Part shown: positions 1 to 64,000 of the stretch, piece after piece | Numbering within the stretch: the stretch's first letter is position 1 | Layout of the letters: every line of letters begins with the position of its first letter | Assembly (NCBI GenBank): GCA_031291955.1 | Contig: JARLIA010000014.1 | Coordinates: 666 to 64,665 of the forward strand | From: Minisyncoccota bacterium | GTDB taxonomy: Bacteria > Patescibacteriota > Minisyncoccia > Moranbacterales > UBA2206 | Direction of reading: 5' to 3' | Length of the DNA: 64,000 nucleotides | Made by a program: the position numbers and the translations under genes | Notes under the pieces: generated by a model | Seen by the model: the letters and a program-made list of their open reading frames with translations, nothing else | Told to the model about the DNA's origin: nothing | The model's database searches: none

Positions 1-577
1 CAACCACAAAGATCACTTTTTTCGAATCGGTAAAATGAAACATCTCTCGAGCGCGGACTGCGTCACCCGCGGCAATATCGCTCCGAAGCGGACTGCCCGT
101 CAAGACAACCTGGGAGGCCGGAAAGTATATCTCAGCTTGCGAATATGACACCGCCACCCTTTCTGAGAATTTGGCCAAGACCGAATTGGCTAAACCCGGA
201 TTGGCGTCCGACTCATGGATCATGATCGGGATACGGTAGAGCCAGCCGACAAAAACGACCGGAAACGAAGCGTAGCCGCCTTTGGAAAAGATAGCATCTG
301 GCATCAACCAAAGCAAGTGCCAAAGCGCCTGAATAATCCCAATGGGAATCTTAAAAATATCCACGAAATGCCAAAAGGAAAAATAGCGGCGCATCTTCCC
401 TGCCATAACGCCCTTGGTCGGAATCCCTTGAGCATCCATCAGCTTTTTTTCCAAATCGCCTTTCGGCCCAACAAAAATAAACTCGCAATCCGGCGCTTTT
501 TCTTTGATTTTTTCCGCCACGGCGACCAGTGGAACAATATGCCCGCCAGTACCGCCACCTGTCAATACAATACGCAT
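1..577 (-). CDS. murG: UDP-N-acetylglucosamine--N-acetylmuramyl-(pentapeptide)-PP-undecaprenol GlcNAc transferase MurG, N-terminal part; C-terminus runs off the window
   Basis: The reverse-strand translation starts MRIVLTGGGTGGHIVP, which is the glycine-rich MurG N-terminus. It lies next to ftsW as in the dcw cluster. Confidence 0.8.
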   Translation of the reverse strand, partial: MRIVLTGGGTGGHIVPLVAVAEKIKEKAPDCEFIFVGPKGDLEKKLMDAQGIPTKGVMAGKMRRYFSFWHFVDIFKIPIGIIQALWHLLWLMPDAIFSKGGYASFPVVFVGWLYRIPIMIHESDANPGLANSVLAKFSERVAVSYSQAEIYFPASQVVLTGSPLRSDIAAGDAVRAREMFHFTDSKKVIFVV

Positions 578-584
578 AGACAAT

Positions 585-718
585 TTACAATTATCAATTT
601 TCAATTTTCAATCAATTTTTAAATTTTCAATTTTTAAATTTTCAAACCAGCATTGGAAATTGAAAATTAAATCATTGAAAATTCATTGTAAATTGAAAAT
701 TGTAAATTGAAAATTTTT
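585..718. repeat. AT-rich imperfect inverted-repeat element; left arm carries (AATTTTCAAT)n, right arm carries (ATTGAAAATT)n
   Basis: Tandem ttttcaat units occur on one side and attgaaaat units on the other, centred near position 655. The element sits in the ftsW-murG intergenic region. Confidence 0.6.
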
Positions 719-756
719 TATCTTATCAGATTAATAAAACACTCTTATAAATAAAC

Positions 757-1875
757 CTACTTTACTTCAGCGTATTTGGATATATTCAACAATATTCCCA
801 CTCCCGCCATCAAAAATATGATCGACGTTCCGCCGTAGCTGATGAAGGGCAAGGGAATGCCGGTGAGCGGGATAAGTCCGGAAATGGCGGCAATGTTGAC
901 AAAGGCCTGGAAAACAATCCAACCAGTTATTCCGACTGCCGCCAATCGCGAAAATCGGTCCGGCGCATTTTTGGCAACATGGAAGCCCCGCACCGCCACC
1001 AAAACAAAAAGGCCAATCAGAAATATTCCGCCAACAAGACCCAGCTCTTCTCCTATTATAGCAAAAATAGAATCGCCGATCGGTTCCGGCAGATAATTGA
1101 ACTTCTGAAGACTATGTCCAAGACCCACCCCCAGGATGCCGCCTGAGCCGATTGCCAGAAGAGCCTGGTTGATTTGATAGCCGATGCCGCGCGGATCAAG
1201 TTCAGGATGAAGAAAGACCAAAAAACGACTCATCCGATAGGACTCGAATTTGACCAAGGCCACCAAGGCTGCCGCGCCGGCCGCGCCCAAAAGAGCCAAG
1301 TGAGAAAGACGGGCGCCGGAAACAAAAAATATCGACAAGGCGATCAAAATTACCACACCCAATGTCCCGATATCCGGCTGCTTGATCAGCAAAAAACTGA
1401 CCATAGCTACAATGGCCAGAAACGGCGCCAGCCCCTCGAAAAAGTCTTTTACTCGCTCGGTCCTGTTTTCCAGCCAAGCTGCCAGATAGAGAATCATAGC
1501 TAATTTTAACATTTCGGACGGCTGAAAGGAGAACGGCCCCAGGCGCAGCCAGCGGCTGGCGCCGTAAATTTTTGTCTCAAACCCAGGCACAAAAACCAGA
1601 ATCAAAAACAGGATACTGGCCACGAAAAAAGGAAAAGAAATCTTTTTCCAGAAATTATAATCGACCGTCTGAACGGCGAGCATCGCGACCAATCCCGGCA
1701 AAACACCGAAAAAAAGCTGGTGTTTGAAATAATAATACGAGTCGCCGAAACGCGACTCAGAATAAGCGACTCCGGCCGAAGCGACCATCATGAGACCGAA
1801 GATGATCAGTAATAGAATGGCGTACAGCAATGGTTTGTCGGATTGATTAGCTTTAAGCATAATTGTCTGAACCAC
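757..1875 (-). CDS. ftsW: SEDS-family peptidoglycan glycosyltransferase FtsW/RodA
   Basis: The protein is multi-TM with a GGTSIIFLMAGVGILLN C-terminal motif. It lies upstream of murG. Confidence 0.8.
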   Translation of the reverse strand: MVQTIMLKANQSDKPLLYAILLLIIFGLMMVASAGVAYSESRFGDSYYYFKHQLFFGVLPGLVAMLAVQTVDYNFWKKISFPFFVASILFLILVFVPGFETKIYGASRWLRLGPFSFQPSEMLKLAMILYLAAWLENRTERVKDFFEGLAPFLAIVAMVSFLLIKQPDIGTLGVVILIALSIFFVSGARLSHLALLGAAGAAALVALVKFESYRMSRFLVFLHPELDPRGIGYQINQALLAIGSGGILGVGLGHSLQKFNYLPEPIGDSIFAIIGEELGLVGGIFLIGLFVLVAVRGFHVAKNAPDRFSRLAAVGITGWIVFQAFVNIAAISGLIPLTGIPLPFISYGGTSIIFLMAGVGILLNISKYAEVK

Positions 1876-1934
1876 TGATTAACACTGAACGCACGTGATT
1901 TCACGTGAAATAAAATTTCAGTGTAATCAAAAAA

Positions 1935-2606
1935 TCATGTGTTAATCAGTGGTTCTGATTTTGTTTTTTCCTTTCGCCATTTATTTATCTCCTTATGGTT
2001 TCCCGAGAGCAACACTTCCGGCACTTTCCAACCCTGAAAATCTTCCGGTTTAGTATATTGGGGATATTCCAATTGACCTTCCTGATTGTGCGACTCCTCC
2101 TCGATGCTTTCGGCGTTTCCCAGAGCTCCCGGCAATAACCTGGATATCGAATCAACAACAACCATAGCCGGGATCTCACCGCCGGTGAGAACATAATCGC
2201 CGATGGAAATTTCCTCGTCAGCAATATGCTCCGCCACCCGCTCATCCACACCTTCATACCGCCCACAGATCAAAATAAGATTGTCATATTCCGCCAACCG
2301 CTTGGCATCATCTTGAGTATATCGCTTTCCCTTAGCAGAGAATAAAATAGTCCGTGAGCGTAGCGAACTCCTCGACTTTGAACTTAAAGATTGAACACAT
2401 CGCCAGATGGGTTCAATCTTTAACACCATTCCCGCTCCGCCGCCGTACGGCGTATCGTCGACCGTTTTATGTTTGTCAGTCGTCCAATCGCGCAGGTTAT
2501 GGATTTTTATCTCAATCAATTTTTCCTTTTGCGCGCGCTTCAAAATCGACTCATTGAAATATGAATCGAAAATTTCGGGAAAAATTGTAACAATTTTAAA
2601 TTTCAT
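1935..2606 (-). CDS. trmD: tRNA (guanine37-N1)-methyltransferase TrmD
   Basis: The translation carries [13 protein letters not shown] and the SPOUT motifs YGGGAGMV and [13 protein letters not shown]. Confidence 0.85.
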
Positions 2607-2695
2607 GATCTTTGCCTGCTTTCATCATACCACACCCCCCTCCAACTAAAAAGACCCTCGAAAGGGTCTCTTCAGGTATATAAGATACAAATTGA

Positions 2696-3016
2696 CTAGA
2701 CACTGAGATCACCGACTACTTCATCGATACTCTTTCTTTCTTCCCGGGGTTTTCTTTCACTGCCTTCCGGTTCGTTAATCTTGAGATTGACGCGGGCGTT
2801 GTTCCGGGCACCGATTACGCGAAGAAGGGTGCGGAGAGCTTTCGCTGTCGCGCCTTCGCGTCCAATGATGATTCCCATATCTTCTGGATTAACATCCAAA
2901 GTGATGAGAACGCCCATCTCGTCGATTTTCCGATCCACTCTCACATCATCCGGACGATTTACGATTTGTTTAACGACATATTCCACGAATTCTTTGTCGC
3001 TTGCTTGTTCTGCCAT
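2696..3016 (-). CDS. KH-domain RNA-binding protein (YlqC/KhpA-like)
   Basis: A GIIIGREGATAKALRTL KH motif is present. The typical position next to trmD supports the call. Confidence 0.7.
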   Translation of the reverse strand: MAEQASDKEFVEYVVKQIVNRPDDVRVDRKIDEMGVLITLDVNPEDMGIIIGREGATAKALRTLLRVIGARNNARVNLKINEPEGSERKPREERKSIDEVVGDLSV

Positions 3017-3261
3017 ACGTTTGTTCAGAGTTAAGGATTATTACCCCGCCGAGACGGGATGATTTTTTGCTGAAAAGACGAGAATGCCGGAAGATCGACC
3101 GCTTCTTTGTCTCGCTTTTCTGTCTAACCATATTATGGGTTATAACCCGCCGTTTGTCAAACCAGAAAAAGACCCTTGCCAAAACGCGAAAGAGCGGATA
3201 AAATGGGACGGAACCGAGTTTTTGAAATTTCCTATTTTCTTTCCGATTTATACGTGGAATC

Positions 3262-3288
3262 GGCGTCCCGGACGGCGTTTTTTTATTT
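3262..3288 (+). terminator. Plus-strand intrinsic-terminator-like hairpin plus T7 run, about 45 nt upstream of the PBP start
   Basis: The sequence is cggcgtcc-cg-gacggcg followed by ttttttt. It is not a terminator when read on the minus strand. Confidence 0.35.
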
Positions 3289-3330
3289 TCCAACAAAAGG
3301 AAATAAAAAAAATCCTGCGTTGTTTTATTT

Positions 3331-5634
3331 ATGATAAATAAACCGCAAAGCGCAAACAAAAATATGAACGGTTCAACCTACATCAAGCTTCTACCGACGC
3401 CTATGGAAAAACCAACAACCAAGCGCTCAAAATTCCCAGCCATCCTAAAACCCGTCCTGAAAAATTTTTTTCTCATTATTTTGGACGTGGCAGTAATGAT
3501 CGGCACTTTAAGCTTGATTGCCGGCTACTACGTTTACGCCAACACGCCACTTCCGGCGGGAATGCCCACCGCGAAAATGGACCAAACCACCCTCATTTAC
3601 GACCGAACTGGCCAGTACATCCTTTACAAGATATACGGCGACCAAAACCGCCAAAGTTTGAAGCACAATCAAATTCCTGATGATATCCGCATCGCCACCA
3701 TCGCTTCCGAGGACAGCAATTTCTATTCTCATGGCGGCATTGACGTAAAGTCCATCGCCCGGGCGGCGCTCACCGATTGGCAATCAGGCAGTTTCCAGGA
3801 GGGAGGCTCCACCATCACTCAACAATTGGTCAGAAGCCTCTACCTTTCCCCGGAAAAAACCTTCCGCCGGAAAGCTATCGAAGCCATCCTGGCCATAAAG
3901 TTTGAGAAACAATACAGCAAGGACCAGATTTTGGATATGTATCTCAATGATGTTCCATATGGACACAATGCCTACGGCATCGAAACGGCGGCTGAAACTT
4001 ATTTCGGCATCCACGCCGATAAATTAACGCTGGACGAAGCCGCTTTTTTGGCAGCGCTTCCGAACGCGCCGACTTATTATTCCCCTTATGGCGGCAATAC
4101 GCAGGCGCTTGTTGCCCGTCAGCAGAATATCTTGAATCGGATTGCCGAGTTGAAATTGGCCGACCCACAGATGATCACCGCCGCCAAAAAAGTGGACACG
4201 CTGGCTAAAATAATTCCACTCAAGGATTCGATCCAAGATCCGCATTTCGTCTTTTACGTTAAACAGCAATTGGAACAGATGTACGGAAAAGATAAAGTCA
4301 AGAATGGCGGACTAAAAGTCTACACCTCTTTGGATTATAACTTGCAAAACATCGCGCAAAAGGACGTTACGCAAGGTGCCGCCTATAACAGTAAAGCCTA
4401 TAATGCCAATAACGCGGCGCTCGTAGCTATTGATCCTAAAACTGGACAAATCCTGGCCATGGTTGGTGGTCCAAATTTCTGGAACACGGCATCCGACGGA
4501 CAGGTCAACGCCGCCCTCGCCCTCCGCTCGCCCGGCTCTTCCTTTAAGCCTTTTGTCTATTCGGAAGCTTTTTTGAAAGGCTATCAGCCGGATACGCTCC
4601 TTCTGGACGCCTCGACTAATTTCGGCCCGGACGGTTCCGGCCGAAACTATATTCCCCGAAATTATGATGGTCGGTCGCATGGCGTAGTCACGATGCGCCA
4701 GGCCCTGGGCATGTCACTCAACATTCCAGCCGTCAAAACTCTGTATCTAGCCGGCATTAACGACACGATAAATCTCGCCGAAAAAATGGGCATCACTACC
4801 CTTGATCCGCAAAAGATTCATTACGGCTTAGCATTGGCTATTGGCGGTGGCGATGTGACGCTTCTCGACGAAACTTCCGGCTATTCGGTTTTTGCCAATG
4901 ACGGCCAGCGAAATCCCGCCACGCCCTTCGTGAAAATTGAAGACAGCAGTGGAAAAATCATCTATCAACCGCAGCCGGAAAACGAACAGGTGTTGGATCC
5001 GCAAGTGGCGCGAAAAATCAGTTCCATTTTGTCCGACAACGCCGCCCGAACGCCGATGTTCGGACCAAACAGCAAATTGGTCGTGCCGGGATATGCTGTA
5101 GCTGCCAAAACGGGAACGTCTCAAGACTTTCGGGACGGCTGGACGGTCGGCTACACGCCGGATCTCGCCGTCGGTGTCTGGACCGGGAACAACAACAACT
5201 CGCCATTCCGAAGCGGTGCGGACGGGGTTTTTGTGGCCGCGCCGATCTGGAATAATTTCATGACCGCTGCTCTCAAAGATTATCCCAAAGAAACTTTCCT
5301 GGCTTACAACAATGAAAATTCCACCTCGGCCAACACTCAGAGCGGCAATTTCAAGATTGTTTATTTCGATAAAAAAACCGGCAAAGTTTTATCTGGCAAG
5401 AAATTGAAAAAGGCCGATCCGGCCAATATTGGAACACGTGTTGAATACGCCGGCAGTTCCGGCAATCTTTCTTCCAGCAACGCTACTGCGAGCGCGGGAT
5501 TAGTCGAAACTCAAAATACCACTGACCCGATGATCCAGGGTTGGCAAGCCAGCCTCAATCAAGCAATTGTCAATTCAGGAAATAGCAGTAATAATTCCGG
5601 CAACGGCGGCAACTCCAAACATCATCACCATTGA
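3331..5634 (+). CDS. Class A penicillin-binding protein (bifunctional GT51 transglycosylase plus transpeptidase) with an Asn/Ser-rich C-terminal tail ending in HHHH
   Basis: An N-terminal TM is followed by the GT51 motifs RIATIASEDSNFYSHGG and RKAIEA. The transpeptidase motifs SSFKP (SxxK) and KTGT are also present. Confidence 0.85.
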   Translation: MINKPQSANKNMNGSTYIKLLPTPMEKPTTKRSKFPAILKPVLKNFFLIILDVAVMIGTLSLIAGYYVYANTPLPAGMPTAKMDQTTLIYDRTGQYILYKIYGDQNRQSLKHNQIPDDIRIATIASEDSNFYSHGGIDVKSIARAALTDWQSGSFQEGGSTITQQLVRSLYLSPEKTFRRKAIEAILAIKFEKQYSKDQILDMYLNDVPYGHNAYGIETAAETYFGIHADKLTLDEAAFLAALPNAPTYYSPYGGNTQALVARQQNILNRIAELKLADPQMITAAKKVDTLAKIIPLKDSIQDPHFVFYVKQQLEQMYGKDKVKNGGLKVYTSLDYNLQNIAQKDVTQGAAYNSKAYNANNAALVAIDPKTGQILAMVGGPNFWNTASDGQVNAALALRSPGSSFKPFVYSEAFLKGYQPDTLLLDASTNFGPDGSGRNYIPRNYDGRSHGVVTMRQALGMSLNIPAVKTLYLAGINDTINLAEKMGITTLDPQKIHYGLALAIGGGDVTLLDETSGYSVFANDGQRNPATPFVKIEDSSGKIIYQPQPENEQVLDPQVARKISSILSDNAARTPMFGPNSKLVVPGYAVAAKTGTSQDFRDGWTVGYTPDLAVGVWTGNNNNSPFRSGADGVFVAAPIWNNFMTAALKDYPKETFLAYNNENSTSANTQSGNFKIVYFDKKTGKVLSGKKLKKADPANIGTRVEYAGSSGNLSSSNATASAGLVETQNTTDPMIQGWQASLNQAIVNSGNSSNNSGNGGNSKHHHH

Positions 5635-5678
5635 TTCTGGATTTACGATCCTGGATGCAATCGACATTTTTAAAAAGT

Positions 5679-6461
5679 TTATTTTGACGTTTGTGTATAA
5701 TTCTTTCTCAGTTTCAATGTAGCCCAAACCACTCCCCCGATCAACACTAAAATAATAATCCCCGCAATCCATTTCCACCAGCCGGAAGAGTAACCAACTG
5801 GATTAGTGTTGATTTTGGGATTGTTTTGCGAATTAATTTTGGATTGTTTCAGTACAGAAGCGAACTGTCCGTTTCCCCCGCTTTCCGGATTAGCGCCAAC
5901 ACCGGTCGTCTCATTGGAAACCACTGTTTCCCCGACTTTCGGCAAAGTCAGAGAATATATTTTGGTGTGTTCACTCTGGCTGTTGTTGTCATGGGAGTAA
6001 ATACGAAAATAGTATTCAGTTCCGGGCGTGAGATTGCCAAGACGCATGGTGTGGTTGTTGCTTTTGATATGGTCGGTTTTTCTGTCAGCCAGGTTTTGGT
6101 CGGTGCCGTAGCGGATTTCTGCGTCGGAGCTGTTGTTGGTCTGCCAAGTGATGTCGATTTCCGTGGGTGAAACGGCCTGGTATTTGACGGCGGAGATGTT
6201 GAGAGAAATAGTGTCGTTGTCGGAATCGATGGACGAAGAACTGCTGCTCGAACTCTGCGTGGCGGAAGAACCGTTCAATGATTCAACGCTGTAATTTTGG
6301 GATCCGGCCGAAGACGACGAAATGGCGCCGGTGCCTATAGTCCCGGCCTCGATGCTCCAGTTCTGACTGCTCATCGTGTCCGCCCGGCTTATAAGCGGGA
6401 AAAGAAGCAAAGCGCTCGCAAGGAAGAAATAGAGCTTTTTTTTGGCTTTGACATGGCTCAT
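5679..6461 (-). CDS. Secreted/anchored protein with Ser-rich linker, FN3-like beta-sandwich and C-terminal TM anchor
   Basis: It has a signal peptide and a poly-Ser run. The segment TPGTEYYFRIYS is FN3-like, and WWKWIAGIIILVLIGGVVW is a C-terminal TM. Confidence 0.4.
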   Translation of the reverse strand: MSHVKAKKKLYFFLASALLLFPLISRADTMSSQNWSIEAGTIGTGAISSSSAGSQNYSVESLNGSSATQSSSSSSSSIDSDNDTISLNISAVKYQAVSPTEIDITWQTNNSSDAEIRYGTDQNLADRKTDHIKSNNHTMRLGNLTPGTEYYFRIYSHDNNSQSEHTKIYSLTLPKVGETVVSNETTGVGANPESGGNGQFASVLKQSKINSQNNPKINTNPVGYSSGWWKWIAGIIILVLIGGVVWATLKLRKNYTQTSK

Positions 6462-7421
6462 TTATTTATTGCTGTTGTTAGGAGTGGTAGTTTCCGCAGC
6501 CAAGTTACTGCCGACAATGATTAAAACATCGGCGTTGGCCGGCTGGACTTCACCAGCCGGGAGATTTTGAACTTGTCCACCGACCGCTTGAGCAATTCGG
6601 CTCACAAGAGCGGAATCTTTCTGGGTCAGATCAACGACGAGAGTGTTAGTGTAATTGCCTTTGGCGTCGCCCGTGCCAATGACGGCTACGCCGGTGAGAC
6701 TGTTGAGGTTAGCCCGGGTATTACTCGTTCCCGCCACATTAGAGCCTTTTTCAATTATCACCTTTAAAGGGTTTATTGTGGCATTGCTGCTATCGGCAGC
6801 AGGAGTGGAATCGGTTTGTATTTGCATTGGGGATGATGGTGCCGGGTTTGCGGCTGAATTGGCTTGAATCGCCAGATTGCTTCCTGGTGAGTTTTGAGCA
6901 GCAGACTGATCAGCTGAGACAGTTTGACCGCTACTACTATTTTGATCGGCAAAAAGCGGGGCCACGTTCACGATCTTGTTGATGCTTGAACGATAGAGGA
7001 TGGCGACTTTGGCGTTGGCGTAAATCAGGATCTTGTCGCCATTCTCCGCGTTTTTGAAAAAAACCTGATTGCCGAGTTTGCTCTTGTCAGAGACAGTAGC
7101 AAGGGTAGGATTTTCTCCTTGCGGGAGAATCATGAGCTTCCCTACTTGAATCACCACCGACTGGGATTTTGCCTGGGTTAAGGCAACAGAACTGGGAATT
7201 TTTTTAAGAACTTTGTATTGCCGGTAATAATACGCGGCGGTGGCAATGAGACCGAGAAAAACCAGCCAGAATAATATTTTCGAAATTCTCCACCGCGAAA
7301 ATATTCTTGAAATTTTTCTTTTTTCTTTTCTGGTGAAAGCAGGCGCGTAATGCAACGCCTCTGAAGCCTGTCTTGCTTCTCTCGCCATGAAACGCTCAAT
7401 TTTTTCCGGATTTCTTTGCAT
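6462..7421 (-). CDS. Membrane-anchored hypothetical protein (paralog A) with low-complexity C-terminal region
   Basis: A basic N-terminus is followed by one TM. The conserved block GKLMILPQGENPTLATV...FFKNAENGDKILIYANAKVAILYRSSINKI is shared with 7439-7948. Confidence 0.5.
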   Translation of the reverse strand: MQRNPEKIERFMAREARQASEALHYAPAFTRKEKRKISRIFSRWRISKILFWLVFLGLIATAAYYYRQYKVLKKIPSSVALTQAKSQSVVIQVGKLMILPQGENPTLATVSDKSKLGNQVFFKNAENGDKILIYANAKVAILYRSSINKIVNVAPLFADQNSSSGQTVSADQSAAQNSPGSNLAIQANSAANPAPSSPMQIQTDSTPAADSSNATINPLKVIIEKGSNVAGTSNTRANLNSLTGVAVIGTGDAKGNYTNTLVVDLTQKDSALVSRIAQAVGGQVQNLPAGEVQPANADVLIIVGSNLAAETTTPNNSNK

Positions 7422-7438
7422 ATGGTTTTGTGGATTAT

Positions 7439-7948
7439 TTATTTGTTCCCTGCTTTGGAAGCAGTTGGAGTTGCGGGCGAGTTTTGAGAAGATGATGGAT
7501 TATTCTGGTCCATGATAAACGGAGCTTCTTTGATTATTTTGTTGATATTGGGCCGATAAAGAATCGCCACTTGAGCTTTGACGTAAATCAAAATTTTATC
7601 GCCATTGGCAGCATTTTGAAAAAAATCTTGGCCCTTCAGCTTGGTGATGTCGTTCACGGTGGCAATAGTTGGAGTTTCCCCTTGTGGAAGCTCAATCAGT
7701 TTTCCCGCTTGAGCAACAGGATCGGCTTTCGCTTTTTGGTATTGGTGATAGAAATATATAGCAACGCCGAGGATGATTACTATCACGAGTCCCCGCAAAA
7801 TTCTGGGAATTCTCTTTCCTCGAGTAATTTTGGTAAATTTTTGTCTTTCTGGTTGCTTCGACGGACGCGCCACAGAAACTTCTTCTGTAATCACCTCGGC
7901 CATATTTCTGTTTTTCTTGACCATGGACATTTCGATGTTGTCTGGCAT
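7439..7948 (-). CDS. Membrane-anchored hypothetical protein (paralog B)
   Basis: It has the same architecture and the same block, GKLIELPQGETPTIATV...FFQNAANGDKILIYVKAQVAILYRPNINKI. Confidence 0.5.
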   Translation of the reverse strand: MPDNIEMSMVKKNRNMAEVITEEVSVARPSKQPERQKFTKITRGKRIPRILRGLVIVIILGVAIYFYHQYQKAKADPVAQAGKLIELPQGETPTIATVNDITKLKGQDFFQNAANGDKILIYVKAQVAILYRPNINKIIKEAPFIMDQNNPSSSQNSPATPTASKAGNK

Positions 7949-8047
7949 AACGATGTCTATAAAAAGTTATTTTTCTCGCTAAACTTATTAATTCTCCAAT
8001 CCGGAAGCCGAAAAAGTTAAGGCGGCCAGACTACAAAATCCCTAATT

Positions 8048-11000
8048 TTACGGAATTTGCTGAAACATCCCTGTCAAATTGTGAAAAACAAATCCAGCCA
8101 ATGAGCCGCCTGCGTAACCATTTGGAATCTCTACCCAACCCAATAAATAATCGTTATAAGGTATCTGTGGGAGTGTTGCCACAGCTTGCGTTGCTTCAAT
8201 GCTCCCTTTGATAATTTGCGGTGAGTGAGTTGGGCTTAGCACTATAGCGACTTTCCGATAACATGTACCAGTGCCTGATCCCGTACACCACGCAAACGGC
8301 ACACCGGCGGCTGTGCAACTAGCGCTACAATCGGTTGTTGTATTTACACCAGTCAGATCCCACCAGTTGTCATGTGCCGTCCAATTATAAAATGTGCCAT
8401 TAAGAACCAGGGTGGCGTTGTTCGAGCTTTTCACGTAACCAGCATTTGTGGCGTTGGTAAGTCCTGCCCCATTGGCATTATCCAGTATGCCGTAGCCTTG
8501 GCTAGCGCCTTCTATCATATTATTCACCATCATACCTGTTTTCCAAGTGCTTGATGGGGGTGTTCCTGGAAAAAAGAGATCAGTTGTAAAACCTGAAACA
8601 TTATTACCTGATATATTAGTTTGTCCTGTAGTGACATCTATCCCATAATCCGCAGTTATACCATTTATTGTTTGACCGATGACTGTATTGCCAGTTATAT
8701 TCACGCCGTATGAAGCACACGTTCCGGTTCCGTTCCCTGTGCAACATGCAAACGGTACACCAGGAGCCGTACACTGTCCGTTACTTGTACTTGTTGCTAT
8801 TCCGCGAGTTCCACTTACATAATTATTTGAAATTTGTGTCCTTGCGTTTGTATTGATTGCATAATTCGTTCCAAGGCACCAATCTAGTAGTGCTATTCCG
8901 TAACCAGAACCGTTTGTAGTCCAGTTTCCGGTAACTACATTATTAACGATTTGTGTCCCAATTCCTGAAAGTACAATTCCTTCTTGTATATTTTCTACGT
9001 GATTTCCGTCCACTATCATATTCACAGAGTTGCGGTGGGAGTTTATAGCTTGCCCGCCATTAAGCGGAGGTAAGGCACCGCTAAACGAACACCCCTTAAT
9101 TGTAGGGTTCCAATCTAATTCATAACCTGCTGATGTAATGCCATTTCTAACGTTTATTCCTTTACTGTTTTCAATAGTTGCCCAATTATTTCCATTACTC
9201 AAGCTATAAGGATAGCCGGCTGGATAAGTTGTATCAGCACAGTTATACACTTCGTTATTTGTCATTAAGCCATGATCAGTCCAGTTAAAATCAAAACCGC
9301 CAACGTCACAATTAGTACTCTTGCTGTCCATAATAATTGGACTGTTAGCATATCGTATTCCAACAGCACTTTGTCTTTGTCCTGATCCTGCGCCTGTGAT
9401 TTTTACATTATCTAGTACAGGATTCTCTATAGGAATAATCCTAGTGAGAGTCATTACATATCCACTTCCCGCACTAATTGTATAATCAGTTCGAAGTCCT
9501 GTTTTTAATGTTATCGTGTTATTTCCAACAGATGCAATTGAGGACAGTTCGCTTGTTACATAATTTCCAGTTCCACAACCACCCCATGGCTGAGTGGATA
9601 TAATTTCCAGCATGTCACCAGGGGCAAATCCGGTTGAATTTGCAACATTAAGCGTTAGCGTTGTTGTAGGCACAAACGTATTAGTTACATCCAAAGGGCC
9701 GGTGACTGTGGTTGTCGTGGTTGTAACTGTGCCTGATATCATTAAAGCTGTATAAGGTGGGCCGCATGTACCAGCATGATAACCCGTGCAGCATCCATAA
9801 GGAGCGGCGGCGGCTGTACATGCGTTATTGCCTGTAGAAATCAAATTTACACAGTCAAGAGCCAGGTCTTTAATAGTTAAATTATTGATATTTGTATAAA
9901 CTATATACTCATTATCTTTGTAAGTTTTTGATACATCGCCTAAAAGTGTGCCTCCAACATTTACTAATGAATTACCGGCTGCTTGAAGAGCTGCAAAATC
10001 ATCAGTAGAATCATCTCCCTTCGCTCCAAACCACTCTGGATAGACCGTCCCGCCATTGCTGAACGTCACGGTTCCCGTCCCTGCAAATATCTGGTAACGT
10101 CCAGCGGTTGGTATGGACATGCTTAGCGTGTGTCCCGTAGTAGTGATCGTCGCTCCCTGCATTGGCCTTAAATCGCAGGTGAGAGCCAGATCACCCGTAA
10201 GCGTCACGGGCGCGGTCAGATAGACCGTTCCGGCAAAGTTCGCATCGGCTGTAAGTTGGGCCAGGGTGTTGGCGGTTATATACGTACCTCCTATTTTTAC
10301 CGAGCCATCAAATTGCGCATTCCCGTTCACCTCCAATGCCGCTTGGGGATTGGTCGTACCGATTCCCAAGTTTCCTTGGATCGCCACATTGCCGTCGGCC
10401 ATCAGCTGGCTAGCATAGAGCGAACCGAAAGTGGCGCCACCAACCACCGACAATTGAGAACCGGGAGACGTCGTTCCGATTCCTACTTGACCGGAACTGT
10501 TAACCGTCAGTCCTTCCATTCCTCCGCCCGCGCTGATATGGAGCGGATTGAGAAGCGATCCAGTGTTGGTGGTGATGTTCATGAGATATCCTGTTCCGGA
10601 ATTTCCAGTGGTATCTGAGAGACTAAAAAGATCATTCGAGCCAGTACTCGCGCCGAAAGTCAAACCAGCCTTATTGCTTCCCATCGAAAGGGTGGTGTTT
10701 TGAGTGGGATTCCCCAGTTGGCTAAAAGGCAGCGTTCCGGAGAGACTGCCGGCGGTGGTAGCTGTCGTTGCATTGGTTGCATTGGTTGCGGAAGTCGCGC
10801 TGGTGGCTGTCGCGGCGTTGCCGGAAATACTGATGCCGTAAGTGCCGGAGATGAGAGCATTAGCAGTCAGCGTGCCGGAACCGGCCGAAAGAGTTTGTCC
10901 ACTCCCAAGACTAAGAGCCTGATCCAATTTGGACGCGGTGATGGCGCCATTGTTGAGACTTATGGTAACACCGCCGCCGAGGATTGAGTTGCTACCGCCG

Positions 11001-11758
11001 GCAACAGTCAGGCCGGAAGAGCCGGTGATATCGCCCGTCGACTCATTGGCCCATTTATTGGAACTGTTCATAACCAAAACATCGCCCGCGGCCGGGTTGG
11101 AGATATCAGTGTCAGTAAGAGCCGAGAGAGTGGTCACGCCGCCGGAGCCGACTATTTCCGACCAGCCGGTGTTGGTAGCGGTGCCGGAAGTTTTAATGTA
11201 AAGCTTGTCATTGGTCGAATCGATAGCCATATCTCCCACCGACCCGGTCTGGACGCCATTGGGATCGCCAGTGCCCTGATAGACACTGGTGCCATTGACA
11301 GCATCGGCGTTAAAAGCGTAGGCGGCCGCACCGATCCGTTGTCTCGGAGACATCTCAACATCGGTGCCAACAGTGATGCCGGCGTAGTAAGTGTCCTGGG
11401 AAAAATCCACCGTCATCGTGTTGCCGGATCCCGAACCGAGGAGCACCGTAAAATTACCATCTTTGACAGCGACCGCATTGCTGTTAGCAGTAGTGTAATT
11501 GCCTGTCCAGACCGGCGTGCCGCCGGTGGCAGTGGTGTAAATTTTAAACACCATGTCATAATTGCCGTCAGTCGCGATAGCTCCACTGAAAGATTTTAGA
11601 ACACCGAAGTAGGTCAGTTCCTTGTTAATACCGGAAGCGGCTTTCACGTTATGGAAAACAAAAAGACCTCCCAAGAGAATCAGGGAAATCAAAAGATATC
11701 TGAAAAGTTTCGAATTCCGCGGTTTAATTAAGAGAGAGGGTAGGCTTGGGAATTTCAT
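8048..11758 (-). CDS. Giant secreted protein with tail-fibre-like repeats and a pectate-lyase-fold (right-handed beta-helix) depolymerase-like domain
   Basis: It has an N-terminal signal/TM. Tail-fibre-type repeats (VGIGTTSPGSQLSV, LGIGTTNPQAALEV) and the beta-helix signature YPEWFGAKGDDSTDDFAALQAA are present. Three Cys-rich repeats of the form CTA(A/P)GVPFA(C/W)CTG(N/S)GTGTC also occur. Confidence 0.6.
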   Translation of the reverse strand: MKFPSLPSLLIKPRNSKLFRYLLISLILLGGLFVFHNVKAASGINKELTYFGVLKSFSGAIATDGNYDMVFKIYTTATGGTPVWTGNYTTANSNAVAVKDGNFTVLLGSGSGNTMTVDFSQDTYYAGITVGTDVEMSPRQRIGAAAYAFNADAVNGTSVYQGTGDPNGVQTGSVGDMAIDSTNDKLYIKTSGTATNTGWSEIVGSGGVTTLSALTDTDISNPAAGDVLVMNSSNKWANESTGDITGSSGLTVAGGSNSILGGGVTISLNNGAITASKLDQALSLGSGQTLSAGSGTLTANALISGTYGISISGNAATATSATSATNATNATTATTAGSLSGTLPFSQLGNPTQNTTLSMGSNKAGLTFGASTGSNDLFSLSDTTGNSGTGYLMNITTNTGSLLNPLHISAGGGMEGLTVNSSGQVGIGTTSPGSQLSVVGGATFGSLYASQLMADGNVAIQGNLGIGTTNPQAALEVNGNAQFDGSVKIGGTYITANTLAQLTADANFAGTVYLTAPVTLTGDLALTCDLRPMQGATITTTGHTLSMSIPTAGRYQIFAGTGTVTFSNGGTVYPEWFGAKGDDSTDDFAALQAAGNSLVNVGGTLLGDVSKTYKDNEYIVYTNINNLTIKDLALDCVNLISTGNNACTAAAAPYGCCTGYHAGTCGPPYTALMISGTVTTTTTTVTGPLDVTNTFVPTTTLTLNVANSTGFAPGDMLEIISTQPWGGCGTGNYVTSELSSIASVGNNTITLKTGLRTDYTISAGSGYVMTLTRIIPIENPVLDNVKITGAGSGQRQSAVGIRYANSPIIMDSKSTNCDVGGFDFNWTDHGLMTNNEVYNCADTTYPAGYPYSLSNGNNWATIENSKGINVRNGITSAGYELDWNPTIKGCSFSGALPPLNGGQAINSHRNSVNMIVDGNHVENIQEGIVLSGIGTQIVNNVVTGNWTTNGSGYGIALLDWCLGTNYAINTNARTQISNNYVSGTRGIATSTSNGQCTAPGVPFACCTGNGTGTCASYGVNITGNTVIGQTINGITADYGIDVTTGQTNISGNNVSGFTTDLFFPGTPPSSTWKTGMMVNNMIEGASQGYGILDNANGAGLTNATNAGYVKSSNNATLVLNGTFYNWTAHDNWWDLTGVNTTTDCSASCTAAGVPFAWCTGSGTGTCYRKVAIVLSPTHSPQIIKGSIEATQAVATLPQIPYNDYLLGWVEIPNGYAGGSLAGFVFHNLTGMFQQIP

Positions 11759-12060
11759 TTTATTTTATTTTATTTTAATAATTTTTTTAGCTCGCGCCGG
11801 TCAATCTGATTGAGTTTGTGCTCCACGACGTTTTTCAATCTCTCGTCCATCTTCTCATCTATCTTATTGATTTTTCCATCCACAATATTCATCTTTTCGT
11901 CCATTCCGACAAAACCTTTTTATACCATCCTTGCTAGCTCATCAATCATCATTTCTTTGTTTTTCTCCATATTTTTTAAAATGATTTTACACTTTTAATT
12001 TTAACACCCCCAAAAACTGTGTCAACAAAAAAAACCACTGTGGATAATCCAATCCAAAAC

Positions 12061-12106
12061 CAAAACTCCGCCTCTTCTAATTTCACAGGCGGAGTTTAGT
12101 TTTTGT
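12061..12106. terminator. Bidirectional intrinsic terminator hairpin
   Basis: The hairpin is aaactccgcc...ggcggagttt, flanked by T-runs on both strands. Confidence 0.5.
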
Positions 12107-12134
12107 CGCGGATTATCTCTCTCATAGATTGTAC

Positions 12135-12485
12135 TTAAGCTTGGTACTGCGTAGTCGCCGCGGAAGAGCTCCATGCTGCCAGAGCCGCCACGATGATACC
12201 CAGGATTATGTCATTCCAAAGCGAAGAGACATTAACATAGCCCAAGAAAAACGGAGAGATGATCAACCAGAGACCCAGGATCACATTGATCCAACTTAGC
12301 CAACCGGAGGTGGTCGGCGTGAAGAGCCGGATAAGCGCCAAGATTCCAACGATGATTCCGATAGTGATGTCATTAGAAGCGGCGGAGGTATGAGAGTAAT
12401 TCAAAACATACGGCGCGACAATTAGCCAGATCGCGGCCAAAACGTTGAGTCCGCTGGCGGTCATAGCTTGTTCCCTGTTTGCCAT
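12135..12485 (-). CDS. Small 4-TM membrane protein, SPW-repeat-like
   Basis: It is hydrophobic with two repeats containing the motifs VAPYVLNY and IISPFFLGY. A perfect SD (AAGGAGGTG) lies upstream. Confidence 0.4.
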   Translation of the reverse strand: MANREQAMTASGLNVLAAIWLIVAPYVLNYSHTSAASNDITIGIIVGILALIRLFTPTTSGWLSWINVILGLWLIISPFFLGYVNVSSLWNDIILGIIVAALAAWSSSAATTQYQA

Positions 12486-12607
12486 ATTACTTCACCTCCT
12501 TTCTTAATTTTGGCTGTCCTCTCCGCAAATTTTCCATCATCTCCTTATCGTTATGGATTGCGAAAGACTTGATCCAAATGTGATTTTAATACATTTTTAT
12601 TTTTTGG

Positions 12608-15600
12608 TTATTTCAATCCGGCCATGACCACCACCGTAGCTTTCCTTTCGAACTTCCCCCACTTGACCAGACGGCCTTTCAAGGCCGTGACAACCGCCTT
12701 GATAGCCACGTAATACATAAGCTGGCGATAATAGAAACGCTGGAGCGGCAACCAAAACAGCAGTCGCCAATCTTCTTTGTGTTCAAGGAAAAACGGGATG
12801 GCCGCCGTAACCAGATCGACCAGCAGGAAGAATATATAGAAAATAAGAAATTTCTTGAAAGCGTAAAGCGGAGAAATGTCGCCGGCCGGATGAAAATAGG
12901 TCTGCCAAGCTCCCCAGAAAAGCGTAATGACCATCATTAGATCCATGAGAGGCGAGACGAGAGGAAAGAAAATCTGGAAGATAAAGATATTTGGAATGCC
13001 AAGAAAGCCCAGCGCATTGTATTCCTTTTTCACAGCCAGGTCCTTGTGTTTCCAGGCAGTTTGGAACATCCCATACATCCAACGGAAACGCTGCTTGATA
13101 AAATTTTTAGTGGAATCAGGCGCTTCGGTATAAGCAATGGCTTCGTCGTCATAGGCAACCTGATGCCCCTGACGGATAATGCTAAACGTCAGATCTGCAT
13201 CTTCCGCCAAAGTGTCCTCGGAAAATCCTCCAGCCTCCAAGATAGCGCTTCGCCGCCAAGCACCGACCGCTCCGGGCACCACCGTAATGCAATTAAGCGC
13301 TTCAAAAGCCCGCCGATCCAGGTTTTGACTGGTGATATATTCCAGCGCCTGCCAACGCGTGAGAATATTTATCCGGTTCCCCACCTTGGCGTTGCCAGCC
13401 ACCGCCGCCACTCTCCGGTCCAGAAAGCAGCGCACCAGCTTTTCGATCGTATCCGATCGGAAAACCGTATCCGCGTCGAGAGTCACAATTATTTCCGCTT
13501 TGGTCATCGCGATGCCGAAATTGAGCGCTGATGATTTCCCGCCATTTTCTTTCCTGAAGATTTTGACCCAGCCGTTTTTCCCGAAATTATTTTCTAACAC
13601 CGCCCAAGTGCCGTCCGTTGATCCATCGTCAACCACGATAATATTGAAATTCGGATAAGTCGATCGCAAAATGGAATCAACCGTCTTGACAACAACTTTT
13701 TCTTCATTGTAAGCGGGAATGATGACGCTAACCGAGGGTTTGTAGTGGACGGTTCGGGAAAGTTTCCGCCAAGCACCCCTCCGGGAATGAGTCCACTGGG
13801 CAATCGCCAGAAGTCCGATAAAAATGAACCGAGCCGTTCCCAGAATGATTCCAACCTTAAACATCAGCAGCATAAATTGATTGAATCCGGAAGCGACCTG
13901 GACCGTTATGTCGTTGGCATAAGCGATAGCTCTTTCCTCGAACGTAATTTTCGGCATCACACTGTCTCTCGAAATCCCGAGCAAATCGGAAACCGGGACA
14001 ATCTGAAATCCCGCCGCCCGCAATCCCTCGATTATTTTCGGCAAAGCTTGGACTGTTTCTTCACGGTTGCCGCCGCCGTCATGGAGCAAAACGATGTTTC
14101 CCTGTCCGTTCTTGGCGGCCGTAAGAACCCGATTGACAATCTGAGAAACGCCGGGACGTGTCCAATCAGATGGATCAATATGCATCGAAACGGTGTAATA
14201 TCCAAAATTACTGGAAGACAATGGCTTCACCTGATCGGGCGTGGTCGGTTCAATATCTTCGGCGTAAGGCGGGCGAAAAAGCAAGGTTTTGTGTCCGGTG
14301 ATCGCTTCGATGACCCGCTGGGTGGCGCCTACTTCAAAAACAAACTGGGCGCCGGTTATCTTGGAAATATCTGGATGAGTGTAAGTATGATTGCCAATTT
14401 CATTGCCGTTGACATATTCCTCTCGGACTATATCCGGACTGAAATTGGCGTTGACGCCTATTACGAAAAAGGTGGCCGAAGCATTCTCTTTCTTTAGAAC
14501 GTCCAAGATTTGAGGGGTATATTTATTGTCCGGGCCGTCATCAAAAGTCAAGGCGATTTTTTTACTGCCCGTCCCCCAGCGATTGATTACGTAGGGAGAT
14601 GGGTAGCTCATGATCTGAGTTTTTTTTATGAGTCCCGAAGCGGAATCATAGTTTATTTGGCGCCAACCGCCCTGGGGCGTTTCAGTCACCCGCAAAATCT
14701 CACCCTGACCCTGATAACTGATGTCATAACCATATTGCATATTGGATAACGCTTGGGCGGCGGAAGCGTCCAGATTTTTGTCATTTATAAAATCATTCCA
14801 GACGGTCGGATCTTCCGCTCCGAGCCGCCAAAGAGCGAACCCCGCCGGAGCGCCCGACCGTTCGGCGGCTACCATCTGGTCGTAAACAGAAACACCATCT
14901 AAAAACCAGACATGATGAAGAATATTGTTGGCGTCGGTATAATCAAAAGTCGGATTAAGCGACTGACTGTCGAGATTCACCGCAGCGTTCGCTTTTTTAG
15001 CTTCCTGGATCGCCTGCTCGAAAGTGAGATCAATTCCCGAACCCGAGGGAGCGGGGTTGTCTCCAGACCAGTCATAGCCATAGTTCCCCAGAGAAATAAT
15101 GAATTTTTTGGCTGAAACCTCGGAAAATCTGTTCGCAATTTCCGCCTCAAACCAAGGCTGGGAAGCGATCGGCCCGGGTCCGGTATCATAAACATCATGT
15201 TCGTCATATGCCATCAGGATCAAATAATCGGCGTTCTGACTAAGCGCCTTGTAATTGAATGACGAGTCATCCAGGGGCACATTCATGGTCACCTCCAGTC
15301 CCAGCGGATGGAATTTTTGATAAAGTTCCTGCATGAACAACACCAAATCGGGCTGATCCTGATTTGACACATTCTCAAAATCAATTGAAATTCCGGCAAA
15401 TTTATTCTGCTGGACGTAAGTTAAAAGACTGTCCGCTGTTTTGGTTCGCAAGGCCGGGTTTTCCAACATCGCGGATAGGCGCCCGCCGTCAAAGGCCTGA
15501 GTCTGATTGTTGAAATTATCGATAAGAGGCGTAATGCGCAAGCTGGGACGATTGGCTTGGATATAACCCCAGACATCCGATTGGTAAGACTGGTTGTAAG

Positions 15601-16057
15601 GCGTCACCGTACCCTGGTTGTCGGAAAGATTGAGCCACTCGGGCACCAACTGATCAATACTGCCCAGATTCTGCTTAAGCGACACCAAGCTGTTGTCGTC
15701 CCAGTTGACAAAATAGGCCAATGTTTTGGGTTTTGTTGTGGTCGGATCAACCGGATCCATCGCCTGTCCGACCAGAAGAGCGTTCTGCATAAATGGGATT
15801 TGAAGACCAGGCGCGCCCAAACTGGCCGGGGCGCTCGCGGCCGCAATGCCAGAAGCTGACTGCGGCGCGCTCCGATAAACTCCGGCCGGATCCTGGATAT
15901 CCAGTTTTGGAAGTTTGGGCGGAATAATGACACTAGCCAAAGTGACGCTAAAAACTGTCGCTAAAAAAAGGACGAGTGGAACAAGCGTCCTTTTGGAATA
16001 GCGCCAGCGTCGGTGTTTCTTATCATAAAAAATTGGAGGTTTTTTTTGCGCAGTCAT
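12608..16057 (-). CDS. Multidomain exopolysaccharide enzyme: N-terminal TM, GH18-like domain, NodB/CE4 polysaccharide deacetylase, TM segment, processive GT2 synthase (PgaC/IcaA/NodC-like), and C-terminal TMs
   Basis: The GH18 domain shows FAGISIDFE. The CE4 domain shows TFDDGPD and GNHTYTHP. The GT2 domain shows VIIPAYNEE, VVDDGSTDGT and QRFRWMYG (the QxxRW motif). Confidence 0.7.
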   Translation of the reverse strand: MTAQKKPPIFYDKKHRRWRYSKRTLVPLVLFLATVFSVTLASVIIPPKLPKLDIQDPAGVYRSAPQSASGIAAASAPASLGAPGLQIPFMQNALLVGQAMDPVDPTTTKPKTLAYFVNWDDNSLVSLKQNLGSIDQLVPEWLNLSDNQGTVTPYNQSYQSDVWGYIQANRPSLRITPLIDNFNNQTQAFDGGRLSAMLENPALRTKTADSLLTYVQQNKFAGISIDFENVSNQDQPDLVLFMQELYQKFHPLGLEVTMNVPLDDSSFNYKALSQNADYLILMAYDEHDVYDTGPGPIASQPWFEAEIANRFSEVSAKKFIISLGNYGYDWSGDNPAPSGSGIDLTFEQAIQEAKKANAAVNLDSQSLNPTFDYTDANNILHHVWFLDGVSVYDQMVAAERSGAPAGFALWRLGAEDPTVWNDFINDKNLDASAAQALSNMQYGYDISYQGQGEILRVTETPQGGWRQINYDSASGLIKKTQIMSYPSPYVINRWGTGSKKIALTFDDGPDNKYTPQILDVLKKENASATFFVIGVNANFSPDIVREEYVNGNEIGNHTYTHPDISKITGAQFVFEVGATQRVIEAITGHKTLLFRPPYAEDIEPTTPDQVKPLSSSNFGYYTVSMHIDPSDWTRPGVSQIVNRVLTAAKNGQGNIVLLHDGGGNREETVQALPKIIEGLRAAGFQIVPVSDLLGISRDSVMPKITFEERAIAYANDITVQVASGFNQFMLLMFKVGIILGTARFIFIGLLAIAQWTHSRRGAWRKLSRTVHYKPSVSVIIPAYNEEKVVVKTVDSILRSTYPNFNIIVVDDGSTDGTWAVLENNFGKNGWVKIFRKENGGKSSALNFGIAMTKAEIIVTLDADTVFRSDTIEKLVRCFLDRRVAAVAGNAKVGNRINILTRWQALEYITSQNLDRRAFEALNCITVVPGAVGAWRRSAILEAGGFSEDTLAEDADLTFSIIRQGHQVAYDDEAIAYTEAPDSTKNFIKQRFRWMYGMFQTAWKHKDLAVKKEYNALGFLGIPNIFIFQIFFPLVSPLMDLMMVITLFWGAWQTYFHPAGDISPLYAFKKFLIFYIFFLLVDLVTAAIPFFLEHKEDWRLLFWLPLQRFYYRQLMYYVAIKAVVTALKGRLVKWGKFERKATVVVMAGLK

Positions 16058-16222
16058 TTTTGTTTTTCGGTATAATAGTTATAAAAAATCCTTTTCCAGA
16101 ATATTACAACAATAATACAGCCAGTCTTGCAAAAAATATCCCCCCAATCAGATCAAAGAAAAGAAGCGCTCAAAAGAGCGCTTCTTACGATTACATTCAT
16201 CCTATGATTTTTAATATTTAAT

Positions 16223-17137
16223 TTAATTCCAATAAACCTGATCAGCAGTGATGATCTGTTTCCATGGACCGCTGGGCACTTGAGAGGCCGGGATGAATTG
16301 CCAGTCAGTCCTGTCCTCGTCCGACAGTCCAAGGTAATCGTGAACAGCTGGCGAAACGTCAAGTCCGGCGTGACTGTTAGTTTTGCTGCTTGGAGTAGCA
16401 CTGCCAAAAACATAACTAGAGTCGTTTTCACCGAACGGCCCAACGTCTTCCCACTGGGCGTAAGCGATCTTGCCGCCTTTGGTGATTTTTATCCACTGGT
16501 TCTTGCAAACACTGTCTTGGGAGCCGTATTTTTCCCCGGCCGCCCAAGGCACCACGGACGCTAAGTTTTTCCTATGATTGCCATTGCCGTCGAAATCATT
16601 GTATGGCAGGGCGAAGTAGAAAGGATTTTCTTTGGGTGTAAATCCGGCCGGCAGATAGCCGTTTCTTTTGCCGGGATTATCCACGCCGCCGAAATGAGCT
16701 TGCCAATCATCATCCCAAGCACTGGAAGTATTGGAAATGTCCTTATTATCCGAATCACCCGGCTCTCCCACCCAGAAGTAGGTAGTTGAAATATTCGCGT
16801 GCAGCGGATATGAATTGGCAACGATGGCCGTTTCGGCTGAAGTTGTCTGATCGTTCTGAGACGCCGCACTGGCACCAGGAGCATTGTTCGTTTCTGCCGT
16901 CCCGTTGCTACTAGCCGGCTGGCTATCAGTTTGGCTCGTGTTCGATTTCTTCTTTTTATTTTTTGCTGCTTGCGGTTTTGTTTTTTGCGCCTCCGCTCTT
17001 TGGACATTCCATTTGCCACTGGCGGCCAAAGTGATCGAAGTCGCCCCGGCCAGCACGATCAGCAGGATCGATGCTTTGTAAATAAATTGTTTTTTGTTTT
17101 TTATTTTTATTTTGTCGATCATTTTTTTGATTGACAT
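16223..17137 (-). CDS. Secreted protein with putative DPBB (RlpA/expansin-like) domain, paralog 1
   Basis: It has a signal/TM, a low-complexity linker and a Trp-rich domain: TTYFWVGE...CKNQWIKITKGGKIAYAQWEDVGPF...AGLDVSPAV.DYLGL. Confidence 0.4.
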   Translation of the reverse strand: MSIKKMIDKIKIKNKKQFIYKASILLIVLAGATSITLAASGKWNVQRAEAQKTKPQAAKNKKKKSNTSQTDSQPASSNGTAETNNAPGASAASQNDQTTSAETAIVANSYPLHANISTTYFWVGEPGDSDNKDISNTSSAWDDDWQAHFGGVDNPGKRNGYLPAGFTPKENPFYFALPYNDFDGNGNHRKNLASVVPWAAGEKYGSQDSVCKNQWIKITKGGKIAYAQWEDVGPFGENDSSYVFGSATPSSKTNSHAGLDVSPAVHDYLGLSDEDRTDWQFIPASQVPSGPWKQIITADQVYWN

Positions 17138-17337
17138 CTGTTTTTTTTATTAATGATTAACCCAATTATATTTTGGTGCCGAATATTTTACTATGGAACG
17201 ATAAATCGGTCAACAATCTTCTGATAAAAAGTTATCCACAGGCGATAGACCCTCCAATAAGCCCTACTTTTTCTTTTTGGCATTTTTGGATATTTTTAGA
17301 TGTAGTAAAATTAAAGAAACAGAAAACATTTTTCAAG

Positions 17338-18060
17338 ATGAAATATCTTAACCACAAAAACTTTTTTTCAGTTGTGATTTTCGTAGCGGTCATGACTGCG
17401 TCCGGTGTTTTGGTTTTTTATTCACAAAAACGCGGCCGGTCTCCTCTCCCGCTTCCGGGGATTGTCGGAATCTACTATCCGGTCCACAAAAACATCACCG
17501 TCACCACTTTCTGGGTCGGCGAAAAGGCCGATCGGTCCAACAAGTATATTGCCAACGACCAAAGCGCCTGGGACAATCATTGGCAAGATCATTATGGCGG
17601 TGCGGACAACCCGAACGACCGGAACGGTTATTTTCCGGCCGGATTTACACCCAAGGAAAATCCCTTCTACTTCGCTCTGCCATACAATGATTTAAACGAC
17701 AACGGAACAAGAAGGAGCGACGCGGCCAGTGTCGTCTATTGGTCAGGAAATCAAAACTGGAGCCCCAACCAATCCATGTGCAAGAATCAATGGATTAAAA
17801 TCACTAAAGGCGGCAAGATAGTTTATGCCCAGTGGGAGGACGTCGGGCCTTTTTCTGAAAATGATGCGGCTTATGTTTTCGGCAACGCGATACCAGAGAG
17901 TAAGACTAATAACCATGCCGGGTTGGATGTTTCCCCGGCCGTCGAATCTTATTTAGGCCTCAAGGGAGAAGATAAGATCGATTGGCAGTTTGTAACAGAT
18001 TCTCAGGTGCCCAGCGGTCCCTGGAAACAGATTGTCACCGCTTCGCAAATAAGTTTTTGA
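17338..18060 (+). CDS. Secreted protein with putative DPBB domain, paralog 2 (divergent from 16223-17137)
   Basis: Its domain is highly similar to that of 16223-17137. The probable start is MKYLNHK; the ORF track extends upstream to 17173. Confidence 0.4.
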   Translation: MKYLNHKNFFSVVIFVAVMTASGVLVFYSQKRGRSPLPLPGIVGIYYPVHKNITVTTFWVGEKADRSNKYIANDQSAWDNHWQDHYGGADNPNDRNGYFPAGFTPKENPFYFALPYNDLNDNGTRRSDAASVVYWSGNQNWSPNQSMCKNQWIKITKGGKIVYAQWEDVGPFSENDAAYVFGNAIPESKTNNHAGLDVSPAVESYLGLKGEDKIDWQFVTDSQVPSGPWKQIVTASQISF

Positions 18061-18105
18061 TTTTATAAAATCGAACAAACACCTGAACCTAAAACACCAG
18101 CTTGG

Positions 18106-18140
18106 TCAAAAAAAGAGCCTTCCAAAGAGGCTCTTTTGAC
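18106..18140. terminator. Bidirectional terminator between convergent genes
   Basis: The sequence is aaaaaa-agagcct-tccaaag-aggctct-tttt. Confidence 0.5.
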
Positions 18141-18156
18141 AACTTAATTTTCCTAA

Positions 18157-18603
18157 TTACAAAAGTTTGATCGCATCAGCCACCGTCATGATACCGACCA
18201 ACTCGCCCGAATTGTCCACCACCGGATAAGAGTTGAAGCTTTTTTCTTTGATTAATTTGATGAAATCGGTCAACTCCATGTCGGGAGAAATGTTCTCGCA
18301 TTTGATGCTCATAATATCTTTCGCGGTCGCGTTAACAACCGCCTCCAGTGCCTCCTTATCATCGTCCTCATAATTCAACTTGCCTTTTTTCATAAAATCG
18401 ATAAGAGAGGGCATATACACCATATTAGCACTGTCCTTGGTAAAAAAATCCGTTTCCGTGATAATGCCGACTACCTTCTTATTTTCATCCAAGACCGGTA
18501 CGGCATGAATCTTGTTTTTGGAAATGATTTCAGCCACTTCAGCCACCGGCATATCTTCTCCTACCGACAGAACATCCGCAGTCATAATTTCTTTTATTTT
18601 CAT
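18157..18603 (-). CDS. CBS-domain pair protein
   Basis: It contains two CBS motifs, including IMTADVLSV...HAVPVLD...VVGIITETD. Confidence 0.7.
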   Translation of the reverse strand: MKIKEIMTADVLSVGEDMPVAEVAEIISKNKIHAVPVLDENKKVVGIITETDFFTKDSANMVYMPSLIDFMKKGKLNYEDDDKEALEAVVNATAKDIMSIKCENISPDMELTDFIKLIKEKSFNSYPVVDNSGELVGIMTVADAIKLL

Positions 18604-18680
18604 AATCTAAATTTGTTTACTGTTTACACTCCTAGTTTAACACAGTCGGATTATTTTTCAAGAGCCTGTTTTTTCATACA

Positions 18681-18713
18681 AAAACAGTCCTGCTTAGACA
18701 GGACCGTTTTTGC
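18681..18713. terminator. Bidirectional terminator hairpin
   Basis: The sequence is aaaacagtcctg-cttaga-caggaccg-ttttt. Confidence 0.5.
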
Positions 18714-18797
18714 TATTAATAATAACCCCGATCAGACTTTGGAAAAAAGGTATGATTTCCCCAGGCTATCTTTTCTTCCTTAGACATCTTCTCTTCC

Positions 18798-19430
18798 TTA
18801 GGATTGATCGAAATCGCGAAGCGTCTTGGCATTGATGGTGTCCGAATTGTGTTTCTGCGAACCCCGGACAGACACATAATCTCCTTTGCCGATGTCGCTG
18901 GCGCGCATACTGTCGCCATTCTTATTGGAAGCATCGACCGAAGAAGTATCCACTGTGTAAGTATGGCCATTGTCAGCTTTTATAGTTATCTGATTGTTAT
19001 CCGTCGATTCGACTTTCCCATAAATGCTCACGTCAGAACCATTATTGTGGTCATTCCAGTTGTGATCCTTTTGATCATTGCGATTGGAATTATCCTTGCC
19101 GTTCCAGTTTTTGTCCTGGTTGCGCTTGTTCTGATTATCGTTGCTATTATTGTTTTGGTTATTCTGCCAATCAGCCGGTTCTTGGCCAGATTTATTGTTA
19201 TTCTGGCTGTTCTGATTCTTATTATTCTGTCCGCCCTGATTCTGGCCGTTTTGCGAACCGGAATTTTGGTTATGATTCTGATTCTGGACAGATTGCGGGT
19301 TAAAAGGCGCTTGATTGCCATCTTGCGGACCACTGGCGCTGGCCAGCCCCGCGCCGGTAAGTGCCAGTGTAGCCGCTAAACTTCCGGCAAGAAAAGCTTT
19401 CGGAGCTATTTTTTTCAACTTGTTTTTCAT
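18798..19430 (-). CDS. Secreted Asn/Gln-rich low-complexity protein with C-terminal beta domain
   Basis: A signal peptide is followed by long NQNN... low complexity. Confidence 0.4.
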   Translation of the reverse strand: MKNKLKKIAPKAFLAGSLAATLALTGAGLASASGPQDGNQAPFNPQSVQNQNHNQNSGSQNGQNQGGQNNKNQNSQNNNKSGQEPADWQNNQNNNSNDNQNKRNQDKNWNGKDNSNRNDQKDHNWNDHNNGSDVSIYGKVESTDNNQITIKADNGHTYTVDTSSVDASNKNGDSMRASDIGKGDYVSVRGSQKHNSDTINAKTLRDFDQS

Positions 19431-19579
19431 CGGATTGTCTTAATTGGTTAGGCTGGACATTTACAATGGGATCCCGTTTGCAGCTATTCATACGTCGGTT
19501 AATTTTTTTTATTGCAAGTTAATAAAAATCCCTCGCGGGATATAATAATGTTTTTCTGTTAAAACACTATTCAAAAAAA

Positions 19580-20797
19580 TTATTGCGCCTTATTTTCCAG
19601 TTTTTCATAAAAGCCATCCGGCAAATCACCGTCCAGCTTGAAAAAACTAACACCGCCCAAATGGAAATTTTTCGCGAGAGTGATTTTGTCGCCAATAGCC
19701 TCGGCATCTTCGAAAGTGACCAGATGCTCGCCATCCGCCGTTTGGAAAGTGAACCTCAATTCCCCGCCGTTCGTCCGGCTTGGAGTCGCTTTGGCCGCCT
19801 TAGCTTCGGCCAGAGCCTGTGAATAGTCCAAACTTTTTAGTTCGGCGTAGTGCCAGCCAGCGGACGTTTTTACAATTTTAAATTCCCAACCATAAGTCGG
19901 GATGCCAAGCGTTAGTTTTTGGGGAGAAATATACCGCAGGGAATATTCAACGACGCTTTTTACCCAAGATGCGTCAGCGTTCGGCGCCGCCGGCAAATCT
20001 TCGGCAATTTCAAAAGTCGCTGCCCGTTCGGTTTGGAGCGTCTGGTCGTAGGCCATGATCTGAACGACGTCGCAATATTTGTTCATAGCCGAAAAATCAT
20101 TAGCCCAACTCATAGCCCGTATTCCGGCAAAACCCGGCGGCGGAGCATCCTGAGTCCGGGCTTCCACGGCGCATTCCAACGTTTTTCCCATCGGCGCGAT
20201 TTTTTGATGAAGCACTTCCAGAAACACGCTGAAATTGTCCCGGTCGGCGATATTTTTTCCTTCATAATCGATATCCACGCCGGCAAAATTATTTTTTGTC
20301 AGCATACTCGCGATAGCGTCGATGTTTTTTTCCGCGAGATTGCTATTTACGAATGTCTGATGCATCGCCGCCGCGTCCGTCCAAAGAATAGTTGGAACGA
20401 TTTTTATATTTTTCCGGCGGATTTGGGAAAAAAGTTCCGGCCAGGGCGCGACGTTTATTTGCGCTTTATCGATCAAGCTTCCATCCGAAGCTACGCCGTA
20501 CGCGAAAGGATAAATCTCGCTGAAATGATTCAAATTGTTTTCAACGGAAGAAACGCCGACCGCCTTGGCCCAATACGTCACCCAGCCGGAAACGACAAAA
20601 GGATTGCTATTATTTTCAGAAGAAACGGCTTTGGTTGGCAACTTCTTGTTCCGACTGGCCGGCACCGGCTTATCTTTTGATAAAGTCAGAGTTGATATTT
20701 TTGAATTAAAAAAGAAAAAAGAAACAACCTCGACCATACCGGACGCCAAAATCATAACCAAAACGACAAGAACAAGATATTTATATTTTCTTTTCAT
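19580..20797 (-). CDS. Secreted glycoside hydrolase family 18-like protein
   Basis: An N-terminal TM/signal is followed by the GH18 catalytic motif FAGVDIDYE. It is similar to the N-terminal domain of 12608-16057. Confidence 0.6.
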   Translation of the reverse strand: MKRKYKYLVLVVLVMILASGMVEVVSFFFFNSKISTLTLSKDKPVPASRNKKLPTKAVSSENNSNPFVVSGWVTYWAKAVGVSSVENNLNHFSEIYPFAYGVASDGSLIDKAQINVAPWPELFSQIRRKNIKIVPTILWTDAAAMHQTFVNSNLAEKNIDAIASMLTKNNFAGVDIDYEGKNIADRDNFSVFLEVLHQKIAPMGKTLECAVEARTQDAPPPGFAGIRAMSWANDFSAMNKYCDVVQIMAYDQTLQTERAATFEIAEDLPAAPNADASWVKSVVEYSLRYISPQKLTLGIPTYGWEFKIVKTSAGWHYAELKSLDYSQALAEAKAAKATPSRTNGGELRFTFQTADGEHLVTFEDAEAIGDKITLAKNFHLGGVSFFKLDGDLPDGFYEKLENKAQ

Positions 20798-20903
20798 ACG
20801 TTTACCGACATTGTCTCATTCGCCAAGTTGTCAGTCAAGGCAAAAAATTCTCTTGGTCAAAGAAGATATAAATGTTATGATATGAGCAAGATTAAAAGAC
20901 TAT

Positions 20904-21200
20904 TTATCTCAAAGAATAACCCCGGATGGCTGCCACCAATTCAAGCAACAAATAGCCGGCGAAAAGATAAATCACCAAAGCCACCAACGTGCTAAACTCG
21001 ACGACGTATCCGCGAGCCAGATGCGGCGCCGGAAAAATATTGGCAAAAGGATTGAGCAGCGGTCGGGTGGTTTCATAGAGCCAACCAACGAATGGCGCCG
21101 CCGGATTGGCATCCAAAAGCCGGAAAATGAAACGCAGACCCAAAAAGATTTCAATAACTCCCATAACCAGACTGATAAGCCCCTCCAAAATTCGAAACAT
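20904..21200 (-). CDS. YggT-family membrane protein
   Basis: The segment LRFIFRLLDANPAAPFVGWLYETTRPLLNPF is typical of YggT/Ycf19. Confidence 0.6.
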   Translation of the reverse strand: MFRILEGLISLVMGVIEIFLGLRFIFRLLDANPAAPFVGWLYETTRPLLNPFANIFPAPHLARGYVVEFSTLVALVIYLFAGYLLLELVAAIRGYSLR

Positions 21201-21250
21201 ATTTTTGATTAGTTTATTTATAATAGTATTACGAACTTAACCGATACATT

Positions 21251-21808
21251 ATGACGAACCGCTCTGAAAAAACCATCATCCTATCGTTCATCCTGGCCGT
21301 CCTGGCCTGGAGCGTTTTGCTCTATTTCATAAAACCGGCCGAGATCGTCAACTTCATCGGCATCAGCAACAGCTATCTGGCTATTTTCCTGATTGCTCTT
21401 CTGGGCGGCGCCTCCACCTTCACCACCACAACCACCTACGCGGCCGTCATCACCTTGGCGCTCGGCGGCCTAAACATTTTTAGCTTGAGCCTGGTGGCCG
21501 GCGTCGGGGCGACCCTTGGCGATGGCATCTTTTTCTATTTCGGATTAGTTGGACGTCAATATGTTTATGGCCACCTGGAAGCAATCATAAAAAGAATTGC
21601 TCTTTGGCTCCGCCAGCGTTCCGAATGGTTCTTGCCCTTGGCCGTTTATATTTATTCCGGCTTTGCTCCGACACCCAACGGCATCATGATTTTGACATTA
21701 GCCCTTTCCGGTTACCGGTACAAAAAAATATTCCTGCCCAACCTTCTTGGCAACGTCACTTTCATGCTGCTTCTGAGTCTTTTTGCCAAAGGCGTTATCC
21801 GATTTTAA
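21251..21808 (+). CDS. Polytopic membrane protein, possibly of the DedA/YqaA (VTT) family
   Basis: It has 5-6 TMs. The family assignment is weak. Confidence 0.35.
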   Translation: MTNRSEKTIILSFILAVLAWSVLLYFIKPAEIVNFIGISNSYLAIFLIALLGGASTFTTTTTYAAVITLALGGLNIFSLSLVAGVGATLGDGIFFYFGLVGRQYVYGHLEAIIKRIALWLRQRSEWFLPLAVYIYSGFAPTPNGIMILTLALSGYRYKKIFLPNLLGNVTFMLLLSLFAKGVIRF

Positions 21809-21842
21809 TTATACCCCATTATTCAACTTTTTGGCTAGGACT

Positions 21843-21875
21843 AAAAAACATCCGAATCAGACCGGATGTTTTTAT
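21843..21875. terminator. Bidirectional terminator between convergent genes
   Basis: The sequence is aaaaaacatccg-aatcagac-cggatgttttt. Confidence 0.55.
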
Positions 21876-21881
21876 AAGTAA

Positions 21882-23669
21882 TTATTTTTTCAATTTGATA
21901 TGCACTTCGTCAAGTTGCTTGGTCTCGACGGGACTCGGACTGTTCATCATAAGATCTCTACCCTGGCCGTCTTTGGGAAACGCATAGATGTCACGGATAG
22001 AGTCGAGATCTTGAAGAACCATGAATATGCGGTCGATGCCCGGCGCGTTGCCGCCATGGGGCGGGGCACCGAATTGAAAGGCTTGAATCATGGCGCCGAA
22101 GCGCGCGTCCACCTGCTGCCTGGAATAGCCAGCGATCGCAAAAGCTTTATACATTATTTCCGGGTCGTGATTCCGAATAGCGCCACTGGACGCTTCGTAG
22201 CCGTTTATCACCAAGTCATATTGATAAGCCAGGATGTCGAGCGGATTTTTGTTTTCGAGCACTGCTAGCCCCCCTTGAGGCATAGAAAAAGGATTGTGAC
22301 CGAAATCAATGCGATTGTGTTCTATTTCGGAATAATCATACATCGGAAAATCGACGATCCAGCACCAGGCCGCTTTGGTGTTGTCTTTGAGACCCAAACG
22401 CAAAGCGCAATCATTCCGCACCGCTCCGAGCGCGGCGCAGACTGTCCGCCATTTGTCCGCTCCGAAGAAAATGATATCGCCGGCTTTGGCGCCAACTTCT
22501 TCTATGATTTTATTGGATAATTCTTCGCCCAAAAATTTTACGATCGGTGATTGCAGCTCGTTGTTTTCTTTTACGACGATATAGGCCAAGCCCTTAGCAT
22601 CTTTACTTTGAGCTAGTTTAGTCAATTCATCAATCTGGCTTCTTGTCAAAACCGCGCCGCCAGGAACGTTCATGGCGTGCACTGCGCCGTCACGCGCCAC
22701 CGCTTGGGCAAAAACGGCAAAGCCGCAATCGCGAACCATTTCCGTGATCGGTTTGATTTCCAGCTCGAATCGCAAGTCGGGTTTGTCAGAACCATAGCGG
22801 GTCATAGCCTCACGCCACGGCAAGCGGATGAATCTTTTATTCTCATCCAATTTGATTATTTCCTTGGAAGAAAATTTCTCCGTCAGTTCGATCATGAGCG
22901 GTTCCATGATTCCAAAAATATCTTCCTGGGTCACAAAACTCATTTCCATATCCAACTGATAGAATTCGCCGTAATGGCGATCCGCCCTAGGATCTTCGTC
23001 ACGAAAACACGGCGCGATCTGGAAATATTTATCCACTCCACCCACCATCAGCAACTGCTTGAACTGTTGCGGCGCCTGCGGCAGCGCGTAGAATTTTCCC
23101 GGGTAAAGCCGCGAAGGAACCAAAAAATCCCGCGCTCCTTCCGGCGACGAGTTGGCGAGAATCGGCGTCTGCACTTCCACAAATTCCCGCTCGTTAAAAT
23201 AATTTCGGATATGTTGGATATATTTCGCTTTTTTGGAAAGCAACGATTGCAACTCCGGTCGGCGCAAATCAATGAAACGATATTTCAAACGCAAAGTTTC
23301 ATTGGCTTCTTCGGCTTTTTCTTCGTCAATTTCAAAAGGCGGCGTCTTGGATTTGTTCAGCACTTCCAGCGCGTGGACGCCAATTTCAACTTCTCCGGTT
23401 TCCATTTTTTGGTTGACCATATCGTCTGGCCGAGCCAGCACAACGCCCGTAATTTTCAAGACCCACTCGCTTCGGAGCCGATCGGCTTCCTGCCAGGCTT
23501 TTTCGTCAATGGCCGGATCGAACTTTATCTGCGTCAAACCATAGCGGTCACGCAGATCAATAAAAATCACCCCGCCGTGATCCCGGCGGCGGTGCACCCA
23601 GCCAGCCAAAGCCACCGTCTGGCCGACGTTTTTCTTCTTGAGTTCCCCGCAAGTATGCGTCCGCATCAT
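21882..23669 (-). CDS. aspS: Aspartyl-tRNA synthetase
   Basis: It has an N-terminal OB fold (GWVHRRRDHGGVIFIDLRD) and class II aaRS motifs (FRDED, GGAPPHGG). Confidence 0.9.
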   Translation of the reverse strand: MMRTHTCGELKKKNVGQTVALAGWVHRRRDHGGVIFIDLRDRYGLTQIKFDPAIDEKAWQEADRLRSEWVLKITGVVLARPDDMVNQKMETGEVEIGVHALEVLNKSKTPPFEIDEEKAEEANETLRLKYRFIDLRRPELQSLLSKKAKYIQHIRNYFNEREFVEVQTPILANSSPEGARDFLVPSRLYPGKFYALPQAPQQFKQLLMVGGVDKYFQIAPCFRDEDPRADRHYGEFYQLDMEMSFVTQEDIFGIMEPLMIELTEKFSSKEIIKLDENKRFIRLPWREAMTRYGSDKPDLRFELEIKPITEMVRDCGFAVFAQAVARDGAVHAMNVPGGAVLTRSQIDELTKLAQSKDAKGLAYIVVKENNELQSPIVKFLGEELSNKIIEEVGAKAGDIIFFGADKWRTVCAALGAVRNDCALRLGLKDNTKAAWCWIVDFPMYDYSEIEHNRIDFGHNPFSMPQGGLAVLENKNPLDILAYQYDLVINGYEASSGAIRNHDPEIMYKAFAIAGYSRQQVDARFGAMIQAFQFGAPPHGGNAPGIDRIFMVLQDLDSIRDIYAFPKDGQGRDLMMNSPSPVETKQLDEVHIKLKK

Positions 23670-23757
23670 AAAACTTCATTCTTAGCTTTTAGTAAAATTC
23701 GTTCAGTTGCTTTCCTATAATAGCGAACAAAAGCCGGATTTGCAAGGCTGAGTCTTG

Positions 23758-24810
23758 TCACAATTTCTTATACCTCGCTCCCCTCGTCACTCCTATTCTC
23801 TCCACCAATTTCAAAGCAACCAGGCGGGACAAGGACTGTTTTATAGTAGCCATCGCAATTGTGCCTTGGAGAAGTTTGCTAATTTCCGAAACGCTCAACG
23901 TGTCAGCTTGGAATAGCTGATAAATCATTAGTTGCTTTTCTGAAAGCAATTTTTCTGGCTGGTCTTCCTCCATTATTTTTTTGGCTCTTTTGATTTGTTC
24001 CAAAAGGGCATCCAGGAAGAAGTTCAGCCAGGGAGTGATGTCTTCTTTTTTCGTCTTATGCTTGGACTGGGTTTTTCGGAGAGCCAGGTAATAATCGATT
24101 TTTCTTTCCTCGATAATTTCGTCTAGCGAAACGTAAGGAACATAAGTGTAACCAGTTCTTAGAAGCATCAGAACGGTCAAGGCTCTCGACAGCCTGCCGT
24201 TGCCATCCCGAAAAGGATGGACAGCCAGAAACTCGAAGATGAAATTGGCGATAAGGATAAGGCTGTGGATTTCTTTCTTTTCCGCTTGCTCGCCATACCA
24301 ATACAAAACATCGTCCATTTCTTTTTTGACCAGATAGGAAGGAGATGGTTCAAAGATAACGACTTCCGTGCCGTCATCTTTTTTCATAACCACCTTGTTG
24401 TCAGAGGTTTTGTATTTGCCCCTGTGCTCTTTGTCTTTTTCGGAGAAGTTAAGCAGAATTTTATGGAAATGCAAAATCTGCCCCTCGGTAATCTTGAGAG
24501 TTTTCCAATTATCAAAGACTCTGCCCAGTAAATCGGCGTATCCCGCTACTTCTTGAGCGTCTCTGCCTTTGGGCGGCGTTGATTTAAGTCCTGCGATAAG
24601 TCTGGCCACCTCGTCATCGGACATCCTCGAACCCTCAATACGAGTGGAGGCTCCTGTGCTGGTGATAAGGACGCTTCTTTTCAGCCTGCCCAATGTTTGG
24701 GGGCTAAGCCTTAGACTGCCCTTCCAAAGACCCCTGAATTCGTCGATTTGAGCAATCTTCTGCAGTATTTCATCGGTCAGAATAACCCTTTTTTTAAACC
24801 TGTTTTCCAT
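23758..24810 (-). CDS. Fic-family protein (class II, N-terminal inhibitory motif) with C-terminal winged helix
   Basis: The Fic motif is HPFRDGNGRLSRAL. STRIEGS matches the (S/T)xxxE(G/N) inhibitory motif. Confidence 0.85.
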   Translation of the reverse strand: MENRFKKRVILTDEILQKIAQIDEFRGLWKGSLRLSPQTLGRLKRSVLITSTGASTRIEGSRMSDDEVARLIAGLKSTPPKGRDAQEVAGYADLLGRVFDNWKTLKITEGQILHFHKILLNFSEKDKEHRGKYKTSDNKVVMKKDDGTEVVIFEPSPSYLVKKEMDDVLYWYGEQAEKKEIHSLILIANFIFEFLAVHPFRDGNGRLSRALTVLMLLRTGYTYVPYVSLDEIIEERKIDYYLALRKTQSKHKTKKEDITPWLNFFLDALLEQIKRAKKIMEEDQPEKLLSEKQLMIYQLFQADTLSVSEISKLLQGTIAMATIKQSLSRLVALKLVERIGVTRGARYKKL

Positions 24811-24829
24811 ACGTTTATTAGATACAACT

Positions 24830-24917
24830 TAACTATGTCTAATTATATCTAATTGTATCCAATAGTCAAGGGCTTTGATATATACCTAACTATATATGAT
24901 TATATCTGATTATATTC
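24830..24917. promoter_or_regulatory. Two copies of a ~31-nt imperfect direct repeat upstream of fic
   Basis: The two copies are taactatgtctaattatatctaattgtatcc and taactatatatgattatatctgattatattc. Confidence 0.3.
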
Positions 24918-25106
24918 ATTCGTGGGAGAAACTGGGAAACTACGAATTCGCTATACCTCTCTTCTTCATCTTAACATTCATACTACCCTCCAATTTCTCA
25001 TTAAAATTCCTGTCGTGGCTAATGGATGTGGCGGAATAGGCAAAGTCCAGATATTTTTTTAGCTCTTCGGATTTAATCATATTTTTTACTTATGTCGAAG
25101 TTGCAG

Positions 25107-25652
25107 TCACTCCATTTGCCTGAATCTTTCCATCAAATCATCGAATAATTTCTCCAGAACAGCATCCCATTGAAAATACTCCCTTTTTTTTGCGATAATT
25201 TTATCAGTATTGAAATTATGATATTTAAATCTTTCCAGCGTAACTTTAGGCATCACCACTTCGTGCAGCAGAGGAGCGATTGAATCAACCGCCTTAGCAA
25301 ATTTAGCATCTGGCGTTTTTGCCTCGTCATACTCCTTGAAACAGTCATATAAATAATCGGGTAAAATTTTTCTGGCCGACTCGTCTTCCAATTTCTCGTG
25401 TGATTCTGGTTTTGAGTATGTCAGAATGTCCCCCACCTTTGTTTCGCCGATATCGTGAACCGACAAAATGGTCAAAGCTCTGCCAAGATTAACTTCGTTT
25501 CTATTTTCAATGAATTGATGAAGATAAGACGCAATTATCGGCAAATGCCCGATGTGTTCAATCAGCGGCTCCCTTATTTCTTCGGAGTCATAATTATAGT
25601 CTTTCAATAACCCTGATTCGACAATGTTTTCCCATCTCTCTTTCGTCACCAT
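25107..25652 (-). CDS. HD-domain phosphohydrolase (YfbR-like)
   Basis: The HD motif appears in ILSVHDIGETKVGD. Confidence 0.6.
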   Translation of the reverse strand: MVTKERWENIVESGLLKDYNYDSEEIREPLIEHIGHLPIIASYLHQFIENRNEVNLGRALTILSVHDIGETKVGDILTYSKPESHEKLEDESARKILPDYLYDCFKEYDEAKTPDAKFAKAVDSIAPLLHEVVMPKVTLERFKYHNFNTDKIIAKKREYFQWDAVLEKLFDDLMERFRQME

Positions 25653-25920
25653 GGACCGTCGCGTGCGAGCATAGTCTTCTTGGAGCGTTATGAGACCATC
25701 AAGTATTGTGGGGATGTCTTTTTTTTGTGATTTTTCAGATTCCCTATTTTATTCGTTATTTTTTTACCTCAAATTGTATCACTCAAAACCCACACTCACG
25801 TGAATACCCTGTGAGTCCTACCGGACATCACAGGGCGTCCTGGTTAATTTACAATTCGAATAGCCTCAGCTGTTTTAAACTATAAACCAACCCGCCGAAA
25901 AAATCCATTTGCGGCTGACA

Positions 25921-26886
25921 TCATTTCAAAATCCAATTGAACAAATACCCGGTAAACAAAATCCCGATCCCTACCACTGCGGCGAAAATCAGAATCAGTC
26001 TCGTCTTCATCACTTTTTTCAAAATCATAAACTCTGGGAGCGATAGCGCAGTCACGGCCATCATAAATGCCAGGGCGGTTCCCATAGCTACGCCCTTTTC
26101 CGTGAGGGCCCCCACCAGCGGGATGACGCCGGCCGCGTTGGAATAGAGCGGGATGCCAATCAAAACTGCCAGCGGCACAGCATACCACTTGTCCGCCGAA
26201 GCGTAGTGTGCCAAAAAATCGGTAGGCACGTAGCCATGGATCCAAGCGCCCAGTCCCACCCCGATAACAACATAGAGCCAGACTTTTTTCACGATATCCA
26301 GCGTATAATTTTTGGCGTAATCCGTTCTTTGCTTCCAGCTCATTTCCGGCAGCTCGATATTTTCTCCGGCGCCATTGAGAGCGAATTCTTCCACTAAATT
26401 TCGCACATCCATTTTTTCAATAACCATACCAGAGAATATCGCAATCATTAGTCCGCTAATAATATAAATCAGGGCGATCTTCCAGCCGAACATTCCAAAC
26501 AAAAGAACCAGCGCCACTTCGTTGATCATCGGCGAGGCGACCAGAAAAGAAAAGGTAGTGCCCAGCGGCACTCCAGCTTGCACAAAACCTAAAAATAATG
26601 GCACAGCCGAACAGGAACAAAATGGCGTAATTATTCCCAGGAGCGACGCCAGGATGTTGCCGACATATTTTTTCTCGTGCGACAAAATATTCCTGATTTT
26701 TTCCGGCGGCAGGTAGGAGCGAATGAGCGACACCGCAAAAATAATCACGAACAGAAGTATGAGGATTTTAATCGTGTCAAAGATAAAAAAATTTACCGCG
26801 CTGGCCAGCAAAGTTTTTGGTATGATATTGAAAACCGAATAAGTCAGCCAGTCGGCAAATATTTGGATGGGATAAAAAATATTCAT
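25921..26886 (-). CDS. Permease of the UPF0718/ArsP-like family
   Basis: It is polytopic with a TPFCSCSAVP motif, in an operon with arsR and a thioredoxin-like protein. Confidence 0.7.
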   Translation of the reverse strand: MNIFYPIQIFADWLTYSVFNIIPKTLLASAVNFFIFDTIKILILLFVIIFAVSLIRSYLPPEKIRNILSHEKKYVGNILASLLGIITPFCSCSAVPLFLGFVQAGVPLGTTFSFLVASPMINEVALVLLFGMFGWKIALIYIISGLMIAIFSGMVIEKMDVRNLVEEFALNGAGENIELPEMSWKQRTDYAKNYTLDIVKKVWLYVVIGVGLGAWIHGYVPTDFLAHYASADKWYAVPLAVLIGIPLYSNAAGVIPLVGALTEKGVAMGTALAFMMAVTALSLPEFMILKKVMKTRLILIFAAVVGIGILFTGYLFNWILK

Positions 26887-26889
26887 CGA

Positions 26890-27135
26890 TTATTTACTCA
26901 ATAATTCTTTGATCTCTTTGACATCCGCCACCCGGCCAGAAATTTTGACTGCGCCATCCACCACCAAGGCTGGCATGCTCATCACGCCATAGCTCATGAT
27001 ATCAGCAATCTCAGTCACTTTTTCTATTTTCCCCTCCAGTTTCAGCTCCTCTAATACTTTCTTCGTGTTGGCCTCCAGCCGCTGGCAATTGGGGCAGCCG
27101 GTGCCCAAAATTTTGATCTGCATATTTTTTTTCAC
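26890..27135 (-). CDS. Thioredoxin-fold redox-active disulfide protein
   Basis: It is 81 aa with a GCPNC CxxC motif. Confidence 0.7.
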   Translation of the reverse strand: MKKNMQIKILGTGCPNCQRLEANTKKVLEELKLEGKIEKVTEIADIMSYGVMSMPALVVDGAVKISGRVADVKEIKELLSK

Positions 27136-27169
27136 CGCGCATTTTGCGTTTCACGCTCCACGCTTCGCG

Positions 27170-27484
27170 TTATTTAATTATTTGATTAAAAATTTTCTTG
27201 TACTCGCGGATCAATTTCCTGTTGAGGTTGTAACGAATGAAATTGCCATCTCTTTTTTCTTCCAGAAGACCGATTTTTTTGAGCTGGTTCAGATGATGGG
27301 AAGCCAACTTCTGGGAAATACCGGCAGCGGGAAAGATTTCGCAAACGCATTTCGGCCCCTCTTTCAGAATACAAAGGATTTTCAAGCGATTCTTGTCGGC
27401 AATTGTTTTGAGAAAAGCGTACGTCCTCCCAACATCTTTTTGCTTCGAACTGTTTTTGGCGCAACATTGGAATTCAATTTTCAT
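27170..27484 (-). CDS. ArsR/SmtB-family transcriptional regulator
   Basis: The HTH segment LKILCILKEGPKCVCEI carries the metal-binding Cys motif. Confidence 0.8.
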   Translation of the reverse strand: MKIEFQCCAKNSSKQKDVGRTYAFLKTIADKNRLKILCILKEGPKCVCEIFPAAGISQKLASHHLNQLKKIGLLEEKRDGNFIRYNLNRKLIREYKKIFNQIIK

Positions 27485-27493
27485 AATAAAAAA

Positions 27494-27520
27494 CTATACT
27501 AATTTATATTAGTATAGTAT
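27494..27520. promoter_or_regulatory. 12-3-12 perfect inverted repeat; candidate ArsR operator
   Basis: The sequence is aactatactaat-tta-tattagtatagt, immediately upstream of arsR. Confidence 0.5.
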
Positions 27521-27589
27521 ACCCAAAGAAAAATCCTGTCAACGCCTAAAAAATCCAGCCAAAAACATGCCCAATCAACTTCAGCCTAT

Positions 27590-27991
27590 TTAGTTCCGTT
27601 TTCCAAAAGTCCATCTGGCCAGACCCAGGATTGCCATAATGAGAAGCGCCCAGACCAAAATAATCGTAATTCCGATAATCAAGGAACTGTTTGGCGAAAA
27701 AAATCCTCCGCCGCGCATTTGTTGGCCGCGCATCGGCAAGTAAGTTTGATAACCTTGGTTCGGCGCCATTGGATAACTCTGGCTTTGATAATTCTGACCG
27801 CCCGAATAGCCCTGTCCTTGATAGTTTGGCATTTGGTAACCCGGAGTATAACCCTGATTTCCGGAATAGTCATAACCCGGTCCCATCATCTGCGCCAAGC
27901 TGTTGGATTTTTTGACCTGAGCCATATTCGCCGGCATTTGGAGAACCCCGAAATTTATCGGTAACGCCGCCAAAACATTGGAGCCATTCAT
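27590..27991 (-). CDS. Gly/Gln/Tyr-rich low-complexity protein with C-terminal TM anchor
   Basis: GYQ repeats are followed by a terminal hydrophobic helix. Confidence 0.4.
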   Translation of the reverse strand: MNGSNVLAALPINFGVLQMPANMAQVKKSNSLAQMMGPGYDYSGNQGYTPGYQMPNYQGQGYSGGQNYQSQSYPMAPNQGYQTYLPMRGQQMRGGGFFSPNSSLIIGITIILVWALLIMAILGLARWTFGKRN

Positions 27992-28190
27992 AAATTTATT
28001 GCTTTAAAGATTAGCTTCTCGTTAGTATAACAACCGCCCCCTCTTTTTATTTCTTCCGAGCCATTTTTAAAAAATAAAAAACACCCCTTGGAAAATTTTC
28101 CGGGATGATTTATTAAACCCAAAAGCCTTCAGAAAGGAGGAGTGAAAAATTGGGATTCACGCGCTCCACCGGCATTGAGGGCTTTTTGCT

Positions 28191-29171
28191 TTAATTTTTG
28201 AGATATTTAGCGACATTGTCTTGTTGCTCCTGATAAGTCTTAGCGCAATGGATCTGGCGCTTGGAGTCGTGGAGATAATAAAGGCAGTCGGTCTTCTCTG
28301 GGTAAAGAACCGCCTCGATGGCAGCAACACCGGGATTACAGATCGGCGCCGGGGGAAGTCCGGCGTGTTCATAAGTGTTATAGGGCGAATCGATCTTGAT
28401 TATGTCGGCCGCGCTGATCGGTGCCCACCAGCCCGCTCCTGTGTTTCCGCGCGCATACTGCACCGTCGCGTCCACCTGAAGCGGCATCTCCTGCGCCAAG
28501 CGGTTCCACAAAATTCCGGCGATGAGCGGCATGTCATTTGCCCCGGCCGCTTCTCTTTGGATGATTGACGCCAGTTTCAGTCCAGTCGTCCATTTAATAT
28601 TTTGCGCCGCAAATTGTGGCAGGTATGGCACGAACTCAGCATTGAATTGATTTGTCATCCGTTTGGCGATCGCCTGGCCCGATTCGCCGACCGGGATGAG
28701 ATAGGTGTCGGGAAAATAAACGCCTTCGGTGTAATCAGGATCGGTGTCGGTATAAACCGTATCCCATTTCTTGAGTTCGTCCGAATTCCAGCCGAAAGTT
28801 TTTTGGAGGAGTTCTCCGATCTGTTCTTTTCGATATCCTTCCGGGATGACCACCCATTTCATGTCCGGCTGGGAAAGTTTTCCCGCCAACTGCCAAGCCG
28901 TCATATTTTTGGCAATTTTATACCCGCCCGGCTGGATTATTTCACGTTTCAAAAATAATATAAATTTAAAAGCCGTCTCGTTTTTAATAAAACCTTGCGC
29001 TTTCAATTTGACGACCATTTCCGCTTGCGTCGCATTCCGGCTGACGATGAAAGTTTCCAGCTGGCTTCCCGTTCCGGACGCGCCAAAAAACACCCGTCCA
29101 ATTCCGATAACAGCCAGAACGACAACTAAAATAATTCCCGCAATGATTCCAATTTTTGTTCGGCGTTTCAT
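28191..29171 (-). CDS. mltG: Endolytic murein transglycosylase MltG (YceG-like)
   Basis: An N-terminal TM is followed by the YceG signature HAGLPPAPICNPG. Confidence 0.8.
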   Translation of the reverse strand: MKRRTKIGIIAGIILVVVLAVIGIGRVFFGASGTGSQLETFIVSRNATQAEMVVKLKAQGFIKNETAFKFILFLKREIIQPGGYKIAKNMTAWQLAGKLSQPDMKWVVIPEGYRKEQIGELLQKTFGWNSDELKKWDTVYTDTDPDYTEGVYFPDTYLIPVGESGQAIAKRMTNQFNAEFVPYLPQFAAQNIKWTTGLKLASIIQREAAGANDMPLIAGILWNRLAQEMPLQVDATVQYARGNTGAGWWAPISAADIIKIDSPYNTYEHAGLPPAPICNPGVAAIEAVLYPEKTDCLYYLHDSKRQIHCAKTYQEQQDNVAKYLKN

Positions 29172-29214
29172 TTTTTATATTTCAAAAATCCACTGGAACA
29201 ATTATAACAATTGC

Positions 29215-30354
29215 CTAGCCAAGTTTAAAAACCGCGATTTCCGTCCGGCCGCTGGTTTTGACCGGCGGACCCCAGGTGCCGGTTCCCGAGCTGACGTAGA
29301 CCCGCATTTTACCGACCCGCGACAGTCCGCGATCGTGACCATGGAAAATCGCCCAGGTAAGAAGACCCAAAGGAAAGATCTGACCCTGATGAGTGTGGCC
29401 GCAAAAAAGCACATCGATTCCGAGCCGGGAAAATTCTTCAAGATGGATCGGCGAATGGAAAAGCAATATTTGCGGCTGGCGGTTGTCCAAAAGCTTCTCA
29501 AGAATGTTTGTCATGTCTTCCGCCTGGCTCAATTCCGGATATCCCAGTCCGATGATCCGCAATCCGGAAAGCTCAACGGCCCGATCGTCAAGAATCTGGA
29601 TTTTGGTTTTTCCCAAAATGGCAAAAACTTCTTCGAGTCCCAGATAGGTTTCGTGATTGCCGGTGATGAAGTAGACGCCCTGGTCGGCTTTCAAGCTATC
29701 AAGCAGCGGCACAAATGTTTCAAGATTGCCGTCGCCGCCGTCGAAAAGATCGCCAGTGATGAAAATGAGATCCGGCTTTTGCCGATTGGTCATTTTTACG
29801 ACATGTTTCAAAAAAGCGGCGCCATTGCTGAGTCCCAGATGAAGATCGGACAATTGGACGATTTTTTTGTCGCGCCAATCGGGCGGCAATTTTGGAATTT
29901 TCAAATGGTGCCGACGGATCCGCGGATGATAAGCGTTAAACATACCCCAAAGTGTCACCGCCGCCGATAGCAAAACCAAAAAAGTCGTCACTAGCCGCCA
30001 AGAAATCTCCATCCCGACCAGAAAATTCACAACGTATAAAATCCACAAAGCGACAAAAGAAAAAAATAGAGTCGCAAAAAATCCAAGCCATAGACCGGAT
30101 AAGAAATAGCAGACTCGGAGCAAGCGGCCGGCCTGATAAGTGGCCAGCGCATTAACGGGGAAAAAACTGATAGCCAGAATAAAAAAGACCAACCCCAGAA
30201 TTATCCGCGCGGGAACAGTCAAAGCGAAAATTTTTACCAGCGTGAACCAGACCAGAAAATGGGCGGCCAGGATGATGATCAGTCCCGCCACCAGAAAAAG
30301 GACAAACGCAATGGGAAACTTAGTCTGGTCAGTATTTTGCGATTTATCTTCCAA
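29215..30354 (-). CDS. Membrane-anchored calcineurin-like metallophosphoesterase
   Basis: N-terminal TMs are followed by the motifs LSDLHLG, ITGDLFD and GNHE. Confidence 0.7.
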   Translation of the reverse strand: MEDKSQNTDQTKFPIAFVLFLVAGLIIILAAHFLVWFTLVKIFALTVPARIILGLVFFILAISFFPVNALATYQAGRLLRVCYFLSGLWLGFFATLFFSFVALWILYVVNFLVGMEISWRLVTTFLVLLSAAVTLWGMFNAYHPRIRRHHLKIPKLPPDWRDKKIVQLSDLHLGLSNGAAFLKHVVKMTNRQKPDLIFITGDLFDGGDGNLETFVPLLDSLKADQGVYFITGNHETYLGLEEVFAILGKTKIQILDDRAVELSGLRIIGLGYPELSQAEDMTNILEKLLDNRQPQILLFHSPIHLEEFSRLGIDVLFCGHTHQGQIFPLGLLTWAIFHGHDRGLSRVGKMRVYVSSGTGTWGPPVKTSGRTEIAVFKLG

Positions 30355-30526
30355 TTCGTTGGTTTAATCTTATTAATCTATCCGTATTTAAAGTATACCA
30401 GGCCGGCCCGACAAAAACCAGCCACGCGATTTTCTCCCCTTCCAACTTGCCCCATTCCTACCGCCGTTTGGAGCAAAGTATGTTATACTTGAAAGGCAAA
30501 GCATTAATCAAACTAAAATAAAAAAG

Positions 30527-31198
30527 ATGAGTGAAAAAATTTCACCTACCCGAGCGATAGAAGTCGGCTGGGAGGCGATGAAGAAAAAATTCTGGTTCTT
30601 TGTTGGAGTTTTGGTGCTGGTTTTTTTGATTCAAGTCATTCCCACTGCCATTGCCGGTATTTTCAAGCATGTGATAACCCTCTATTTCATGATATTGCTG
30701 GCCTCCCTTATCCTTCAAATCATCGTCCGGATAGGACTCGTGAAAATTTCTTTGGATATTTTTGACAAAGGCGACGGACATATCAACGATTTGTTTTCCC
30801 AAGCACATCTTTTGGGGAAGTTCATCCTTGGCATGATTCTCTATGCGCTCATTGTTATCGGCGGCTTCATTCTGCTCATCGTACCCGGCATCATTTGGTC
30901 GATCAAATATCAATTCTTCGCCTATCTCATCATCGACAAAAATATGGGACCGCTTGAAGCCATCAAAAAAAGCGGCGAGATCACCATGGGAAACAAAGGA
31001 AATTTGTTCGTTCTGGGCATTCTTATTTCTCTCATAAACCTGGTCGGTGTTCTTTGCGCTTTCGTCGGCCTCTTTGCCACCATCCCACTAAGTTTGCTCG
31101 CCATGGTCTATGTCTATCGGAAATTGATGGGCGAAATCCCGACCGCCGCCGAAACACCCGGCTTCGCCATTTCTGCCGCGCCGGAACAAGCGGCCTAA
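30527..31198 (+). CDS. Hypothetical polytopic membrane protein
   Basis: It has 4-5 TMs and no recognisable motif. Confidence 0.45.
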   Translation: MSEKISPTRAIEVGWEAMKKKFWFFVGVLVLVFLIQVIPTAIAGIFKHVITLYFMILLASLILQIIVRIGLVKISLDIFDKGDGHINDLFSQAHLLGKFILGMILYALIVIGGFILLIVPGIIWSIKYQFFAYLIIDKNMGPLEAIKKSGEITMGNKGNLFVLGILISLINLVGVLCAFVGLFATIPLSLLAMVYVYRKLMGEIPTAAETPGFAISAAPEQAA

Positions 31199-31281
31199 AA
31201 AATCTTTTTTTGTATTTTAAAGCAGGATCTCAAGCATCCTGCTTTTCTTTTCTCACTCAGCGTTAATTTCAATCCCTATAA

Positions 31282-31527
31282 TTAATTCCGCCAATGCCGG
31301 TGTTCGACATAGACGATCCGCCACCAGATTCGGCCGACAAAAAACCCGAAAGCGGTTCCGAGTATCATAATCGCGGCCAGAAAACTCGACAAAGACCAAA
31401 AGTCCGCCCTGCTCGTCCGCACCAGTTCCAAATCGATCAGGGCCCAAAGAAGGATAAAAAGGAACAAGCCGAAGATGGCTGAGCAAAAAAGATAGAGCGG
31501 GCGTTTGATTTTGTTTTTCATTTTCAT
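31282..31527 (-). CDS. Small 2-TM hypothetical protein
   Basis: It is hydrophobic and 81 aa long. Confidence 0.3.
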   Translation of the reverse strand: MKMKNKIKRPLYLFCSAIFGLFLFILLWALIDLELVRTSRADFWSLSSFLAAIMILGTAFGFFVGRIWWRIVYVEHRHWRN

Positions 31528-31543
31528 ATTGTTATTTAATTAT

Positions 31544-31867
31544 TTATTCCACGATCACTGCCGTCCCATAACACAACACTTCCGTCACACCATTCATAAC
31601 ATCGTTGGCGTCATAGCGAACGCAGATGATGGCGTTGGCGCCCGACTCTTCGGCGTGCTTAATCATAAGGTCATAGGCTTCTTCCCGAGCTTTCTCGCAT
31701 AATTCCGTAAAAAGAGAGATGTTTCCGCCAAGGATGGTCTGGAGACTGCCGCCCAAAGAACCGATGATGCTCCTCGACCGGACCGTTATCCCCCGGGCAA
31801 GTCCGAGATTTTGCATTATCCTTTTCCCCGGCACTTCGAGAGCCGTCGTCACGTTTTTATGATCCAT
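31544..31867 (-). CDS. YbjQ/UPF0145-family protein
   Basis: It is 107 aa, and the whole sequence matches the UPF0145 pattern. Confidence 0.7.
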   Translation of the reverse strand: MDHKNVTTALEVPGKRIMQNLGLARGITVRSRSIIGSLGGSLQTILGGNISLFTELCEKAREEAYDLMIKHAEESGANAIICVRYDANDVMNGVTEVLCYGTAVIVE

Positions 31868-31872
31868 AGTTT

Positions 31873-31900
31873 TATGTAAGTAATTAATTGCGTAATTATG
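31873..31900 (-). promoter_or_regulatory. TTACGCAATTAATTACTTACATAAAAC palindromic promoter/operator directly abutting the ybjQ ATG (leaderless)
   Basis: It is a variant of the TTACGTAA-TTAA-TTACGTAA element, and no SD precedes the start. Confidence 0.4.
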
Positions 31901-31915
31901 GTTAGCTTTATTTTT

Positions 31916-32659
31916 TTATAGCACCAGCTGGATCTCCCAATAATCGCCAGAGAGTTTGCTAGTGAAATATTTATAGGGCAGATAAAAATAGCCTTGGTCG
32001 CCCCAGCGCGCGCCCCAAGAGTTTCGGCAAATAACGAGTTGTCTGCTGTCGTCATATCCGACCGCGACCACCGCATGTCCGCCCAAGACTCGCTCACTGG
32101 ATTCCGGCAGGGGCACGATGCCGGTTTTGGCCACCGCGTCAGATTCGAAACTTTCATAAACGCTAAAACCAAAAACCACCGGCCTGCCCGCCAAAGCTTT
32201 TTTCAAAGCCGCGATTTGGGTGTTCACGCGCACATATTTCACCACTTCATATTTCAGCGCATCGGCATAACACTTGGCCGCCGGTTTGATTTTGAATTTC
32301 GAAATGACATACAGCCATTCTTTTTCCGGACAGTCACCCTGATTTTTAACGCTTTTGATCCCGTCCCGGATCGACGCGCCGGCGTCGCTTTGAACCGTGT
32401 TTTCCATCGCCCTTTCATTATAATAGATGAACAGCCGGCTCGGACTGATGAACCGCTCGCCTTGTTTTTTTCTTTCATAGTCCACGGCCGCCGCGATAGC
32501 GTTGGCGGTACAGCTGCCCAAATCGCCTTGATTATAGACCGATGGCATCCCGTCGCGCCAGTCGACCGATTTGGGAATTTTTATTTTTCTCGCGATGAAC
32601 TTGAAGTCCCGTTGGTCCGGCGTATCCGGCTTCCAGCCGTAGCGGTTTTTGTTTTTCAT
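31916..32659 (-). CDS. Papain-like cysteine peptidase (C1 family)
   Basis: The catalytic Cys lies in QGDLGSCTANA, the His in GGHAVVAVGYDD, and the Asn/Trp in NSWGARWG. Confidence 0.7.
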   Translation of the reverse strand: MKNKNRYGWKPDTPDQRDFKFIARKIKIPKSVDWRDGMPSVYNQGDLGSCTANAIAAAVDYERKKQGERFISPSRLFIYYNERAMENTVQSDAGASIRDGIKSVKNQGDCPEKEWLYVISKFKIKPAAKCYADALKYEVVKYVRVNTQIAALKKALAGRPVVFGFSVYESFESDAVAKTGIVPLPESSERVLGGHAVVAVGYDDSRQLVICRNSWGARWGDQGYFYLPYKYFTSKLSGDYWEIQLVL

Positions 32660-32660
32660 A

Positions 32661-32954
32661 TTATTTAATCAAATATAAATAGACCAGATATAGGCAAGCG
32701 CTGTTTTGAATGATGAGTAGAGGAATGCCAAGGAGGAAATACCACTTTTGGGTTTTATGTCGAAAGGCAAACATTCCGGCGAATACGCCTAAGCCTCCGA
32801 AAGCCGTTGCCAGAAAAAATAGCATCCCTTCTGAAATCCTCTCCGCGCCATTTTTTCGTGAACGATTCTTATCCAAAAGTATAACACTAAACGCCAACAA
32901 ATTCATTGCCAGAAAAAAAGTCCCCGCCATCATCACATAATTGCCTAGTTCCAT
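32661..32954 (-). CDS. DUF1294-family small membrane protein
   Basis: The segment RISEGMLFFLATAFGGLGVFAGMFAFRHKTQKWYF is present. Confidence 0.55.
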   Translation of the reverse strand: MELGNYVMMAGTFFLAMNLLAFSVILLDKNRSRKNGAERISEGMLFFLATAFGGLGVFAGMFAFRHKTQKWYFLLGIPLLIIQNSACLYLVYLYLIK

Positions 32955-32956
32955 TT

Positions 32957-32982
32957 TTTATGTACGTAATTAATTACATAAA
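32957..32982 (-). promoter_or_regulatory. TTATGTAATTAATTACGTACATAAAAA element abutting the DUF1294 ATG
   Basis: A palindromic octamer pair precedes a leaderless start. Confidence 0.4.
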
Positions 32983-33058
32983 CAATTATCTTGGAATAAT
33001 CCGGTATTTAAAGATGGGTTCATAACTGTATTTTTTTATAACGGGGTTCAGGGCTGGG

Positions 33059-33084
33059 TACGTAATTAATTACGTAATTCCATT
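33059..33084 (-). promoter_or_regulatory. Third copy, GGAATTACGTAATTAATTACGTACCC, with an adjacent TATAAT
   Basis: It is a perfect TTACGTAA-TTAA-TTACGTA palindrome. Confidence 0.35.
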
Positions 33085-33091
33085 ATACCAT

Positions 33092-33155
33092 CAAAACAAA
33101 AATACCCGAAAAACGGGTATTTTTGTGGAAGGTTGCGCCTTTCGGGCGTCATTTT
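33092..33155. terminator. Tandem terminator hairpins downstream of the RM operon
   Basis: The hairpins are atacccg-aaaaa-cgggtat-tttt and gcgcc-tttc-gggcg. Confidence 0.5.
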
Positions 33156-33246
33156 GGCAAGGCCGTGCAATCCAAATTATTGATTTACAATATTCCCTCA
33201 TGTCAATTAAACTCTACTTACTCGGTCGCATTTTCCAAGGAGACCT

Positions 33247-33429
33247 TTATTTATATTTACGCACCCCTTTGAATTTTTCACCATTGGATTTTTGATCCAT
33301 AAATAAATGAGTGTCTGTATCTATTTTGACCCATCTTTTAATTTTAGGATTAAAAACCTGCTCTCTATTTTTAACTTCCCCTCTTCGCGCGTTATCTCCG
33401 AATGGTTTATTTTTCGCCATATCCATCAC
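33247..33429 (-). CDS. Small basic hypothetical protein (60 aa) overlapping the hsdS 3' end
   Basis: The ORF is present but has no assignable family. Confidence 0.3.
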   Translation of the reverse strand: MMDMAKNKPFGDNARRGEVKNREQVFNPKIKRWVKIDTDTHLFMDQKSNGEKFKGVRKYK

Positions 33430-34831
33430 CCCCTTTCTCTATAAATTCTTCAACCTTTCTTTTTGCTTCCTCTAATAATTCTTTTGATTTTTTCCGCGCT
33501 TCGTATGACTGAATCACAAGTTCAGTGATTTTTTTCTGGATTTCTTTTGGTAGAATTGGAATCAAAACATTTTTGATCTGCTGCGGTTTCCAGTGCGCAA
33601 TAACTGATCCGCCAGCATCACGCTCAGCTTGCATTTGACCAATTTGAGAATTCAAACACAGTGCCAAATATTCTGCCTCAACTTCTTTGCTTTTCAACTT
33701 CAGGCGCAACGTTCCGCCCGACACAATTCCTTGAATATCTTTTTTCAAAACAAAAGCAATTCCCGGGGTTGCATCTTTTGTTAGCAATATTTCACCTTTT
33801 TTTGGTTCAAAATCATCTTTCAATTTTTCATAAAGCTTATCACTTAGATATTTTTGATTGCTTTCCGTGATTCCGAATTTTGTCATGCTACTAACCCGGA
33901 TAAAAATCTTACCTTCTTCTTGATATTCTTCCGCCCCAACTTCAATTCCCTTTTTCATCGAAACTAAATCGCCCAACTTGTGCACATTATGTTTTGCAAC
34001 CCTATCTTCTATTATCTTATATTTCGGCTGAAAATATTCCGCATCGATTCGATGTGCAATTTCGATATCGGAAAGATTTATGATTGATGATAACTTTTCT
34101 ACATTATCAAAACCGTCCAATTCCAATTCTCCCAAAAGTAAGTTTTCGGCTTGTTGATATTGCGTTTTAGCTTTCTCAAATTCATCCAAGCCAGCCAACA
34201 CTATCATTTTTATTTTTTGTTGAGCTTCAAGATTAACTTCGGGAAGAATTATTTTTTCAAGGCTATACAAATTCATGTGTCCTTGAACGCCTCCACTTGA
34301 TCCTCTATCGATCTGAAATTTTCCATATTTTGAATTCAGAAAAGCGGCTAAATATTCTGGCAATAGATTCTCTTTTGGTTTTATCAAAATAATATCCGCG
34401 GAATTTGCAACGGGATGATTCTCTGTAACGACACTAGCATTGCCAATTGACCCACTTCTGGCAAGCAAGACAAACCCCGGATAAACCTGGCTCTTTTTCA
34501 GTTTTTTATGAAATTCTTCGTCAATATAAACAATACCATTTTCAAAATCTGTAACAAATTCATCAACGTTTTGTGTTCTCAAAAGTGGAACTCCATCATC
34601 GCAAAAATGGCTCGCCATAGAAGACACAAAACCAACATCAATCTTTGGCGCCATCTCCTCCAATGTTAGTAACTCAAATTTTTTAAGATTTTTTTCCAAA
34701 TCCAAATATTCCGGCTGATAATATTCAGCATCCATCCGCATCGCGCCTTCGAGTTGAGATTTTTGAATTATGGAAAAATTAGTCATAAAATTTTTGAAAT
34801 ATTCCCCACAAATGAACGTATTAATAGGCAT
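33407..34831 (-). CDS. hsdS: Restriction-modification specificity (S) subunit, HsdS-like with two target-recognition domains
   Basis: The conserved N-terminal block RMDAEYYQPEY and the central repeat RIDAEYFQPKY are present. The true start may be the internal Met (MTNFS...). Confidence 0.8.
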   Translation of the reverse strand: MPINTFICGEYFKNFMTNFSIIQKSQLEGAMRMDAEYYQPEYLDLEKNLKKFELLTLEEMAPKIDVGFVSSMASHFCDDGVPLLRTQNVDEFVTDFENGIVYIDEEFHKKLKKSQVYPGFVLLARSGSIGNASVVTENHPVANSADIILIKPKENLLPEYLAAFLNSKYGKFQIDRGSSGGVQGHMNLYSLEKIILPEVNLEAQQKIKMIVLAGLDEFEKAKTQYQQAENLLLGELELDGFDNVEKLSSIINLSDIEIAHRIDAEYFQPKYKIIEDRVAKHNVHKLGDLVSMKKGIEVGAEEYQEEGKIFIRVSSMTKFGITESNQKYLSDKLYEKLKDDFEPKKGEILLTKDATPGIAFVLKKDIQGIVSGGTLRLKLKSKEVEAEYLALCLNSQIGQMQAERDAGGSVIAHWKPQQIKNVLIPILPKEIQKKITELVIQSYEARKKSKELLEEAKRKVEEFIEKGGDGYGEK

Positions 34832-34950
34832 AATATCAAGCTGTGGATAACTCCTTGCATAATCATACAGCTATGGTATTATGAGCTTGGTACTTGTAAG
34901 GGCTTTGGCCCTCTCACGGTTAAAACGTATAAACCGTAGCAAGTGCCAAA

Positions 34951-35442
34951 TCAATCATCCTCCATATTTCCTGCATGCAGGATTTTTTTATTGTTAAATT
35001 TGTTACCTGAATTTTTTTGATTGTTTTTCCAAAAAGGAATTAGGCTCCAAAAAAATTTATTTCCACCTTCAATTTCTTTAACTATTATTTTTATTCTCGC
35101 ACCATTTATTATAGCAACAAACCCATAATAACTAACTTCAACCATTTTATATTCCCATCTAGAATTAATTTTTTGTTGTTCAAACTTCCTTGTTTCATAA
35201 AATTCTTGTAAGGTATTTGACTTTTCCAATATATGAGGAGCGAGTTTTAACAACTTCAATCTTATATATTGATCACTTTTTATTCGAGCCTTGTTTTTAT
35301 TTTTGAATTTCAAATGTTCCAATCCCTTCGTATTAAAAGAAATCTTTCCACCCAAATAAGGACAATGAATTTGGCCTATTGTTTTGTAATAATTTTCGGC
35401 CTCTTCTTTTACCTTTAAAAATTTTATTTGATCAATCTCCAT
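34951..35442 (-). CDS. Hypothetical 163-aa protein between the RM methyltransferase and the S subunit
   Basis: Its start overlaps the stop of the upstream gene. No motif was recognised. Confidence 0.45.
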   Translation of the reverse strand: MEIDQIKFLKVKEEAENYYKTIGQIHCPYLGGKISFNTKGLEHLKFKNKNKARIKSDQYIRLKLLKLAPHILEKSNTLQEFYETRKFEQQKINSRWEYKMVEVSYYGFVAIINGARIKIIVKEIEGGNKFFWSLIPFWKNNQKNSGNKFNNKKILHAGNMEDD

Positions 35443-37355
35443 TATTTTTTCATAAACTTCAAAAACTCCTCCGCAATTTCGTCTAGATCGTGATCAATAA
35501 TTTTCTTTCCGCCGGCATCATACATAACATTCCCCTCGCTGTCTTTTTTATAGATATAATCCCCTGAATTGTCTTTGCCGCCTTTCTTGGAAACTGCCAT
35601 AAAAATCGGATAATCTTCGGGGATTTTTTCATCCTCATTCCATTTTTGCAAAAACAGAACTGATGTTTTTGTGCCGGTGTGCGGTTTGAAGGTGTTGTCA
35701 TGCAGTCCCACCACTGCCAACAGACGCGCCTTGCTCAAAACAAACCGCCGCACATATTCCATCTGCGTATTGTTCAAAACTCCTTGCGGCAAAACGATTG
35801 CCATCCTTCCGCCGGGCTTGAGAAAATTAAGATCGCGTTCAATGAACAAAACGTCGCGTGAAACTTTGTTTTGATGCTTGGATGTTTTTTCAAAATTTTT
35901 GTCATGTTTAAATCCAAGATCATAACGATTCAAAATCACACCTTTGATCTCTCCAGCAAATGGCGGATTGGTCAGCACGATGTCAAAATTAAAGTCAGTC
36001 ATTTTTTCCTGGTTTCTTCGGTTCTCATCAGAATCCTTGAATGTTCGCAAAAACGGTCGGAATTTCGCATGCGCTTGTTCATTCCAAACTTCACTGTCCA
36101 GCGAGTTAGCATTGGTCACATTTGTTTTACCATCGCCTGCAATGAGCATCATAGCTTTTCCAATTTTCACTGAGCGCGGATCAAAATCAATTCCGTACAA
36201 ATGTTTTTCCGCATAATCTTTTTGCTTTGCTTTGTAATCATCTTCGAAATTTTTCTTGTTTATTTCTTTGTCCCACACATATTGCATAGCATGCAACAAA
36301 AATCCGCAACTGCCCGCAGCAGTATCAATGATGAAATCTTTTGAAGTCGGCGCCAGCATTTTCACCGCCATGTCAATCACATGACGCGGCGTGAAATATT
36401 GGCCTTTTTCGCCTTTAGCATCCAAGTTAATCAGATATTCAAAGGCATCATCGATCACCTGCAGATTAGAACCAAAAAGGCGATATTTTTGCAAAAGAGA
36501 AATTGCCGGCACGATGGCATTTTCCGGAATTTCTATTTCGTCATTCGACTTGAAAACATCACGCCACTGATTTTTGGAATCCTCAAAAAGCCGCTGAATA
36601 TTGTTTAGATTTTCCTTGTTAGAAGCGCCGGCAATCACCCGAAATCTGCGATTTTCATTTCTAGGCGTTTCGATTTCATCATACAGCTTGGCATAAATAA
36701 GTTTGAAAATTTCATCAAACGAATCCACGCCGCTGTTGGCCAAAACAACTTCTTGCAAATCATAAATGAGTTGTTGCAAATTAGGAATTTCATCAAGATC
36801 ACTATATACGATTTTCTTTGAACGTACATCATCAACCGTTTCGTTAAATTTGGGAATTTCCGGCAAGTCCTCAAAAAGATTTGGGTCGGTTCGTAAAATA
36901 TTATTTTGAAGTTTTCCGTCTGTCAAAACGAGAATTGGCGCACCGGTCGCATTGGCGTAGCTTTTCAATTGCCCCAGACCATCTTTCACGTCGGGTTTTT
37001 TCACTTCAACCACAAGATAGGGAGTTTTGCCGTCTTCACGATAAATCACAATGTCCGCACGTTTTTTCCCAATCTCTCGCCCAAATTGCACATCTACTTC
37101 CACATCCATCCGGTCAAGTGGATATTTATAAAAATTTAATAATTTATAAATCATGAGTTGACGAACTATCTCCTCCGGCTTAGCTACTAACTTTTTATTT
37201 CTTTTTAAACATGGCAAATAAAACTTTCCTTCTTTTTCAAAAAGATCCAAGACTTCTTCAATTTTAATTCCCTCAAAAACAGAAAGTCCATATTGCATAT
37301 CCGGATTGCGAAAAATTTTCCCCAAAATTTCACTTGTCTTTTTTTGATCCGCCAT
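35442..37355 (-). CDS. Fused restriction-modification enzyme: N-terminal HsdR-N-like PD-(D/E)xK nuclease domain plus gamma-class N6-adenine DNA methyltransferase (BcgI-A-like / Type IIB-IIG)
   Basis: The N-terminus shows RADIVIY...PYLVVEVKKP...APILVLTDG, matching the HsdR N-terminal fold. The MTase motif DIVLTNPPFAG is present. At 637 aa there is no helicase and no separate hsdR. Confidence 0.7.
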   Translation of the reverse strand: MADQKKTSEILGKIFRNPDMQYGLSVFEGIKIEEVLDLFEKEGKFYLPCLKRNKKLVAKPEEIVRQLMIYKLLNFYKYPLDRMDVEVDVQFGREIGKKRADIVIYREDGKTPYLVVEVKKPDVKDGLGQLKSYANATGAPILVLTDGKLQNNILRTDPNLFEDLPEIPKFNETVDDVRSKKIVYSDLDEIPNLQQLIYDLQEVVLANSGVDSFDEIFKLIYAKLYDEIETPRNENRRFRVIAGASNKENLNNIQRLFEDSKNQWRDVFKSNDEIEIPENAIVPAISLLQKYRLFGSNLQVIDDAFEYLINLDAKGEKGQYFTPRHVIDMAVKMLAPTSKDFIIDTAAGSCGFLLHAMQYVWDKEINKKNFEDDYKAKQKDYAEKHLYGIDFDPRSVKIGKAMMLIAGDGKTNVTNANSLDSEVWNEQAHAKFRPFLRTFKDSDENRRNQEKMTDFNFDIVLTNPPFAGEIKGVILNRYDLGFKHDKNFEKTSKHQNKVSRDVLFIERDLNFLKPGGRMAIVLPQGVLNNTQMEYVRRFVLSKARLLAVVGLHDNTFKPHTGTKTSVLFLQKWNEDEKIPEDYPIFMAVSKKGGKDNSGDYIYKKDSEGNVMYDAGGKKIIDHDLDEIAEEFLKFMKK

Positions 37356-37356
37356 A

Positions 37357-37998
37357 TTATTTGTTTATTTTAGAAAGATTTAGAATTACCTTGCCTTGAA
37401 ATTGAACTTCGCCGGGAATAATTATCATTTTTTCATAAGCCGGATTTTCCGGTTGCAAATATCTTTTTCCGCCATCAGCGACAAAGCGCTTTACAGTCGT
37501 GCCCGCATCCGTTCGCGCAATCACAATATCACCGCTTTTATATTCTTTTGATTCTTTGATAAGCAGACTATCACCATCATCGATTCCGGCATTAATCATA
37601 GAATCTCCAGAAATTTGAATAACAAAAACTCTATCTTTTGATTCATTTATTTTTTCATTTTTTAAAACTTTTTCAGATATTGGGAAAAAGGTGAATGCAT
37701 TAGCAAAAGAATCGAGATATGATCCGCCGGCGCTAACGCCAGCCATTTTAATCAAAGGATCTCTTCCAATTTCCTTATAACCCAAAGGCAAAATTCTTAT
37801 CCCTCTCGCCTGACCATCTTCTCTTTTTATATATTCCTTTCTTTCAAGCGTATCTAAAAAGTTTATAACCGACTGGTTCGAAGATACGCCCAGCTCTTCC
37901 TTAAAATCAGAAATAGACGGCGGAAAGCCGGAACTTTCCAAAAATGTGTAAATAAATTCTAAAACTTTTTTTTGTTTTGGGGTAAGTTTAAAACTCAT
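37357..37998 (-). CDS. lexA: LexA-type repressor (winged-helix plus S24 peptidase)
   Basis: A LexA-like N-terminal HTH is followed by a C-terminal S24 domain with ISGDSM (Ser) and TTVKRF (Lys). Its stop is 1 nt from the RM start codon. Confidence 0.8.
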   Translation of the reverse strand: MSFKLTPKQKKVLEFIYTFLESSGFPPSISDFKEELGVSSNQSVINFLDTLERKEYIKREDGQARGIRILPLGYKEIGRDPLIKMAGVSAGGSYLDSFANAFTFFPISEKVLKNEKINESKDRVFVIQISGDSMINAGIDDGDSLLIKESKEYKSGDIVIARTDAGTTVKRFVADGGKRYLQPENPAYEKMIIIPGEVQFQGKVILNLSKINK

Positions 37999-38073
37999 AT
38001 ACCCATTATATATGACTGTTTGTACACGTCAAGTTCTTTACATAAGGCTATTTATTCAAAACTGTTGATAACT

Positions 38074-38345
38074 TTACTTCTCCTCCCCCATCCCATACTT
38101 AAACTTCATCCCCAGATATGTACCGGCGGCGACACCGGCGGCATAGATGATGATCGCGACAAAGCTCCTTTCTTTGTCTAGCTGATCGATGATATTGTAG
38201 ATGACCAGCATTGTCGTGATCGTCACCAGAAATGACATTGAGACGGCCGGAGCGATTTTGTGTTTGGCGATATACCGCCAGTTGAGCGTCAGCAAAAAAT
38301 CCTGGAATATCCCGACAAAAAAATAGATTATAAGATAGTATGCCA
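38074..38345 (-). CDS. Small 3-TM membrane protein
   Basis: It is hydrophobic, and its ATG lies 2 nt after the upstream small ORF. Confidence 0.4.
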
Positions 38346-38347
38346 TA

Positions 38348-38524
38348 TTATTTTTTCCAATCCTCAATAACCAACTTGCTCCCCGATTTCTTCACCACCA
38401 CCTTCTGCTTCTCCCGCCATTTTAGTTCGCGGACGAGTTCGATCGGAATCGTGACGGCGATGGAACGCTGGCCGACTTTGGTCAGTTTCCGGATGTTTTT
38501 GTCTTCCAATTTTCTTGTGGGCAT
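38348..38524 (-). CDS. AbrB/MazE/SpoVT-type small DNA-binding protein (58 aa)
   Basis: The translation is MPTRKLEDKNIRKLTKVGQRSIAVTIPIELVRELKW..., which has the swapped-hairpin AbrB fold signature. It falls below the ORF-track cutoff. Confidence 0.4.
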   Translation of the reverse strand: MPTRKLEDKNIRKLTKVGQRSIAVTIPIELVRELKWREKQKVVVKKSGSKLVIEDWKK

Positions 38525-38540
38525 TTTTTTGTTTTAAAAA

Positions 38541-38575
38541 TTATGTACGTAATGTATTACGTAATCTATTACTTA
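38541..38575 (-). promoter_or_regulatory. TTACGTAAT-ACA-TTACGTACATAA element upstream of the AbrB-like gene
   Basis: This is the fourth copy of the palindromic octamer pair. Confidence 0.4.
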
Positions 38576-38727
38576 CATCCTCAGTCTACGCCCAAAATGT
38601 CCCCCTGGCAATAAAAAATGGACTGGCAGATGGAGATCGATTTCAAATAATAAACATAAAAAAAGCTACCGGACCCGTCCGGTAGCTGTCAAAATCAAGG
38701 AAAGCGTTCCTGATCAAAACAAAAAAA

Positions 38728-39864
38728 TTACTCGCGGTCGTCCGTTTCGAGCGCGTCCCTGAGCGTTATCATGAGCTCGCCCGCTATCGGCGTGGCCACG
38801 GAAACATCGTGCATTTTCCCGCCCGTCCGCTTTTCTTCGCCGCGCGGAACGGTGTCGCAAACGATCACTTGCGTGAAAGGATTGTCGGCGCCGAAAAGCT
38901 TGCGCCGCCAGGGATCCGTGCAGACAGCGTGGGAAAAAACCATAAAAATCTTCTCAGCTCCGTACTTTTTCAGTTGCGTCGCCTGAATATAGGCCGTCCC
39001 GCCGCTGTCAATTTCGTCCTCGACGATTATAATCGTCGAATCGCGCACCTGATCAGAAGTGGCATATTCCAGATCGGCAAAGGAATCAAACTGCTTCTTT
39101 ATTTCTGCGATCTTTTCCTGATTCGCCTCGATCGCCTTAGTTTCATTGTTGAAGCCGCGATTCTTGAGACTGAAAAACACTCCAATCTCAAGCCGCTTCG
39201 CCAGTTCAATGGCTCGGCTGATCGATCCCTGGTCAGGAGCGTATACTTTAACCTTCTTCCCCTTGTCCGGTTCGGGCAGAAGCGGACGGAGCCGGTTGGA
39301 AAATAAGTCCCCCAGATTGGCGCATCGACACGCGATGCCAGCTTTTTGGAAATTGATGATGGTTTGCTCGGAATGCGGCGTAACCATAATGACGTGGCTG
39401 ATGCCGCTCGCCTTCATCTGTTCCACCAGCCATTTGTTCCGCCAGATTTCATCCAGACAATCCTCATGATCCTGGCGGCGGTAATGCATGAAAAACAAAA
39501 CCACGACAATCTGCCGGGCGCCATATTGATGCTTGGCCGCCCAACACAGCTGGAGGAAACGCAACATCACGCTTTCTTCTTTCAAACATTCGAAGAAGAC
39601 GAGGGTCTTCCCCTCGATTTCCTTGTAATTAGGAAAGCGGTCTTCAAGTTCACCGTCCCCCCAGCGGCCGTAATGAAGGTGGCTGAAGTCCGGCCGGTGA
39701 CCAAGATACTCCTGCAGTTCGTTCATGATGCTTTTAGACAATCCAGGGTTTCCCAACCCCTTGAAAAAAAGCACCTGCTCCCACAATTTTCTGGTTTCCA
39801 TGTGCATTTCCCCTTTCCTTGTCTGATGGATGCCTATGCAGATGTCAATATTATTGACTAACAA
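38728..39864 (-). CDS. prs: Ribose-phosphate pyrophosphokinase (PRPP synthetase) family, divergent
   Basis: The PRPP loop IIVEDEIDSGGT is present. N-terminal domain blocks VVVLFFMHYRRQDHED and HVIMVTPHSEQ are also present. The real start is probably METRK at about 39795, preceded by AAGGAAAGGGG. Confidence 0.65.
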   Translation of the reverse strand: MLVNNIDICIGIHQTRKGEMHMETRKLWEQVLFFKGLGNPGLSKSIMNELQEYLGHRPDFSHLHYGRWGDGELEDRFPNYKEIEGKTLVFFECLKEESVMLRFLQLCWAAKHQYGARQIVVVLFFMHYRRQDHEDCLDEIWRNKWLVEQMKASGISHVIMVTPHSEQTIINFQKAGIACRCANLGDLFSNRLRPLLPEPDKGKKVKVYAPDQGSISRAIELAKRLEIGVFFSLKNRGFNNETKAIEANQEKIAEIKKQFDSFADLEYATSDQVRDSTIIIVEDEIDSGGTAYIQATQLKKYGAEKIFMVFSHAVCTDPWRRKLFGADNPFTQVIVCDTVPRGEEKRTGGKMHDVSVATPIAGELMITLRDALETDDRE

Positions 39865-40187
39865 AGGACTGTTGTCTTCCTATCTATCGTTTCATTTCTC
39901 AAACAGTCTGTCAATCATCCTTAGCACGCTTCCGACCGACGCCAAAAATGCCTCCTTTGCAAAAAAATTGCTAGCCCGATTGTGGACTGGCGGTTTTGAC
40001 AATCATCTGAAACTCCTCCGGATTCTGATGACACGGGTCCATCGGAAACCGAATCGATAAATCCGCTCCCAACAAAAAAGGCGATTCCTCCCAGCGCACC
40101 GCTTTCCAGGGCTCAGCCACAACATAAGAACCTCCTTCTCTTTGTCTTGCAATTCAATGCCACCCCCTCCTGTTATTTTAAACCAGT

Positions 40188-40772
40188 CTACTTCGGCGAT
40201 TCTTTGAAGGCTTCCTGCTCGTTGAATTTCTGCTTCCATTCTTCCGGACTGCCATAATCGGCGAAATCCTTGTACCAATCATGATAGACTTTCGGTTTGT
40301 TGGCGGCTTTGATGGGACACCAATATCTTTCCGTCCGAGCGGCGATTTCCATGGCATAGGCGAAAAAGCCGTTGGCGTAACTGCAATAGAGACAATTCAC
40401 TTTTTGGACTATGTTGAGATAATCCAAAAAACGCCGGTCATAAACGACGTAGTCGCTCCGTTTCACTTTCGGGATGCCATAGAGCGGAAAAGCCACCGCG
40501 TGATAGAGCGTGATAAAAATATCCAAAATGAAAATCGGGAAAATCATGACATAGATAAATGGCAGGGAAATGAGATGGCGGATATTTTTTGAGCAAACAT
40601 ATTTCCAAGCCGGCACGCGGAATTTCTGGTTTCGCGCCTTGATTTTTTCCAAAAAAACAATCCCCTTCTCTCGCACCGAAAAACCATATTTTTCAGCCAG
40701 GCGCTGATGTTCCTTTTTCAGCTTTTCGTTCAGTTGGTCGATCTTCTCGATAATTTCTTTTATTTTATCCAT
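40188..40772 (-). CDS. Hypothetical membrane protein with C-terminal Cys cluster
   Basis: A coiled-coil N-terminus is followed by 2 TMs and the cluster CLYCSY...CPIK. Confidence 0.4.
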   Translation of the reverse strand: MDKIKEIIEKIDQLNEKLKKEHQRLAEKYGFSVREKGIVFLEKIKARNQKFRVPAWKYVCSKNIRHLISLPFIYVMIFPIFILDIFITLYHAVAFPLYGIPKVKRSDYVVYDRRFLDYLNIVQKVNCLYCSYANGFFAYAMEIAARTERYWCPIKAANKPKVYHDWYKDFADYGSPEEWKQKFNEQEAFKESPK

Positions 40773-40922
40773 ATTGGTTTTTTCGTTTATTCCAGCTATT
40801 TGTTCAGACGCATTCTTTTATTATACCGGGTTTTGGGAAATAAAAAAACAGTGTTTTATCACTGCCTTAATTTTTTCTCCCAATTTTTTGCGGCTATCTC
40901 CCGGAGTCCACGCATACGGAAG

Positions 40923-42593
40923 TCAGTTTTTCAAGATGTAGATCGTTTGATTGAAAAATTTCCGATCGGACAAAATCCGGCGGTTGCCGATAGCGCCGGG
41001 AATCGAATGAGAGCCGCTGTCGGCCACGTAATAAAGCGGCGTGCCTGGCGTGAGCCGGGAGCTGTCGGCATTTTCCACCATGGACATATCCAGCCCTTTC
41101 CGACGGACGAGATAGGCCGCGGGATCAAAATAGCGCACGAGCAGATTGCTTTGCCCGGCGAAATAACCCCGGGCAGTGTTTTTCGGTACGGTTTCCAAAA
41201 TATAGTTACTCATCGCCTCATCCTGGGAGAGCGTGCTGTTCGAATAATTATTCTGAAAACCTCGGACATAGCTGACCGCCGTTACCCCGTCGACCGTCAA
41301 AGAACAAATCGCAATCGCACCGATCACCGCCCCGGCCGCCAACATTCCCCTTCGGTCAAATCTTTTCTCGACCGCTTCCATGAGCAGGCCCAAAAACACC
41401 AAAGGCACAAAAAACATGACGGAATAGTATGACACGTGGATCATACCGGAGACACTCATGAGAATTATGATGGTCGCCAGATTGAAAAGCATGACCAGCG
41501 CCAAAAAATTTTTCCTTCGAACTTCCATTCCCCCGACAAGATTGCGGATCAAAAAATAATAACCGGAAAGCGTTAATAGCGCGTAGGCAATCAGGATTAG
41601 AAAATAAGACTTGTCAGTGTTCCAACCGTACTCGGCAGCTCTCAAAACATCGCCGCATTGATAATCGCCGCCGATGGAAGTTAGGAAATAACCATCGGCT
41701 TCGATCTGGCAGGCGGAGATAAGCGCCAAACTTTCTCCATAATTATTCTTCGCGTTGCTGTGATCATGGAGTCCTTGAAAAAAATAGCGGGTGTTTTGAA
41801 AATTGGTGTGAAGTTCCGACACGATCTGCGCTGTATTAAGGAGAGCAGCCAAAACCATGACAATAGCCAGGCTTTTCCAAATTCCCCGGCCGCCGACTCG
41901 CCAAAAATAGGCCAACACCGAAAGACCGACAATGGGCATGACCACCAAGGAAATAGTGTGCATCTGAACGCCCAGGCCAAGAGAAAAACCCAGAAGAGCG
42001 CTCCAGCCGGGATGGAATTTTTTTGGGTCGTTCAAAATTTTGAGCAGTCCCCACAGGAATAGAATGACAAAAAGCGGCACCAGGTTGGGGTTGGAAGAAA
42101 AACGGGAAGCGTTGATCATGAAATAGGAAACGCTCATGACTCCGGTGAGCGCCAAAGAAATTTTTTCAGAGAAGTTTTCGCGCAGAAAAAAGAAAGTGAA
42201 GGGAATGGCCAAAATGCCCGCCAGAAGACTGGGATAGGCCATTCTGTCGGGATAATTTCCAAAAATCTTGACACTGGCAAATGAAAGATAGTAATAAGCC
42301 GGACCGAGATGGAAATTCGTTTCATTGGCCGCCGGCCCCAAAAGCGACAGCGGGGCCTTGCCCTCCAGCGCGTCGCTGATAATGGTAGCATCTCGCGGCT
42401 GATCCTCGGAAAAACGCATCCAATCGCGGAAATTATAGGTGCGGAGAAAAATGCCCGCCAGAAAAATCACGGCCAGGATCATCAGCGTCCTTTTGTTTTC
42501 TTTTAAATATGCGCTTGCGTGGAATTTCATAAAATTTATTATATCATTTATGACGAGGCACGCCCACCTTGGCTCTTGGGACAAGGAAGTCAA
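40923..42593 (-). CDS. GT39/ArnT-like polytopic glycosyltransferase (dolichyl-phosphate-mannose protein mannosyltransferase family)
   Basis: It has about 12 TMs and an N-terminal DE-containing loop. It is 556 aa long. Confidence 0.6.
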   Translation of the reverse strand: MTSLSQEPRWACLVINDIINFMKFHASAYLKENKRTLMILAVIFLAGIFLRTYNFRDWMRFSEDQPRDATIISDALEGKAPLSLLGPAANETNFHLGPAYYYLSFASVKIFGNYPDRMAYPSLLAGILAIPFTFFFLRENFSEKISLALTGVMSVSYFMINASRFSSNPNLVPLFVILFLWGLLKILNDPKKFHPGWSALLGFSLGLGVQMHTISLVVMPIVGLSVLAYFWRVGGRGIWKSLAIVMVLAALLNTAQIVSELHTNFQNTRYFFQGLHDHSNAKNNYGESLALISACQIEADGYFLTSIGGDYQCGDVLRAAEYGWNTDKSYFLILIAYALLTLSGYYFLIRNLVGGMEVRRKNFLALVMLFNLATIIILMSVSGMIHVSYYSVMFFVPLVFLGLLMEAVEKRFDRRGMLAAGAVIGAIAICSLTVDGVTAVSYVRGFQNNYSNSTLSQDEAMSNYILETVPKNTARGYFAGQSNLLVRYFDPAAYLVRRKGLDMSMVENADSSRLTPGTPLYYVADSGSHSIPGAIGNRRILSDRKFFNQTIYILKN

Positions 42594-42743
42594 TGAAAGT
42601 TATTCGCTGTTTTAAAAACAAAAAAACCGCCATTTCTATTATTGAGGAAATTTAAACATCACTTATCCATGCGTCCACTTTAAAAGGAGTCTGTCAATTT
42701 TGACAAACCCCTTTTTTCGCGTCAAAGCGCGTTGTGCTTTTTC

Positions 42744-42950
42744 AGAAAAACCAGCGAGACAATTCCAAGCATTAGGAATATCGCGCCAGAAAAAAGAAGC
42801 GCGAAGCGTAAAGAACAGACATCGGCTGTCCACCCGACCAGCGGCCCAACAATAGAAAAAATGATTCTAACCGCCAAGTTTTTCACCGAAAGGACTGTCG
42901 CCCGATTTTCCGACGGGATGAGTCCGTTGATGTAGTCCAGCGTTATCGGA
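42744..42950 (-). pseudogene. Orphan 3' fragment resembling the C-terminus of an MFS transporter, with no start codon
   Basis: The frame opens right after a TGA. It encodes ...NGLIPSENRATVLSVKNLAVRIIFSIVGPLVGW...FLMLGIVSLVFL, which is a typical MFS TM12 region. Confidence 0.35.
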
Positions 42951-42954
42951 TTGT

Positions 42955-43182
42955 TTATCCCGCGCGCCGCTCAATCAGGTTAAGCTCCAGCATCTTCTCC
43001 AAATCTCTGGAAATGGTGATTCTGGTAACTTCTCCGATGCTCTTTTGGATATGCTCAAATATCTGCCCAATTGAGGCAGTTTTATTGGTTTCGATAAAGA
43101 CCAAAATAGCGTCTTGCCTTTTGTTCAGTTTATTATTGATTGCCATATTTTTTATACCATTTATATGCTCTAATTGTATCAT
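42955..43182 (-). CDS. Small winged-helix (DeoR-N-type HTH) DNA-binding protein
   Basis: The segment RQDAILVFIETNKTASIGQIFEHI...ITISRDLEKM is present. Confidence 0.5.
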   Translation of the reverse strand: MIQLEHINGIKNMAINNKLNKRQDAILVFIETNKTASIGQIFEHIQKSIGEVTRITISRDLEKMLELNLIERRAG

Positions 43183-43198
43183 TTATGATATGCAAAGT

Positions 43199-43212
43199 CA
43201 ACATAAATGTTG
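43199..43212. promoter_or_regulatory. CAACAT-AA-ATGTTG palindrome overlapping a TTGACT-17-TACAAT promoter for the HTH gene
   Basis: It is a perfect 6-2-6 inverted repeat. Confidence 0.3.
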
Positions 43213-43312
43213 TTTTATATGTAAAAATGGCTGAAATAGGCGCATTTATCCATTTTGTTCCGGGAAAGCGGAAGTATTTGGATTATTTTGATCGCTACCC
43301 CGAGAATGCAAA

Positions 43313-43345
43313 CAAAAATACCCATCAATCGGGTATCTGTATTTT
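43313..43345. terminator. Terminator hairpin
   Basis: The sequence is aaaaataccc-atcaatc-gggtat-ctgtatttttt. Confidence 0.4.
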
Positions 43346-43554
43346 TTGCTTTATATCTAAGATTAATTTTGACTTATTTTCGCTGTAAAAGAAAGAAATT
43401 GATGGCAAGAAGAGCCATCAGACTAATATAGGAAGCCTTCTGAACAAGATTGCCTCTGAATCCCTCATCAATTCCGTTATATGTAATCCAAAGAATAAAA
43501 ATGACGTTTCCCAAGAGTGCTAAAAGGCGAAGTATTTTCAGCATAGTTTATTTT

Positions 43555-43839
43555 TTATAATCCAAAACAAAAATGGCCCAAACAAGCCCAGGGCAAATCT
43601 CCATCCAGATACCATTTGTTTTGATACTTCACGATTTTGATAGTTTCTCCTGTTGCGGTCTTGCAGGTGCCGTAATTTTCAGTTTTTTCAAGAAGTTGGA
43701 CACAGCCTCTGAAAGCATAATAATTTTCAAATGTGCTGTGGGCTTTTTTCAAAGTATACAACTGATAAATTCCGAAAATAGTAACCGATACCATTATCAG
43801 AATTATAAATATTGTAATTTTTTTGTTAATTATAGCCAT
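43555..43839 (-). CDS. Small N-terminally anchored hypothetical protein
   Basis: One TM is followed by a Cys-containing domain. Confidence 0.3.
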   Translation of the reverse strand: MAIINKKITIFIILIMVSVTIFGIYQLYTLKKAHSTFENYYAFRGCVQLLEKTENYGTCKTATGETIKIVKYQNKWYLDGDLPWACLGHFCFGL

Positions 43840-43984
43840 AATAAGTTCTTGATTATTTGTGCCCCAAATATATCACAAACTACCGCTAAACAACAGTGGA
43901 GTAACGACAACCAAAAAATGCAGAAAAACTCACCCTTGAAACGAAACGTTTCCAGGGAGATATTGATTTTAGAGCACACAAAAG

Positions 43985-44036
43985 CACCCGAAAGGGTGCC
44001 CTGTTATAAAGTATCACAGTCTTTTGCGATTAGTCC
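43985..44036. repeat. Hairpin plus a 30-nt direct repeat (copy 1)
   Basis: The sequence is gcaccc-gaaa-gggtgc followed by ataaagtatcacagtcttttgcgattagtcc. Confidence 0.5.
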
Positions 44037-44044
44037 GAAAATTT

Positions 44045-44557
44045 CTAAGTCTCATTTCTATAGTGTATCGTTTCAATACTCGGACTTTCCTGATTATGCA
44101 TTCCATATACTAAAAAGTATAAATTTGATATTCCAGGTAGTATAATAGCAAGTATAATTAGACCTTTAGGAAGCTTGTAGTGGTATATCAGATAACCTCC
44201 CAAAACAAGCTGAATTAGCCAGAATAAATAACGCACACCTAAATCTTGATGAAATAGCATACCCAAACTGATTGCTGGAATAAAAGTAATCCAAAGCCAT
44301 ATCAACGTACCCTCAGAAAGAGATTTGAGAAATATTCTGTTATTCTTGAACCCTAAAAAACCTAAAAATGTAAATAAACCCAAGAAAATCAGATTCAAAA
44401 TAATCACAACTGAGAAAAGCACTATCCAATACAAAGATGTTCCAATATCATTCCGACCTTTAGAAATTGATATGGCATTAACCCCTATTACTTCAATAAC
44501 CACTAAAAATAATAAGGCAAGAGTATATGCGATTAAAATTCTTCTAAATTTATTCAT
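44045..44557 (-). CDS. Hypothetical polytopic membrane protein
   Basis: It has 5 TMs and is flanked by the direct repeats. Confidence 0.4.
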   Translation of the reverse strand: MNKFRRILIAYTLALLFLVVIEVIGVNAISISKGRNDIGTSLYWIVLFSVVIILNLIFLGLFTFLGFLGFKNNRIFLKSLSEGTLIWLWITFIPAISLGMLFHQDLGVRYLFWLIQLVLGGYLIYHYKLPKGLIILAIILPGISNLYFLVYGMHNQESPSIETIHYRNET

Positions 44558-44635
44558 TTTTTTATTTTATTTTTACCCATTTCAAATATACCACAAATTG
44601 CTGCTTTCTGAAAGCCGAGTATCCCAAAAACGCAA

Positions 44636-44692
44636 AAAACACCATTCAAGGTGTTTTCATTTTATAAGTATCACAGTCTTTTGCGATTAGTC
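44636..44692. repeat. Hairpin plus the 30-nt direct repeat (copy 2)
   Basis: The sequence is aacacc-attcaa-ggtgtt followed by ataagtatcacagtcttttgcgattagtcc. Confidence 0.5.
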
Positions 44693-45002
44693 CAAGAGTC
44701 TACCAGTGTGTGTACAAACACACCTACCGATTTTTTGGCTCGGCTAAGCCTAGCTGTTTGCTACCGAAGTAGCATCGACCAGCGAGATAACATTCACACT
44801 CCTCAACATCTAACTTGCATTAGTATGTCTTAACGAGTAGTGCTCTCGAATGTTACCAAAATCTCCCTAGAAAGGAGGTGATCCATCCACAGCTTCCGCT
44901 ACGGATGCCTTGTTACGACTTCACCCTTATCATCGATCCCACCCTGGTCCCTGCTTTGAGACAGGGCCTTCCGGTGTTACCGACTCTCTTGGTGTGACGG
45001 GC

Positions 45003-45865
45003 GATTATCTTCGTGAAACTACAAATTGATGTTCCCATCGTGCCTGCGGATTTCCCGCACACGACGAGCTCTAATGCATTTTTTGCTTAAGGATGTAGAT
45101 TTTCCTTAAACCTGATTCTTTCAAATGATCTTTTTTCATGACCATTTCAAGAATCCGGCAAAAAATTTCAAAGTCACCGTTCTTTGAGCGTAATCTCAAA
45201 GAATTACTTTTGAAAAATGGAATGATAATTTTTTCCAGATCGTTTCGATTAGCTACTTCAAAGCGATAACAATCTTGATGATTGGCCCGTTTATCTTTTT
45301 GAAAATAAACGTTGCCGCAACCGAAGAATTTCTTGAGTTCATAGAGGATTTCTTTATCTTTCTCTATGAGCTTCAAGAAAAATCTTGGCTCAACCTTTGT
45401 TCGCCGCTGAACTTTTTTCTTTGAATCAGGATCTTTCACGTAAGCCGTAAAGCTTCCCTCTCCATCGACTAAGCCAACGATATAATCTGGATTCAATTCC
45501 ATATGCATTGAGTGAATCCTTCCTCGCCGATGAGGCGAGTACTACGATTCAGCTGACTTCTTACGCTGCGTAAGTTTCATTATATGATCATATTATAACA
45601 CATAATCATAACAACGTAAGATCTCCCGGGGTCATTTAAGTTTCCGTTCCTGGCATTCCGATTGGCGTTTTTGCTTGCATTTTCCCCACGCTCACCACCT
45701 GTCCATGGGTCAATGCCGCCTTTTTCGTATCGGACTGCCATTTGCCTCCAGATCCTTCGCCGTGTTTCTCGCGAAACACGACTATCTTTCGGCTACGCTC
45801 TGATTGGGTTTCAGAGGAGAAGATTCTAACTTCTTGGAAATTTAAACTGCCCGGCGCTTTTATTG
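45003..45865 (-). mobile_element. Group-I-type intron in 16S, inserted near E. coli position 1400
   Basis: Exon sequence breaks between CTTGTACTCAC and CGCCCGTCACACC. The intron contains an in-frame LAGLIDADG ORF. Confidence 0.7.
45071..45508 (-). CDS. LAGLIDADG homing endonuclease (intron-encoded)
   Basis: The LVDGEGSF LAGLIDADG motif is present. The protein is 145 aa and runs in the sense orientation of the rRNA. Confidence 0.8.
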   Translation of the reverse strand: MHMELNPDYIVGLVDGEGSFTAYVKDPDSKKKVQRRTKVEPRFFLKLIEKDKEILYELKKFFGCGNVYFQKDKRANHQDCYRFEVANRNDLEKIIIPFFKSNSLRLRSKNGDFEIFCRILEMVMKKDHLKESGLRKIYILKQKMH

Positions 45866-46008
45866 TGAGTACAAGATCCGAGAACGTATTCACCGCGCCA
45901 TGGCTGATGCGCGATTACTAGTGATTCCAGCTTCATGAGGTCGAGTTGCAGACCTCAATCCGAACTGAGACCGGTTTTTTGGGATTAGCTCCGTCTTGCG
46001 ACTTGGCA

Positions 46009-46040
<32 letters not shown>

Positions 46041-46099
46041 AGCCCAGGGCGTCAAAGGGCCACGCTGATCTGACGTCATCCCCGCCTTCCTCCCAGAAC

Positions 46100-46261
46100 G
46101 AAACGCGCTTTGCTAAGCGCTCAATTTCTAATTTTCAATTTCTAATTTCTAAACAATGTCTAATTTCTCAATGATTAAATTTCTAAATTGAAAATTAATT
46201 CATTGAAAATTGTTTGAAAATTGAGAATTGAAAATTGAGAATTGAGCACGAAGTGCGTTTT
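46100..46261 (-). repeat. Intervening sequence / expansion in the 16S helix-40 loop, composed of AT-rich inverted repeats
   Basis: It is flanked by the h40 stem cccagaac/gttctggg and the inner stem gctcaatttct/agaattgagc. Its arms are (aatttctaat)n and (attgaaaatt)n. Confidence 0.6.
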
Positions 46262-47309
46262 GTTCTGGGCAGTCTCGTGTGACACTGTAACACACGATAG
46301 GGGTTGCGCTCGTTTCCTGACTTAACAGAACACCTTACGGCACGAGCTGACGACGACCGTGCAACGCCTGCTATGCACCCTCGAAGGCTTGTACATTTCT
46401 GTACAATGCAGCATAGTTTCAAGCCCTGGTGAGGTTCCTCGCTTGTCGTCGAATTAAACCACATGCTCCACCACTTGTGCGGATCCCCGTCTATTCCTTT
46501 GAGTTTTAAGCTTGCGCTCGTACTTCCCAGGCGGCAGACTTAACGCGTTAGCTACGACACCGAGAGGGTCGATTCTCCCGATACCTAGTCTGCATCGTTT
46601 AGGGTGTGGACTACTGGGGTATCTAATCCCATTCGCTACCCACACTTTCGCGTCTCAGCGTCAGGCGAGCCCCAACCAGATGCCTTCGCCTTTGGTATTC
46701 CGTATGATATCAACGCATTTCACTGCTACACCATACGTTCTACTGGTCTCTTGCTCCCTCTAGCTTTGCCGTTTCAAACGCAGTTTCCGAGTTAAGCTCG
46801 GAGATTTGACGTCTGACTAACAAAGCCGCCTACACGCGCTTTACGCCCAATAAATCCGGATAACGCTTGAGGTCTCTGTATTACCGCTGCTGCTGGCACA
46901 GAGTTAGCAACCTCTTATTCCTATGGTACCATCATTACATTTTTCCCATAGAAAAGAAGTTTACGACCCAAGGGCCTTCATCCTTCACGCGGCGTCGCTC
47001 CATCAGGCTTTCGCCCATTGTGGAATATTCTCGACTGCAGCCACCCGTAGGTGTTTGGGCAGTGTCTCAGTCCCAATGTTGGGGGTCACGCTCTCACGCC
47101 CCCTACCCGTCATAGCCTTGGTAGTCCTTTACACTACCAACAAGCTGATAGGACACAGGCCGCTCCTGAAGCGATAAATCTTTACTCCGTAGAGATTATC
47201 GTGTATTATCTTGGATTTCTCCAAGTTATTCACGACTTCAGGGTACGTTCCTATGCATTACTAACCCGTTTGCCGTGGGCCTAAACCCACTCGACTTGCA
47301 TGCCTTATC

Positions 47310-47349
<40 letters not shown>

Positions 47350-47669
47350 AAAAAAGTTATAAAGAATATAAATTCCTTGATTTTGAATAGACTCTAATTT
47401 GTCTCGAAATAAATCGAGACGAGGACTAATCGCAAAAAATTGTGATTATTTCGTCTCTCTAAATCAAAAGGTAGAGATTTAGAGAAACTATTCACTTGTC
47501 AAAGTTCTTTCCGAGTCTTTCGTTCTGACGAACAAAAAACACATCTTTGTGAGCAACAGTAATTACACACAAAGATGCATCTTTGTTCCACAGTGTTTTT
47601 AAGGGTTGTTTGAGTTATTATTTAACGCCGTTTTTTGACTTAAATAATTATACGCAACTCGTACTGTCT

Positions 47670-47697
47670 ATATTAGCAGACCTGCAAAAACTGTCAA
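47670..47697 (-). promoter_or_regulatory. Sigma-70-type promoter for the 16S operon (TTGACA-16-TAATAT)
   Basis: On the minus strand the sequence reads TTGACAgtttttgcaggtctgcTAATAT, about 330 nt upstream of the mature 5' end. A leader inverted repeat, catctttgtg...cacaaagatg, follows. Confidence 0.5.
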
Positions 47698-47758
47698 TAG
47701 CCCGGCCTAGCCTTGACCAAAACCGCGCTTTCCAGCTTGGTTAACCGGGTTTCCATAA

Positions 47759-47938
47759 TCATTTACTACTTTCTTTCTTGTTTTCTTCAATTAATTTCTT
47801 ATCTTTAAGAAATTTCAATATCGGTTTGGCACAGTTGTGGCAAATATCAAAACTCGAATAAAACCCGACCGAAACATTGACTTTGTCTTCGGTTTTACCC
47901 AGAACTTTTTTGCAAATATCGCATTTGGTGATTCTCAT
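47759..47938 (-). CDS. Small zinc-ribbon protein (59 aa)
   Basis: The translation is MRITKCDICKK...FDICHNCAKP, with two CxxC pairs. It falls below the ORF-track cutoff. Confidence 0.35.
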   Translation of the reverse strand: MRITKCDICKKVLGKTEDKVNVSVGFYSSFDICHNCAKPILKFLKDKKLIEENKKESSK

Positions 47939-47963
47939 AAATCCATTATACCATCCACTGACA

Positions 47964-49247
47964 TCAGGTCAAATCGAGATTTTCAGCTTCGATCTTTAAC
48001 ATATTTTCTTGGCATATTTTGGCGTATTCCCGCGCGCTCGGGCGGATTTTGCGTTCGAGGGTTTTATAATCGATTTCCACCAGTCCGAAACGCGGCCAAA
48101 AACCTTTGTCCCATTCAAAATTGTCCAGCAGCGACCAATGGAAATATCCGCGCACGTCAACACCTTCGGAAATGGCTTTGTGCGTCCACTTCAAATGATC
48201 CTTGATGAACTTATCGCGTTTAGTATCATCGACGTCAGCCAGGCCGTTTTCCGTGATATAGATCGGCAGATTATATTTTTGCAAATTTTTTATGAGATGA
48301 TAAATCCCTTCCGGATAAATTTCCCAGCCCATATCGGTCCGGGTTTTATTTTCATTTGTCTGCTTGAACGGAAATTTTATTTTCTTATGGAAATAATATT
48401 GAACAGCCAAAAAATCCTGATTGCTTCCGACAAGATTCAGAAATTTTTGATTGGAAAAATAGTTTGTAACCTTGACTGATAATTTATCTAATAAATTATG
48501 CTCGTCATTCGGCTCGATATACTGCAATATATTTGAAAAACCCACTTTCCAATCCGAATTTATTTTTTTCATTTCCCGGTAAGCTTGGTTGTGCGCTTTT
48601 GCCAAAATTTTATACACCTTCAAGGCGACAATCGGATTCTTTTTCTGCGGCGGCCAATATCCTGTCGAATAAGCAGCGGCGATGACCGAAGTCGGCTCAT
48701 TGAGAGTGATCCAAAATTTCACGTCCTCTCCGAGTTTTTCCACGACGAATTTCGCGTATCGGGCAAAATAAAAAGCGAATTTGCGATTCTCCGGTCCCCC
48801 TTTTTCCGCCAGCCACAAAGGATTTGTCCAGTGCCAGATGGTCACGAACGGCTCCATCCCACGCGCCAGAACGGCTTTGATCACTTTCCGATAATGTTCA
48901 ATTTCCTGCTCGTCGAATTTTCCCTCCTCCGGTTCAATGCGCGACCATTCAATGGAAAACCGATGGGCGTTGTGGCTAAGTGACTTAGCGATATCAAAGT
49001 CTTCTTCAAAACGATTATAGTAATCGCAAGCGGCGCCGGAAATATAGTTTTCCGGCGTCAGCATTTCCGGAAATTTTTTCACCTGCCAATCGGCGTGTTT
49101 TTTCGGCGCTTCTTCGGCCAACCGTTTAGCATTGGCTTTCTCCCATTCGCTCCAATCATTTTTGTTCCCACCCTCAACCTGATGGGCGGAAGTCGCCGCG
49201 CCCCACAAAAACCCGTCGGGAAATTTTAGCTTTTGTTTTTCCATCAA
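47964..49247 (-). CDS. GH1 beta-glucosidase
   Basis: The motifs FLWGAATSAHQVEG, TLNEP and YITENG are present. Confidence 0.85.
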   Translation of the reverse strand: MMEKQKLKFPDGFLWGAATSAHQVEGGNKNDWSEWEKANAKRLAEEAPKKHADWQVKKFPEMLTPENYISGAACDYYNRFEEDFDIAKSLSHNAHRFSIEWSRIEPEEGKFDEQEIEHYRKVIKAVLARGMEPFVTIWHWTNPLWLAEKGGPENRKFAFYFARYAKFVVEKLGEDVKFWITLNEPTSVIAAAYSTGYWPPQKKNPIVALKVYKILAKAHNQAYREMKKINSDWKVGFSNILQYIEPNDEHNLLDKLSVKVTNYFSNQKFLNLVGSNQDFLAVQYYFHKKIKFPFKQTNENKTRTDMGWEIYPEGIYHLIKNLQKYNLPIYITENGLADVDDTKRDKFIKDHLKWTHKAISEGVDVRGYFHWSLLDNFEWDKGFWPRFGLVEIDYKTLERKIRPSAREYAKICQENMLKIEAENLDLT

Positions 49248-49936
49248 CTCTTATTTTTTATATATTTTTCCAGTAAGGCTTCCCTGGAAATATGCGCCTT
49301 CCATATTGGTCTGGTTTCATCATCAAAGTCACCAGCAAAGTGCTCTCGTCTAAAATTATCATCAACTTCTCCGTCAATCACAAAACCAAATCGTTCCATC
49401 AATTTCGGATGCTCCGCCACAATCCATGATGTGGCCGTAACTTCTTTAATATTTTCATTATTTCTTACAATTTCCGTTAATTTTCTCATTCCATCTTTTA
49501 ATGCACTTATAAAATTTTCCACTTTTTTGTCAGGAACCATATGAATATGTATATGGCTATCTCCTAAACCATAAGAAAGCAATTCGTTTATCGCAATAAA
49601 TTCTTCGTCCCGCGGTTGCCTAACTCCAAAAGCCTCAGGATTTTCAATTCTATAATCAAGTAGCGGCTTCAATACAAGAAAAACCGAATTTACAAATTGA
49701 TCTTTGTCAGAAATATTTACACAATCAGCCAATTCTCGAAGCATAGCTTCACCATTTTCCAGTAATTTTGCGAGTGGTTGAATATGAGCCTTTATATAAT
49801 TTATTCTATCCAATCCATTCTCGTTATCATTGAATATTTCTTCCAATTTTAACTTGGCTTCTGTATAAACTTCAGGCTCCTTTTCTTCTTTTTCCCCAAT
49901 ATTATCCGCTGGGTTAAATTCAAAATTATTAACCAT
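49244..49936 (-). CDS. Hypothetical protein with a histidine-triad-like motif
   Basis: HIHIHMV matches the H-phi-H-phi-H-phi-phi pattern. Nothing else identifies a family. Confidence 0.3.
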   Translation of the reverse strand: MVNNFEFNPADNIGEKEEKEPEVYTEAKLKLEEIFNDNENGLDRINYIKAHIQPLAKLLENGEAMLRELADCVNISDKDQFVNSVFLVLKPLLDYRIENPEAFGVRQPRDEEFIAINELLSYGLGDSHIHIHMVPDKKVENFISALKDGMRKLTEIVRNNENIKEVTATSWIVAEHPKLMERFGFVIDGEVDDNFRREHFAGDFDDETRPIWKAHISREALLEKYIKNKS

Positions 49937-49945
49937 GAATTCAAT

Positions 49946-51274
49946 TTAATTTCTTTTAGCTATTTTATCCATCCCGCCCGGCATCCATTTTCGTAACACT
50001 TCCGGAATAACGACCGAACCGTCGGCTTGTTGGTAGTTTTCGAGGATTGCAATCAGCGGCCGCACGGTCGGGAGAGCAGTGTTGTTCAAGAGATAGGCGA
50101 ATTTCTTTTCGCCATCGGCAGTTTTATATTTCACGTTCAGTCGCCGCGCTTGCCAATCCAAAAAGTTGGAAGCCGAGCCGGTTTCGCCCCAGCGGTTGAG
50201 GCCGGGCATCCAGGCTTCCAGATCAAACGCCCGGTATTTACCGGCCGGCATATCGCCGGTGCAAATCTGGAGTTTTCGATAGGGTAAGCCCAATTCTTGG
50301 TGCATTTCTTCCGAGATACCGATCATTTCTTCCTGCAGTGCCGTAGAAGCTTCTATGGAAGCTTCTGATACGACCACCTGTTCCACTTTCATAAATTCAT
50401 GGACGCGATAGAGTCCCTTGTTGTCTTTGCCGTAATCACCAATTTCACTGCGATAGCACGGAGAAAAACCGCAAACCTTGATCGGCAATTTTGCTTCGTC
50501 CAAAACTTCATCGGAAAAATACGCCAAGAGCGACGGCTCGGCCGTGCCGACCAGAAATTTTTTCTCTTTCGATTCCGCGCCGTCCATCTCTTTGTCACGC
50601 GTCGCGATCTGATAAATATTGTCCGTGGCGCTGTCATAGTCTGTCCCTTTGAAATAGCCGCTGCCGAAAAGCGCGAACCCCTTGATGAGCGTCGGCGGAA
50701 TGATCGGCGTGTAGCCTTTTTCCACCATTTTATTGATAGCATACATCATCATCGCCATCACCAAAAGCGTGCCTTCGTTTTTGAGATAATAGCCGCGATA
50801 CCCGGAAACTTTCGAGCCTTTTTCAAAATCAATGATATCCAAGTTTTCCGCCAGTTCGATGTGCGTTTTGGGCGTGAAGTCGAACTTGCGAATTTCGCCC
50901 CGCTTGTAAACTTCCACATTCTCGCTGTCGTCTTTGCCGACCGGCGTGTCGTCTGAGGGAATGACCGGCACGCTCACCATCAGTCCGTCGTATTCTTTTT
51001 TTATCTCTTCATACGCCGGCTCGGCCGCGGCCAATTTTTCTTTCACTTTCGTCCCCTGCGTGATCAGTTCTTTCCTTTCGGCGTCGTCTCTCACGGATTT
51101 CATATGCTCATTGAGCTTGTTTTTTTCCGCTTTCAATTCCTCAATCTCTTTCAACGCTTTGACTCTTTTTTCATCCACTTCCAAAAGATTGTCCAGATCC
51201 AAATCAATGTTCTTGTTCTTGATCGCTTCCTTGATCCCTTCCGCGTTCTCGCGAATGTATTTGATGTCCAACAT
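49946..51274 (-). CDS. serS: Seryl-tRNA synthetase
   Basis: An N-terminal coiled-coil arm is followed by class II motifs. Confidence 0.9.
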   Translation of the reverse strand: MLDIKYIRENAEGIKEAIKNKNIDLDLDNLLEVDEKRVKALKEIEELKAEKNKLNEHMKSVRDDAERKELITQGTKVKEKLAAAEPAYEEIKKEYDGLMVSVPVIPSDDTPVGKDDSENVEVYKRGEIRKFDFTPKTHIELAENLDIIDFEKGSKVSGYRGYYLKNEGTLLVMAMMMYAINKMVEKGYTPIIPPTLIKGFALFGSGYFKGTDYDSATDNIYQIATRDKEMDGAESKEKKFLVGTAEPSLLAYFSDEVLDEAKLPIKVCGFSPCYRSEIGDYGKDNKGLYRVHEFMKVEQVVVSEASIEASTALQEEMIGISEEMHQELGLPYRKLQICTGDMPAGKYRAFDLEAWMPGLNRWGETGSASNFLDWQARRLNVKYKTADGEKKFAYLLNNTALPTVRPLIAILENYQQADGSVVIPEVLRKWMPGGMDKIAKRN

Positions 51275-51280
51275 ATTATT

Positions 51281-51335
51281 TTTTAAATTGAAAATTGATT
51301 AAATGAAAATTTATTGATCATTGAAAAATTATTCC
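51281..51335. repeat. AT-rich attgaaaat repeat cluster upstream of serS
   Basis: The sequence is aaattgaaaattgattaaatgaaaatttattgatcattgaaaaatt. Confidence 0.45.
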
Positions 51336-51455
51336 CCCAAGGGGAAGCTGACAAACCCCAAATTATGGCTAAATATTCCTTATTCATGGCAAATCCAATA
51401 TACCATAACAGGAAAAATAAAAAAAGGCCGGCGTCATTCCGCCGGCAGCGACCAT

Positions 51456-51662
51456 TTATGATTCCCTCCGCTTTTTCAGTTTATAAATAAGTTCTTCGCC
51501 AACCCCTTGGGCCATTCCGGCGCTGGATGACATATCATAATGATACTCACCAGGTCTCATCTCGACACAAACAGTGCCGTCAGCTTTCCAGTAAATCCCA
51601 AATTCTTCCGAACTGGAATTCATCCTATGCCATCCTTCTTTCGTCTCTTTGCTCCGTTCCAT
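51456..51662 (-). CDS. Small hypothetical protein (68 aa)
   Basis: Support comes only from the ORF itself. Confidence 0.25.
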   Translation of the reverse strand: MERSKETKEGWHRMNSSSEEFGIYWKADGTVCVEMRPGEYHYDMSSSAGMAQGVGEELIYKLKKRRES

Positions 51663-51759
51663 TTTTCACCCTCCTTCGCAAAAATAAAAATTCAGAAAGG
51701 TTTTGAAAAAAGATCAAAAAGGAACTATTATAAAACAAGAAATCGGCTACTTTATTATG

Positions 51760-52782
51760 TTATGACGCCTTCGACAATACCACCACATTCTCCCCGCCGG
51801 TCGTGCCCGAGGTCACTTCCACCATTGCGTCGTCACCAGTCAGACCGGTTTGAATATTGACACGGCGGGTGCTTTTTCCGTCGGCGGAAAGAACTTCAAC
51901 GTATTGCTGATGGCTATTGTTGTCCGTTTTGATAGCGCGTTGGGGCACCATCACCACATTATCTTTCTCGGCCGTATTAATGTCAACATTGGTGCTCATA
52001 CCGACTTTGAGGCGCGGATCGGGTTTGGGAAATTTCAATTTCACGTCATAATAAACCACATCTTGGACAACCGTCGAGGCTGGGTCGACCTCATCCACCA
52101 CGCCGTCCAAGATATCAGTGGCCGGAAAAGCATCCAATGTGACTTGGGCTTTTTGCCCAAGCGCCACATTGATAATATCCGACTCGGGCACTTCCACTTG
52201 AGTTTCCAATTGTCCGTCCGAGGCGATCGTAAAAATGGAAGTGTCACTCGTCATTGCATCAGCCATTGCCATCTCGCCCACCTCAACATTCTTTTTGATG
52301 ATCATGCCGGAAATGGGAGCATAGAGCGTAGCGTATCCGAGCTGGGTCTGAATCTGAGAAACGGACGCTTGACCTTGCTTGATCACGGCTTCTTGCGACT
52401 GCTTGTCGAAATAGCTATAACTCGCGCCTTTTCTTTGCATAGAAGCGAGCGTTTTTTTCTGGGCGGCCAGTTCCTGCTCGGCCTGAACCAATTGACTCGA
52501 CAATATCCCGGTGTCGATGGTCGCCAGCGTCTGTCCTTTGATCACATGGTCGCCAACATCCGCCCGAAGCGAAACAACCCGTCCGCTCATCTTGAAAGCC
52601 ACGTCGGACTGGACCGGCGGAATGATTGTCCCAGTAACGCTAACCGTGCGCGTCAAATTTCCGCGCGTCGCCTGTTCGGTCGTATAAAGCGTCGCCGGCT
52701 TTTTCGACTTGGCGTAATAAACCCCACCGACGATAAGCAGGATTATGCTTATGATAACGTAGGTTTTCTTTTTTCGAAACAT
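51760..52782 (-). CDS. Efflux periplasmic adaptor (HlyD/MacA membrane-fusion protein)
   Basis: A TM is followed by biotinyl-lipoyl-like and beta-barrel segments. The start is probably MFRKKK. Confidence 0.65.
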   Translation of the reverse strand: MFRKKKTYVIISIILLIVGGVYYAKSKKPATLYTTEQATRGNLTRTVSVTGTIIPPVQSDVAFKMSGRVVSLRADVGDHVIKGQTLATIDTGILSSQLVQAEQELAAQKKTLASMQRKGASYSYFDKQSQEAVIKQGQASVSQIQTQLGYATLYAPISGMIIKKNVEVGEMAMADAMTSDTSIFTIASDGQLETQVEVPESDIINVALGQKAQVTLDAFPATDILDGVVDEVDPASTVVQDVVYYDVKLKFPKPDPRLKVGMSTNVDINTAEKDNVVMVPQRAIKTDNNSHQQYVEVLSADGKSTRRVNIQTGLTGDDAMVEVTSGTTGGENVVVLSKAS

Positions 52783-52786
52783 AATT

Positions 52787-53218
52787 TTAAAGTAAATTTC
52801 CCTGCTTCTCCCTCGCGTCCAGCGCCTCATTCACCATGGCGTCAGCAACTTTATTCTTTTCTCGCAGTATATGTATCATTCTAACATTTTTAAAGTCCAA
52901 CATCAAATTCCAGATTTCGATGAAATTTTTCTGGATGTATTCCTCCTTGAGTTTGTACTCGTGATTGATCTGCTTTACCACCAATTCAGAGTCAAGATAA
53001 CACTCGACTTCATATTGCTTCGTTTTATCTTTCCCCAAAAGTTGTTTCAGCTTTTTTAGTCCGAAAATCAGAGCCGCGTACTCGGCCACATTATTAGTCG
53101 CCTCGCCGATATATTCGCCGTATTTCTTGTCTAACGTTTCGATATACACTCCGATTCCAGCCGGCCCCGGATTGCCCCGCGAACCGCCGTCACTGAACAT
53201 GATGATTTTTTCCGTCAT
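52787..53218 (-). CDS. rnhA: Ribonuclease HI
   Basis: The segment FSDGGSRGNPGPAGIG is present. Confidence 0.8.
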   Translation of the reverse strand: MTEKIIMFSDGGSRGNPGPAGIGVYIETLDKKYGEYIGEATNNVAEYAALIFGLKKLKQLLGKDKTKQYEVECYLDSELVVKQINHEYKLKEEYIQKNFIEIWNLMLDFKNVRMIHILREKNKVADAMVNEALDAREKQGNLL

Positions 53219-53222
53219 AAAT

Positions 53223-53873
53223 TTAGAATATTTTCAACAGCTCCTGAGGCTGTTCCGCCAGATAATCCGGCGTAAATTTTTCCAAAACTTCCTTGGAATT
53301 GAAACCCCAGGAAACAGCCACTGACATCAATCCGTTTTTCTTGGCCGCTTCGATATCGCGCGTTTCATCCCCGACATAGGCCGTCTTGTCTGGAAGAAAA
53401 CCGTGTCGCCGCATAATTTTTTTGAGCGCCCTGGCTTTCCCGAATAAATTATTTTCCGAATAAACAAAGTCAAAAACGTCTATGCCATGAGCCGCTAGAA
53501 AATCCCGAACATTTTTTTCAGCGTTGGAAGTCAGGATTCCTAAGGCATATTTCCGTTCCCTTAACATAACAAGTGTTTCTCTCATTCCCTCAACCGGAGA
53601 AACCTGGGGCAATTTGGCACGAAATAGTTTTTTTCCTTTTCTCACGATAAAAAACAGCTTCCATTTTGGAACACCAAACCTCTGCATAACTTGCCGCGAT
53701 GAAAGGTTTTGAAATAACGGCACGTCTTTCCCAACAACTTTCTCATACTTATAAATATCGGCCATTTCGTTAAAAATTTCCAGCAAAACTAAAAACGAAT
53801 CGGCAATCGTTCCGTCAAAATCAAATATGATTACTTTCCGCCCATCGCCAGCCATAGTCATAACAATTAGCAA
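53223..53873 (-). CDS. HAD-superfamily hydrolase (phosphoglycolate-phosphatase-like)
   Basis: The motif IIFDFDGTIADS is present. Confidence 0.7.
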   Translation of the reverse strand: MLIVMTMAGDGRKVIIFDFDGTIADSFLVLLEIFNEMADIYKYEKVVGKDVPLFQNLSSRQVMQRFGVPKWKLFFIVRKGKKLFRAKLPQVSPVEGMRETLVMLRERKYALGILTSNAEKNVRDFLAAHGIDVFDFVYSENNLFGKARALKKIMRRHGFLPDKTAYVGDETRDIEAAKKNGLMSVAVSWGFNSKEVLEKFTPDYLAEQPQELLKIF

Positions 53874-53916
53874 TATAACAATTTCTCCCTGCTTTGAAGT
53901 TAAAATTTGTCCAGCA

Positions 53917-55671
53917 TCAATCGGCTAATTTCAGATCAATGAGCTTCAACTGCAGCTTTTTATTCCCATTCCACTCATCTTCTTCCAAATTAAAAACTAC
54001 CTCCAGTCTATCATCTTTCTTAAGATCTGGGAATTTTTCCACCAAAGAAAAACCGATGGCGTCGAAAACTTTGGGCGAATTGCCGCCGCCGCGGAGCGAG
54101 ATTTTCCAATGTTTTTGTCCATTGCCGACAATTTTGGCGTCAACAACGACCATATTCCTGACTAGAAAAACCGGCTGAGTGTTTCCGATGCCGAATGGTT
54201 CCATTTTTTTCAAATCGCCGGCCAGTTCCCAGCCGATGTCTTCGGCCGCAATCTCAGCATCAATCTCGATGGCCGACACTGATTCATGCCCGACCAGTTG
54301 TCCCGCCACCAATGCGTCCATTTTTTCGTAAAATTTCTCAGCCTTTTCAAATGTCACGCTGACACCGGCCGCTTGGGAATGCCCGCCGAATTTTATCAGC
54401 AATTCGCGGCACCGTTCCAGGTTCTCAATAATGTTCACTGCCGGAACGCTGCGCAGCGACCCGACCAGCACATTCTCCTGCCGCTGCAAAATAACGGTCG
54501 GTTTTTGGAAAGCCTCCGTGATTTTCCCGGCCACCAATCCTAAAACGCCTACCGGCCAGTGCGCGTTTTCGGCAAAAATGAATTTCTTGTCGCGGAAAGA
54601 ATTGTTGGCCAAAATCTCCACTTCCCGAAAAATTTCGGCGGTAACTTTTTGCCGATCCTGATTATTTCTCTCGAGATCCAAGGCCAGATCCCGGGCTACG
54701 GACGGTTTTTTTTCTATCAGCAATTTGTAGGCCGTATTGGCGTGATCCATCCGGCCGGCCGCATTGATCCGGGGCGCGATTTGAAAAGCCACCTTGTGCG
54801 CGTCGGGAACCTTATTTTCCGAAATATTGATTCGCCCGACCTGAAACAGCTCAACCAGTCCTGCCCGTCGGGTTTTAGCCATAACAACTAGACCGTATTT
54901 GACCAAAAGTCGATTCTCGCCGAGAAGCGGCACGCAATCAGCAATCGTCCCAATCGCCACCAAATCCAGAAGCCATTTCAATTGTTCGATTTTTTCCGGC
55001 GCTTTCATTCTGTAGAGCGCAGTAGCCAGTTTGAAAGCCACTCCGACGCCAGCCAGCTCCTTGAATTCAAATCCGCTGTCCGACACATTGGGATTGATGA
55101 TTGCATAGGCCGCCGGTAAATCTTGCGGCGCGTGATGGTGATCGGTAATAATGATATCCATTCCAAGATTTTTGGCTTTTCCAACTTCCGCGATATTAGT
55201 TATCCCGCAATCAACCGTAACGATTAATTTCACTCCTTGGGCATAAAGATACTTAATGGCTTTTTCGTTCAGACCATAGCCTTCCGTCTGGCGATCGGGG
55301 ATGTAGCACATGGCCTCGCCCAACCCGAGAGAAACCAGCGTCTCAAAAAGGACTGCCGAGGCCGTCACACCGTCCGCGTCGTAGTCGCCAAAAATAGCAA
55401 CCTTCTCTTTTTTCTCGCCGGCCCGGATTATCCTCGCCGCTGCTTTTTCCATGCCGGAAATTGCCAGCGGATCAGCCAGATCATTTTCATAATCAAACCG
55501 GAAGTGTTTTTCAATTTCTTCTTCCCGCGCGATTCCGCGATTGAATAATAATTTCAAAATGACCGGATGATATTTTCCCGCTTCGACTCGACAAGACATC
55601 TCGTCGAATCGAGGCGAGCCGACTGAAATATTTTCAGGATTATTATTTTCGTTTTTTATTTTCCAGTTCAT
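53917..55671 (-). CDS. recJ: Single-stranded-DNA-specific exonuclease RecJ
   Basis: The DHH motifs IFGDYDADGVT and IITDHHH are present, as is a DHHA1 domain. Confidence 0.85.
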   Translation of the reverse strand: MNWKIKNENNNPENISVGSPRFDEMSCRVEAGKYHPVILKLLFNRGIAREEEIEKHFRFDYENDLADPLAISGMEKAAARIIRAGEKKEKVAIFGDYDADGVTASAVLFETLVSLGLGEAMCYIPDRQTEGYGLNEKAIKYLYAQGVKLIVTVDCGITNIAEVGKAKNLGMDIIITDHHHAPQDLPAAYAIINPNVSDSGFEFKELAGVGVAFKLATALYRMKAPEKIEQLKWLLDLVAIGTIADCVPLLGENRLLVKYGLVVMAKTRRAGLVELFQVGRINISENKVPDAHKVAFQIAPRINAAGRMDHANTAYKLLIEKKPSVARDLALDLERNNQDRQKVTAEIFREVEILANNSFRDKKFIFAENAHWPVGVLGLVAGKITEAFQKPTVILQRQENVLVGSLRSVPAVNIIENLERCRELLIKFGGHSQAAGVSVTFEKAEKFYEKMDALVAGQLVGHESVSAIEIDAEIAAEDIGWELAGDLKKMEPFGIGNTQPVFLVRNMVVVDAKIVGNGQKHWKISLRGGGNSPKVFDAIGFSLVEKFPDLKKDDRLEVVFNLEEDEWNGNKKLQLKLIDLKLAD

Positions 55672-55756
55672 TTTCCAAATTAAATTAGGGGTCCAAAACC
55701 CCTAATATAATATTAAAGTTTTATTCGCACCATTCACAATTTGCAGATTCGCATCG

Positions 55757-56320
55757 CTATTGGCATTTAGGGCAAACGAATTTCGCTTTGAATTCGTGCT
55801 TTTCAATGTCAGACACTGTTAAAAACAGGTTCATCTCCGTCTTACATTCCGGACATTGGAAATTGCTCAACTGCAAATCTTCATCCAACTCCGGAGCGTC
55901 AAGTTCGGTCAAACTGAATTTTATCCGATAACCCTTGGCGCTGTTTCCGAGCATCACCCTGACCCGTTCCACCACTTCTCTGGGCGACACCATCCCGCTG
56001 ATGATAAAATCCTTAACCCCCATCTCAATGGCCCGCTTCCGGTCTTCTTCCCGTCCCATGTGGGATGACATCAGAACCGGAACATTGGCCGTAGCCACGT
56101 TTTTAGCCAGCGCTTCTTTCAAAGCAAACCCATCCATCCGCGGCATAATGATCCCGGTGAATATGACATCCGGCACATCCTGCGTCGCCTTATCTAGTCC
56201 GCCTAAACCATCCATCGCTTCAGTAACAACGTATCCTTCCCGCCGAAAAACTTCCGCGTAAGTGGTCCGAATCGCTTCATCGTCGTCAACTAACAGGATT
56301 TTTATTTTTTTATTTTCCAT
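55757..56320 (-). CDS. Response-regulator receiver domain fused to a C-terminal zinc ribbon
   Basis: LVDDDE and the phospho-acceptor Asp region are present, plus CPECK...CPKCQ. Confidence 0.65.
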   Translation of the reverse strand: MENKKIKILLVDDDEAIRTTYAEVFRREGYVVTEAMDGLGGLDKATQDVPDVIFTGIIMPRMDGFALKEALAKNVATANVPVLMSSHMGREEDRKRAIEMGVKDFIISGMVSPREVVERVRVMLGNSAKGYRIKFSLTELDAPELDEDLQLSNFQCPECKTEMNLFLTVSDIEKHEFKAKFVCPKCQ

Positions 56321-56349
56321 ATTGACTAAATGTTAACATGTTAATATGC

Positions 56350-58467
56350 TCAAATGATTACTTTCACATCCACCGCTACACCCGACTTGCCATCATTATA
56401 TACAATTAACGGATTTATATCAAACTCTTTGATTTCCGGAAGCTCGACCGCCATAAGACAGATGCCAAGCAGTGTGCCGGCCAATTCTTCGAGATTATAA
56501 TTTTTCTGGCCGCGGGCATCCTGGAACAAAAATTTCAACTTGCCGGACAACAGCGATTCTTCGATCTCGCCGATACTCTCCGGCGGAACGAGATAATCCA
56601 CCATTTTGAGATATTCGGTGTAGATGCCGCCCAAACCATAAAGCACGACCGGCCCAAAAACAGAATCCAGTTTCACGCCGACAATAATTTCCAAACCGCC
56701 CGGCAGCATTGGCTGAACAACCAGGCGACTGCCAGGAAAATTGAAGCGCATATCATCAACCGCCTTTTCCAATTCTTTTTTATCCTGAATATTCAGAACC
56801 AAACCTTTTTTGTCAGTCTTGTGGAGAACTTGGTCGCTGTCCACTTTCAGAACGACTGGAAATTTAATCTTGGTCGGCAAGCTATTTTTCTCCGGCAAAA
56901 TATCCGTGCACTCGACAGTTTTGACGCCATATATTTCCATCAGCTCTCGAGCCTCGGAAAAATACAGAGCTTTCCGATTCTCAGCCTTAGCGCCGGCAAT
57001 AATTTTAGCCGCATATTCGCGCCGCTTGGGATTGATGACTTGCTCGGGTAATTTATTATTTTTTTCCCTGAGAAGAGTCCAGCGGTAGTAGCCATCAAGA
57101 GCGTTTATCAACTGCTCCGGAAATCCGAAGTTGGCAATTCCATTTTGACTCAGTTTTTTGATCGCTTCTTCCACCCTTTCCCCGCCCACAAAAACCGTGG
57201 CCAGGATTTTGTCCGTTTTGTGTTTGAAATCAATGATAACATCGGCAATTTTTCCAACCGGCGTCTGATCTTGCGGTGTCAAAGCGCAAATGATCGCGCC
57301 GACATCTTTGATTCCGGCCACTGTTTCCAAAGCTTTTTGGTAGCGGTCCTCGTGGGAATCGCCCAAAAGATCAATTGGATTTTCGACCGAAGATTCTTCC
57401 GGCAAAAACTCGCGCAGCATTTCCTTGACCTTTGGATCCAGATCGGCCAATTGCATCGATTTCCCGCTGAAAGCATCCGAAGTGAGCACTCCCACTCCAC
57501 CGGCATCGGTAATGACCACCGCTTGGGGGCCCGGCACCGTTTTAGAATTATGAATCAAATCGATAAGACTGAAAAATTCTTCGAGACTCCCGGCCCGAAG
57601 CACACCGGTTTTCTTGAAAACGGCCGAAGTGATCTCGTCTGAACCGGCCAGCGCCCCGGTGTGCGAGCTGATGGCTTTTTGGGCTTTTTCGTTCTTACCG
57701 GCTTTCAAAATCACGACCGGTTTCAGTTTGGAAACTTTCCGGGCGGCTTTTATAAAAGCTTGTCCATCTTTCACCGATTCCAAATACATCCCGATAACTT
57801 TGGTTTTTTCGTCGGTGGCCAAATATTCCAAAAGTTCCGTCTCGCTCAGTTGCATCTTATTGCCAATCGAAATGACGTGAGTAAACCCAAGATTCCTTTC
57901 TTTTGCGATATCCAAAAGCGCAACCGCCAAAGCCCCCGACTGCGAGACGAAAGAAATATTGCCCTTGGCCGGCATCCCGCCAGCAAATGAGGCGTTGAGT
58001 TTCACGCCCGGCATGATAATGCCAAGACAATTGGGACCAATGATGTGAAGGCTGTTAGCATTGGCCATTTCGGCCAGTTCCGCCTGGCGCGCCTTGCCGT
58101 CTTCCCCGATCTCGCCAAATCCGGCCGAAATGATGACATAATTTTTGACTTTAGCCGCGTTAGCTTTCACTTCGCCGTTCACAAACTTGGCCGGAATGGC
58201 CACCACCGCCAGATCCACCGGCTCGCTGATTTCCGCGAGACTATGGTAGCATTTTTGGCCAAAAATTTCCGTGTGTTTGGGATTGACCAAAAACACCTTG
58301 CCTTTATAGCCCAGCTCCAACGCGTTCTTGGCCAGAACGCTCCCGACCGTCCCTTCCTCCGGCGACGCCCCCACGATAGCGACGGATTGGGGACTAAAAA
58401 GTTTTTCGAGGTTCATAAATATTTTTGTTTTTAAATTAATTATAAATTTTTTACTACAGCATACCAT
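56350..58467 (-). CDS. ADP-forming acetyl-CoA synthetase (fused alpha/beta, NDP-forming acyl-CoA ligase)
   Basis: The CoA-binding N-terminus VAIVGAS and the ATP-grasp C-terminus are present. Confidence 0.75.
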   Translation of the reverse strand: MVCCSKKFIINLKTKIFMNLEKLFSPQSVAIVGASPEEGTVGSVLAKNALELGYKGKVFLVNPKHTEIFGQKCYHSLAEISEPVDLAVVAIPAKFVNGEVKANAAKVKNYVIISAGFGEIGEDGKARQAELAEMANANSLHIIGPNCLGIIMPGVKLNASFAGGMPAKGNISFVSQSGALAVALLDIAKERNLGFTHVISIGNKMQLSETELLEYLATDEKTKVIGMYLESVKDGQAFIKAARKVSKLKPVVILKAGKNEKAQKAISSHTGALAGSDEITSAVFKKTGVLRAGSLEEFFSLIDLIHNSKTVPGPQAVVITDAGGVGVLTSDAFSGKSMQLADLDPKVKEMLREFLPEESSVENPIDLLGDSHEDRYQKALETVAGIKDVGAIICALTPQDQTPVGKIADVIIDFKHKTDKILATVFVGGERVEEAIKKLSQNGIANFGFPEQLINALDGYYRWTLLREKNNKLPEQVINPKRREYAAKIIAGAKAENRKALYFSEARELMEIYGVKTVECTDILPEKNSLPTKIKFPVVLKVDSDQVLHKTDKKGLVLNIQDKKELEKAVDDMRFNFPGSRLVVQPMLPGGLEIIVGVKLDSVFGPVVLYGLGGIYTEYLKMVDYLVPPESIGEIEESLLSGKLKFLFQDARGQKNYNLEELAGTLLGICLMAVELPEIKEFDINPLIVYNDGKSGVAVDVKVII

Positions 58468-58522
58468 AATACTGCAGTGCTTTGGGAATGAGCTTGTTAA
58501 AATAAATTATTTAAAAACTATT

Positions 58523-59557
58523 TTATAACCTTTCTGTTTTTACGTCTCCAACCTTCTCCAAAATTTCTGTTTCCTTCAGCAAACCGTTGATCGCACCGTA
58601 GAATTGCACTTCATTGGCGGATTCGACGATGCCCCAGCGGAGACACTCTTGGATATCTTTGCCCTTAATGTAGGCCGCCAAGAACGCGCTGGCGAAAGCG
58701 TCGCCGGCTCCAGTAGTATCCAGCGCTTTAGTAACTAAGGCCGGCGCGTGGAAAGTATTTTGACCGTCCGTCGTCCAGGCGCCGCACATGCCGTCTGTCA
58801 GCGCTACGATTTTTACTTCTAAACTTTTTAATTTTTCCAAAAGATATTTTTCATCGTTCACATTTTCCGGATTCGCGTCAGTGTGCATATTGGAAACAAT
58901 CTCAATGGCTTCATCCTTGTTAACAAATAATATTTCGCAAAGACCAATGGCCTCGATGATTTCCGGCGCATCTTCGCGGATACCTGCTTCGCGCGGGTTG
59001 AAGGCCACTTTCTTATTTTCATTTTTCGCCAGTTCGAAAATAGTCTCCAACTCATCTTCCCATTTGCCATAAATGTCACTGACAAAAAACCAATCCGCTT
59101 CCCGCACTTTTTCCGCGTCCAAATCCAAACTGCCATCGGAATTTTTGTTGGTAAAAATCGTCCGCTCGCCGGAATTTTCATCGACAACGATGGCCGACAG
59201 GTCGCTTTTCCCACTCGCGGAAATTTTCATCAGATCGACACCGACACCCTCATTTTTCAACTCCTCCTTGGCCCAGTTGCCAATCATATCACTCCCCACA
59301 CTTGAAGCGCAGAAACTTTCCACACCCAGGCGCGTTAGCGCCACCGCCGCGTTGGCCGCGCAGCCGCCCAATGACTCATGTCTTTCGGCGACTTTCACTT
59401 TTGCTCCCAGTTCAAAGGCAATCTTTTTTTGACTCTCCAGATCTTCGGGCGTATCAATGATTTTCCCTTCAGCGGTCGGAAAAAAAATATCCTTGCCGGT
59501 CGAACCGAGGCACAAAACTTTAATCATGGTTGTAATTTTAACTTTTTTATTAAACAA
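58523..59557 (-). CDS. PfkB-family carbohydrate kinase
   Basis: The motif TTGAGDAFASAF is present. Confidence 0.75.
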   Translation of the reverse strand: MFNKKVKITTMIKVLCLGSTGKDIFFPTAEGKIIDTPEDLESQKKIAFELGAKVKVAERHESLGGCAANAAVALTRLGVESFCASSVGSDMIGNWAKEELKNEGVGVDLMKISASGKSDLSAIVVDENSGERTIFTNKNSDGSLDLDAEKVREADWFFVSDIYGKWEDELETIFELAKNENKKVAFNPREAGIREDAPEIIEAIGLCEILFVNKDEAIEIVSNMHTDANPENVNDEKYLLEKLKSLEVKIVALTDGMCGAWTTDGQNTFHAPALVTKALDTTGAGDAFASAFLAAYIKGKDIQECLRWGIVESANEVQFYGAINGLLKETEILEKVGDVKTERL

Positions 59558-61106
59558 TCAAAGAATTTCTATCCATCGCCCCCGGCTTTTCAATCTCCAA
59601 GATTTCTAAAATAGTCGGCGCGATATTTCCAAGGACTCCGCCGGGGAATAATTTTTTATTTTTAAATTTCTCGCCCGCTAACAGGAACGGCACCGGATTT
59701 TTAGTGTGGAATGTGTCCGACTGATTGGCCGTTTCGTCAAACATCACTTCCGCGTTGCCATGATCAGCTGTGATTATTATATCGCCGTTTCGTTTAAAAA
59801 CTTCTTTGGCCAAGACTTCGATTTGAGCATCCAAAACTTCGCAGGCTTTGACTGTTGCCGCCAAATCGCCGGTATGGCCGACCATATCGGCGTTAGCAAA
59901 GTTGACGGCGTAAAAATCATAGGCATTCTTTTGAATACTTTTGACCAAATGGGCGGTTATTTTGGTCGCCGCCATCTGGGGAATTTTGGCATAGGAATCG
60001 ATTTTCGGCGAGGTAATCATAACTCGGTCTTCGTCATTAACCGGGTCAGCATAACCGCCGTTCAAAAAATATGTAACGTGGGCAAATTTTTCCGTCTCGG
60101 CGATATAGAGCTGTTTCAGATTTCCTAAAGCCATCGGCAAAGTGCCCATCAAGGTGTGCTCCGGCCAAGCAGTGTGAACATCCAAGTCCGGTCCGAAATC
60201 GGTCAGAGCCGTAAAATACAGATTTTTAATATGATCAATAACCGGCATATCATCATTAATAACGCCGTTCTTATTGGAAGCCACAAACAGTTTGGTGATT
60301 TGCCTGGCCCGGTCGGATCGCAAATTAAAAAACACAATACTGTCATCTTCCTTGAGCTTGGCCACCGGTTGGCCATCCCCCACGATGACCGTCGGAAAGA
60401 GATATTCGTCCGTAAGCCCCTGAGTGTAAGCCTGGTCGATAGCCGCCTCGGGACTGGGTGCTGTCGCGCCGCGGGCAAATACCACAGCGTCATAAGCCTT
60501 GGTCAATCGGTCCCAGTTTTTGGACCGATCCATGCCATAGAAACGGCCAGAGAGAGTGGCAATCTTTCCAATGCCTTCTTCTTGTATAATTTTTTTAAAA
60601 TTCGCCAAGTGCGTCCGGGCGCTCCGCGGATAGGAATCGCGCCCGTCAGTAAACAGATGGCAATAGACTTCTTTTATGTCATGACGTTTGGCAAGTTTCA
60701 ATATCGCCCGGAAATGGTCCGGATCGCTATGCGGACTGTCACAATCCCCCATGAGACCCATAAGATGGAAATTTCCGCCACTGGCTTTAGCGTGGCTAAT
60801 CGCGCCCAAAAGAGCCGGGTTCATGAAAAAATTTCCATTGGCGATACTCTCGGTGATGTAATAGGAATCCTGCCGGGCGATCCGGCCGGCGCCGATATTC
60901 ATATGCCCCGCCTCCGACCCGCTCATTTTGTCGTCTTCCAATCCCACATCCTTTCCCGTCGCTCCCAATTCAGTGTGCGGATGCATCTCAAACAGCCGAT
61001 CCAAAACCGGCCGCCGCGACAAAGTCACGGCATTATATTTGCTTGGGGGTGCAATACCGTAACCGTCAAGGATAATTAGGAGAGTTGGTGTTTTTATTTT
61101 AGCCAT
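59550..61106 (-). CDS. gpmI: 2,3-bisphosphoglycerate-independent phosphoglycerate mutase
   Basis: The segments LLIILDGYG and ITADHGN are present. Confidence 0.9.
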   Translation of the reverse strand: MAKIKTPTLLIILDGYGIAPPSKYNAVTLSRRPVLDRLFEMHPHTELGATGKDVGLEDDKMSGSEAGHMNIGAGRIARQDSYYITESIANGNFFMNPALLGAISHAKASGGNFHLMGLMGDCDSPHSDPDHFRAILKLAKRHDIKEVYCHLFTDGRDSYPRSARTHLANFKKIIQEEGIGKIATLSGRFYGMDRSKNWDRLTKAYDAVVFARGATAPSPEAAIDQAYTQGLTDEYLFPTVIVGDGQPVAKLKEDDSIVFFNLRSDRARQITKLFVASNKNGVINDDMPVIDHIKNLYFTALTDFGPDLDVHTAWPEHTLMGTLPMALGNLKQLYIAETEKFAHVTYFLNGGYADPVNDEDRVMITSPKIDSYAKIPQMAATKITAHLVKSIQKNAYDFYAVNFANADMVGHTGDLAATVKACEVLDAQIEVLAKEVFKRNGDIIITADHGNAEVMFDETANQSDTFHTKNPVPFLLAGEKFKNKKLFPGGVLGNIAPTILEILEIEKPGAMDRNSLIV

Positions 61107-61232
61107 TCCAAGAAAATTTTAAAGGCTAAATTTAAAATTTTAAATCAAATCTGAATGATTAAATTTAAAATTAAAACATTTAGTAATTTAAAATTTATTT
61201 TAAATTTCAAATTTCAAATTGAAAATTATCCG
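61107..61232. repeat. AT-rich palindrome-rich spacer ending in ATTGAAAATTATCC
   Basis: It contains the 18-nt perfect palindrome aatttaaaattttaaatt and the near-palindrome aatttaaaatttattttaaatt. Confidence 0.5.
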
Positions 61233-62485
61233 AGTTCTTCCTCTATCCTCAACAATCGATTATACTTGCAAATTCTTTCTCCGCGGCTTAATGATCCTGA
61301 TTTCATATATTCCGCCCCGACACCGACCGCCAAATCGGAAATGAAATCGTCGGTCGTTTCGCCGCTCCGATGCGAAATCACGATTTTCATTTTGTTCTTC
61401 TGCGCGAGTTTTATGCAATCAATCGTTTCACTGAGCGAGCCGATCTGATTGACTTTGATGAGCACGGCGTTGCAAGCTTTTTCGGCAATGGCCGTTTTCA
61501 ATCTTTTGACATTGGTCACAATGAGATCGTCACCAATGGTCATCACCCGACCGCCGATTTTCTCGTTCATAGCCCGCCAGCCTTCCCAGTCTTCTTCATT
61601 CAATCCATCTTCCACCGAGATGACGTTATATTTATCGATCCATTCGTTATAAATATTCACTAGCATCTCGCGGGTCAGCGTCGAGTTTTCGGGTTTAAAA
61701 ACATAGCGATCTTCATCTTTCCTGAAAAAAGAATTGGCCGCCGCGTCCAACCCCACCGCCGCTTCGCTGCCGTTTTTATAACCCGCCTTTTCAATAGCCG
61801 CGTTAATAAGCTCCAGCGCCTGGGCATTGCTCTCCAGCTTCGGCGCAAATCCGCCTTCGTCACCCACTGAAGTGGAATAACCCGCGGACGCCAAAATACC
61901 AGAAAGGTTATGAAAAATTTCGCTGCCGGCCCGCAGTTGTTCTGCGAAAGTTTTGATGCCGCGCGGAACCAGTTTGTATTCCTGAATAGACAGTCCCGAG
62001 TCACTATGCTTACCGCCGTTTATGATGTTGAACATCGGCATCGGAAGGGTGAATTTTTTACCGGGAAACTTGAAAGTCTTTTTAAGGTAAGCGTAAAGCG
62101 GCATCCCGTTTTCAATGGACGCCGCTCTGGCTGCCGCCAGCGACACGCCCAAAATGGCGTTGGCGCCAAGAGTTGATTTATTTTCCGTCCCGTCAAGTCT
62201 AATCATCGTCTCGTCGATCTTTTTTTGCTCAGAAACTTCCATTCCAACAATAGCCTCGGTGATTTTCGTGTTAACGTTTTCCACGGCACTTCGCACGCCC
62301 AACCCTTCATAACGATGCGGATCGCCGTCACGGAGTTCCAAAGCTTCATACGTCCCAGTTGATGCCCCGGAAGGCACCGCCGCCATGGTTTTTATTCCTG
62401 ATTCCAATTCAATTTCCACCTCGACCGTCGGATTGCCCCGCGAGTCCAAGATTTCACGAGCATAGATCTTTTTGATTTTTGACAT
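61226..62485 (-). CDS. eno: Enolase
   Basis: The N-terminus ILDSRGNPTVEV is present. Confidence 0.95.
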   Translation of the reverse strand: MSKIKKIYAREILDSRGNPTVEVEIELESGIKTMAAVPSGASTGTYEALELRDGDPHRYEGLGVRSAVENVNTKITEAIVGMEVSEQKKIDETMIRLDGTENKSTLGANAILGVSLAAARAASIENGMPLYAYLKKTFKFPGKKFTLPMPMFNIINGGKHSDSGLSIQEYKLVPRGIKTFAEQLRAGSEIFHNLSGILASAGYSTSVGDEGGFAPKLESNAQALELINAAIEKAGYKNGSEAAVGLDAAANSFFRKDEDRYVFKPENSTLTREMLVNIYNEWIDKYNVISVEDGLNEEDWEGWRAMNEKIGGRVMTIGDDLIVTNVKRLKTAIAEKACNAVLIKVNQIGSLSETIDCIKLAQKNKMKIVISHRSGETTDDFISDLAVGVGAEYMKSGSLSRGERICKYNRLLRIEEELG

Positions 62486-62504
62486 AGAATTTATTCCTTA
62501 ACTT

Positions 62505-63548
62505 TTAACTTGAGCGAAGCGCCTCGATCCCCGGCATTTTTTCTCCTCCCAGATAGGAAAGCATCGCCCCGCCACCGGTGGAAACGAAGGAAATTTTATC
62601 CATCGCGTCATTTTTCTCCAGCACTTCCAGCGTTTCGCCGCCGCCGACCACTGTGTACGCGCCGGATTGGATGACCGCCTCCAAAACCGCATTGGTGCTG
62701 ACAGCGAATTTTTCTTCTTCGAATTTTCCAGTTGGCCCGTTCCAAACGATCGTTTTGGCTGATTTTATTATATCTGAAAATTTATTTATCGTTTCCGGCC
62801 CGACGTCAAAATGATCCTCGGCAAAGTCAGTCGGCAAAATAACTTTTTCGGAGAAAGTCATATTTTTTTCCAAGGCTTCATTGGCAATCTTCCCGCCAAC
62901 CAAAACATGATCATATTTCTCATCGAAGAATTTGATAACCGACAGCTTCGTCTCGATCTTAGCCCCGCCGATGATCGCCACCGCCGGCCGGGCGTAATCC
63001 CGCATCAATTTCTCCATTTCTTCGATTTCTTTTTGCAACTGGAACCCGGCAAAACTCGGCAAAAATTTTGTGATGCCGGTCACCGATGCTTGGTCGCGAT
63101 GACAAACGCTAAAAGCGTCGTTTATGAAAACGTCAAAACCGGCCGCCAATTTCTCCGCAAACTCTTCGTTATTAGATTCGTCACCGGAATAGAAGCGCAC
63201 ATTTTCCAAAAGTAAGACTTCTTTATCAGATGCCTTTTCCAATCCATCAGCTACTTTCTCGCCCAAACAATCAGAAATAAAATTGATTTTCACGCCCAAC
63301 GACTCCGCCACGTCCGGCACGAGCTGCTCCAAGGAAAAATCCGGATCAACTTTCCCTTCGGGCCGGCCAAAGTGGGAAAGTAATGCTATTTTACAGTTCT
63401 TGCTCAAGAGATAATTCACCGTTTCTTTGGCCGCCTCAATCTTGAATTTCTCTTTTACCCGACCATTCTCCACTGCCACGTTAAAGTCTACTCGTAAAAG
63501 AATTTTTTTATTCTCCATTTCCGCGTCTTGTATTTTTTTGATATCCAT
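62505..63548 (-). CDS. pgk: Phosphoglycerate kinase (short form)
   Basis: The segments LRVDFNV, NDAFSVCHR and GGGAML are present. Confidence 0.8.
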   Translation of the reverse strand: MDIKKIQDAEMENKKILLRVDFNVAVENGRVKEKFKIEAAKETVNYLLSKNCKIALLSHFGRPEGKVDPDFSLEQLVPDVAESLGVKINFISDCLGEKVADGLEKASDKEVLLLENVRFYSGDESNNEEFAEKLAAGFDVFINDAFSVCHRDQASVTGITKFLPSFAGFQLQKEIEEMEKLMRDYARPAVAIIGGAKIETKLSVIKFFDEKYDHVLVGGKIANEALEKNMTFSEKVILPTDFAEDHFDVGPETINKFSDIIKSAKTIVWNGPTGKFEEEKFAVSTNAVLEAVIQSGAYTVVGGGETLEVLEKNDAMDKISFVSTGGGAMLSYLGGEKMPGIEALRSS

Positions 63549-63579
63549 ATTTGTTTTAATTTAATAATTGAAAATTATC

Positions 63580-64000
63580 CTAGTGTATCCGCCCCATCCC
63601 CAAAATTTCAATGATCACGCCCATCATAGCCATAACCCAGGTAAATATCCAGGCGCGCATGGTCACCTTCGTCTCCGGCCAACCCTTGGCTTCAAAGTGG
63701 TGATGAAGCGGCGCGGCCAGAAAAACTTTCTTGCCGAAATAGCGTTTACTGATCAGCTGGATGACAACCGAACCGGACTCCAGGATATAAAGAAGAGTAA
63801 TTATAAAAAGCGGAATGACAGAATTAGTGAGCATCGCAATCACTCCAAGTGTCGCCCCCATCGAAACCGCTCCCGTGTCGCCCATAAAGAAACGAGCCGG
63901 ATAAATATTAAACCAAAGAAACGCCAAAAGCGCCCCGGAAAGCGCCGCGCAAAAAGCGGCCAGGTCCATTTTGTTCTGCAAGAACGAAATAACAGAGAAT
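63580..64000 (-). CDS. mraY: Phospho-N-acetylmuramoyl-pentapeptide transferase MraY, C-terminal part; N-terminus lies beyond the window
   Basis: The segment MGDTGAVSMGATLG...LAAPLHHHFE is present. Confidence 0.75.
   Translation of the reverse strand, partial: FSVISFLQNKMDLAAFCAALSGALLAFLWFNIYPARFFMGDTGAVSMGATLGVIAMLTNSVIPLFIITLLYILESGSVVIQLISKRYFGKKVFLAAPLHHHFEAKGWPETKVTMRAWIFTWVMAMMGVIIEILGMGRIH

Follow-up and report, generated by a model that had tools for sequence, protein, structure and literature searches.

Results

A heptamer-built quasi-palindrome between ftsW and murG

The window, by which we mean the whole 64,000-nt stretch of DNA that was analyzed, comes from a Candidatus Moranbacteria host and carries murG, ftsW, serS, gpmI, eno, and mraY, gene names with which Pfam agrees, as well as pgk, which Pfam places between eno and mraY. 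The features that matter here are as follows.

581 to 646 (minus strand transcribed): left arm of the ftsW-murG element, CAATTTT/ATTTTCA heptamer units (sequence, TRF, autocorrelation, inverted repeat)
647 to 656 (minus strand transcribed): apex of the ftsW-murG hairpin, CCAGCATTGG (fold)
652 to 716 (minus strand transcribed): right arm of the ftsW-murG element, ATTGAAA/ATTGTAA heptamer units (sequence, TRF, inverted repeat, profile)
44870 to 47355 (minus strand): 16S rRNA gene that hosts the helix-40 copy (Rfam SSU match)
45004 to 45864: group-II-like intron of 861 nt, at E. coli position ~1400 of the same 16S gene
45071 to 45508: LAGLIDADG_1 ORF inside the 861-nt intron
46094 to 46267 (minus strand): helix-40 insertion of 174 nt that replaces the loop (Rfam SSU match, flanks, fold, profile)
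51275 to 51335: half element upstream of serS, a one-armed array of three units (sequence, profile)
61107 to 61225: spacer between eno and gpmI with a more degenerate copy (TRF, autocorrelation, profile)
63567 to 63580: lone ATTGAAAATT unit between mraY and pgk (spacer of 31 nt), no significant family member

The spacer between ftsW and murG (581 to 716) is a quasi-palindrome of ~130 nt with a GC content of 16 to 18%. An inverted-repeat search returned 65-nt arms (576 to 640 and 657 to 721) with a complementarity of 78%, and the imperfect palindrome of the original prediction, with tandem (A)ATTTTCAAT at 581 to 646, ATTGAAAATT at 652 to 716, and CCAGCATTGG at the center, was recovered in all its parts. 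On the transcribed strand, the right arm is the 5′ arm (TTTTCAA type), which begins ~40 nt past the ftsW stop codon (757 to 759), and the left arm is the 3′ arm, which reads TTGAAAA and ends 4 nt short of the murG ATG (577 to 575). The sense strand of the spacer folds with −42.6 kcal/mol (z = −5.2 versus shuffles) and the other strand with −35.6 kcal/mol (z = −5.4), and at the apex a CCA/UGG pairing closes a 4-nt loop. In the closest relative (L167), the contig ends ~70 nt past the ftsW stop codon, where the hairpin is expected to begin.

The arms have a period of 7 nt

TRF assigned a period of 7 to each ftsW-murG arm (9.4 copies, 70 to 73% matches) and to the eno-gpmI spacer (9.7 copies); the ftsW-murG arms are heptanucleotide LSSRs (at least three tandem copies of a 5- to 11-nt unit). 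The lag-7 autocorrelation in four arms of the window gave z scores of 3.9 to 5.6, with 5.6 for the left and 5.0 for the right arm of the ftsW-murG element; it reached 4.8 in the eno-gpmI spacer and was weak (1.6) in the serS array. Seven was also the best lag in 21 of the 30 distinct helix-40 inserts described below, three orthologous ftsW-murG spacers had lag-7 z scores of 5.3 to 6.6, and the period holds with many different heptamer units. The autocorrelation peaks were at lags 7 and 14; lag 10 was negative everywhere, and lag 11 was close to zero.

A ~10-nt periodicity of A/T tracts, from which curved DNA had been predicted, is therefore replaced by a period of 7 nt, and the prediction of curvature fails with it: the A-tracts are not phased at ~10 to 11 bp, and curvature cancels because a 7-nt spacing turns successive tracts to different directions. 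Intrinsic curvature of the element, or a role in binding a nucleoid protein, is hardly credible. The AT-rich sequence with its regular A4/T4 tracts would suit such a role, but the lags just given speak against it, and curvature has no need of palindromic symmetry.

Four family members in the window

The 64 kb contain 14 exact copies of ATTGAAAATT, all within five places (seven copies in the ftsW-murG spacer, four in the 16S gene, and one each upstream of serS, at the eno stop codon, and at the mraY stop codon). With one mismatch allowed, 58 matches were counted versus 26.9 ± 4.4 expected, and 58 was reached in none of 100 shuffles. A profile (A2/R1, here R1) built from eight elements, all from other genomes, matched exactly four sites of the window, with the next match at 9.8 bits; the E-values are rough, as the calibration was shortened. 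The sites are helix 40 of the 16S rRNA (46128 to 46237, 60 bits, E ~1e-17, model positions 2 to 104), the ftsW-murG spacer (588 to 709, 50 bits, E ~1.5e-14, model positions 2 to 104), the eno-gpmI spacer (61127 to 61222, 26 bits, E ~4e-7), and, as a partial match to model positions 11 to 73 only, the region upstream of serS (51267 to 51329, 17 bits, E ~3e-4). R1 found no family match at ~100 other AT-rich islands of the window. Furthermore, pairwise alignment scores between elements were 55 to 73, versus 15 ± 3 for shuffles (11 to 18 standard deviations above); other AT-rich islands did not exceed 20. Enrichment and conservation beyond AT-richness, the lack of which was to count against the original prediction, were thus both found, and the finding survived.

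The clusters near serS and eno-gpmI that had been called related are indeed family members, since a profile from other genomes finds both. The eno-gpmI spacer has AAATTTA/AAATTTC units and a terminal ATTGAAAATT at the eno stop codon, and it folds modestly better than shuffles (z = −2.4 and −3.5); its longest perfect palindrome is 16 nt (61130 to 61145), not 18 nt as had been stated. The half element directly 5′ of the serS start codon has the TTTTCAA orientation on the serS sense strand, is preceded by a terminator-like hairpin at 51346 to 51332, and is identical in two further assemblies of the same strain. A 14-mer said to abut the stop codons of both eno and mraY is present at both places, but the stop codons are placed differently, the eno TAA lying inside it and the mraY TAG overlapping its last base only. 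However, 116 different 14-mers occur more than once at sites far apart in the window, and the mraY-pgk site is not significant with R1 (5.3 bits, E ~1.3).

A copy in helix 40 of the 16S rRNA

The earlier reader overlooked the strongest copy, which is inside the 16S rRNA gene. There, helix 40 has the flanks GAGACTGCC and GGAGGAAGG, and an insertion of 174 nt is found between GAGACUGCC and GGAGGAAGG. The base of the insertion is GC containing, with CAGAAC...GUUCUG, GCAC-UUCG-GUGC, and GCGC...GCGC segments, and the distal hairpin (46120 to 46245) is AT rich and made of TTTTCAA/TTCTCAA and TTAGAAA/TTGAAAA heptamers. The whole insertion folds as one long hairpin (−68.1 kcal/mol, z = −9.4), and Rfam gave no intron match at this site. 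In structure it resembles an intervening sequence (IVS), i.e., a hairpin in place of the loop of an rRNA helix, with neither an ORF nor an intron fold. A four-way junction at its base, with two small UUCG/GNRA hairpins beside the long stem, is visually plausible, but we do not claim it: since the two small hairpins are complementary, one continuous hairpin was the minimum-energy structure of all 30 mini-constructs.

Helix-40 copies are also found in many metagenomic CPR 16S genes. The element in the window is 86 to 92% identical to elements in L080 (where it occupies the atpB-atpE spacer), L023, L068, and L162, whose helix-40 insert stands at 92%; with that L162 insert, the ftsW-murG spacer of the window shares an exact match of 27 nt. 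The type of insert does not track 16S phylogeny: the closest 16S flanks (94 to 96% identity) bear unrelated units, and the TTTTCAA type returns at 79 to 92% identity. Among the helix-40 inserts, the sense strand folds better in 18 of 30 (P = 0.056), a weak bias that may point to a degree of constraint on the RNA within rRNA, although in the insert of the window it is the antisense strand that has the more stable fold.

Distribution and turnover in CPR

In species-representative genomes, full-length R1 matches are almost all from Patescibacteria, where they cover many candidate phyla, and the matches in other phyla are single arms. The TTTTCAA arm comes first in 13 cases versus 1 in CPR and in 7 versus 21 elsewhere; outside CPR, the opposite order (A-rich arm, loop, U-rich arm) often surrounds GC-rich, terminator-like hairpins (e.g., L053 and L113). 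Twenty-five of 36 elements lie between co-directional genes (three are divergent, one is convergent), usually 0 to 20 nt from the stop and start codons, and copies are found inside operons such as atpB-atpE. The intergenic copies are symmetric at the DNA level: 16 of 28 have the more stable fold on the sense strand (P = 0.51), G-U pairs number 61 versus 59, and no strand asymmetry that would signal RNA-level selection was seen in these 28 copies.

The family turns over rapidly. At the ftsW-murG junction, a relative with 92% FtsW identity has the same element with changes at the level of single units, relatives with 77 and 76% have hairpins of other heptamers (TTTGACA and AAATCCA), and one with 75% has a spacer of just 11 nt. 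The junction is empty in L126 and L168, whose FtsW identity of 75 to 76% is too low for a definition of breakpoints. Similarity is collinear and runs through the irregular, nonrepeat parts, e.g., the sub-apical AATGAWTWAA...TTWATCATT and AAACAAT.

Two further ideas were dropped. A unit specific to each genome, such that the heptamer of helix 40 recurs in the genome's own spacers, was seen in the window, L151, and L159 and not in L154, L163, and L142; it was given up as a rule because of this limited support and because several units co-occur in one locus. Carriage by phages was rejected as well: 56 viral contigs have the sub-apical pattern, none with a family member at that site, and the 459 kb of viral DNA with this pattern gave one marginal R1 match.

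Discussion

In sum, our data define a family of AT-rich quasi-palindromes of ~90 to 130 bp that is characteristic of CPR/Patescibacteria and whose arms are degenerate 7-nt arrays around a sub-apical AATGAWTWAA...TTWATCATT, of TTTTCAA type 5′ and of TTGAAAA type 3′, on either strand. On balance, we regard the ftsW-murG element as one copy of a dispersed, CPR-wide, fast-evolving, and probably selfish palindromic repeat that is presumably co-transcribed as a self-contained hairpin. Of the original prediction, the palindrome, its related clusters, and the classes "REP/MITE-like elements" and "mRNA hairpins" stand, the similarity seen with the external profile and in the alignments going well beyond AT-richness; the period, the curvature, and the length of the second palindrome do not.

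In our model, the element acts as repeat DNA that is selfish or close to neutral, and its copies occupy sites at which a self-contained hairpin is harmless, i.e., in short, transcribed, co-directional spacers and at the tips of rRNA helices. At the DNA level, its 7-nt units are probably gained, lost, and replaced by slippage, and copying from arm to arm and from site to site probably preserves the palindrome. The order of the genes and published work suggest that the element is co-transcribed; it would then fold as an AU-rich hairpin of 45 to 70 bp that does not terminate transcription and that is probably a substrate for double-strand-specific processing by RNase III, like the IVSs of rRNA. 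Such processing would take the helix-40 hairpin out of pre-16S rRNA and would cut the ftsW-murG transcript just 5′ of murG. The elements may insert as wholes, but repeats as simple as these leave room for convergent growth in place. Neither a transposase nor another mobilizing gene was found in the 64-kb window, the loci that were retrieved showed no related autonomous transposon with matching ends, and no target-site duplication is recognizable at the boundaries of the element, because these are fuzzy in AT-rich flanks. A Y1_Tnp-like gene near the L124 copy had pointed to a RAYT link; this gene has no homolog in the 64-kb window, and no elements flank it.

Two other explanations of the palindromes have to be weighed seriously. 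The hairpin could be selected as intercistronic "punctuation," in which the RNA structure itself does a job, a reading that we hold to be possible, if on the unlikely side. The job could be that of an RNase III site, of a block to 3′-exonucleases that determines how much ftsW mRNA there is relative to murG mRNA, or of an uncoupler of translation, the last by giving the downstream start codon a leader rich in A and in stops, in a genome where Shine-Dalgarno sequences are rarely used. Elements do span the gaps from stop to start codon of co-directional genes, only 4 nt separate the end of the 3′ arm from the murG ATG, and a Shine-Dalgarno-like motif precedes 4 of the 49 genes of the window only. 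Moreover, TTGAAAA arrays carry TGA in all three frames and, in a cross-phylum sample, lie upstream of ORF starts in forward orientation 35 times versus 17 times in reverse; analogous TAACTGA heptamer arrays have been proposed as translational regulators (PMC4679880). The ftsW-murG junction also keeps its hairpin shape in relatives despite differing units. However, selection on the RNA should be visible as a difference between the strands in stability or G-U pairs that favors the sense strand, and the intergenic copies show no such difference; furthermore, the same junction is empty in L126 and L168, the serS copy is one-armed and reversed, and the same element is present within rRNA, where functions in mRNA are irrelevant. 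Alternatively, the palindromes could be simple-sequence repeats that grew in place by slippage of heptamers and template switching from arm to arm, without any movement, so that their likeness would be convergence. The period of 7 with its many different units would fit this, as would orthologous spacers made of different units and the presence of (AATTGAA)n arrays in many unrelated phyla, including genomes with 60 to 68% GC; PMC4679880 cites Mrazek 2007 for heptanucleotides being the most frequent type of long simple-sequence repeat in prokaryotes. Growth in place is unlikely, however, in view of the collinear similarity beyond the repeats, the 27-nt exact match, identities of 86 to 92% across contexts and candidate phyla, and types of insert that are shared by distant 16S lineages and differ in close relatives.

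Functions in transcription fare worse still. The UP-like promoter module of the original prediction, or a promoter in which TTGAAAA arrays provide −35 boxes and A-tracts for the downstream gene, is quite improbable. A sigma-70-like TTGAAA-18-TAAATT is present at 611 to 582 on the murG strand, on either strand it is always the forward arm that points to the downstream gene, and the L009 array is followed by TATAAT. But the match is 9 of 12 positions, and matches this weak are common in such AT-rich DNA; furthermore, the −10-like hexamer ends 4 nt short of the murG ATG, so that transcription would start within or just after the start codon. Nor does a promoter agree with a full copy inside the 16S gene, with orthologous junctions that differ or, as in L126 and L168, are without the element, with serS and eno copies that face the wrong way, or with A-tracts that, at 7 nt apart, are out of helical phase. 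It may be added that any (TTGAAAA)n array automatically generates TTGAAA-N17-GAAAAT. An intrinsic terminator or attenuator between ftsW and murG, to which the long stable hairpin after a stop codon and the terminator-like hairpins enclosed by arms of opposite order outside CPR (L053 and L113) might point, is very improbable. A scan of 578 to 756 gave no terminator-like site; the stem is AT rich, and what comes after it is A-rich sequence and then the murG ATG, not a U-tract, conventional GC-rich terminators being present elsewhere in the genome. Moreover, one copy interrupts the 16S gene midway, with the 3′ part of the gene (the intron and ~370 nt of rRNA) still to follow, and others lie within operons such as atpB-atpE.

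The selfish-repeat reading has parallels in known systems. IVSs are cut out of rRNA by RNase III without religation, as in the 23S rRNA of Salmonella, Leptospira, and Campylobacter and the 16S rRNA of Caedibacter. Like these, the helix-40 insertion is a hairpin with a long stem and a paired base at the tip of an rRNA helix, in place of the loop, without an ORF or an intron fold, and with a sporadic distribution that does not follow phylogeny. Unlike these, it is in helix 40 of 16S rRNA, its distal stem consists of 7-nt tandem units, its excision is a prediction, and its family is also present in spacers between cistrons, both in its own genome and in others. We know of no description of an IVS family that is shared with intercistronic spacers. 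Many short (<200 bp), uncharacterized insertions that are neither introns nor ORF bearing have been reported for CPR rRNA genes (Tsurumaki 2024, PMC11270868), and these may be IVSs of the RNase III type (PMC11270868).

With the REPs/BIMEs and REPINs of E. coli and Pseudomonas our elements share that they are dispersed extragenic palindromes in co-directional, apparently co-transcribed spacers, with the potential for RNA hairpins. REPs, however, have a length of ~20 to 40 nt, are GC rich with a conserved GTAG-type head, and are linked to RAYT transposases, whereas the elements here are 90 to 130 nt long, 80 to 90% AT, and heptamer periodic, without a GTAG-like head and without a RAYT in the 64-kb window; to our knowledge, REPs are absent from rRNA genes, whereas our family has a 16S copy. 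The RPEs of Rickettsia and the Correia elements of Neisseria (MITEs) are likewise palindromes of 100 to 150 bp that are tolerated in genes or transcripts through self-folding. RPEs insert in frame into protein genes. Correia elements, whose co-transcribed copies are RNase III substrates, have an IHF site, a TA duplication, and defined terminal inverted repeats. We recognize no such features here, and neither family is heptamer periodic; the terminal inverted repeats of a MITE are present in the ftsW-murG element trivially, because the whole element is an inverted repeat.

The 7-nt unit has its own precedents. TAACTGA arrays are known from Beggiatoaceae, Cyanobacteria, and Bacteroidetes (MacGregor 2015, PMC4679880), and like them and the cyanobacterial STRR sequences, our elements are intergenic, consist of 7-nt tandem units, and have a patchy phylogenetic distribution. 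As with TAACTGA arrays, they often lie directly 5′ of start codons, with stops in all frames and in a genome with little Shine-Dalgarno use. TAACTGA arrays and STRRs are direct arrays of one unit, whereas two inverted arrays, a conserved apical module, and rRNA copies are found here. Small AT- or GC-rich hairpins have also invaded intergenic regions of reduced organelle genomes, as in sponge mitochondria (PMC2800124); with an organelle as host and unrelated sequences, this is an analogy only. Text and keyword searches of a collection of papers gave no match for (ATTGAAA)n strings and no description of palindromic or AT-rich hairpin repeats in CPR.

CPR/Patescibacteria are noted for an unusually large number of rRNA insertions, of which introns and homing endonucleases have been studied. 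The helix-40 hairpin class of short rRNA insertions belongs to the same sequence family as intercistronic palindromes across many CPR phyla, which turns an unexplained feature of rRNA into a tractable, genome-wide question of how a repeat spreads, why it keeps a 7-nt period, and whether it is removed by RNase III. The R1 profile can be used to annotate the elements, which also break metagenome assemblies, as at the contig end in L167. A bolder version of the model, which we consider doubtful, is that one double-strand-specific activity cuts a mobile heptamer hairpin from both pre-16S rRNA and polycistronic mRNAs as a punctuation signal common to CPR, the family spreading as selfish DNA and its period being set by a protein that reads or lays heptamers. 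If this were true, helix 40 and other rRNA helix tips would be processed, and the cutting of mRNA would free downstream messages with very short, A-rich leaders devoid of Shine-Dalgarno sequences. The elements also offer a natural test of how polycistronic transcripts are organized in very small, Shine-Dalgarno-poor genomes.

Heptamer-repeat hairpins in the window

All genes around the finding lie on the minus strand (gene assignments from Pfam, element units from the sequence):

1-577, minus, murG, N-terminal part
581-646, CAATTTT-type units of the ftsW-murG element
between the two unit arrays, CCAGCATTGG, centre of the palindrome
652-716, ATTGAAA-type units of the ftsW-murG element
757-1875, minus, ftsW
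46094-46267, minus, 174-nt insert in the 16S rRNA gene, replacing the helix-40 loop
49946-51274, minus, serS
59550-61106, minus, gpmI
61226-62485, minus, eno
62505-63548, minus, pgk
from 63580 onward, minus, mraY

The 179-nt ftsW-murG spacer contains a quasi-palindrome. As the original prediction had it, this is an imperfect palindrome, centred on CCAGCATTGG, with 65-nt arms that are 78% complementary in an inverted-repeat search, and folding of the transcribed copy, as had been proposed, gave −42.6 kcal/mol (z −5.2), with −35.6 kcal/mol (z −5.4) for the other strand. The exact unit ATTGAAAATT is present in 14 copies in 64 kb, all within five places (seven in the ftsW-murG spacer, four in 46130-46236, and single copies at 51287, 61218, and 63567). 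With one mismatch allowed, 58 matches were found versus 26.9 ± 4.4 expected, and the suggested motif is thus enriched in the window.

The repeat has a period of 7 nt and a super-period of 14/15 nt, instead of the ~10 nt first read from the A/T tracts. Tandem Repeats Finder gave a period of 7 with 9.4 copies per ftsW-murG arm, and lag-7 autocorrelation was high in the ftsW-murG arms (z 5.6 and 5.0), the 16S copy (3.9 and 4.4), and the eno-gpmI spacer (4.8); at lag 10, it was negative in all regions tested. A-tracts spaced by 7 bp are out of helical phase, and therefore, the prediction of curved DNA has no basis. The palindrome in the eno-gpmI spacer, described as perfect over 18 nt, is in fact 16 nt long (61130-61145). 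The 14-mer ATTGAAAATTATCC, said to abut the stop codons of both eno and mraY, does occur at both sites, but the stop codons are placed differently relative to it; as many as 116 different 14-mers are shared between distant sites of the window.

To define the family, a profile was made from eight elements, all taken from other genomes (Patescibacteria spacers, one Bacteroidota spacer, and two metagenomic helix-40 inserts), and searched against the window with filters off.

Matches of the family profile in the window; the E values are rough (shortened calibration), yet members and background lie far apart
46128-46237, 16S helix 40, 60 bits, E = 1e-17
588-709, ftsW-murG, 50 bits, E = 1.5e-14
61127-61222, eno-gpmI, 26 bits, E = 4e-7
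51267-51329, serS upstream, single arm, 17 bits, E = 3e-4
49640-49706, next best match, 9.8 bits, E = 0.05
63504-63577, mraY-pgk, 5.3 bits, E = 1.3

The window thus holds four family members, one of them within the 16S rRNA gene, and the clusters upstream of serS (one arm) and between eno and gpmI are relatives of the ftsW-murG element, as proposed. By its FtsW homologues, the window belongs to Candidatus Moranbacteria (CPR/Patescibacteria). Two assemblies of the same strain, GCA_031291895.1 and a Logan assembly, have an identical upstream region of serS. Conservation between copies goes beyond AT-richness: global alignments of copy against copy scored 55 to 73, whereas shuffles scored 15 ± 3 and no other AT-rich island exceeded 20 (about 100 further islands with a GC content of ≤ ~25% are present in the window). 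The copies are collinear even in their irregular parts, among them the sub-apical module AATGAWTWAA ... TTWATCATT and the motif AAACAAT. Furthermore, the ftsW-murG spacer shares a 27-nt exact match with a helix-40 insert from another locus (L162), and the helix-40 element of the window is 86 to 92% identical to elements in L162 and in spacers at L080 (atpB-atpE), L023 (Zambryskiibacteria), and L068 (Saccharibacteria). In a negative control of 459 kb of viral contigs chosen for the sub-apical pattern, one marginal partial match was found, located elsewhere. These data show that the AT-rich palindromic elements form a genuine family, with strong statistical support and a period of 7 nt.

A copy inside the 16S rRNA gene

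The cluster at 46120-46245, overlooked in the original prediction, sits within a minus-strand gene for bacterial 16S rRNA (Rfam), between GAGACUGCC and GGAGGAAGGCGGGGAUGACGUC, which border helix 40 (about 1161-1175 in E. coli); on the 3′ side of the insert, the alignment to the 16S model starts at position 1158. The insert is a single long hairpin (sense, −68.1 kcal/mol, z −9.4; antisense, −76.1 kcal/mol) whose base contains G and C and whose distal 125 nt consist of TTTTCAA/TTCTCAA and TTAGAAA/TTGAAAA heptamers.

The same gene (44870-47355, minus) carries an 861-nt group-II-like intron (45004-45864) at E. coli position about 1400, which matches the known CPR "16IS9" type. Its ORF (45071-45508) encodes a LAGLIDADG_1 endonuclease, and its match to group-II D1-D4 is sub-threshold (33.8 bits; cutoff, 35). 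The insertion is masked in the Rfam match (45813-47355, given as model positions 1-1533): the 5′ exon extends to ...TGTACTCAC at 45865, and the 3′ exon runs from CGCCCGTCACACC at 45003 to ...GGATCACCTCCTTT near 44870. Therefore, the true 16S 3′ end lies near 44870, with the anti-Shine-Dalgarno sequence intact. No 23S rRNA gene follows in 42950-44870; the 2 kb downstream of the 16S gene has 35 to 37% GC, with ORFs 43573-44145 and 44045-44557 lacking a Pfam match.

Helix 40 of other CPR bacteria was surveyed by scanning metagenomes for 16S genes with 121 to 181 additional bases between its flanks. Of the 40 loci obtained, 39 had such inserts, with 29 distinct sequences besides that of the window (30 in total). 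Every insert forms a long hairpin; the base is paired and contains GC, and the distal stem consists of short tandem repeats whose unit varies (e.g., TTTTCAA, TAAAGTT, AAATTTG, AACAAAG, CCATAAC, GAATTCT, or GCAGACT); the best arm period was 7 in 21, 8 in 4, and 10 to 11 in 5 of the 30. The type of insert is discordant with 16S phylogeny: the four flanks closest to the window (94 to 96% identity) enclose unrelated units, and the TTTTCAA type of the window reappears at flank identities of 92, 88, 84, and 79%. Family-type elements also occupy other 16S positions (L163, 12003-12105, and, weaker, L150, 5674-5811). At L159, such a hairpin (6215-6274) in a CPR 16S gene abuts a group I intron (6275-6528).

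[quoted passage not shown] A repeat structure or relatives in intergenic DNA are not described in this literature (PMC11270868, PMC9297842).

Distribution and turnover

Two phased ATTGAAAATT units were found at 120 or more loci in species-representative genomes. The matches listed come from Bacteroidota, Acidobacteriota (60 to 68% GC), Planctomycetota, Cyanobacteria, many Patescibacteria, and others; among them, non-CPR loci are mostly single (AATTGAA)n arrays adjoining start or stop codons, and hairpins outside the CPR have the arm order reversed relative to the window (TTTTCAA arm first versus opposite: CPR, 13 versus 1; elsewhere, 7 versus 21). Full-length profile matches are nearly restricted to Patescibacteria (Microgenomates, Parcubacteria, and Saccharibacteria lineages), with multiple copies at some loci (e.g., L159 and L150). 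Co-directional gene pairs flank 25 of 36 elements, typically 0 to 20 nt from the upstream stop and the downstream start, with three in divergent and one in convergent context; "in transcribed spacers" was therefore a fair description. The distribution of the family is CPR-wide and its context intercistronic.

Genomes of 60 to 68% GC (the GC-rich Thermoanaerobaculia L113 [495-580 and 1928-2010], L053, L106, and L011, as well as L054, L062, and L110) have pure (AATTGAA)4 ... (TTCAATT)4 hairpins with a GC-rich loop, directly after stop codons and sometimes flanking one gene. Base composition cannot account for an AT-only heptamer repeat in such genomes. In an uncultured bacterium (L109, about 3200-3500), ATTGAGAATTGAAAATTAAAAATTAGAAATTGAAAATT heptamer arrays form the spacers between consecutive tRNA genes, a further processed-transcript context.

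Orthologous ftsW-murG junctions
L123, FtsW 92% identity: same element, some units altered in both arms, stem more perfect
L124, FtsW 77% identity: TGTCAAA/TTTGACA-unit hairpin
L125, FtsW 76% identity: AAATCCA/AATGTCA-type-unit hairpin
L126, FtsW 75% identity: spacer of 11 nt
L168, FtsW 76% identity: no element; downstream gene differs

Periodicity at lag 7 is present in each of the three occupied orthologues (z 5.3 to 6.6). Hairpin and 7-nt period persist at this junction while the unit sequence changes, and the element is dispensable; turnover is rapid.

The contig of L167 ends about 70 nt past the ftsW stop, and those of L001 and L002 end in or at the 16S gene. Public contigs of close relatives stop at hairpin sites, found or expected, or at insertion-bearing 16S genes; the elements probably disrupt short-read assemblies and are under-represented in MAGs.

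Other features of the window

A low-GC island (33200-38600; 35 to 40% versus about 46%) encodes a type I restriction-modification specificity subunit (33407-34831), an LPD3-domain ORF (34951-35442), an N6-methylase/HsdR_N fusion (35442-37355), and a LexA-like repressor (37357-37998). TACGTAAT...ATTACGTA palindromes on both sides (32963; 33059-33076, 18 nt and perfect; 38546-38575) could be operators or island boundaries. The divergent ORFs 16223-17137 (minus) and 17173-18060 (plus), both without Pfam matches, share an inverted stretch of ~46 nt (16593-16638 versus 17635-17680) and look like diverged inverted paralogues.

Possible roles and origin

If pairing were maintained at the RNA level, the transcribed strand should fold better and contain more G-U pairs. 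Among 28 intergenic elements, the sense strand folded better in 16 and the antisense strand in 12 (Wilcoxon p 0.51), with 61 versus 59 G-U pairs; helix-40 inserts had a weak sense-strand bias (18 of 30, p 0.056), the insert of the window favouring antisense. The symmetry of the elements therefore looks as if it arises at the DNA level. A terminator was considered and rejected: a scan of the ftsW-murG spacer gave no terminator-like site, and transcription of the 16S gene has to pass through the copy it contains. GC-rich terminators of the conventional kind are present at other places in the window (e.g., 51446-51427). The case for a promoter is weak; the scan gave one 9/12 match (TTGAAA-18-TAAATT, 611-582) whose −10 ends 4 nt ahead of the murG ATG, and (TTGAAAA)n arrays yield TTGAAA-N17-GAAAAT by construction.

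The main rival to selfish DNA, and one compatible with it, is a selected intercistronic processing or translation-context signal. TGA occurs in every reading frame of the forward units, and arrays ahead of ORF starts are about twice as often forward as reverse (35 versus 17 among the matches listed in a cross-phylum sample), similar to the TAACTGA heptamer arrays that precede start codons in Beggiatoaceae, Cyanobacteria, and Bacteroidetes (PMC4679880). A Shine-Dalgarno-like motif at −18 to −6 is present in only 4 of 49 window genes, although the 16S 3′ end retains CCUCCUUU, and most gene starts follow A-rich sequence such as AAATAAATG.

Of the kinds of element already known, rRNA intervening sequences, REP/REPIN, RPE/Correia MITEs, and heptanucleotide simple-sequence repeats come closest. 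Of the REP/MITE-like reading first put forward, the REP part fails on size, GC content, and head motif, and the MITE label is not yet applicable because a target-site duplication, an empty site, and an autonomous partner were not found; no duplication was recognizable, and no mobilizing genes were seen in the window. A Moranbacteria relative (L124, 13762-14421) has a gene for a 220-aa Y1_Tnp protein (IS200-like/RAYT-like) between murC and murB, at a distance of 2.5 kb from the ftsW-murG hairpin of that relative. The protein may be a mobilizing enzyme; the gene has no homologue in the window and is not flanked by elements.

In sum, we propose that the elements are selfish or near-neutral DNA, which may be tolerated as the transcript would fold into a self-contained hairpin, probably processed by RNase III by analogy with rRNA intervening sequences. 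They would change through heptamer slippage and palindrome-preserving copying and may be replaced or spread between sites and lineages.

Follow-up and report, generated by a model that had tools for sequence, protein, structure and literature searches.

On the minus strand of a 64,000-nucleotide window (the whole stretch of DNA analysed), we identified a gene whose product is probably a modular fibre exported by Sec, with the layout of a phage receptor-binding protein but owned by the cell, and presenting a polysaccharide lyase; we put the probability of this reading at roughly 0.6. The fibre would comprise a constant N-terminal base, presumably docking it on the envelope of its producer, a Gly/Thr-rich stalk with GIGTT repeats that would project the head, and a foreign head that recombination at a conserved YPEWFGAKGDD cap may have joined to the native stalk. 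The most likely ligand of this head is an acidic polysaccharide, bound along the groove of its helix. Three loop insertions of 20-26 aa, most likely disulfide-locked knobs with two predicted disulfides each, would decorate or stabilise the exposed head (Table 1).

Table 1. Features of the fibre gene and its upstream region, with coordinates in the window.
Feature	Residues (aa)	Coordinates	Strand	Remarks
Whole gene	1-1236	8048..11758	minus	1236 aa + stop, ATG start
Promoter-like site		11998..12025	minus	TTGACA-16 nt-TAAAAT, TG extension; ~240 nt upstream of ATG
N-terminal signal region	1-40	11639..11758	minus	basic N-region, hydrophobic core YLLISLILLGGLFVF, then V-K-A/A (slash, junction)
Conserved N-terminal domain	41-160	11279..11638	minus	common to ~30 large secreted proteins with differing heads
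Collar motif	165-202	11153..11266	minus	DPNG..GSVGDMAID..NDKLYIKTSG...TGW
Gly/Thr/Ser/Ala-rich stalk	203-492	10283..11152	minus	
Tail-fibre-type repeat 1	423-441	10436..10492	minus	GQVGIGTTSPGSQLSVVGG
Tail-fibre-type repeat 2	462-480	10319..10375	minus	GNLGIGTTNPQAALEVNGN
Neck	493-572	10043..10282	minus	native-like GC3
Beta-helix N-cap	573-594	9977..10042	minus	YPEWFGAKGDDSTDDFAALQAA
Right-handed beta-helix	595-1089	8492..9976	minus	inserted beta-barrel ('rider') at ~aa 670-780
Cys module 1	644-665	9764..9829	minus	NNACTAAAAPYGCCTGYHAGTC; in 26-aa insertion, helix/rider junction
Cys module 2	993-1014	8717..8782	minus	NGQCTAPGVPFACCTGNGTGTC; 20-aa insertion, turn between distal helix rungs
C-terminal domain, ~140 aa	1090-1236	8051..8491	minus	
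Cys module 3	1143-1166	8261..8332	minus	DCSASCTAAGVPFAWCTGSGTGTC; 22-aa insertion, C-terminal domain

Reading frame, N-terminal domain and stalk

A sequence-only reading of this stretch had described a 1236-aa surface protein combining tail-fibre repeats, the opening of a pectate-lyase-fold tailspike and three Cys-rich repeats. The reading frame is real and lies on the minus strand, the plus-strand translation of 8048-11758 containing many stops. NCBI protein P4L62_04035, from a 'Candidatus Pacebacteria bacterium' MAG, is the same protein except for its start, having been called 22 aa shorter; the NCBI name of this MAG is the sole basis for assigning the source to the CPR. The promoter-like site matches the consensus at 11 of 12 positions, as a consensus match only.

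The first 40 residues look like a Sec signal peptide; they may instead be an uncleaved signal anchor. The junction A-x-A/A-x-G-I-N is kept across homologues, and cleavage of the signal peptide is presumed. Straight after the junction, following the layout of its family, begins a domain of ~120 aa with the consensus GIN..L.YQG.L....G....DG.YDMVFKIY...GG...WT......G.F.V.LGSG.GN...VDF..D.YY.GI.VG.D.EM.PR...GAA.YAFNA. In the 30 homologues that align over 90 residues or more, Y39, G66, L72, F84, P103, R104 and A113 never vary (residue numbers follow row one of the alignment). A Pfam scan of the whole protein gave no match for this domain, and a PDB search with its profile returned no match and no recognisable fold relative. 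Family members with a source name are mostly CPR. A close homologue (P0218) is labelled Syntrophobacteraceae and a more distant match (P0044, 34% identity) Omnitrophica, indicating that the domain is not strictly CPR, or that binning is imperfect.

Residues 14-250 are 55-90% identical to those of P0002, P0003, P0004 and P0005, whose C-termini differ, and the collar region (aa 151-200) is 90% identical to that of P0002. The C-terminal heads in the family include a GDSL/SGNH esterase (P0004 and P0006), Peptidase_S74 (P0007, P0009 and P0012) and a pectate-lyase-like domain (P0008). Retention of the fibre at the cell surface is presumed; we found no sortase signal, S-layer-homology domain or C-terminal transmembrane segment in the target, so that release from the cell is also conceivable. 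The host-attachment or host-glycan-degrading organelle of an episymbiont proposed in the sequence-only reading would be one use of such a fibre, with lifestyle, substrate and surface location all presumed.

The stalk aligns at repeated places in many giant surface proteins. Both of the tail-fibre-type repeats reported earlier are present, as two copies of GN[VI]GIGTT.P...L.V.G, against 0.006 expected for the GIGTT pattern in shuffles. The GIGTT unit is found in 43 of 48 homologues and at at least 120 loci in IMG/VR, and nine of ten sampled viral ORFs that bear it match PHROG tail-fibre families, which upholds the description of the repeats as tail-fibre-type. The target stalk itself gave no match to PHROG and a single marginal match to INPHARED. 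Giant surface proteins annotated as 'tail fibre domain-containing' have the N-terminal domain and the GN[VI]GIGTT.P repeats in common with the target, but end in Peptidase_S74 (PF13884), whereas the target ends in a depolymerase-type head. This C-terminal chaperone was precomputed in 15 of 47 other homologues (scan-confirmed in three), and the Pfam scan found none in the target at E <= 1.

Fold, origin and candidate active site of the head

Profile comparison and the predicted fold place the head (aa ~573-1236) in the LKA1-gp49-like tailspike family. It opens with the (W/Y)FGAKGDG.TDDT.A.Q.A cap motif of Pect-lyase_RHGA_epim-type proteins, and ~100 representative-library matches cover this cap alone. 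An AF2 model from a 29-sequence alignment (pLDDT 82.9) predicts a right-handed beta-helix of stacked short strands, interrupted by a beta-barrel rider as in LKA1, and its best BFVD matches are phage tailspikes; the tailspike-type opening and beta-helix proposed earlier are both supported. A single-sequence PDB search with the target found nothing; the profile of the 29-member family retrieved 4ru4 (E 1.6e-32) and 4y9v (E 1.6e-18). PHROG 7458 'tail spike protein' matches the head (E 6e-10), as do Pfam K1-lyase_Rider (E 0.001) and Beta_helix (E 0.004), both under their gathering scores. The family is only 24-35% identical overall, and the head would be expected to form a trimer.

The Pseudomonas phage tailspikes LKA1 gp49 and phi297 gp61 (PDB 4ru4, 4ru5), which are O-antigen lyases, are ~16-17% identical to the target head. 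LKA1-type tailspikes have an N-terminal virion-binding domain and a phage context, whereas the target has a signal peptide, a cellular N-terminal domain and housekeeping flanks, and its head, unlike LKA1 gp49, carries the three Cys-module insertions. The C-terminal domain (consensus ..NAT.AG.AKT.N.......ATDN.WDLTGV.T...EY.KV......G..I..G..A.SQA.A.LP......G.VEIPN.Y.GGSL.G..F....G) is also found as stand-alone proteins of 110-203 aa; a PDB search with its profile gave no match, and it is therefore not relatable to the C-terminal domain of LKA1. Among cellular tailspike-like enzymes, WceF (Pantoea stewartii, 6tgf), RbmB (Vibrio cholerae, 9ozd) and AlgE4 (Azotobacter, 2pyg) act on the exopolysaccharide of their own producer, and are without the tail-fibre stalk, the swapped-head N-terminal domain family and the Cys modules, all of which the target has.

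The polar residues conserved in the family are E737 (28/29 members), G848-Y849 (Y849 29/29), R871, H908 (27/29) and N910 (24/29), and the target has all of these. H908 aligns with LKA1 His499 and R871 with LKA1 Arg459, the only residues retained from the proposed LKA1 catalytic set of His494-Asp497-His499, Arg459 and Arg329. Asp497 corresponds to N906 and His494 to Q903, so that the LKA1 triad is not conserved, and Arg329 corresponds to T730. The target spacing Tyr-22-Arg-37-His parallels Tyr311, Arg333 and His373 of the Klebsiella phage K1 capsule lyase (7w1c; PF24149 K1-lyase_Rider), a virion protein in which the Y311A and H373A mutations abolished activity (PMC8822698). There is no significant sequence match between the target and 7w1c, and the K1 lyase neutraliser Arg397 has no obvious counterpart in the target. 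We infer lyase chemistry and substrate from sequence, and predict metal-independent beta-elimination with Tyr849 and His908 as base and acid, roles assigned from spacing and family conservation, and with Arg871 and Asn910 nearby.

Native genes have a GC3 of 0.53 ± 0.07. The target GC3 is 0.50-0.68 across aa 1-580 and 0.12-0.38 across aa 581-1100, and switches within ~20 codons of the N-cap YPEWFGAKGDD (0.53-0.60 before, 0.12-0.38 just after). This drop at the conserved cap indicates that the head is compositionally foreign, and the cap is a putative recombination junction. Independent sequences span the junction, P0050 aligning across aa 466-1236 (with 74-78% identity in the neck) and P0002 across aa 14-640, indicating that the fusion did not arise during assembly. 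A genuine phage tail protein, P0052, belongs to the head family (40% identity over the head), and its N-terminus matches PHROG 1640 (E 3e-29). No close phage donor of the head was found, the best IMG/VR match being 27% identical and INPHARED giving no match. Thus, the suggestion of a domesticated phage tailspike holds in part: the phage member of the family and the foreign codon composition speak for it, and the lack of a close phage donor and of flanking phage genes, together with the position of the two closest relatives beside cellular genes, speak against it.

The four-cysteine modules

The three Cys motifs (CTAAAAPYGCCTGYHAGTC, aa 647-665; CTAPGVPFACCTGNGTGTC, aa 996-1014; CTAAGVPFAWCTGSGTGTC, aa 1148-1166) belong to modules that hold 12 of the 19 Cys of the protein. 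Copies 1 and 2 fit N-x-x-C-T-[GA]-x-G-x-P-[YFW]-x-C-C-T-G-x-G-T-G-[TS]-C fully, and copy 3 with a compensated change of CC to WC, an extra Cys four residues upstream restoring the count of four. The pattern C-x8-[CW]C-x7-C occurs three times against 0.0002 expected (20,000 shuffles), indicating that the Cys-rich repeats first picked out from the sequence are real; no further copy was found in any frame of the 64-kb window. Copies 2 and 3 share 16 of 19 residues yet only 4 of 16 codons, indicating conservation at the protein level rather than a recent DNA repeat or an artefact of Gly/Thr/Ser richness. All three modules are in-frame insertions that are not present in 28 other aligned family members, and coincide with three of the four low-confidence stretches of the AF2 model, the fourth being only three residues long. 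The disulfides are predicted from the pattern of Cys residues, with a metal site as the alternative.

The C-x8-CC-x7-C module was also identified in unrelated proteins, at no fewer than 120 loci in genomes and 30 in viruses. Among the 153 module-bearing ORFs, most of the N-termini listed resemble signal peptides. The module has no match in Pfam (the search advised when the motif was first noted), NCBIfam or PDB, and none was found in the literature searched. The Cys count is even in every copy examined, the compensated copy 3 among them, and three similar Planctomycetota-labelled sequences lack both Cys2 and Cys4; this joint loss suggests a 1-3 / 2-4 pairing. The module is common in viral contigs and in lineages from soil, sediment and groundwater.

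The Myxococcus cysteine-rich repeat / DUF4215 is short, rich in Cys and Gly, and recurs in secreted proteins of Myxococcota / Desulfobacterota type. The module resembles it in all of these respects, but differs in its Cys pattern (C-x8-CC-x7-C, in which the Pro is invariant and the core reads CCTG.G.G.C) and occurs both in tandem and as single loop insertions in unrelated folds. Of 95 module-bearing ORFs scanned, 3 also contain DUF4215.

Genomic context, alternative explanations and significance

The neighbours of the gene are FtsW, TrmD, PBP1A, AspRS and similar housekeeping genes, and their GC3 is native on either side. Flanking phage genes were looked for, and no capsid, portal, terminase, tail-tube or baseplate gene was found within ~10 kb on either side; nor did the neighbours have a significant structural match in PHROG. 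An upstream SPW-domain gene, with a weak PHROG holin match (E 5e-4), sits between the target and a 1149-aa GH18 / polysaccharide-deacetylase / GT2 synthase-like fusion, which lies ~850 bp upstream on the same strand, and a second GH18 gene lies at 19580-20797. The two closest relatives adjoin ordinary cellular genes on MAG contigs; each of these two genes runs off the end of its contig, which leaves one visible flank apiece. The closest homologue, P0049, adjoins a polysaccharide-biosynthesis cluster (Bac_transf, several glycosyltransferases and a Polysacc_synt flippase), and P0218 lies among small unannotated ORFs and RuvC, DUF932 and HTH genes.

The GH18/deacetylase/GT2 fusion, the second GH18 gene and the cluster beside P0049 would all suit a head that trims, epimerises or releases the producer's own exopolysaccharide, in the manner of WceF, RbmB and AlgE. 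We consider this unlikely: the target has an apparent promoter-like site of its own, and the SPW-domain gene parts it from the synthase; GT2, deacetylase and GH18 domains suggest a neutral GlcNAc-type polymer, which would be an atypical substrate for a lyase; and a long fibre with an exchangeable and horizontally acquired head fits variable external targets better than housekeeping. It is quite improbable that the protein is a non-catalytic adhesin, with its beta-helix a rigid binding platform like pneumococcal PfbA and its Cys knobs in contact with the ligand. The Asn and Gln in place of LKA1 Asp497 and His494 are consistent with such a role, as are three surface insertions peculiar to the target, but E737, Y849, R871, H908 and N910 are conserved despite the divergence of the family, and this polar conservation in the groove is a pattern typical of an active site.

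Very little probability attaches to a virion tailspike from a prophage or tailocin remnant, or to an assembly chimera joining a CPR gene to foreign DNA. The sharp GC3 break within the ORF, the presence of P0052 in the head family, the surroundings of P0218 and the weak holin match could each be read in this way; the housekeeping flanks with native GC3, free of virion genes, and the P0050 and P0002 alignments across the junction argue otherwise. The signal peptide of the target is a further argument, virion proteins rarely having one.

Alongside the preferred reading of a cell-owned fibre presenting a lyase, we tentatively propose a linked pair of ideas: an exchangeable-head recognition fibre, and an unnamed Cys mini-domain. 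For the fibre, the N-terminal domain family would be the counterpart, on cells, of phage receptor-binding proteins, with a base that docks on the cell and heads (beta-helix depolymerase, SGNH esterase, Peptidase_S74-type tips and lectins in this family) that may be swapped by recombination at conserved necks. For the mini-domain, the 22-residue C-x8-CC-x7-C module would be an unnamed and structurally unsolved unit of many phyla and their viruses, repeatedly inserted in frame into loops of secreted beta-helices, NHL/SBBP propellers, pilins, hydrolases and lectins, where it may serve as a portable knob, either locked by disulfides or binding a metal. Defining this module would annotate hundreds of secreted proteins, and it may offer an insertable peptide scaffold that is small and probably very stable. 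The GC3 junction at the YPEWFGAKGDD cap would be a clean case of conserved-neck module exchange outside phage. For the recognition and breaching of partner surfaces by CPR/Patescibacteria, this fibre is a concrete, clonable candidate; if the exchangeable-head proposal is correct, the head would determine which partner or host glycans a CPR cell recognises and breaches.

The fibre gene, its neighbours and its N-terminal half

We identified a single open reading frame of 1236 aa on the minus strand (NCBI P4L62_04035, in a MAG labelled 'Candidatus Pacebacteria bacterium', the NCBI version being 22 codons shorter); the plus-strand translation of the same interval was full of stops and was dismissed. 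Each of the motif strings quoted in the sequence-only reading was found in this protein. A strong promoter-like site (TTGACA-16-TAAAAT) lies approximately 240 nt 5' of the ATG, with no obvious Shine-Dalgarno sequence before the start. Between this site and the ATG is a 44-codon ORF (MDEKMNIVDGKINKIDEKMDERLKNVVEHKLNQIDRRELKKLLK), which stops 11 nt short of the ATG.

Coordinates of the fibre gene, its parts and associated features (window positions unless a locus, L-number, is named)
Feature	Position	Strand	Content
Fibre gene	8048-11758	minus	1236 aa
Signal peptide (putative)	aa 1-40		
N-domain	aa 41-160		approximately 120 aa
Stalk	aa ~203-492		two GIGTT units
Head	aa ~573-1236		predicted beta-helix
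C-terminal domain	aa 1090-1236 (8051-8491)	minus	last ~140 residues
9-bp tandem unit	10767-10789		
44-codon ORF	11770-11904	minus	upstream of the fibre gene
Three downstream genes	5679-7948	minus	two membrane proteins, one Fn3 protein
GH18/deacetylase/GT2 fusion	12608-16057	minus	1149 aa
Separate GH18 protein	19580-20797	minus	
Low-GC island	33407-37998	minus	GC 0.35-0.38, GC3 0.31-0.40
P0218 (N-domain homologue)	L290 6967-10845		contig JBKQLC010000065.1
Pilin-like proteins with Cys module	L035:439-936, L071:2384-2848		N_methyl motif GFTLLE
Module followed by P0050-like tail	L111:5115-5225		

The neighbours are ordinary chromosomal genes, encoding FtsW/RodA, TrmD, a class-A PBP, two membrane proteins that are paralogues, an Fn3 protein with a transmembrane segment at its C-terminus, proteins with SPW and CBS domains, a GH18 / polysaccharide deacetylase / GT2 fusion, another GH18 protein, AspRS and a Fic protein. 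No tRNA genes were found in the window. Immediately downstream are three same-strand genes, which may be co-transcribed with the fibre gene. Two of these encode N-terminally anchored paralogues of 169 and 319 aa, which share an approximately 60-aa motif (GKL..LPQGE.PT.ATV.D..KL......F.NA.NGDKILIY..A.VAILYR..INKI), and the third is the Fn3 protein (260 aa), which also has a signal peptide. The GT2 part of the fusion is chitin/PNAG-synthase-like, and the fusion and the separate GH18 protein near it may be involved in the synthesis and processing of a GlcNAc-type surface polymer. Elsewhere in the window, a low-GC island encodes a type I specificity subunit (Methylase_S), an LPD3-domain protein and a fused HSDR_N / N6_Mtase / Eco57I-type methylase, is immediately adjoined by a LexA-like repressor, and is probably a horizontally acquired restriction-modification module.

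The first 40 residues of the fibre protein consist of a basic N-region and a hydrophobic core, then V-K-A before A-S-G-I-N, and the A-x-A/A-x-G-I-N junction also precedes the conserved domain in homologues, suggesting a cleavable Sec signal peptide. The N-domain that follows is common to approximately 30 large proteins, at 24-76% identity. Homologues with a named source come from the CPR (Levyibacteriota, Moranbacteria, Parcubacteria and 'Patescibacteria group'), along with one from Omnitrophica and one from Syntrophobacteraceae. Pfam searches of the whole protein found nothing in the N-domain, whose profile had no match in the PDB, and single-sequence PDB searches with the N-terminal half or the head gave nothing useful. 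The base of the fibre is up to 90% identical to that of the homologue P0002 (aa 151-200), and the homologues end in differing C-terminal modules: a GDSL/SGNH esterase (P0004, P0006), a Peptidase_S74 intramolecular-chaperone domain (P0007, P0009, P0012 and others), a pectate-lyase-like domain (P0008), and a possible H-type lectin (P0007; weak, E 0.005). Such modules resemble the distal-module repertoire of phage receptor-binding proteins.

The stalk holds two GN[VI]GIGTT.P...L.V.G (GIGTT) units, compared with 0.006 expected from shuffles. The unit was found in 43 of 48 homologues, in as many as 16 copies, and is abundant in IMG/VR viral contigs (at least 120 loci). Nine of ten sampled viral ORFs with the unit match the PHROG tail-fibre families 9942 and 18345, and the earlier label of a tail-fibre-type repeat therefore holds. 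The stalk of the fibre protein itself, which is too short, matched no PHROG, and gave only one marginal match among isolated phages.

Conserved synteny of the N-domain genes was not found, the homologue P0005 having a T2SSE ATPase neighbour and a differing context. On the P0005 contigs of two independent assemblies (L168 and L169), the N-domain gene lies 650 bp downstream of this PilB-type ATPase, which hints at a possible link of the family to type IV pilus loci. A further homologue, P0218, from a MAG labelled Syntrophobacteraceae, shares its signal peptide, N-domain and collar with the fibre protein (the identity reported for P0003, which represents its cluster, is 71%), and differs in its head. 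Around it are RuvC, DUF932, a type I HsdR, HTH repressor-like genes and many small unannotated ORFs; either the locus is a mobile element, or the contig was mis-binned.

A compositionally foreign, tailspike-type head

In a word-indexed search of 5.8 billion proteins (query aa 545-1236), the head had only two close relatives, P0049 and P0050 (51-53% identity by BLASTP, 58-59% in alignment), whose MAGs carry the labels Negativicutes and Syntrophobacteraceae. Of 1.84 billion representatives scanned exhaustively with HMMER, 237 matched at E <= 1e-3 and only 28 at E <= 1e-10, with most of the weaker matches covering only the N-cap, the YPEWFGAKGDD stretch that opens the beta-helix. The third-closest relative, P0052, is 40% identical across the whole head, and its N-terminus matches PHROG 1640 'tail protein' (E 3e-29), indicating that the head family spans real phage tailspikes and cellular proteins.

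Among the head searches against the PDB, only the 29-member family profile gave useful matches, identifying the LKA1 tailspike gp49 (E 1.6e-32), the AP22 particle-associated lyase (E 1.6e-18), and, in their N-caps, many tailspikes, AlgE epimerases and glucanases. An AF2 model from the same alignment (pLDDT 82.9, pTM 0.82) bore out the beta-helix proposed from the sequence, a right-handed one being predicted for the head. Compared with known structures, the model scored 30.0 against a Geobacillus phage pectin lyase, 29.9 against AlgE4, 29.2 and 28.3 against K1 capsule lyases, 28.8 and 28.5 against phi297 gp61 and LKA1 gp49 (the longest alignments, 449-462 residues), 27.5 against RbmB and 27.2 against AP22 gp54. 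Foldseek searches of viral models with the head returned tailspikes, and the full protein gave weak, concordant single-sequence matches to K1-lyase_Rider (E 0.001), Beta_helix (E 0.004) and PHROG tail spike (E 6e-10). The last residues of the head form a separate conserved domain, which also occurs in stand-alone proteins of 110-203 aa (P0079, P0080, P0081, P0111). Its profile matched nothing in the PDB, nor did the stand-alone proteins match PHROG, and it is an uncharacterised autonomous domain.

The residues proposed for catalysis in LKA1 gp49 are His494, Asp497 and His499, with Arg459 and Arg329 nearby (Olszak et al., PMC5701251). In profile alignments, His499 and Arg459 correspond to H908 and R871 of the fibre protein, and Asp497, His494 and Arg329 to N906, Q903 and T730. 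The best-conserved polar positions of the 29-member family, E737 (28/29), Y849 (29/29), R871 (20/29), H908 (27/29) and N910 (24/29), are all retained. The K1 lyase depends on Tyr311 and His373, uses Arg397 to neutralise the carboxylate, and requires no metal (PMC8822698). The linear spacing is 22 and 40 residues in this enzyme (Tyr311, Arg333-His334, His373), 21 and 40 in LKA1 gp49 (Tyr438, Arg459-His460, His499), and 22 and 37 in the fibre protein (Tyr849, Arg871-Asn872, His908). From spacing and conservation, we infer a probable Tyr/His beta-elimination on a uronic-acid-containing polysaccharide.

The head is compositionally foreign. GC3 is 0.53 +/- 0.07 for 31 genes in the window and 0.50-0.68 for aa 1-580 of the fibre protein, and falls to 0.12-0.38 from aa 581 to approximately aa 1100, the switch occurring no more than about 20 codons from the YPEWFGAKGDD cap, whose conservation is the widest in its superfamily. 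The genes of P0049 and P0050 have a GC3 of 0.52-0.62, matching their own contigs, and therefore neither is the head donor. We found no close viral donor: a search with the three-sequence head alignment identified distant viral relatives only, and none of 50,697 phage genomes matched the head in tblastn.

A widespread four-cysteine module

Three Cys modules (C-x8-CC-x7-C) occur in the head, compared with 0.0002 expected from shuffles, and contain 12 of the 19 Cys of the protein; there are no further copies across six frames of the window. They are clean insertions of 26, 20 and 22 residues relative to P0049, P0050 and the 29-member profile, and correspond to three of the AF2 model's four stretches of low confidence, the fourth being just three residues. 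[quoted passage not shown] In the third copy CC is replaced by WC, offset by an extra Cys four residues upstream. The GC3 of the copies (0.37-0.47) is like that of the head and unlike native genes, and the modules probably arrived together with the head. A DNA-level mobile repeat (MITE/RPE-like) is ruled out, as DNA identity between the copies is 58-68% and their synonymous sites are saturated; Tandem Repeats Finder identified only one 9-bp unit.

The module is also present in unrelated proteins among the weak search matches, including a 289-aa secreted protein and a PETase-like hydrolase (four copies each) and an SBBP/NHL propeller (three copies). A degenerate DNA pattern, which fixed only the four Cys, Pro, the first base of the next codon, Thr and three Gly, identified at least 120 loci in species-representative genomes, and 30 viral contigs. 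The MAGs of the genome loci are labelled Binatia, 'delta proteobacteria'/Desulfobacterota, Acidobacteriota, Planctomycetota, Nitrospirae, Chloroflexia and Myxococcota. Positions that the pattern left free show strong conservation among the 132 independent genome matches listed, with Thr2 in 93, Gly5 in 75, Tyr, Phe or Trp as residue 8 in 110, Thr16 in 92, Thr or Ser as residue 18 in 99, and a recurrent Asn three residues ahead of the first Cys; approximately seven of those listed seem spurious by eye (Streptomyces, a Lachnospiraceae MAG, two Gammaproteobacteria-type loci). This conservation and the shuffle tests rule out a compositional artefact, and the Cys repeats reported from the sequence are real.

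The N-termini of most module-bearing ORFs resemble signal peptides. A Pfam census of 95 of these ORFs found unrelated folds (Beta_helix 6, SBBP 5, NHL 5, DUF4215 3, type IV pilin N_methyl 2, lectins, Ig-like domains and one alpha/beta hydrolase), and no family covering the module itself. There is likewise no NCBIfam model, a 117-copy profile had no match in the PDB at E <= 10, and no publication on the Cys pattern or on tailspike-like proteins of the CPR turned up in text searches. The module resembles a pair of half-repeats, C-T-G-x-G-x-P-Y-x-C then C-T-G-x-G-T-G-T-C. The Cys count is even in all copies, and Cys2 and Cys4 are jointly missing in three similar Planctomycetota-labelled sequences; together with the compensation in the third copy, this weakly favours two putative disulfides per module, possibly pairing 1-3 and 2-4, and a metal site may be an alternative.

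Among other carriers, the module is found towards the C-terminal end of small proteins resembling type IV pilins at two loci, and on another contig (L018) of the P0218 MAG. P0050 (L001) has a Cys-containing C-terminal extension of approximately 70 aa, with final residues ...LSVTGTGSDIISWVQNNQ, and a similar tail directly follows a canonical module in L111 (CTNMGAPYGCCTGSGTGQC GTISVSGTGSDVISWAQQ).

Placement and proposed function

The fibre protein is homologous to the LKA1 gp49 family, and is predicted to work like a phage depolymerase tailspike. However, the proposed catalytic Asp of that family is not kept, and its particle-binding domain and phage context are absent; thus the protein is not a strict member. 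It is a cellular fibre of an unnamed N-domain family, bearing a tailspike-type head.

We favour, at a probability of roughly 0.6, a fibre that would be exported by Sec and probably trimeric, and that would be docked on the producer through its family-constant base. Its tailspike-type head, acquired horizontally, would bind an acidic polysaccharide and depolymerise it, and the Cys modules would form disulfide-locked surface knobs. Alternatively, a WceF/RbmB/AlgE-like enzyme could act on the producer's own exopolysaccharide, as the synthase-like fusion nearby and a polysaccharide cluster adjoining P0049 would suit; we consider this unlikely, and a non-catalytic, PfbA-like adhesin more doubtful still. 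That the gene is a prophage remnant or an assembly chimera appears very improbable. The sequence-only reading had suggested looking for flanking phage genes, and none was found: the unannotated neighbours matched no phage structural family, the sole PHROG match being a weak one of the SPW protein to a holin (E 5e-4), and, the neighbours being chromosomal, a prophage context is ruled out. A chimera is ruled out as the junction is bridged by P0050 (aligning over aa 466-1236) and P0002 (aa 14-640), and genes downstream are back to native GC3.

The most novel element of the fibre is the Cys module, which is unnamed and structurally unsolved (Pfam, NCBIfam, PDB), yet widespread. For a CPR bacterium, a putative role of the fibre in host-cell attachment is plausible.

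What the first reader, a model, noticed from the sequence alone, without database searches (positions are those of the whole stretch)
12608..16057. Single 1149-aa polypeptide fusing GH18-like, CE4 deacetylase and processive GT2 synthase domains
An N-terminal TM is followed by an extracellular GH18-type domain (FAGISIDFE) and a NodB/CE4 domain (TFDDGPD, GNHTYTHP). Then come TMs and a cytoplasmic GT2 domain with VVDDGSTDGT and QRFRWMYG, followed by C-terminal TMs. In the PNAG (Pga/Ica) and chitin-oligosaccharide systems these activities are separate proteins. Here synthesis, export-coupled deacetylation and possibly trimming are combined in one membrane enzyme. A free GH18 gene (19580-20797) and two secreted DPBB-like paralogs flank it, forming a compact exopolysaccharide module.
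Basis: partly seen in the sequence, partly recalled or inferred. Interest (0 to 1): 0.6.

Follow-up and report, generated by a model that had tools for sequence, protein, structure and literature searches.

The report
One-protein sugar-polymer maker, deacetylase, trimmer
A candidate-phylum bacterium encodes one intact 1149-residue membrane protein that joins a polysaccharide synthase to an outward-facing deacetylase and a chitinase-type hydrolase; the architecture is real and apparently unstudied, but it occurs in hundreds of species, so it is not unique to this genome.

Summary
ORF 12608-16057 (-) is one uninterrupted 1149-aa gene. It has significant GH18, CE4 and GT2 domains, and the catalytic residues of all three are essentially invariant in about 200 homologues. 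The hydropathy profile and an AlphaFold model (mean pLDDT 80.8) place GH18 and CE4 outside the membrane. The GT2 domain is inside, with a hyaluronan/cellulose-synthase-like helical bundle.

The interpretation needs correcting in three ways.

- **Not unique:** full-length relatives occur in at least 599 species genomes across many phyla, and on Bacillus mycoides and Deinococcus plasmids.
- **Prior art:** residues 501-1147 align end to end (39% identity) with a Streptomyces "bifunctional polysaccharide deacetylase/GT2" protein, the MatB architecture. MatB is reported to make PNAG. PgaB also already pairs a deacetylase with a hydrolase.
- **Module:** the free GH18 gene is not syntenic in any related locus. 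The two DPBB-like paralogues are real and sit directly upstream in the closest Patescibacteria loci.

It most likely makes a poly-GlcNAc chain, then partly deacetylates and trims it outside the cell. Whether the linkage is beta-1,6 or beta-1,4 is unresolved. I rate it a new variant of a known kind, of moderate interest.

The parts
12608..16057 (-). Whole gene: 1149-aa GH18-CE4-GT2 membrane protein (NCBI MDR3583503.1)
   Evidence: The ORF is intact. Three Pfam domains score above threshold. The exact sequence is in NCBI as one protein. More than 120 full-length homologues were found.
15920..16057 (-). Basic cytoplasmic N-terminus plus signal-anchor helix TM1 (residues 1-46)
   Evidence: Hydropathy peak at residues 22-49. 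The AF2 model has a helix at 16-44. Residues 5-23 hold 9 Lys/Arg.
15728..15919 (-). Poorly conserved, predicted-disordered tether (residues 47-110)
   Evidence: pLDDT is below 50 for residues 59-107. Mean identity to homologues is 19%.
14783..15727 (-). Extracytoplasmic GH18 (beta/alpha)8 domain, YdhD/SleL/5jh8 subgroup (residues 111-425)
   Evidence: Pfam E = 7e-18. Sequence matches in the PDB are 3cz8, 5jh8, 4wiw and 4s3j. Foldseek TM-score to 5jh8 is 0.89. D226-x-E228, M282xYD285 and W410 are invariant in 121 sequences and kept in 76-77 of 78 others.
14573..14740 (-). Small conserved beta-strand domain between GH18 and CE4 (residues 440-495)
   Evidence: The AF2 model has five strands at 446-494 with pLDDT 81-90. 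Mean identity is 54%. There is no Pfam hit.
13958..14572 (-). Extracytoplasmic CE4/NodB deacetylase domain (residues 496-700)
   Evidence: Pfam E = 1e-33. PDB sequence matches are 7y51/7fbw and Bc1960. All five CE4 motifs are present: TFDD506/507, H557xxxH561, R595PPY, D628xxDW and LLH659. All are invariant except Y598, which is Phe in 6 of 78 sequences.
13778..13942 (-). Long helix containing TM2, which returns the chain to the cytoplasm (residues 706-760)
   Evidence: Hydropathy peak at 727-756. The AF2 model has a continuous helix at 706-760. It is followed by the basic stretch HSRRGAWRKLSR.
13043..13750 (-). Cytoplasmic GT2 (GT-A) catalytic domain (residues 770-1005)
   Evidence: Pfam E = 3e-37. 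D811, D861xD863, E952-D953 and Q989RxRW993 are invariant. It is 33% identical to E. coli PgaC. It lies within the 39%-identity alignment to the Streptomyces MatB-like protein.
12677..13027 (-). C-terminal membrane helices forming the presumed glycan channel (residues 1011-1127)
   Evidence: Hydropathy peaks between 1015 and 1093. AF2 helices at 1011-1055, 1063-1091 and 1099-1127. Foldseek aligns GT2 plus these helices with Chlorella virus hyaluronan synthase over about 466 columns, and with BcsA.
16223..17137 (-). Paralogue A: secreted or anchored DPBB-like protein directly upstream on the same strand. It is a lineage-specific partner.
   Evidence: 100% identical to P4L62_04055 of Candidatus Pacebacteria. 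No Pfam or PDB sequence hit. The AF2 model (pLDDT 83.8) hits DPBB proteins. It holds the same position in L081, L082, L083 and L088.
17335..18060 (+). Paralogue B: divergently transcribed DPBB-like protein
   Evidence: 67% identical to paralogue A over 198 aa. It corresponds to P4L62_04060, 240 aa. A divergent copy is also present in L081, L082 and L088.
16161..16186 (-). Terminator-like hairpin between paralogue A and the fusion gene
   Evidence: The stem has 11 pairs, 6 of them G-C. This is a consensus match only. The number of such sites in the region is no higher than in shuffled sequence.

Best explanation
The gene encodes a self-contained, synthase-dependent exopolysaccharide machine of the Streptomyces MatB type (extracellular CE4 deacetylase, TM helix, cytoplasmic GT2 synthase, C-terminal channel helices). 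An extra extracellular GH18 hydrolase lies between an N-terminal signal anchor and the CE4 domain.

Inferred mechanism:
1. The cytoplasmic GT2 domain polymerises a GlcNAc-based chain from a UDP-sugar. It pushes the chain through its own helical channel, as in BcsA, hyaluronan synthase and PgaC.
2. As the chain emerges, the membrane-proximal CE4 domain removes some N-acetyl groups.
3. The GH18 domain, held on a flexible tether, cuts the chain to release it, size it or clear stalled product. PgaB, PelA and BcsZ play this role in multi-protein systems.

The product is most likely a partly deacetylated poly-GlcNAc. A PNAG-like beta-1,6 linkage is slightly favoured by homology of the synthase, but the linkage is not established. 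In this Patescibacteria lineage one or two secreted DPBB-fold proteins encoded directly upstream probably bind or remodel the same glycan.

Shown here: gene integrity, domain identity, intact catalytic residues, predicted topology, the relationship to MatB-like proteins and PgaC, and the distribution. Inferred: substrate, product, order of action and biological role.
For: - **Domains:** three significant domains.
- **Catalytic residues:** those of all three domains are invariant in 121 close homologues. They are kept in 76-78 of 78 distant ones, apart from Tyr598 of the RPPY motif, which is Phe in 6.
- **Constraint on GH18:** it is less conserved than the other two domains but still constrained. 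Mean identity is 49% for GH18, 60% for CE4 and 68% for GT2.
- **MatB-type core:** residues 501-1147 align without large gaps to a 720-aa Streptomyces 'bifunctional polysaccharide deacetylase/GT2' protein, 39% identity, E = 1e-135. MatB has this architecture and is required for PNAG production (PMC5972031).
- **PgaC similarity:** the best NCBIfam model for the GT2 part is PgaC_IcaA, at 172 bits over model positions 35-400 of 407. NodC scores 95 bits and CelA 80 bits. Identity to E. coli PgaC is 33%.
- **Fold:** Foldseek on the AF2 model matches GT2 plus helices to hyaluronan synthase and BcsA, GH18 to 5jh8/SleL/YdhD, and CE4 to Bc1960/7fbw.
- **Self-sufficiency:** no neighbour is conserved across 80 loci from many phyla. 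Bacillus mycoides conjugative plasmids carry the gene alone between IS elements.
- **Hydrolase precedent:** PgaB pairs a hydrolase with a deacetylase (PMC5933820).
- **DPBB partner:** it is syntenic in the Patescibacteria loci of all three close homologues examined. 29 of the top 60 fusion homologues share a contig length with a partner homologue.
Against: - No biochemical data exist for any triple-domain member. None turned up in eight completed literature searches.
- The GT2 part fails the PgaC/IcaA equivalog cutoff, 172 bits against 422.
- As far as I know, all characterised GH18 enzymes cut beta-1,4 bonds next to GlcNAc. The nearest CE4 relatives (PdaB, NodB, PgdA) also act on beta-1,4 substrates. 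This sits awkwardly with a beta-1,6 product.
- Another protein annotated with the CE4-GT2 architecture, IgtG, glycosylates a lasso peptide and was assayed with UDP-glucose (PMC11912497). Architecture alone therefore does not fix the product.
- The Streptomyces comparator is MatB-like by annotation and architecture. I could not confirm that it is the MatB orthologue.
- The GH18 motif keeps only D-x-E of DxxDxDxE.
Confidence: 0.6

Rival explanations
1. The architecture and sequential mechanism are the same, but the polymer is beta-1,4-linked: chitin that is converted to chitosan-like material and trimmed by a conventional GH18 chitinase-type domain.
For: - The GH18 and CE4 domains have nearest relatives that all act on beta-1,4 GlcNAc-containing glycans. 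These are YdhD, SleL and 5jh8 'chitinase' for GH18, and PdaB, NodB and PgdA for CE4.
- Pfam Chitin_synth_2 hits at E = 1.5e-10. NodC scores 95 bits.
- The conserved partner has a DPBB fold. Known DPBB members such as expansins, barwin and cerato-platanin bind beta-1,4 glycans. That is background knowledge; the fold evidence is.
- The MatAB authors themselves noted that MatB's CE4 domain resembles beta-1,4-acting enzymes.
Against: - The GT2 domain is clearly closer to PgaC/IcaA (172 bits) than to NodC (95 bits).
- Together with the CE4 domain it aligns at 39% identity end to end with a MatB-like protein. The product of MatB reacted with an anti-PNAG antibody and was dispersin B-sensitive and chitinase-insensitive.
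Confidence: 0.27
2. The outward-facing GH18 and CE4 domains act mainly on peptidoglycan, of the cell itself or of a host cell to which this epibiont-type bacterium attaches. They would open or modify the wall where the polymer emerges, rather than process the nascent polymer.
For: - The closest GH18 structures include the spore-cortex lytic enzymes SleL/YaaH and YdhD.
- The top CE4 models are the peptidoglycan or cortex deacetylases PdaB, PgdA and PdaA.
- The organism has peptidoglycan machinery nearby: FtsW/RodA, a class A PBP and YceG.
Against: - Covalent linkage of both domains to a processive synthase is conserved in Gram-negative, Gram-positive and CPR lineages with very different walls. 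This argues for a substrate supplied by the synthase itself.
- MatB's CE4 domain is of the same type, in a system tied to an exopolysaccharide.
Confidence: 0.08
3. The GT2 domain does not make a free polymer. It glycosylates a defined acceptor (peptide, lipid or protein) iteratively, like the lasso-peptide glycosyltransferase IgtG.
For: IgtG carries the same 'bifunctional polysaccharide deacetylase/GT2' annotation and is a membrane protein that adds several sugars to one Ser (PMC11912497).
Against: - No RiPP or other acceptor gene is conserved next to the gene in 80 loci.
- The fold resembles channel-forming synthases, and QxxRW and the C-terminal helices are conserved.
- Similarity to IgtG itself was not measured.
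Confidence: 0.04
4. The fusion is an assembly or annotation artefact, or a frameshifted run of separate genes.
For: None was found. The source is a metagenome-assembled genome, which in principle can contain chimeras.
Against: - The ORF is uninterrupted.
- The same colinear architecture appears in more than 120 database proteins and in at least 599 species genomes. These include complete genomes of cultured Deinococcus radiomollis and Dyella lutea and sequenced plasmids.
Confidence: 0.01

Closest known systems
Streptomyces MatB (SCO2962/SLI_3306), bifunctional CE4 deacetylase / GT2 synthase of the matAB locus
   Same: Both have an extracellular NodB-type CE4 domain, one connecting TM helix, a cytoplasmic PgaC-like GT2 domain and C-terminal membrane helices. 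Window residues 501-1147 align end to end with a Streptomyces protein of this architecture at 39% identity. The architecture and the PNAG link are described in PMC5972031 and PMC4391728.
   Different: The window protein has about 450 extra N-terminal extracellular residues: a tether, a GH18 domain and a small beta domain. It has no MatA-like gene in front; DPBB-like genes sit there instead. The comparator used is a MatB-like plasmid-borne homologue, not MatB itself.
E. coli PgaC + PgaB (pgaABCD) and staphylococcal IcaA + IcaB PNAG systems
   Same: Both combine a processive GT2 synthase with D, DxD, ED and QxxRW motifs with an extracytoplasmic CE4 deacetylase. In PgaB a glycoside hydrolase is coupled to the deacetylase. 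The GT2 part is 33% identical to PgaC, and PgaC_IcaA is its best NCBIfam model.
   Different: Those systems use separate polypeptides. The PgaB hydrolase is GH153 and lies C-terminal to CE4, whereas here it is GH18 and N-terminal. Nothing resembles PgaB beyond the TFDDG motif. No homologues of PgaA, PgaD, IcaD or IcaC were noticed among the neighbouring genes, though I ran no specific search for them. The score is far below the equivalog cutoff.
YdhD / SleL (YaaH) / 5jh8-type GH18 enzymes
   Same: The sequence subgroup and fold match. The reduced catalytic motif G-x-x-x-D-[FY]-E is shared.
   Different: Those are soluble or spore-associated proteins, often with LysM domains, and act on spore-cortex peptidoglycan. 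Here the domain is membrane-tethered and fused to a synthase.
Membrane-integrated processive GT2 synthases with solved structures (Chlorella virus and Xenopus hyaluronan synthase, BcsA)
   Same: The predicted fold of the GT-A domain plus the helical bundle aligns over about 460-520 columns. The catalytic motifs are the same.
   Different: Sequence identity is only 15-20%. Those enzymes have no extracellular enzymatic domains, and their products differ.

Membership tests
GH18 (Pfam PF00704 / CAZy GH18) | Sequence match above the curated threshold | tested here: met
   65.8 bits against a cutoff of 29.6, covering profile positions 2-315 of 317.
GH18 (Pfam PF00704 / CAZy GH18) | (beta/alpha)8 barrel fold | tested here: met
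   In the AF2 model, residues 111-425 have pLDDT mostly 85-97. Foldseek to 5jh8 gives a target-normalised TM-score of 0.89 and rmsd 2.3 Å.
GH18 (Pfam PF00704 / CAZy GH18) | Catalytic DxxDxDxE motif with the acid Glu and the adjacent Asp | tested here: inconclusive
   Only the last D-x-E (D226, E228) is kept, and it is invariant. The first two Asp positions are Ala and Ser. The same reduced motif occurs in YdhD, SleL and 5jh8. From background knowledge, SleL is an active enzyme.
GH18 (Pfam PF00704 / CAZy GH18) | Hydrolysis of a GlcNAc-containing glycan | not testable with these tools
   This needs an enzyme assay.
CE4 / NodB-homology deacetylases | Five motifs: TFDD, H(S/T)xxH, RxPY, DxxD(W/Y), LxH (metal triad, catalytic base and acid) | tested here: met
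   T504FDD507, H557TYTH561, R595PPY598, D628PSDW632 and L657LH659 are present. All are invariant or nearly so in 121 plus 78 sequences. Pfam scores 116 bits against a cutoff of 23.
Processive membrane GT2 synthases (BcsA / HAS / PgaC / chitin synthase class) | D, DxD, (T/A)ED and QxxRW motifs in a GT-A domain | tested here: met
   D811, D861-A-D863, E952-D953 and Q989RFRW993 are all invariant.
Processive membrane GT2 synthases (BcsA / HAS / PgaC / chitin synthase class) | GT domain packed on a transmembrane helical bundle that forms the glycan channel | tested here: met
   This rests on prediction only. AF2 helices lie at 706-760 and 1011-1127. Foldseek alignments to hyaluronan synthase and BcsA cover the GT domain plus the helices.
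PgaC/IcaA PNAG synthase (NCBIfam TIGR03937, equivalog) | Score at or above the curated equivalog cutoff | tested here: not met
   172.2 bits against a cutoff of 422.3, although this is the best-scoring model. Identity to E. coli PgaC is 33% over the GT domain only.
PgaC/IcaA PNAG synthase (NCBIfam TIGR03937, equivalog) | Product is beta-1,6-linked poly-GlcNAc | not testable with these tools
   This needs product analysis: dispersin B or chitinase sensitivity, or NMR.
MatB-type bifunctional CE4-GT2 proteins | Colinear CE4 - TM - GT2 - C-terminal TM architecture with end-to-end homology | tested here: met
   39% identity over 650 aligned positions, E = 1e-135, to a 720-aa Streptomyces viridifaciens protein annotated as bifunctional polysaccharide deacetylase/GT2.
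MatB-type bifunctional CE4-GT2 proteins | Partner gene matA (membrane protein) immediately upstream and translationally coupled | tested here: not met
   The upstream genes in the window are DPBB-like secreted proteins. The PMT_2-like membrane neighbours seen next to the homologues in other phyla have no homologue in the window. MatA itself was not available for comparison.
PgaB (CE4 + GH153) | Homology of the hydrolase domain to GH153 and of the deacetylase to PgaB-N | tested here: not met
   BLASTP of residues 101-714 against E. coli PgaB finds only a 58-residue stretch around TFDDG, E = 0.038.
NodC / chitin-oligosaccharide synthase (TIGR04242) | Score at or above the curated cutoff | tested here: not met
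   94.8 bits against a cutoff of 550.

The most novel reading that the evidence does not exclude
The family is a bacterial single-polypeptide chitin/chitosan machine. A PgaC/MatB-related synthase would make beta-1,4 poly-GlcNAc, which the fused CE4 domain converts to chitosan-like polymer and the fused GH18 domain trims. It would be spread by horizontal transfer, including on conjugative plasmids, across at least ten phyla. If the product is instead beta-1,6, the fused domain would be the first GH18 known to act on PNAG. Either outcome would extend what GH18 enzymes or bacterial synthases are known to do.
Probability: 0.3. Interest if true: 0.7.

Novelty: new variant of a known kind. Interest (0 to 1): 0.45.

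Why it matters
Synthase-dependent exopolysaccharide systems (cellulose, PNAG, Pel, alginate) normally spread synthesis, modification and cleavage over several proteins. How these steps are coupled in space is still debated. In this family the three activities are covalently fixed in one chain in a defined order.

- **A minimal model.** The family could serve to study co-synthetic deacetylation and trimming. It is also a portable one-gene cassette for making partly deacetylated GlcNAc polymers.
- **Tractable hosts.** It occurs in cultivable bacteria: Bacillus mycoides plasmids, Deinococcus and Dyella lutea.
- **A route to attachment.** In Patescibacteria, which have tiny genomes and are thought to live attached to other cells, a one-gene adhesive-polymer machine with a conserved DPBB partner is a plausible attachment factor.
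- **An informative conflict.** The synthase looks PNAG-like while GH18 and CE4 look beta-1,4-specific. Resolving this would be informative whichever way it falls.

Tried and rejected
- **PgaB-like ectodomain.** Rejected: there is no similarity beyond the CE4 motif.
- **Free GH18 gene (19580-20797) as part of a conserved module.** Rejected. tblastn against the 85 related loci then held, and later against L088, finds it only as weak hits to the fused GH18 domain itself. The Pfam gene tables of L081-L083 and L088 list no second GH18.
- **Conserved operon partners.** Eighty genome loci were clustered by all-against-all BLASTP. Only a ~490-aa PMT_2-like membrane protein recurs (28 of 80 loci, mainly Acidobacteriota). 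It has no homologue in the window.
- **The DPBB-like paralogues.** Sequence searches against Pfam (E up to 10) and the PDB gave nothing. Only the structure prediction gave a fold.
- **MatA as the missing GH18.** The gene upstream of the Streptomyces MatB-like gene is a Pro/Ala-rich single-pass protein, not GH18. True MatA could not be fetched.
- **Literature.** Searches for the triple fusion found no description (GH18+CE4+GT2; PgaB/PgaC with GH18; deacetylase+GH18+PNAG; Patescibacteria with poly-N-acetylglucosamine; 'bifunctional polysaccharide deacetylase'). The Thauera flocculation paper proved irrelevant.
- **Promoter and terminator scan.** Counts were no higher than in shuffled sequence, apart from one strong hairpin.

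Full report

Yes. Window positions 12608-16057 on the minus strand hold one ATG-to-stop ORF of 1149 codons. Pfam finds three non-overlapping catalytic domains, all well above the curated thresholds:
- Glyco_hydro_18, residues 112-413, E = 7e-18.
- Polysacc_deac_1, residues 496-600, E = 1e-33.
- Several overlapping GT2 models, residues 774-1049, best E = 3e-37.

A frameshift or gene-merging artefact is excluded. More than 120 database proteins of 1028-1383 aa align over 90-100% of the query (97-100% for most) and carry the same Pfam domains. The exact sequence is deposited as a single protein, MDR3583503.1, 'glycosyltransferase [Candidatus Pacebacteria bacterium]', on a 73.3-kb contig. The neighbouring ORF 16223-17137 is 100% identical to P4L62_04055 of the same metagenome-assembled genome.

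**2. Anatomy**

Kyte-Doolittle hydropathy gives helices at about 25-46, 727-753 and three to four between 1015 and 1125. An AlphaFold2 model built on 26 homologues has mean pLDDT 80.8. It gives the following layout:

| Residues | Feature |
|---|---|
| 16-44 | Helix (TM1) |
| 59-107 | Disordered tether, only 19% conserved |
| 111-425 | TIM barrel (GH18) |
| 446-494 | Small five-stranded beta domain, no Pfam match |
| 500-700 | CE4 fold |
| 706-760 | One very long helix containing TM2 |
| 776-1003 | GT-A domain |
| 1011-1055, 1063-1091, 1099-1127 | C-terminal helices |

Residues 5-23 are rich in Lys/Arg, and so are the stretch after TM2 and the C-terminus. The positive-inside rule therefore puts GH18 and CE4 outside and GT2 inside. 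No dedicated topology predictor was available, so this remains a prediction.

Foldseek of the model against the PDB matches each part to the expected class:
- The barrel matches 5jh8 (target-normalised TM-score 0.89), SleL and YdhD.
- The CE4 part matches 7fbw and Bc1960 (0.83-0.90).
- GT2 plus helices match Chlorella virus and Xenopus hyaluronan synthases (about 460-530 aligned columns) and BcsA.

**3. Are all three domains likely to be active?**

In an alignment of the query with its 120 best homologues (48-60% identity), the following are invariant:
- GH18: G222, D226, E228, M282, D285.
- CE4: D506, D507, H557, H561, R595-P-P-Y598, D628, D631, H659.
- GT2: D811, D861, D863, E952, D953, Q989, R990, R992, W993.

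In 77 further full-length proteins from genomes of other phyla (39-51% identity) the same positions are kept in 76-78 of the 78 aligned sequences (window protein included). The one exception is Tyr598, which is Phe in 6.

The GH18 motif is reduced. Only D-x-E of the classical DxxDxDxE remains. The closest solved relatives YdhD, SleL, 5jh8 and 4wiw share exactly this G-x-x-x-D-F-E form. From background knowledge, SleL is an active N-acetylglucosaminidase. GH18 is the least conserved of the three domains (49% mean identity, against 60% for CE4 and 68% for GT2), but it is clearly under constraint.

**4. How common is the fusion?**

It is very common. The 80 best come from:
- Cyanobacteria, Gemmatimonadota, Verrucomicrobiia and Parcubacteria.
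- Many Acidobacteriota.
- Alphaproteobacteria (Rhizomicrobium, Hyphomicrobium, Parvibaculum).
- Gammaproteobacteria (Dyella lutea, Rhodanobacter, Frateuria).
- Deinococcus radiomollis.

A library-wide phmmer search with only the GH18 plus beta module (residues 108-495) found 439 cluster representatives at E <= 1e-30. Among the best 150, 58 carry all three motifs at lengths of 957-1541 aa. The rest show a continuous spread of lengths, which is what contig-end fragments would give. This GH18 subtype is therefore essentially specific to the fusion.

tblastn against plasmids found full-length copies in two cultivable organisms:
- On Bacillus mycoides conjugative plasmids: 1116 aa, 40% identity over the whole length, flanked by IS6 and IS3 transposases.
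- On a Deinococcus plasmid: 1149 aa, followed by a diguanylate cyclase gene.

**5. Relation to known systems**

- **PgaC.** The GT2 part is 33% identical to E. coli PgaC over 242 residues. Its best NCBIfam model is PgaC_IcaA, at 172 bits over model positions 35-400 of 407. That is far below the equivalog cutoff of 422. NodC scores 95 bits and CelA 80 bits.
- **PgaB.** The ectodomain has nothing in common with PgaB beyond the TFDDG motif.
- **MatB.** This is the informative comparison. [quoted passage not shown] That is the architecture of MatB, described as an extracellular CE4 domain and an intracellular GT2 domain joined by a TM helix. MatB is required for an extracellular material that binds an anti-PNAG antibody and is removed by dispersin B (PMC5972031; PMC4391728).

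The window protein is best described as a MatB-type enzyme with a signal anchor, a tether, a GH18 domain and a small beta domain added at the N-terminus.

Two further points of prior art apply. GT-deacetylase fusions were noted in a 2020 operon survey (PMC7112194). Coupling of a deacetylase with a glycoside hydrolase is established for PgaB (GH153; PMC5933820). I found no paper that describes the three-domain form.

**6. Surroundings**

Across the 80 genome loci no neighbour is generally conserved. The only recurrent one is a ~490-aa polytopic membrane protein with a weak PMT_2 match. It is adjacent in 28 loci, and 8 alphaproteobacterial loci carry a similar protein with no detectable BLASTP similarity to it. 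Neither has a homologue in the window.

The closest Patescibacteria relatives differ from the other phyla in one respect. A secreted or anchored protein of about 290 aa sits directly upstream on the same strand in L081/L082, L083 and L088. In the window, L081/L082 and L088, but not L083, a divergently transcribed paralogue precedes it. Of the 60 best fusion homologues, 29 share their longest-contig length with one of the 120 best homologues of this protein.

The two window paralogues are 67% identical over 198 aa. They have no Pfam or PDB sequence match. They belong to a very large family of hypothetical proteins whose named members are all Patescibacteria. An AlphaFold2 model of the domain (pLDDT 83.8) gives consistent but weak Foldseek hits (E = 2e-4 to 1e-1, TM-score about 0.35). 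The hits are kiwellin, bacterial expansins, barwin, cerato-platanin and designed DPBB proteins. The 'DPBB-like' label is therefore reasonable at fold level.

A strong hairpin at 16186-16161 lies between this gene and the fusion gene, so co-transcription is uncertain.

The free GH18 gene at 19580-20797 belongs to the same broad GH18 subgroup. It is not found near the fusion gene in any related locus. It is also separated from the fusion gene by unrelated genes.

**7. Most likely mechanism (inferred)**

The GT2 domain polymerises a GlcNAc-based chain in the cytoplasm and threads it through its own helical bundle. The CE4 domain hangs directly on the helix that enters the membrane, so it meets the chain first and removes some acetyl groups. 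The GH18 domain, further out and held by a flexible tether to TM1, cuts the chain.

Two observations suggest that the protein is sufficient by itself. The gene travels without conserved partners, and it sits alone between IS elements on plasmids.

The linkage is unresolved. The synthase's relatives point to beta-1,6. The relatives of GH18, CE4 and the DPBB partner all point to beta-1,4 GlcNAc glycans (chitin or peptidoglycan). I give about 0.6 to the general mechanism, with beta-1,6 slightly favoured, and about 0.27 to the beta-1,4 (chitin/chitosan) version. Small weights go to a peptidoglycan-directed ectodomain and to acceptor glycosylation of the IgtG kind (PMC11912497).

**8. Verdict**

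The feature is a real, widespread and, as far as I could find, uncharacterised variant of a known kind of system. It is not unique to this genome or to CPR bacteria. Interest is moderate. The main open question is what polymer is made, and therefore what this GH18 domain cuts. That question is directly testable in cultivable carriers.

Noticed in passing
All members are annotated as hypothetical, none has a Pfam domain, and every named source is Patescibacteria. About 70 positions are invariant among 30 members, including many Trp, Asp and Glu. This is an uncharacterised family in its own right.
   Followed up: partly
L004, L006, L015, L017, L019, L034, L038, L040 and others (28 of 80 loci), directly next to the fusion gene; for example L040 8421-9899: In Acidobacteriota and some other phyla a ~490-aa polytopic membrane protein with a weak PMT_2 (GT-C-like) match is adjacent to the fusion gene. 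Eight alphaproteobacterial loci have a similar protein. Streptomyces MatA is also described as a membrane protein without known domains, encoded just upstream of MatB. Homology between them was not tested.
   Followed up: partly
L086 (Bacillus mycoides plasmid NZ_CP128142.1) 3895-7245: A full-length homologue of 1116 aa (40% identity) sits on conjugative plasmids of several B. mycoides strains, between an IS6 and an IS3 transposase. This suggests the single gene is mobile, and it offers a cultivable system for experiments.
   Followed up: partly
L087 (Deinococcus sp. KNUC1210 plasmid) 3832-8999: The 1149-aa Deinococcus homologue is immediately followed by a sensor diguanylate cyclase gene. This hints at c-di-GMP control in that lineage. 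Nothing comparable is present in the window.
   Followed up: no
window 19580-20797 (-): A separate membrane-anchored GH18 protein of 405 aa has the fuller motif GVDIDYE. It belongs to the same YdhD/5jh8-like subgroup but is only about 21% identical to the fused GH18 domain. It is not syntenic with the fusion gene elsewhere.
   Followed up: yes
window 8048-11758 (-): A 1236-aa ORF gives only weak, sub-threshold hits to right-handed beta-helix and K1-capsule-lyase 'Rider' domains. It could be a polysaccharide depolymerase or an adhesin. It lies about 900 bp downstream of the fusion gene, beyond an SPW-repeat gene.
   Followed up: no
L081 11492-12100, L082 6763-7392, L088 12639-13244: In three loci of close Patescibacteria relatives a VTT/DedA-domain membrane protein lies immediately downstream of the fusion gene. 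In the window that position is taken by a 116-aa SPW-repeat membrane protein (12135-12485).
   Followed up: no
L081 16744-18173 (gene table of the 50.7-kb contig) and L082 12036-13466: A bAvd-like gene and a reverse-transcriptase gene, the hallmark of a diversity-generating retroelement, lie about 5 kb downstream of the homologue in related Patescibacteria contigs.
   Followed up: no
proteins P0249 (1541 aa) and P0266 (1549 aa): Two family representatives have the GH18 module starting at about residue 545. They therefore carry an extra N-terminal region of about 440 residues of unknown nature.
   Followed up: no
window 757-1875 (-), 3331-5634 (+), 28191-29171 (-): FtsW/RodA, a class A penicillin-binding protein (transglycosylase plus transpeptidase) and YceG/MltG are encoded in the window. 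The organism therefore makes peptidoglycan, which is relevant to the rival idea that the ectodomains act on the wall.
   Followed up: no
window 18798-19430 (-): A secreted 210-aa protein has a long Asn/Gln/Asp-rich low-complexity region and a C-terminal DUF5666 match just below threshold. It lies between the DPBB genes and the free GH18 gene.
   Followed up: no
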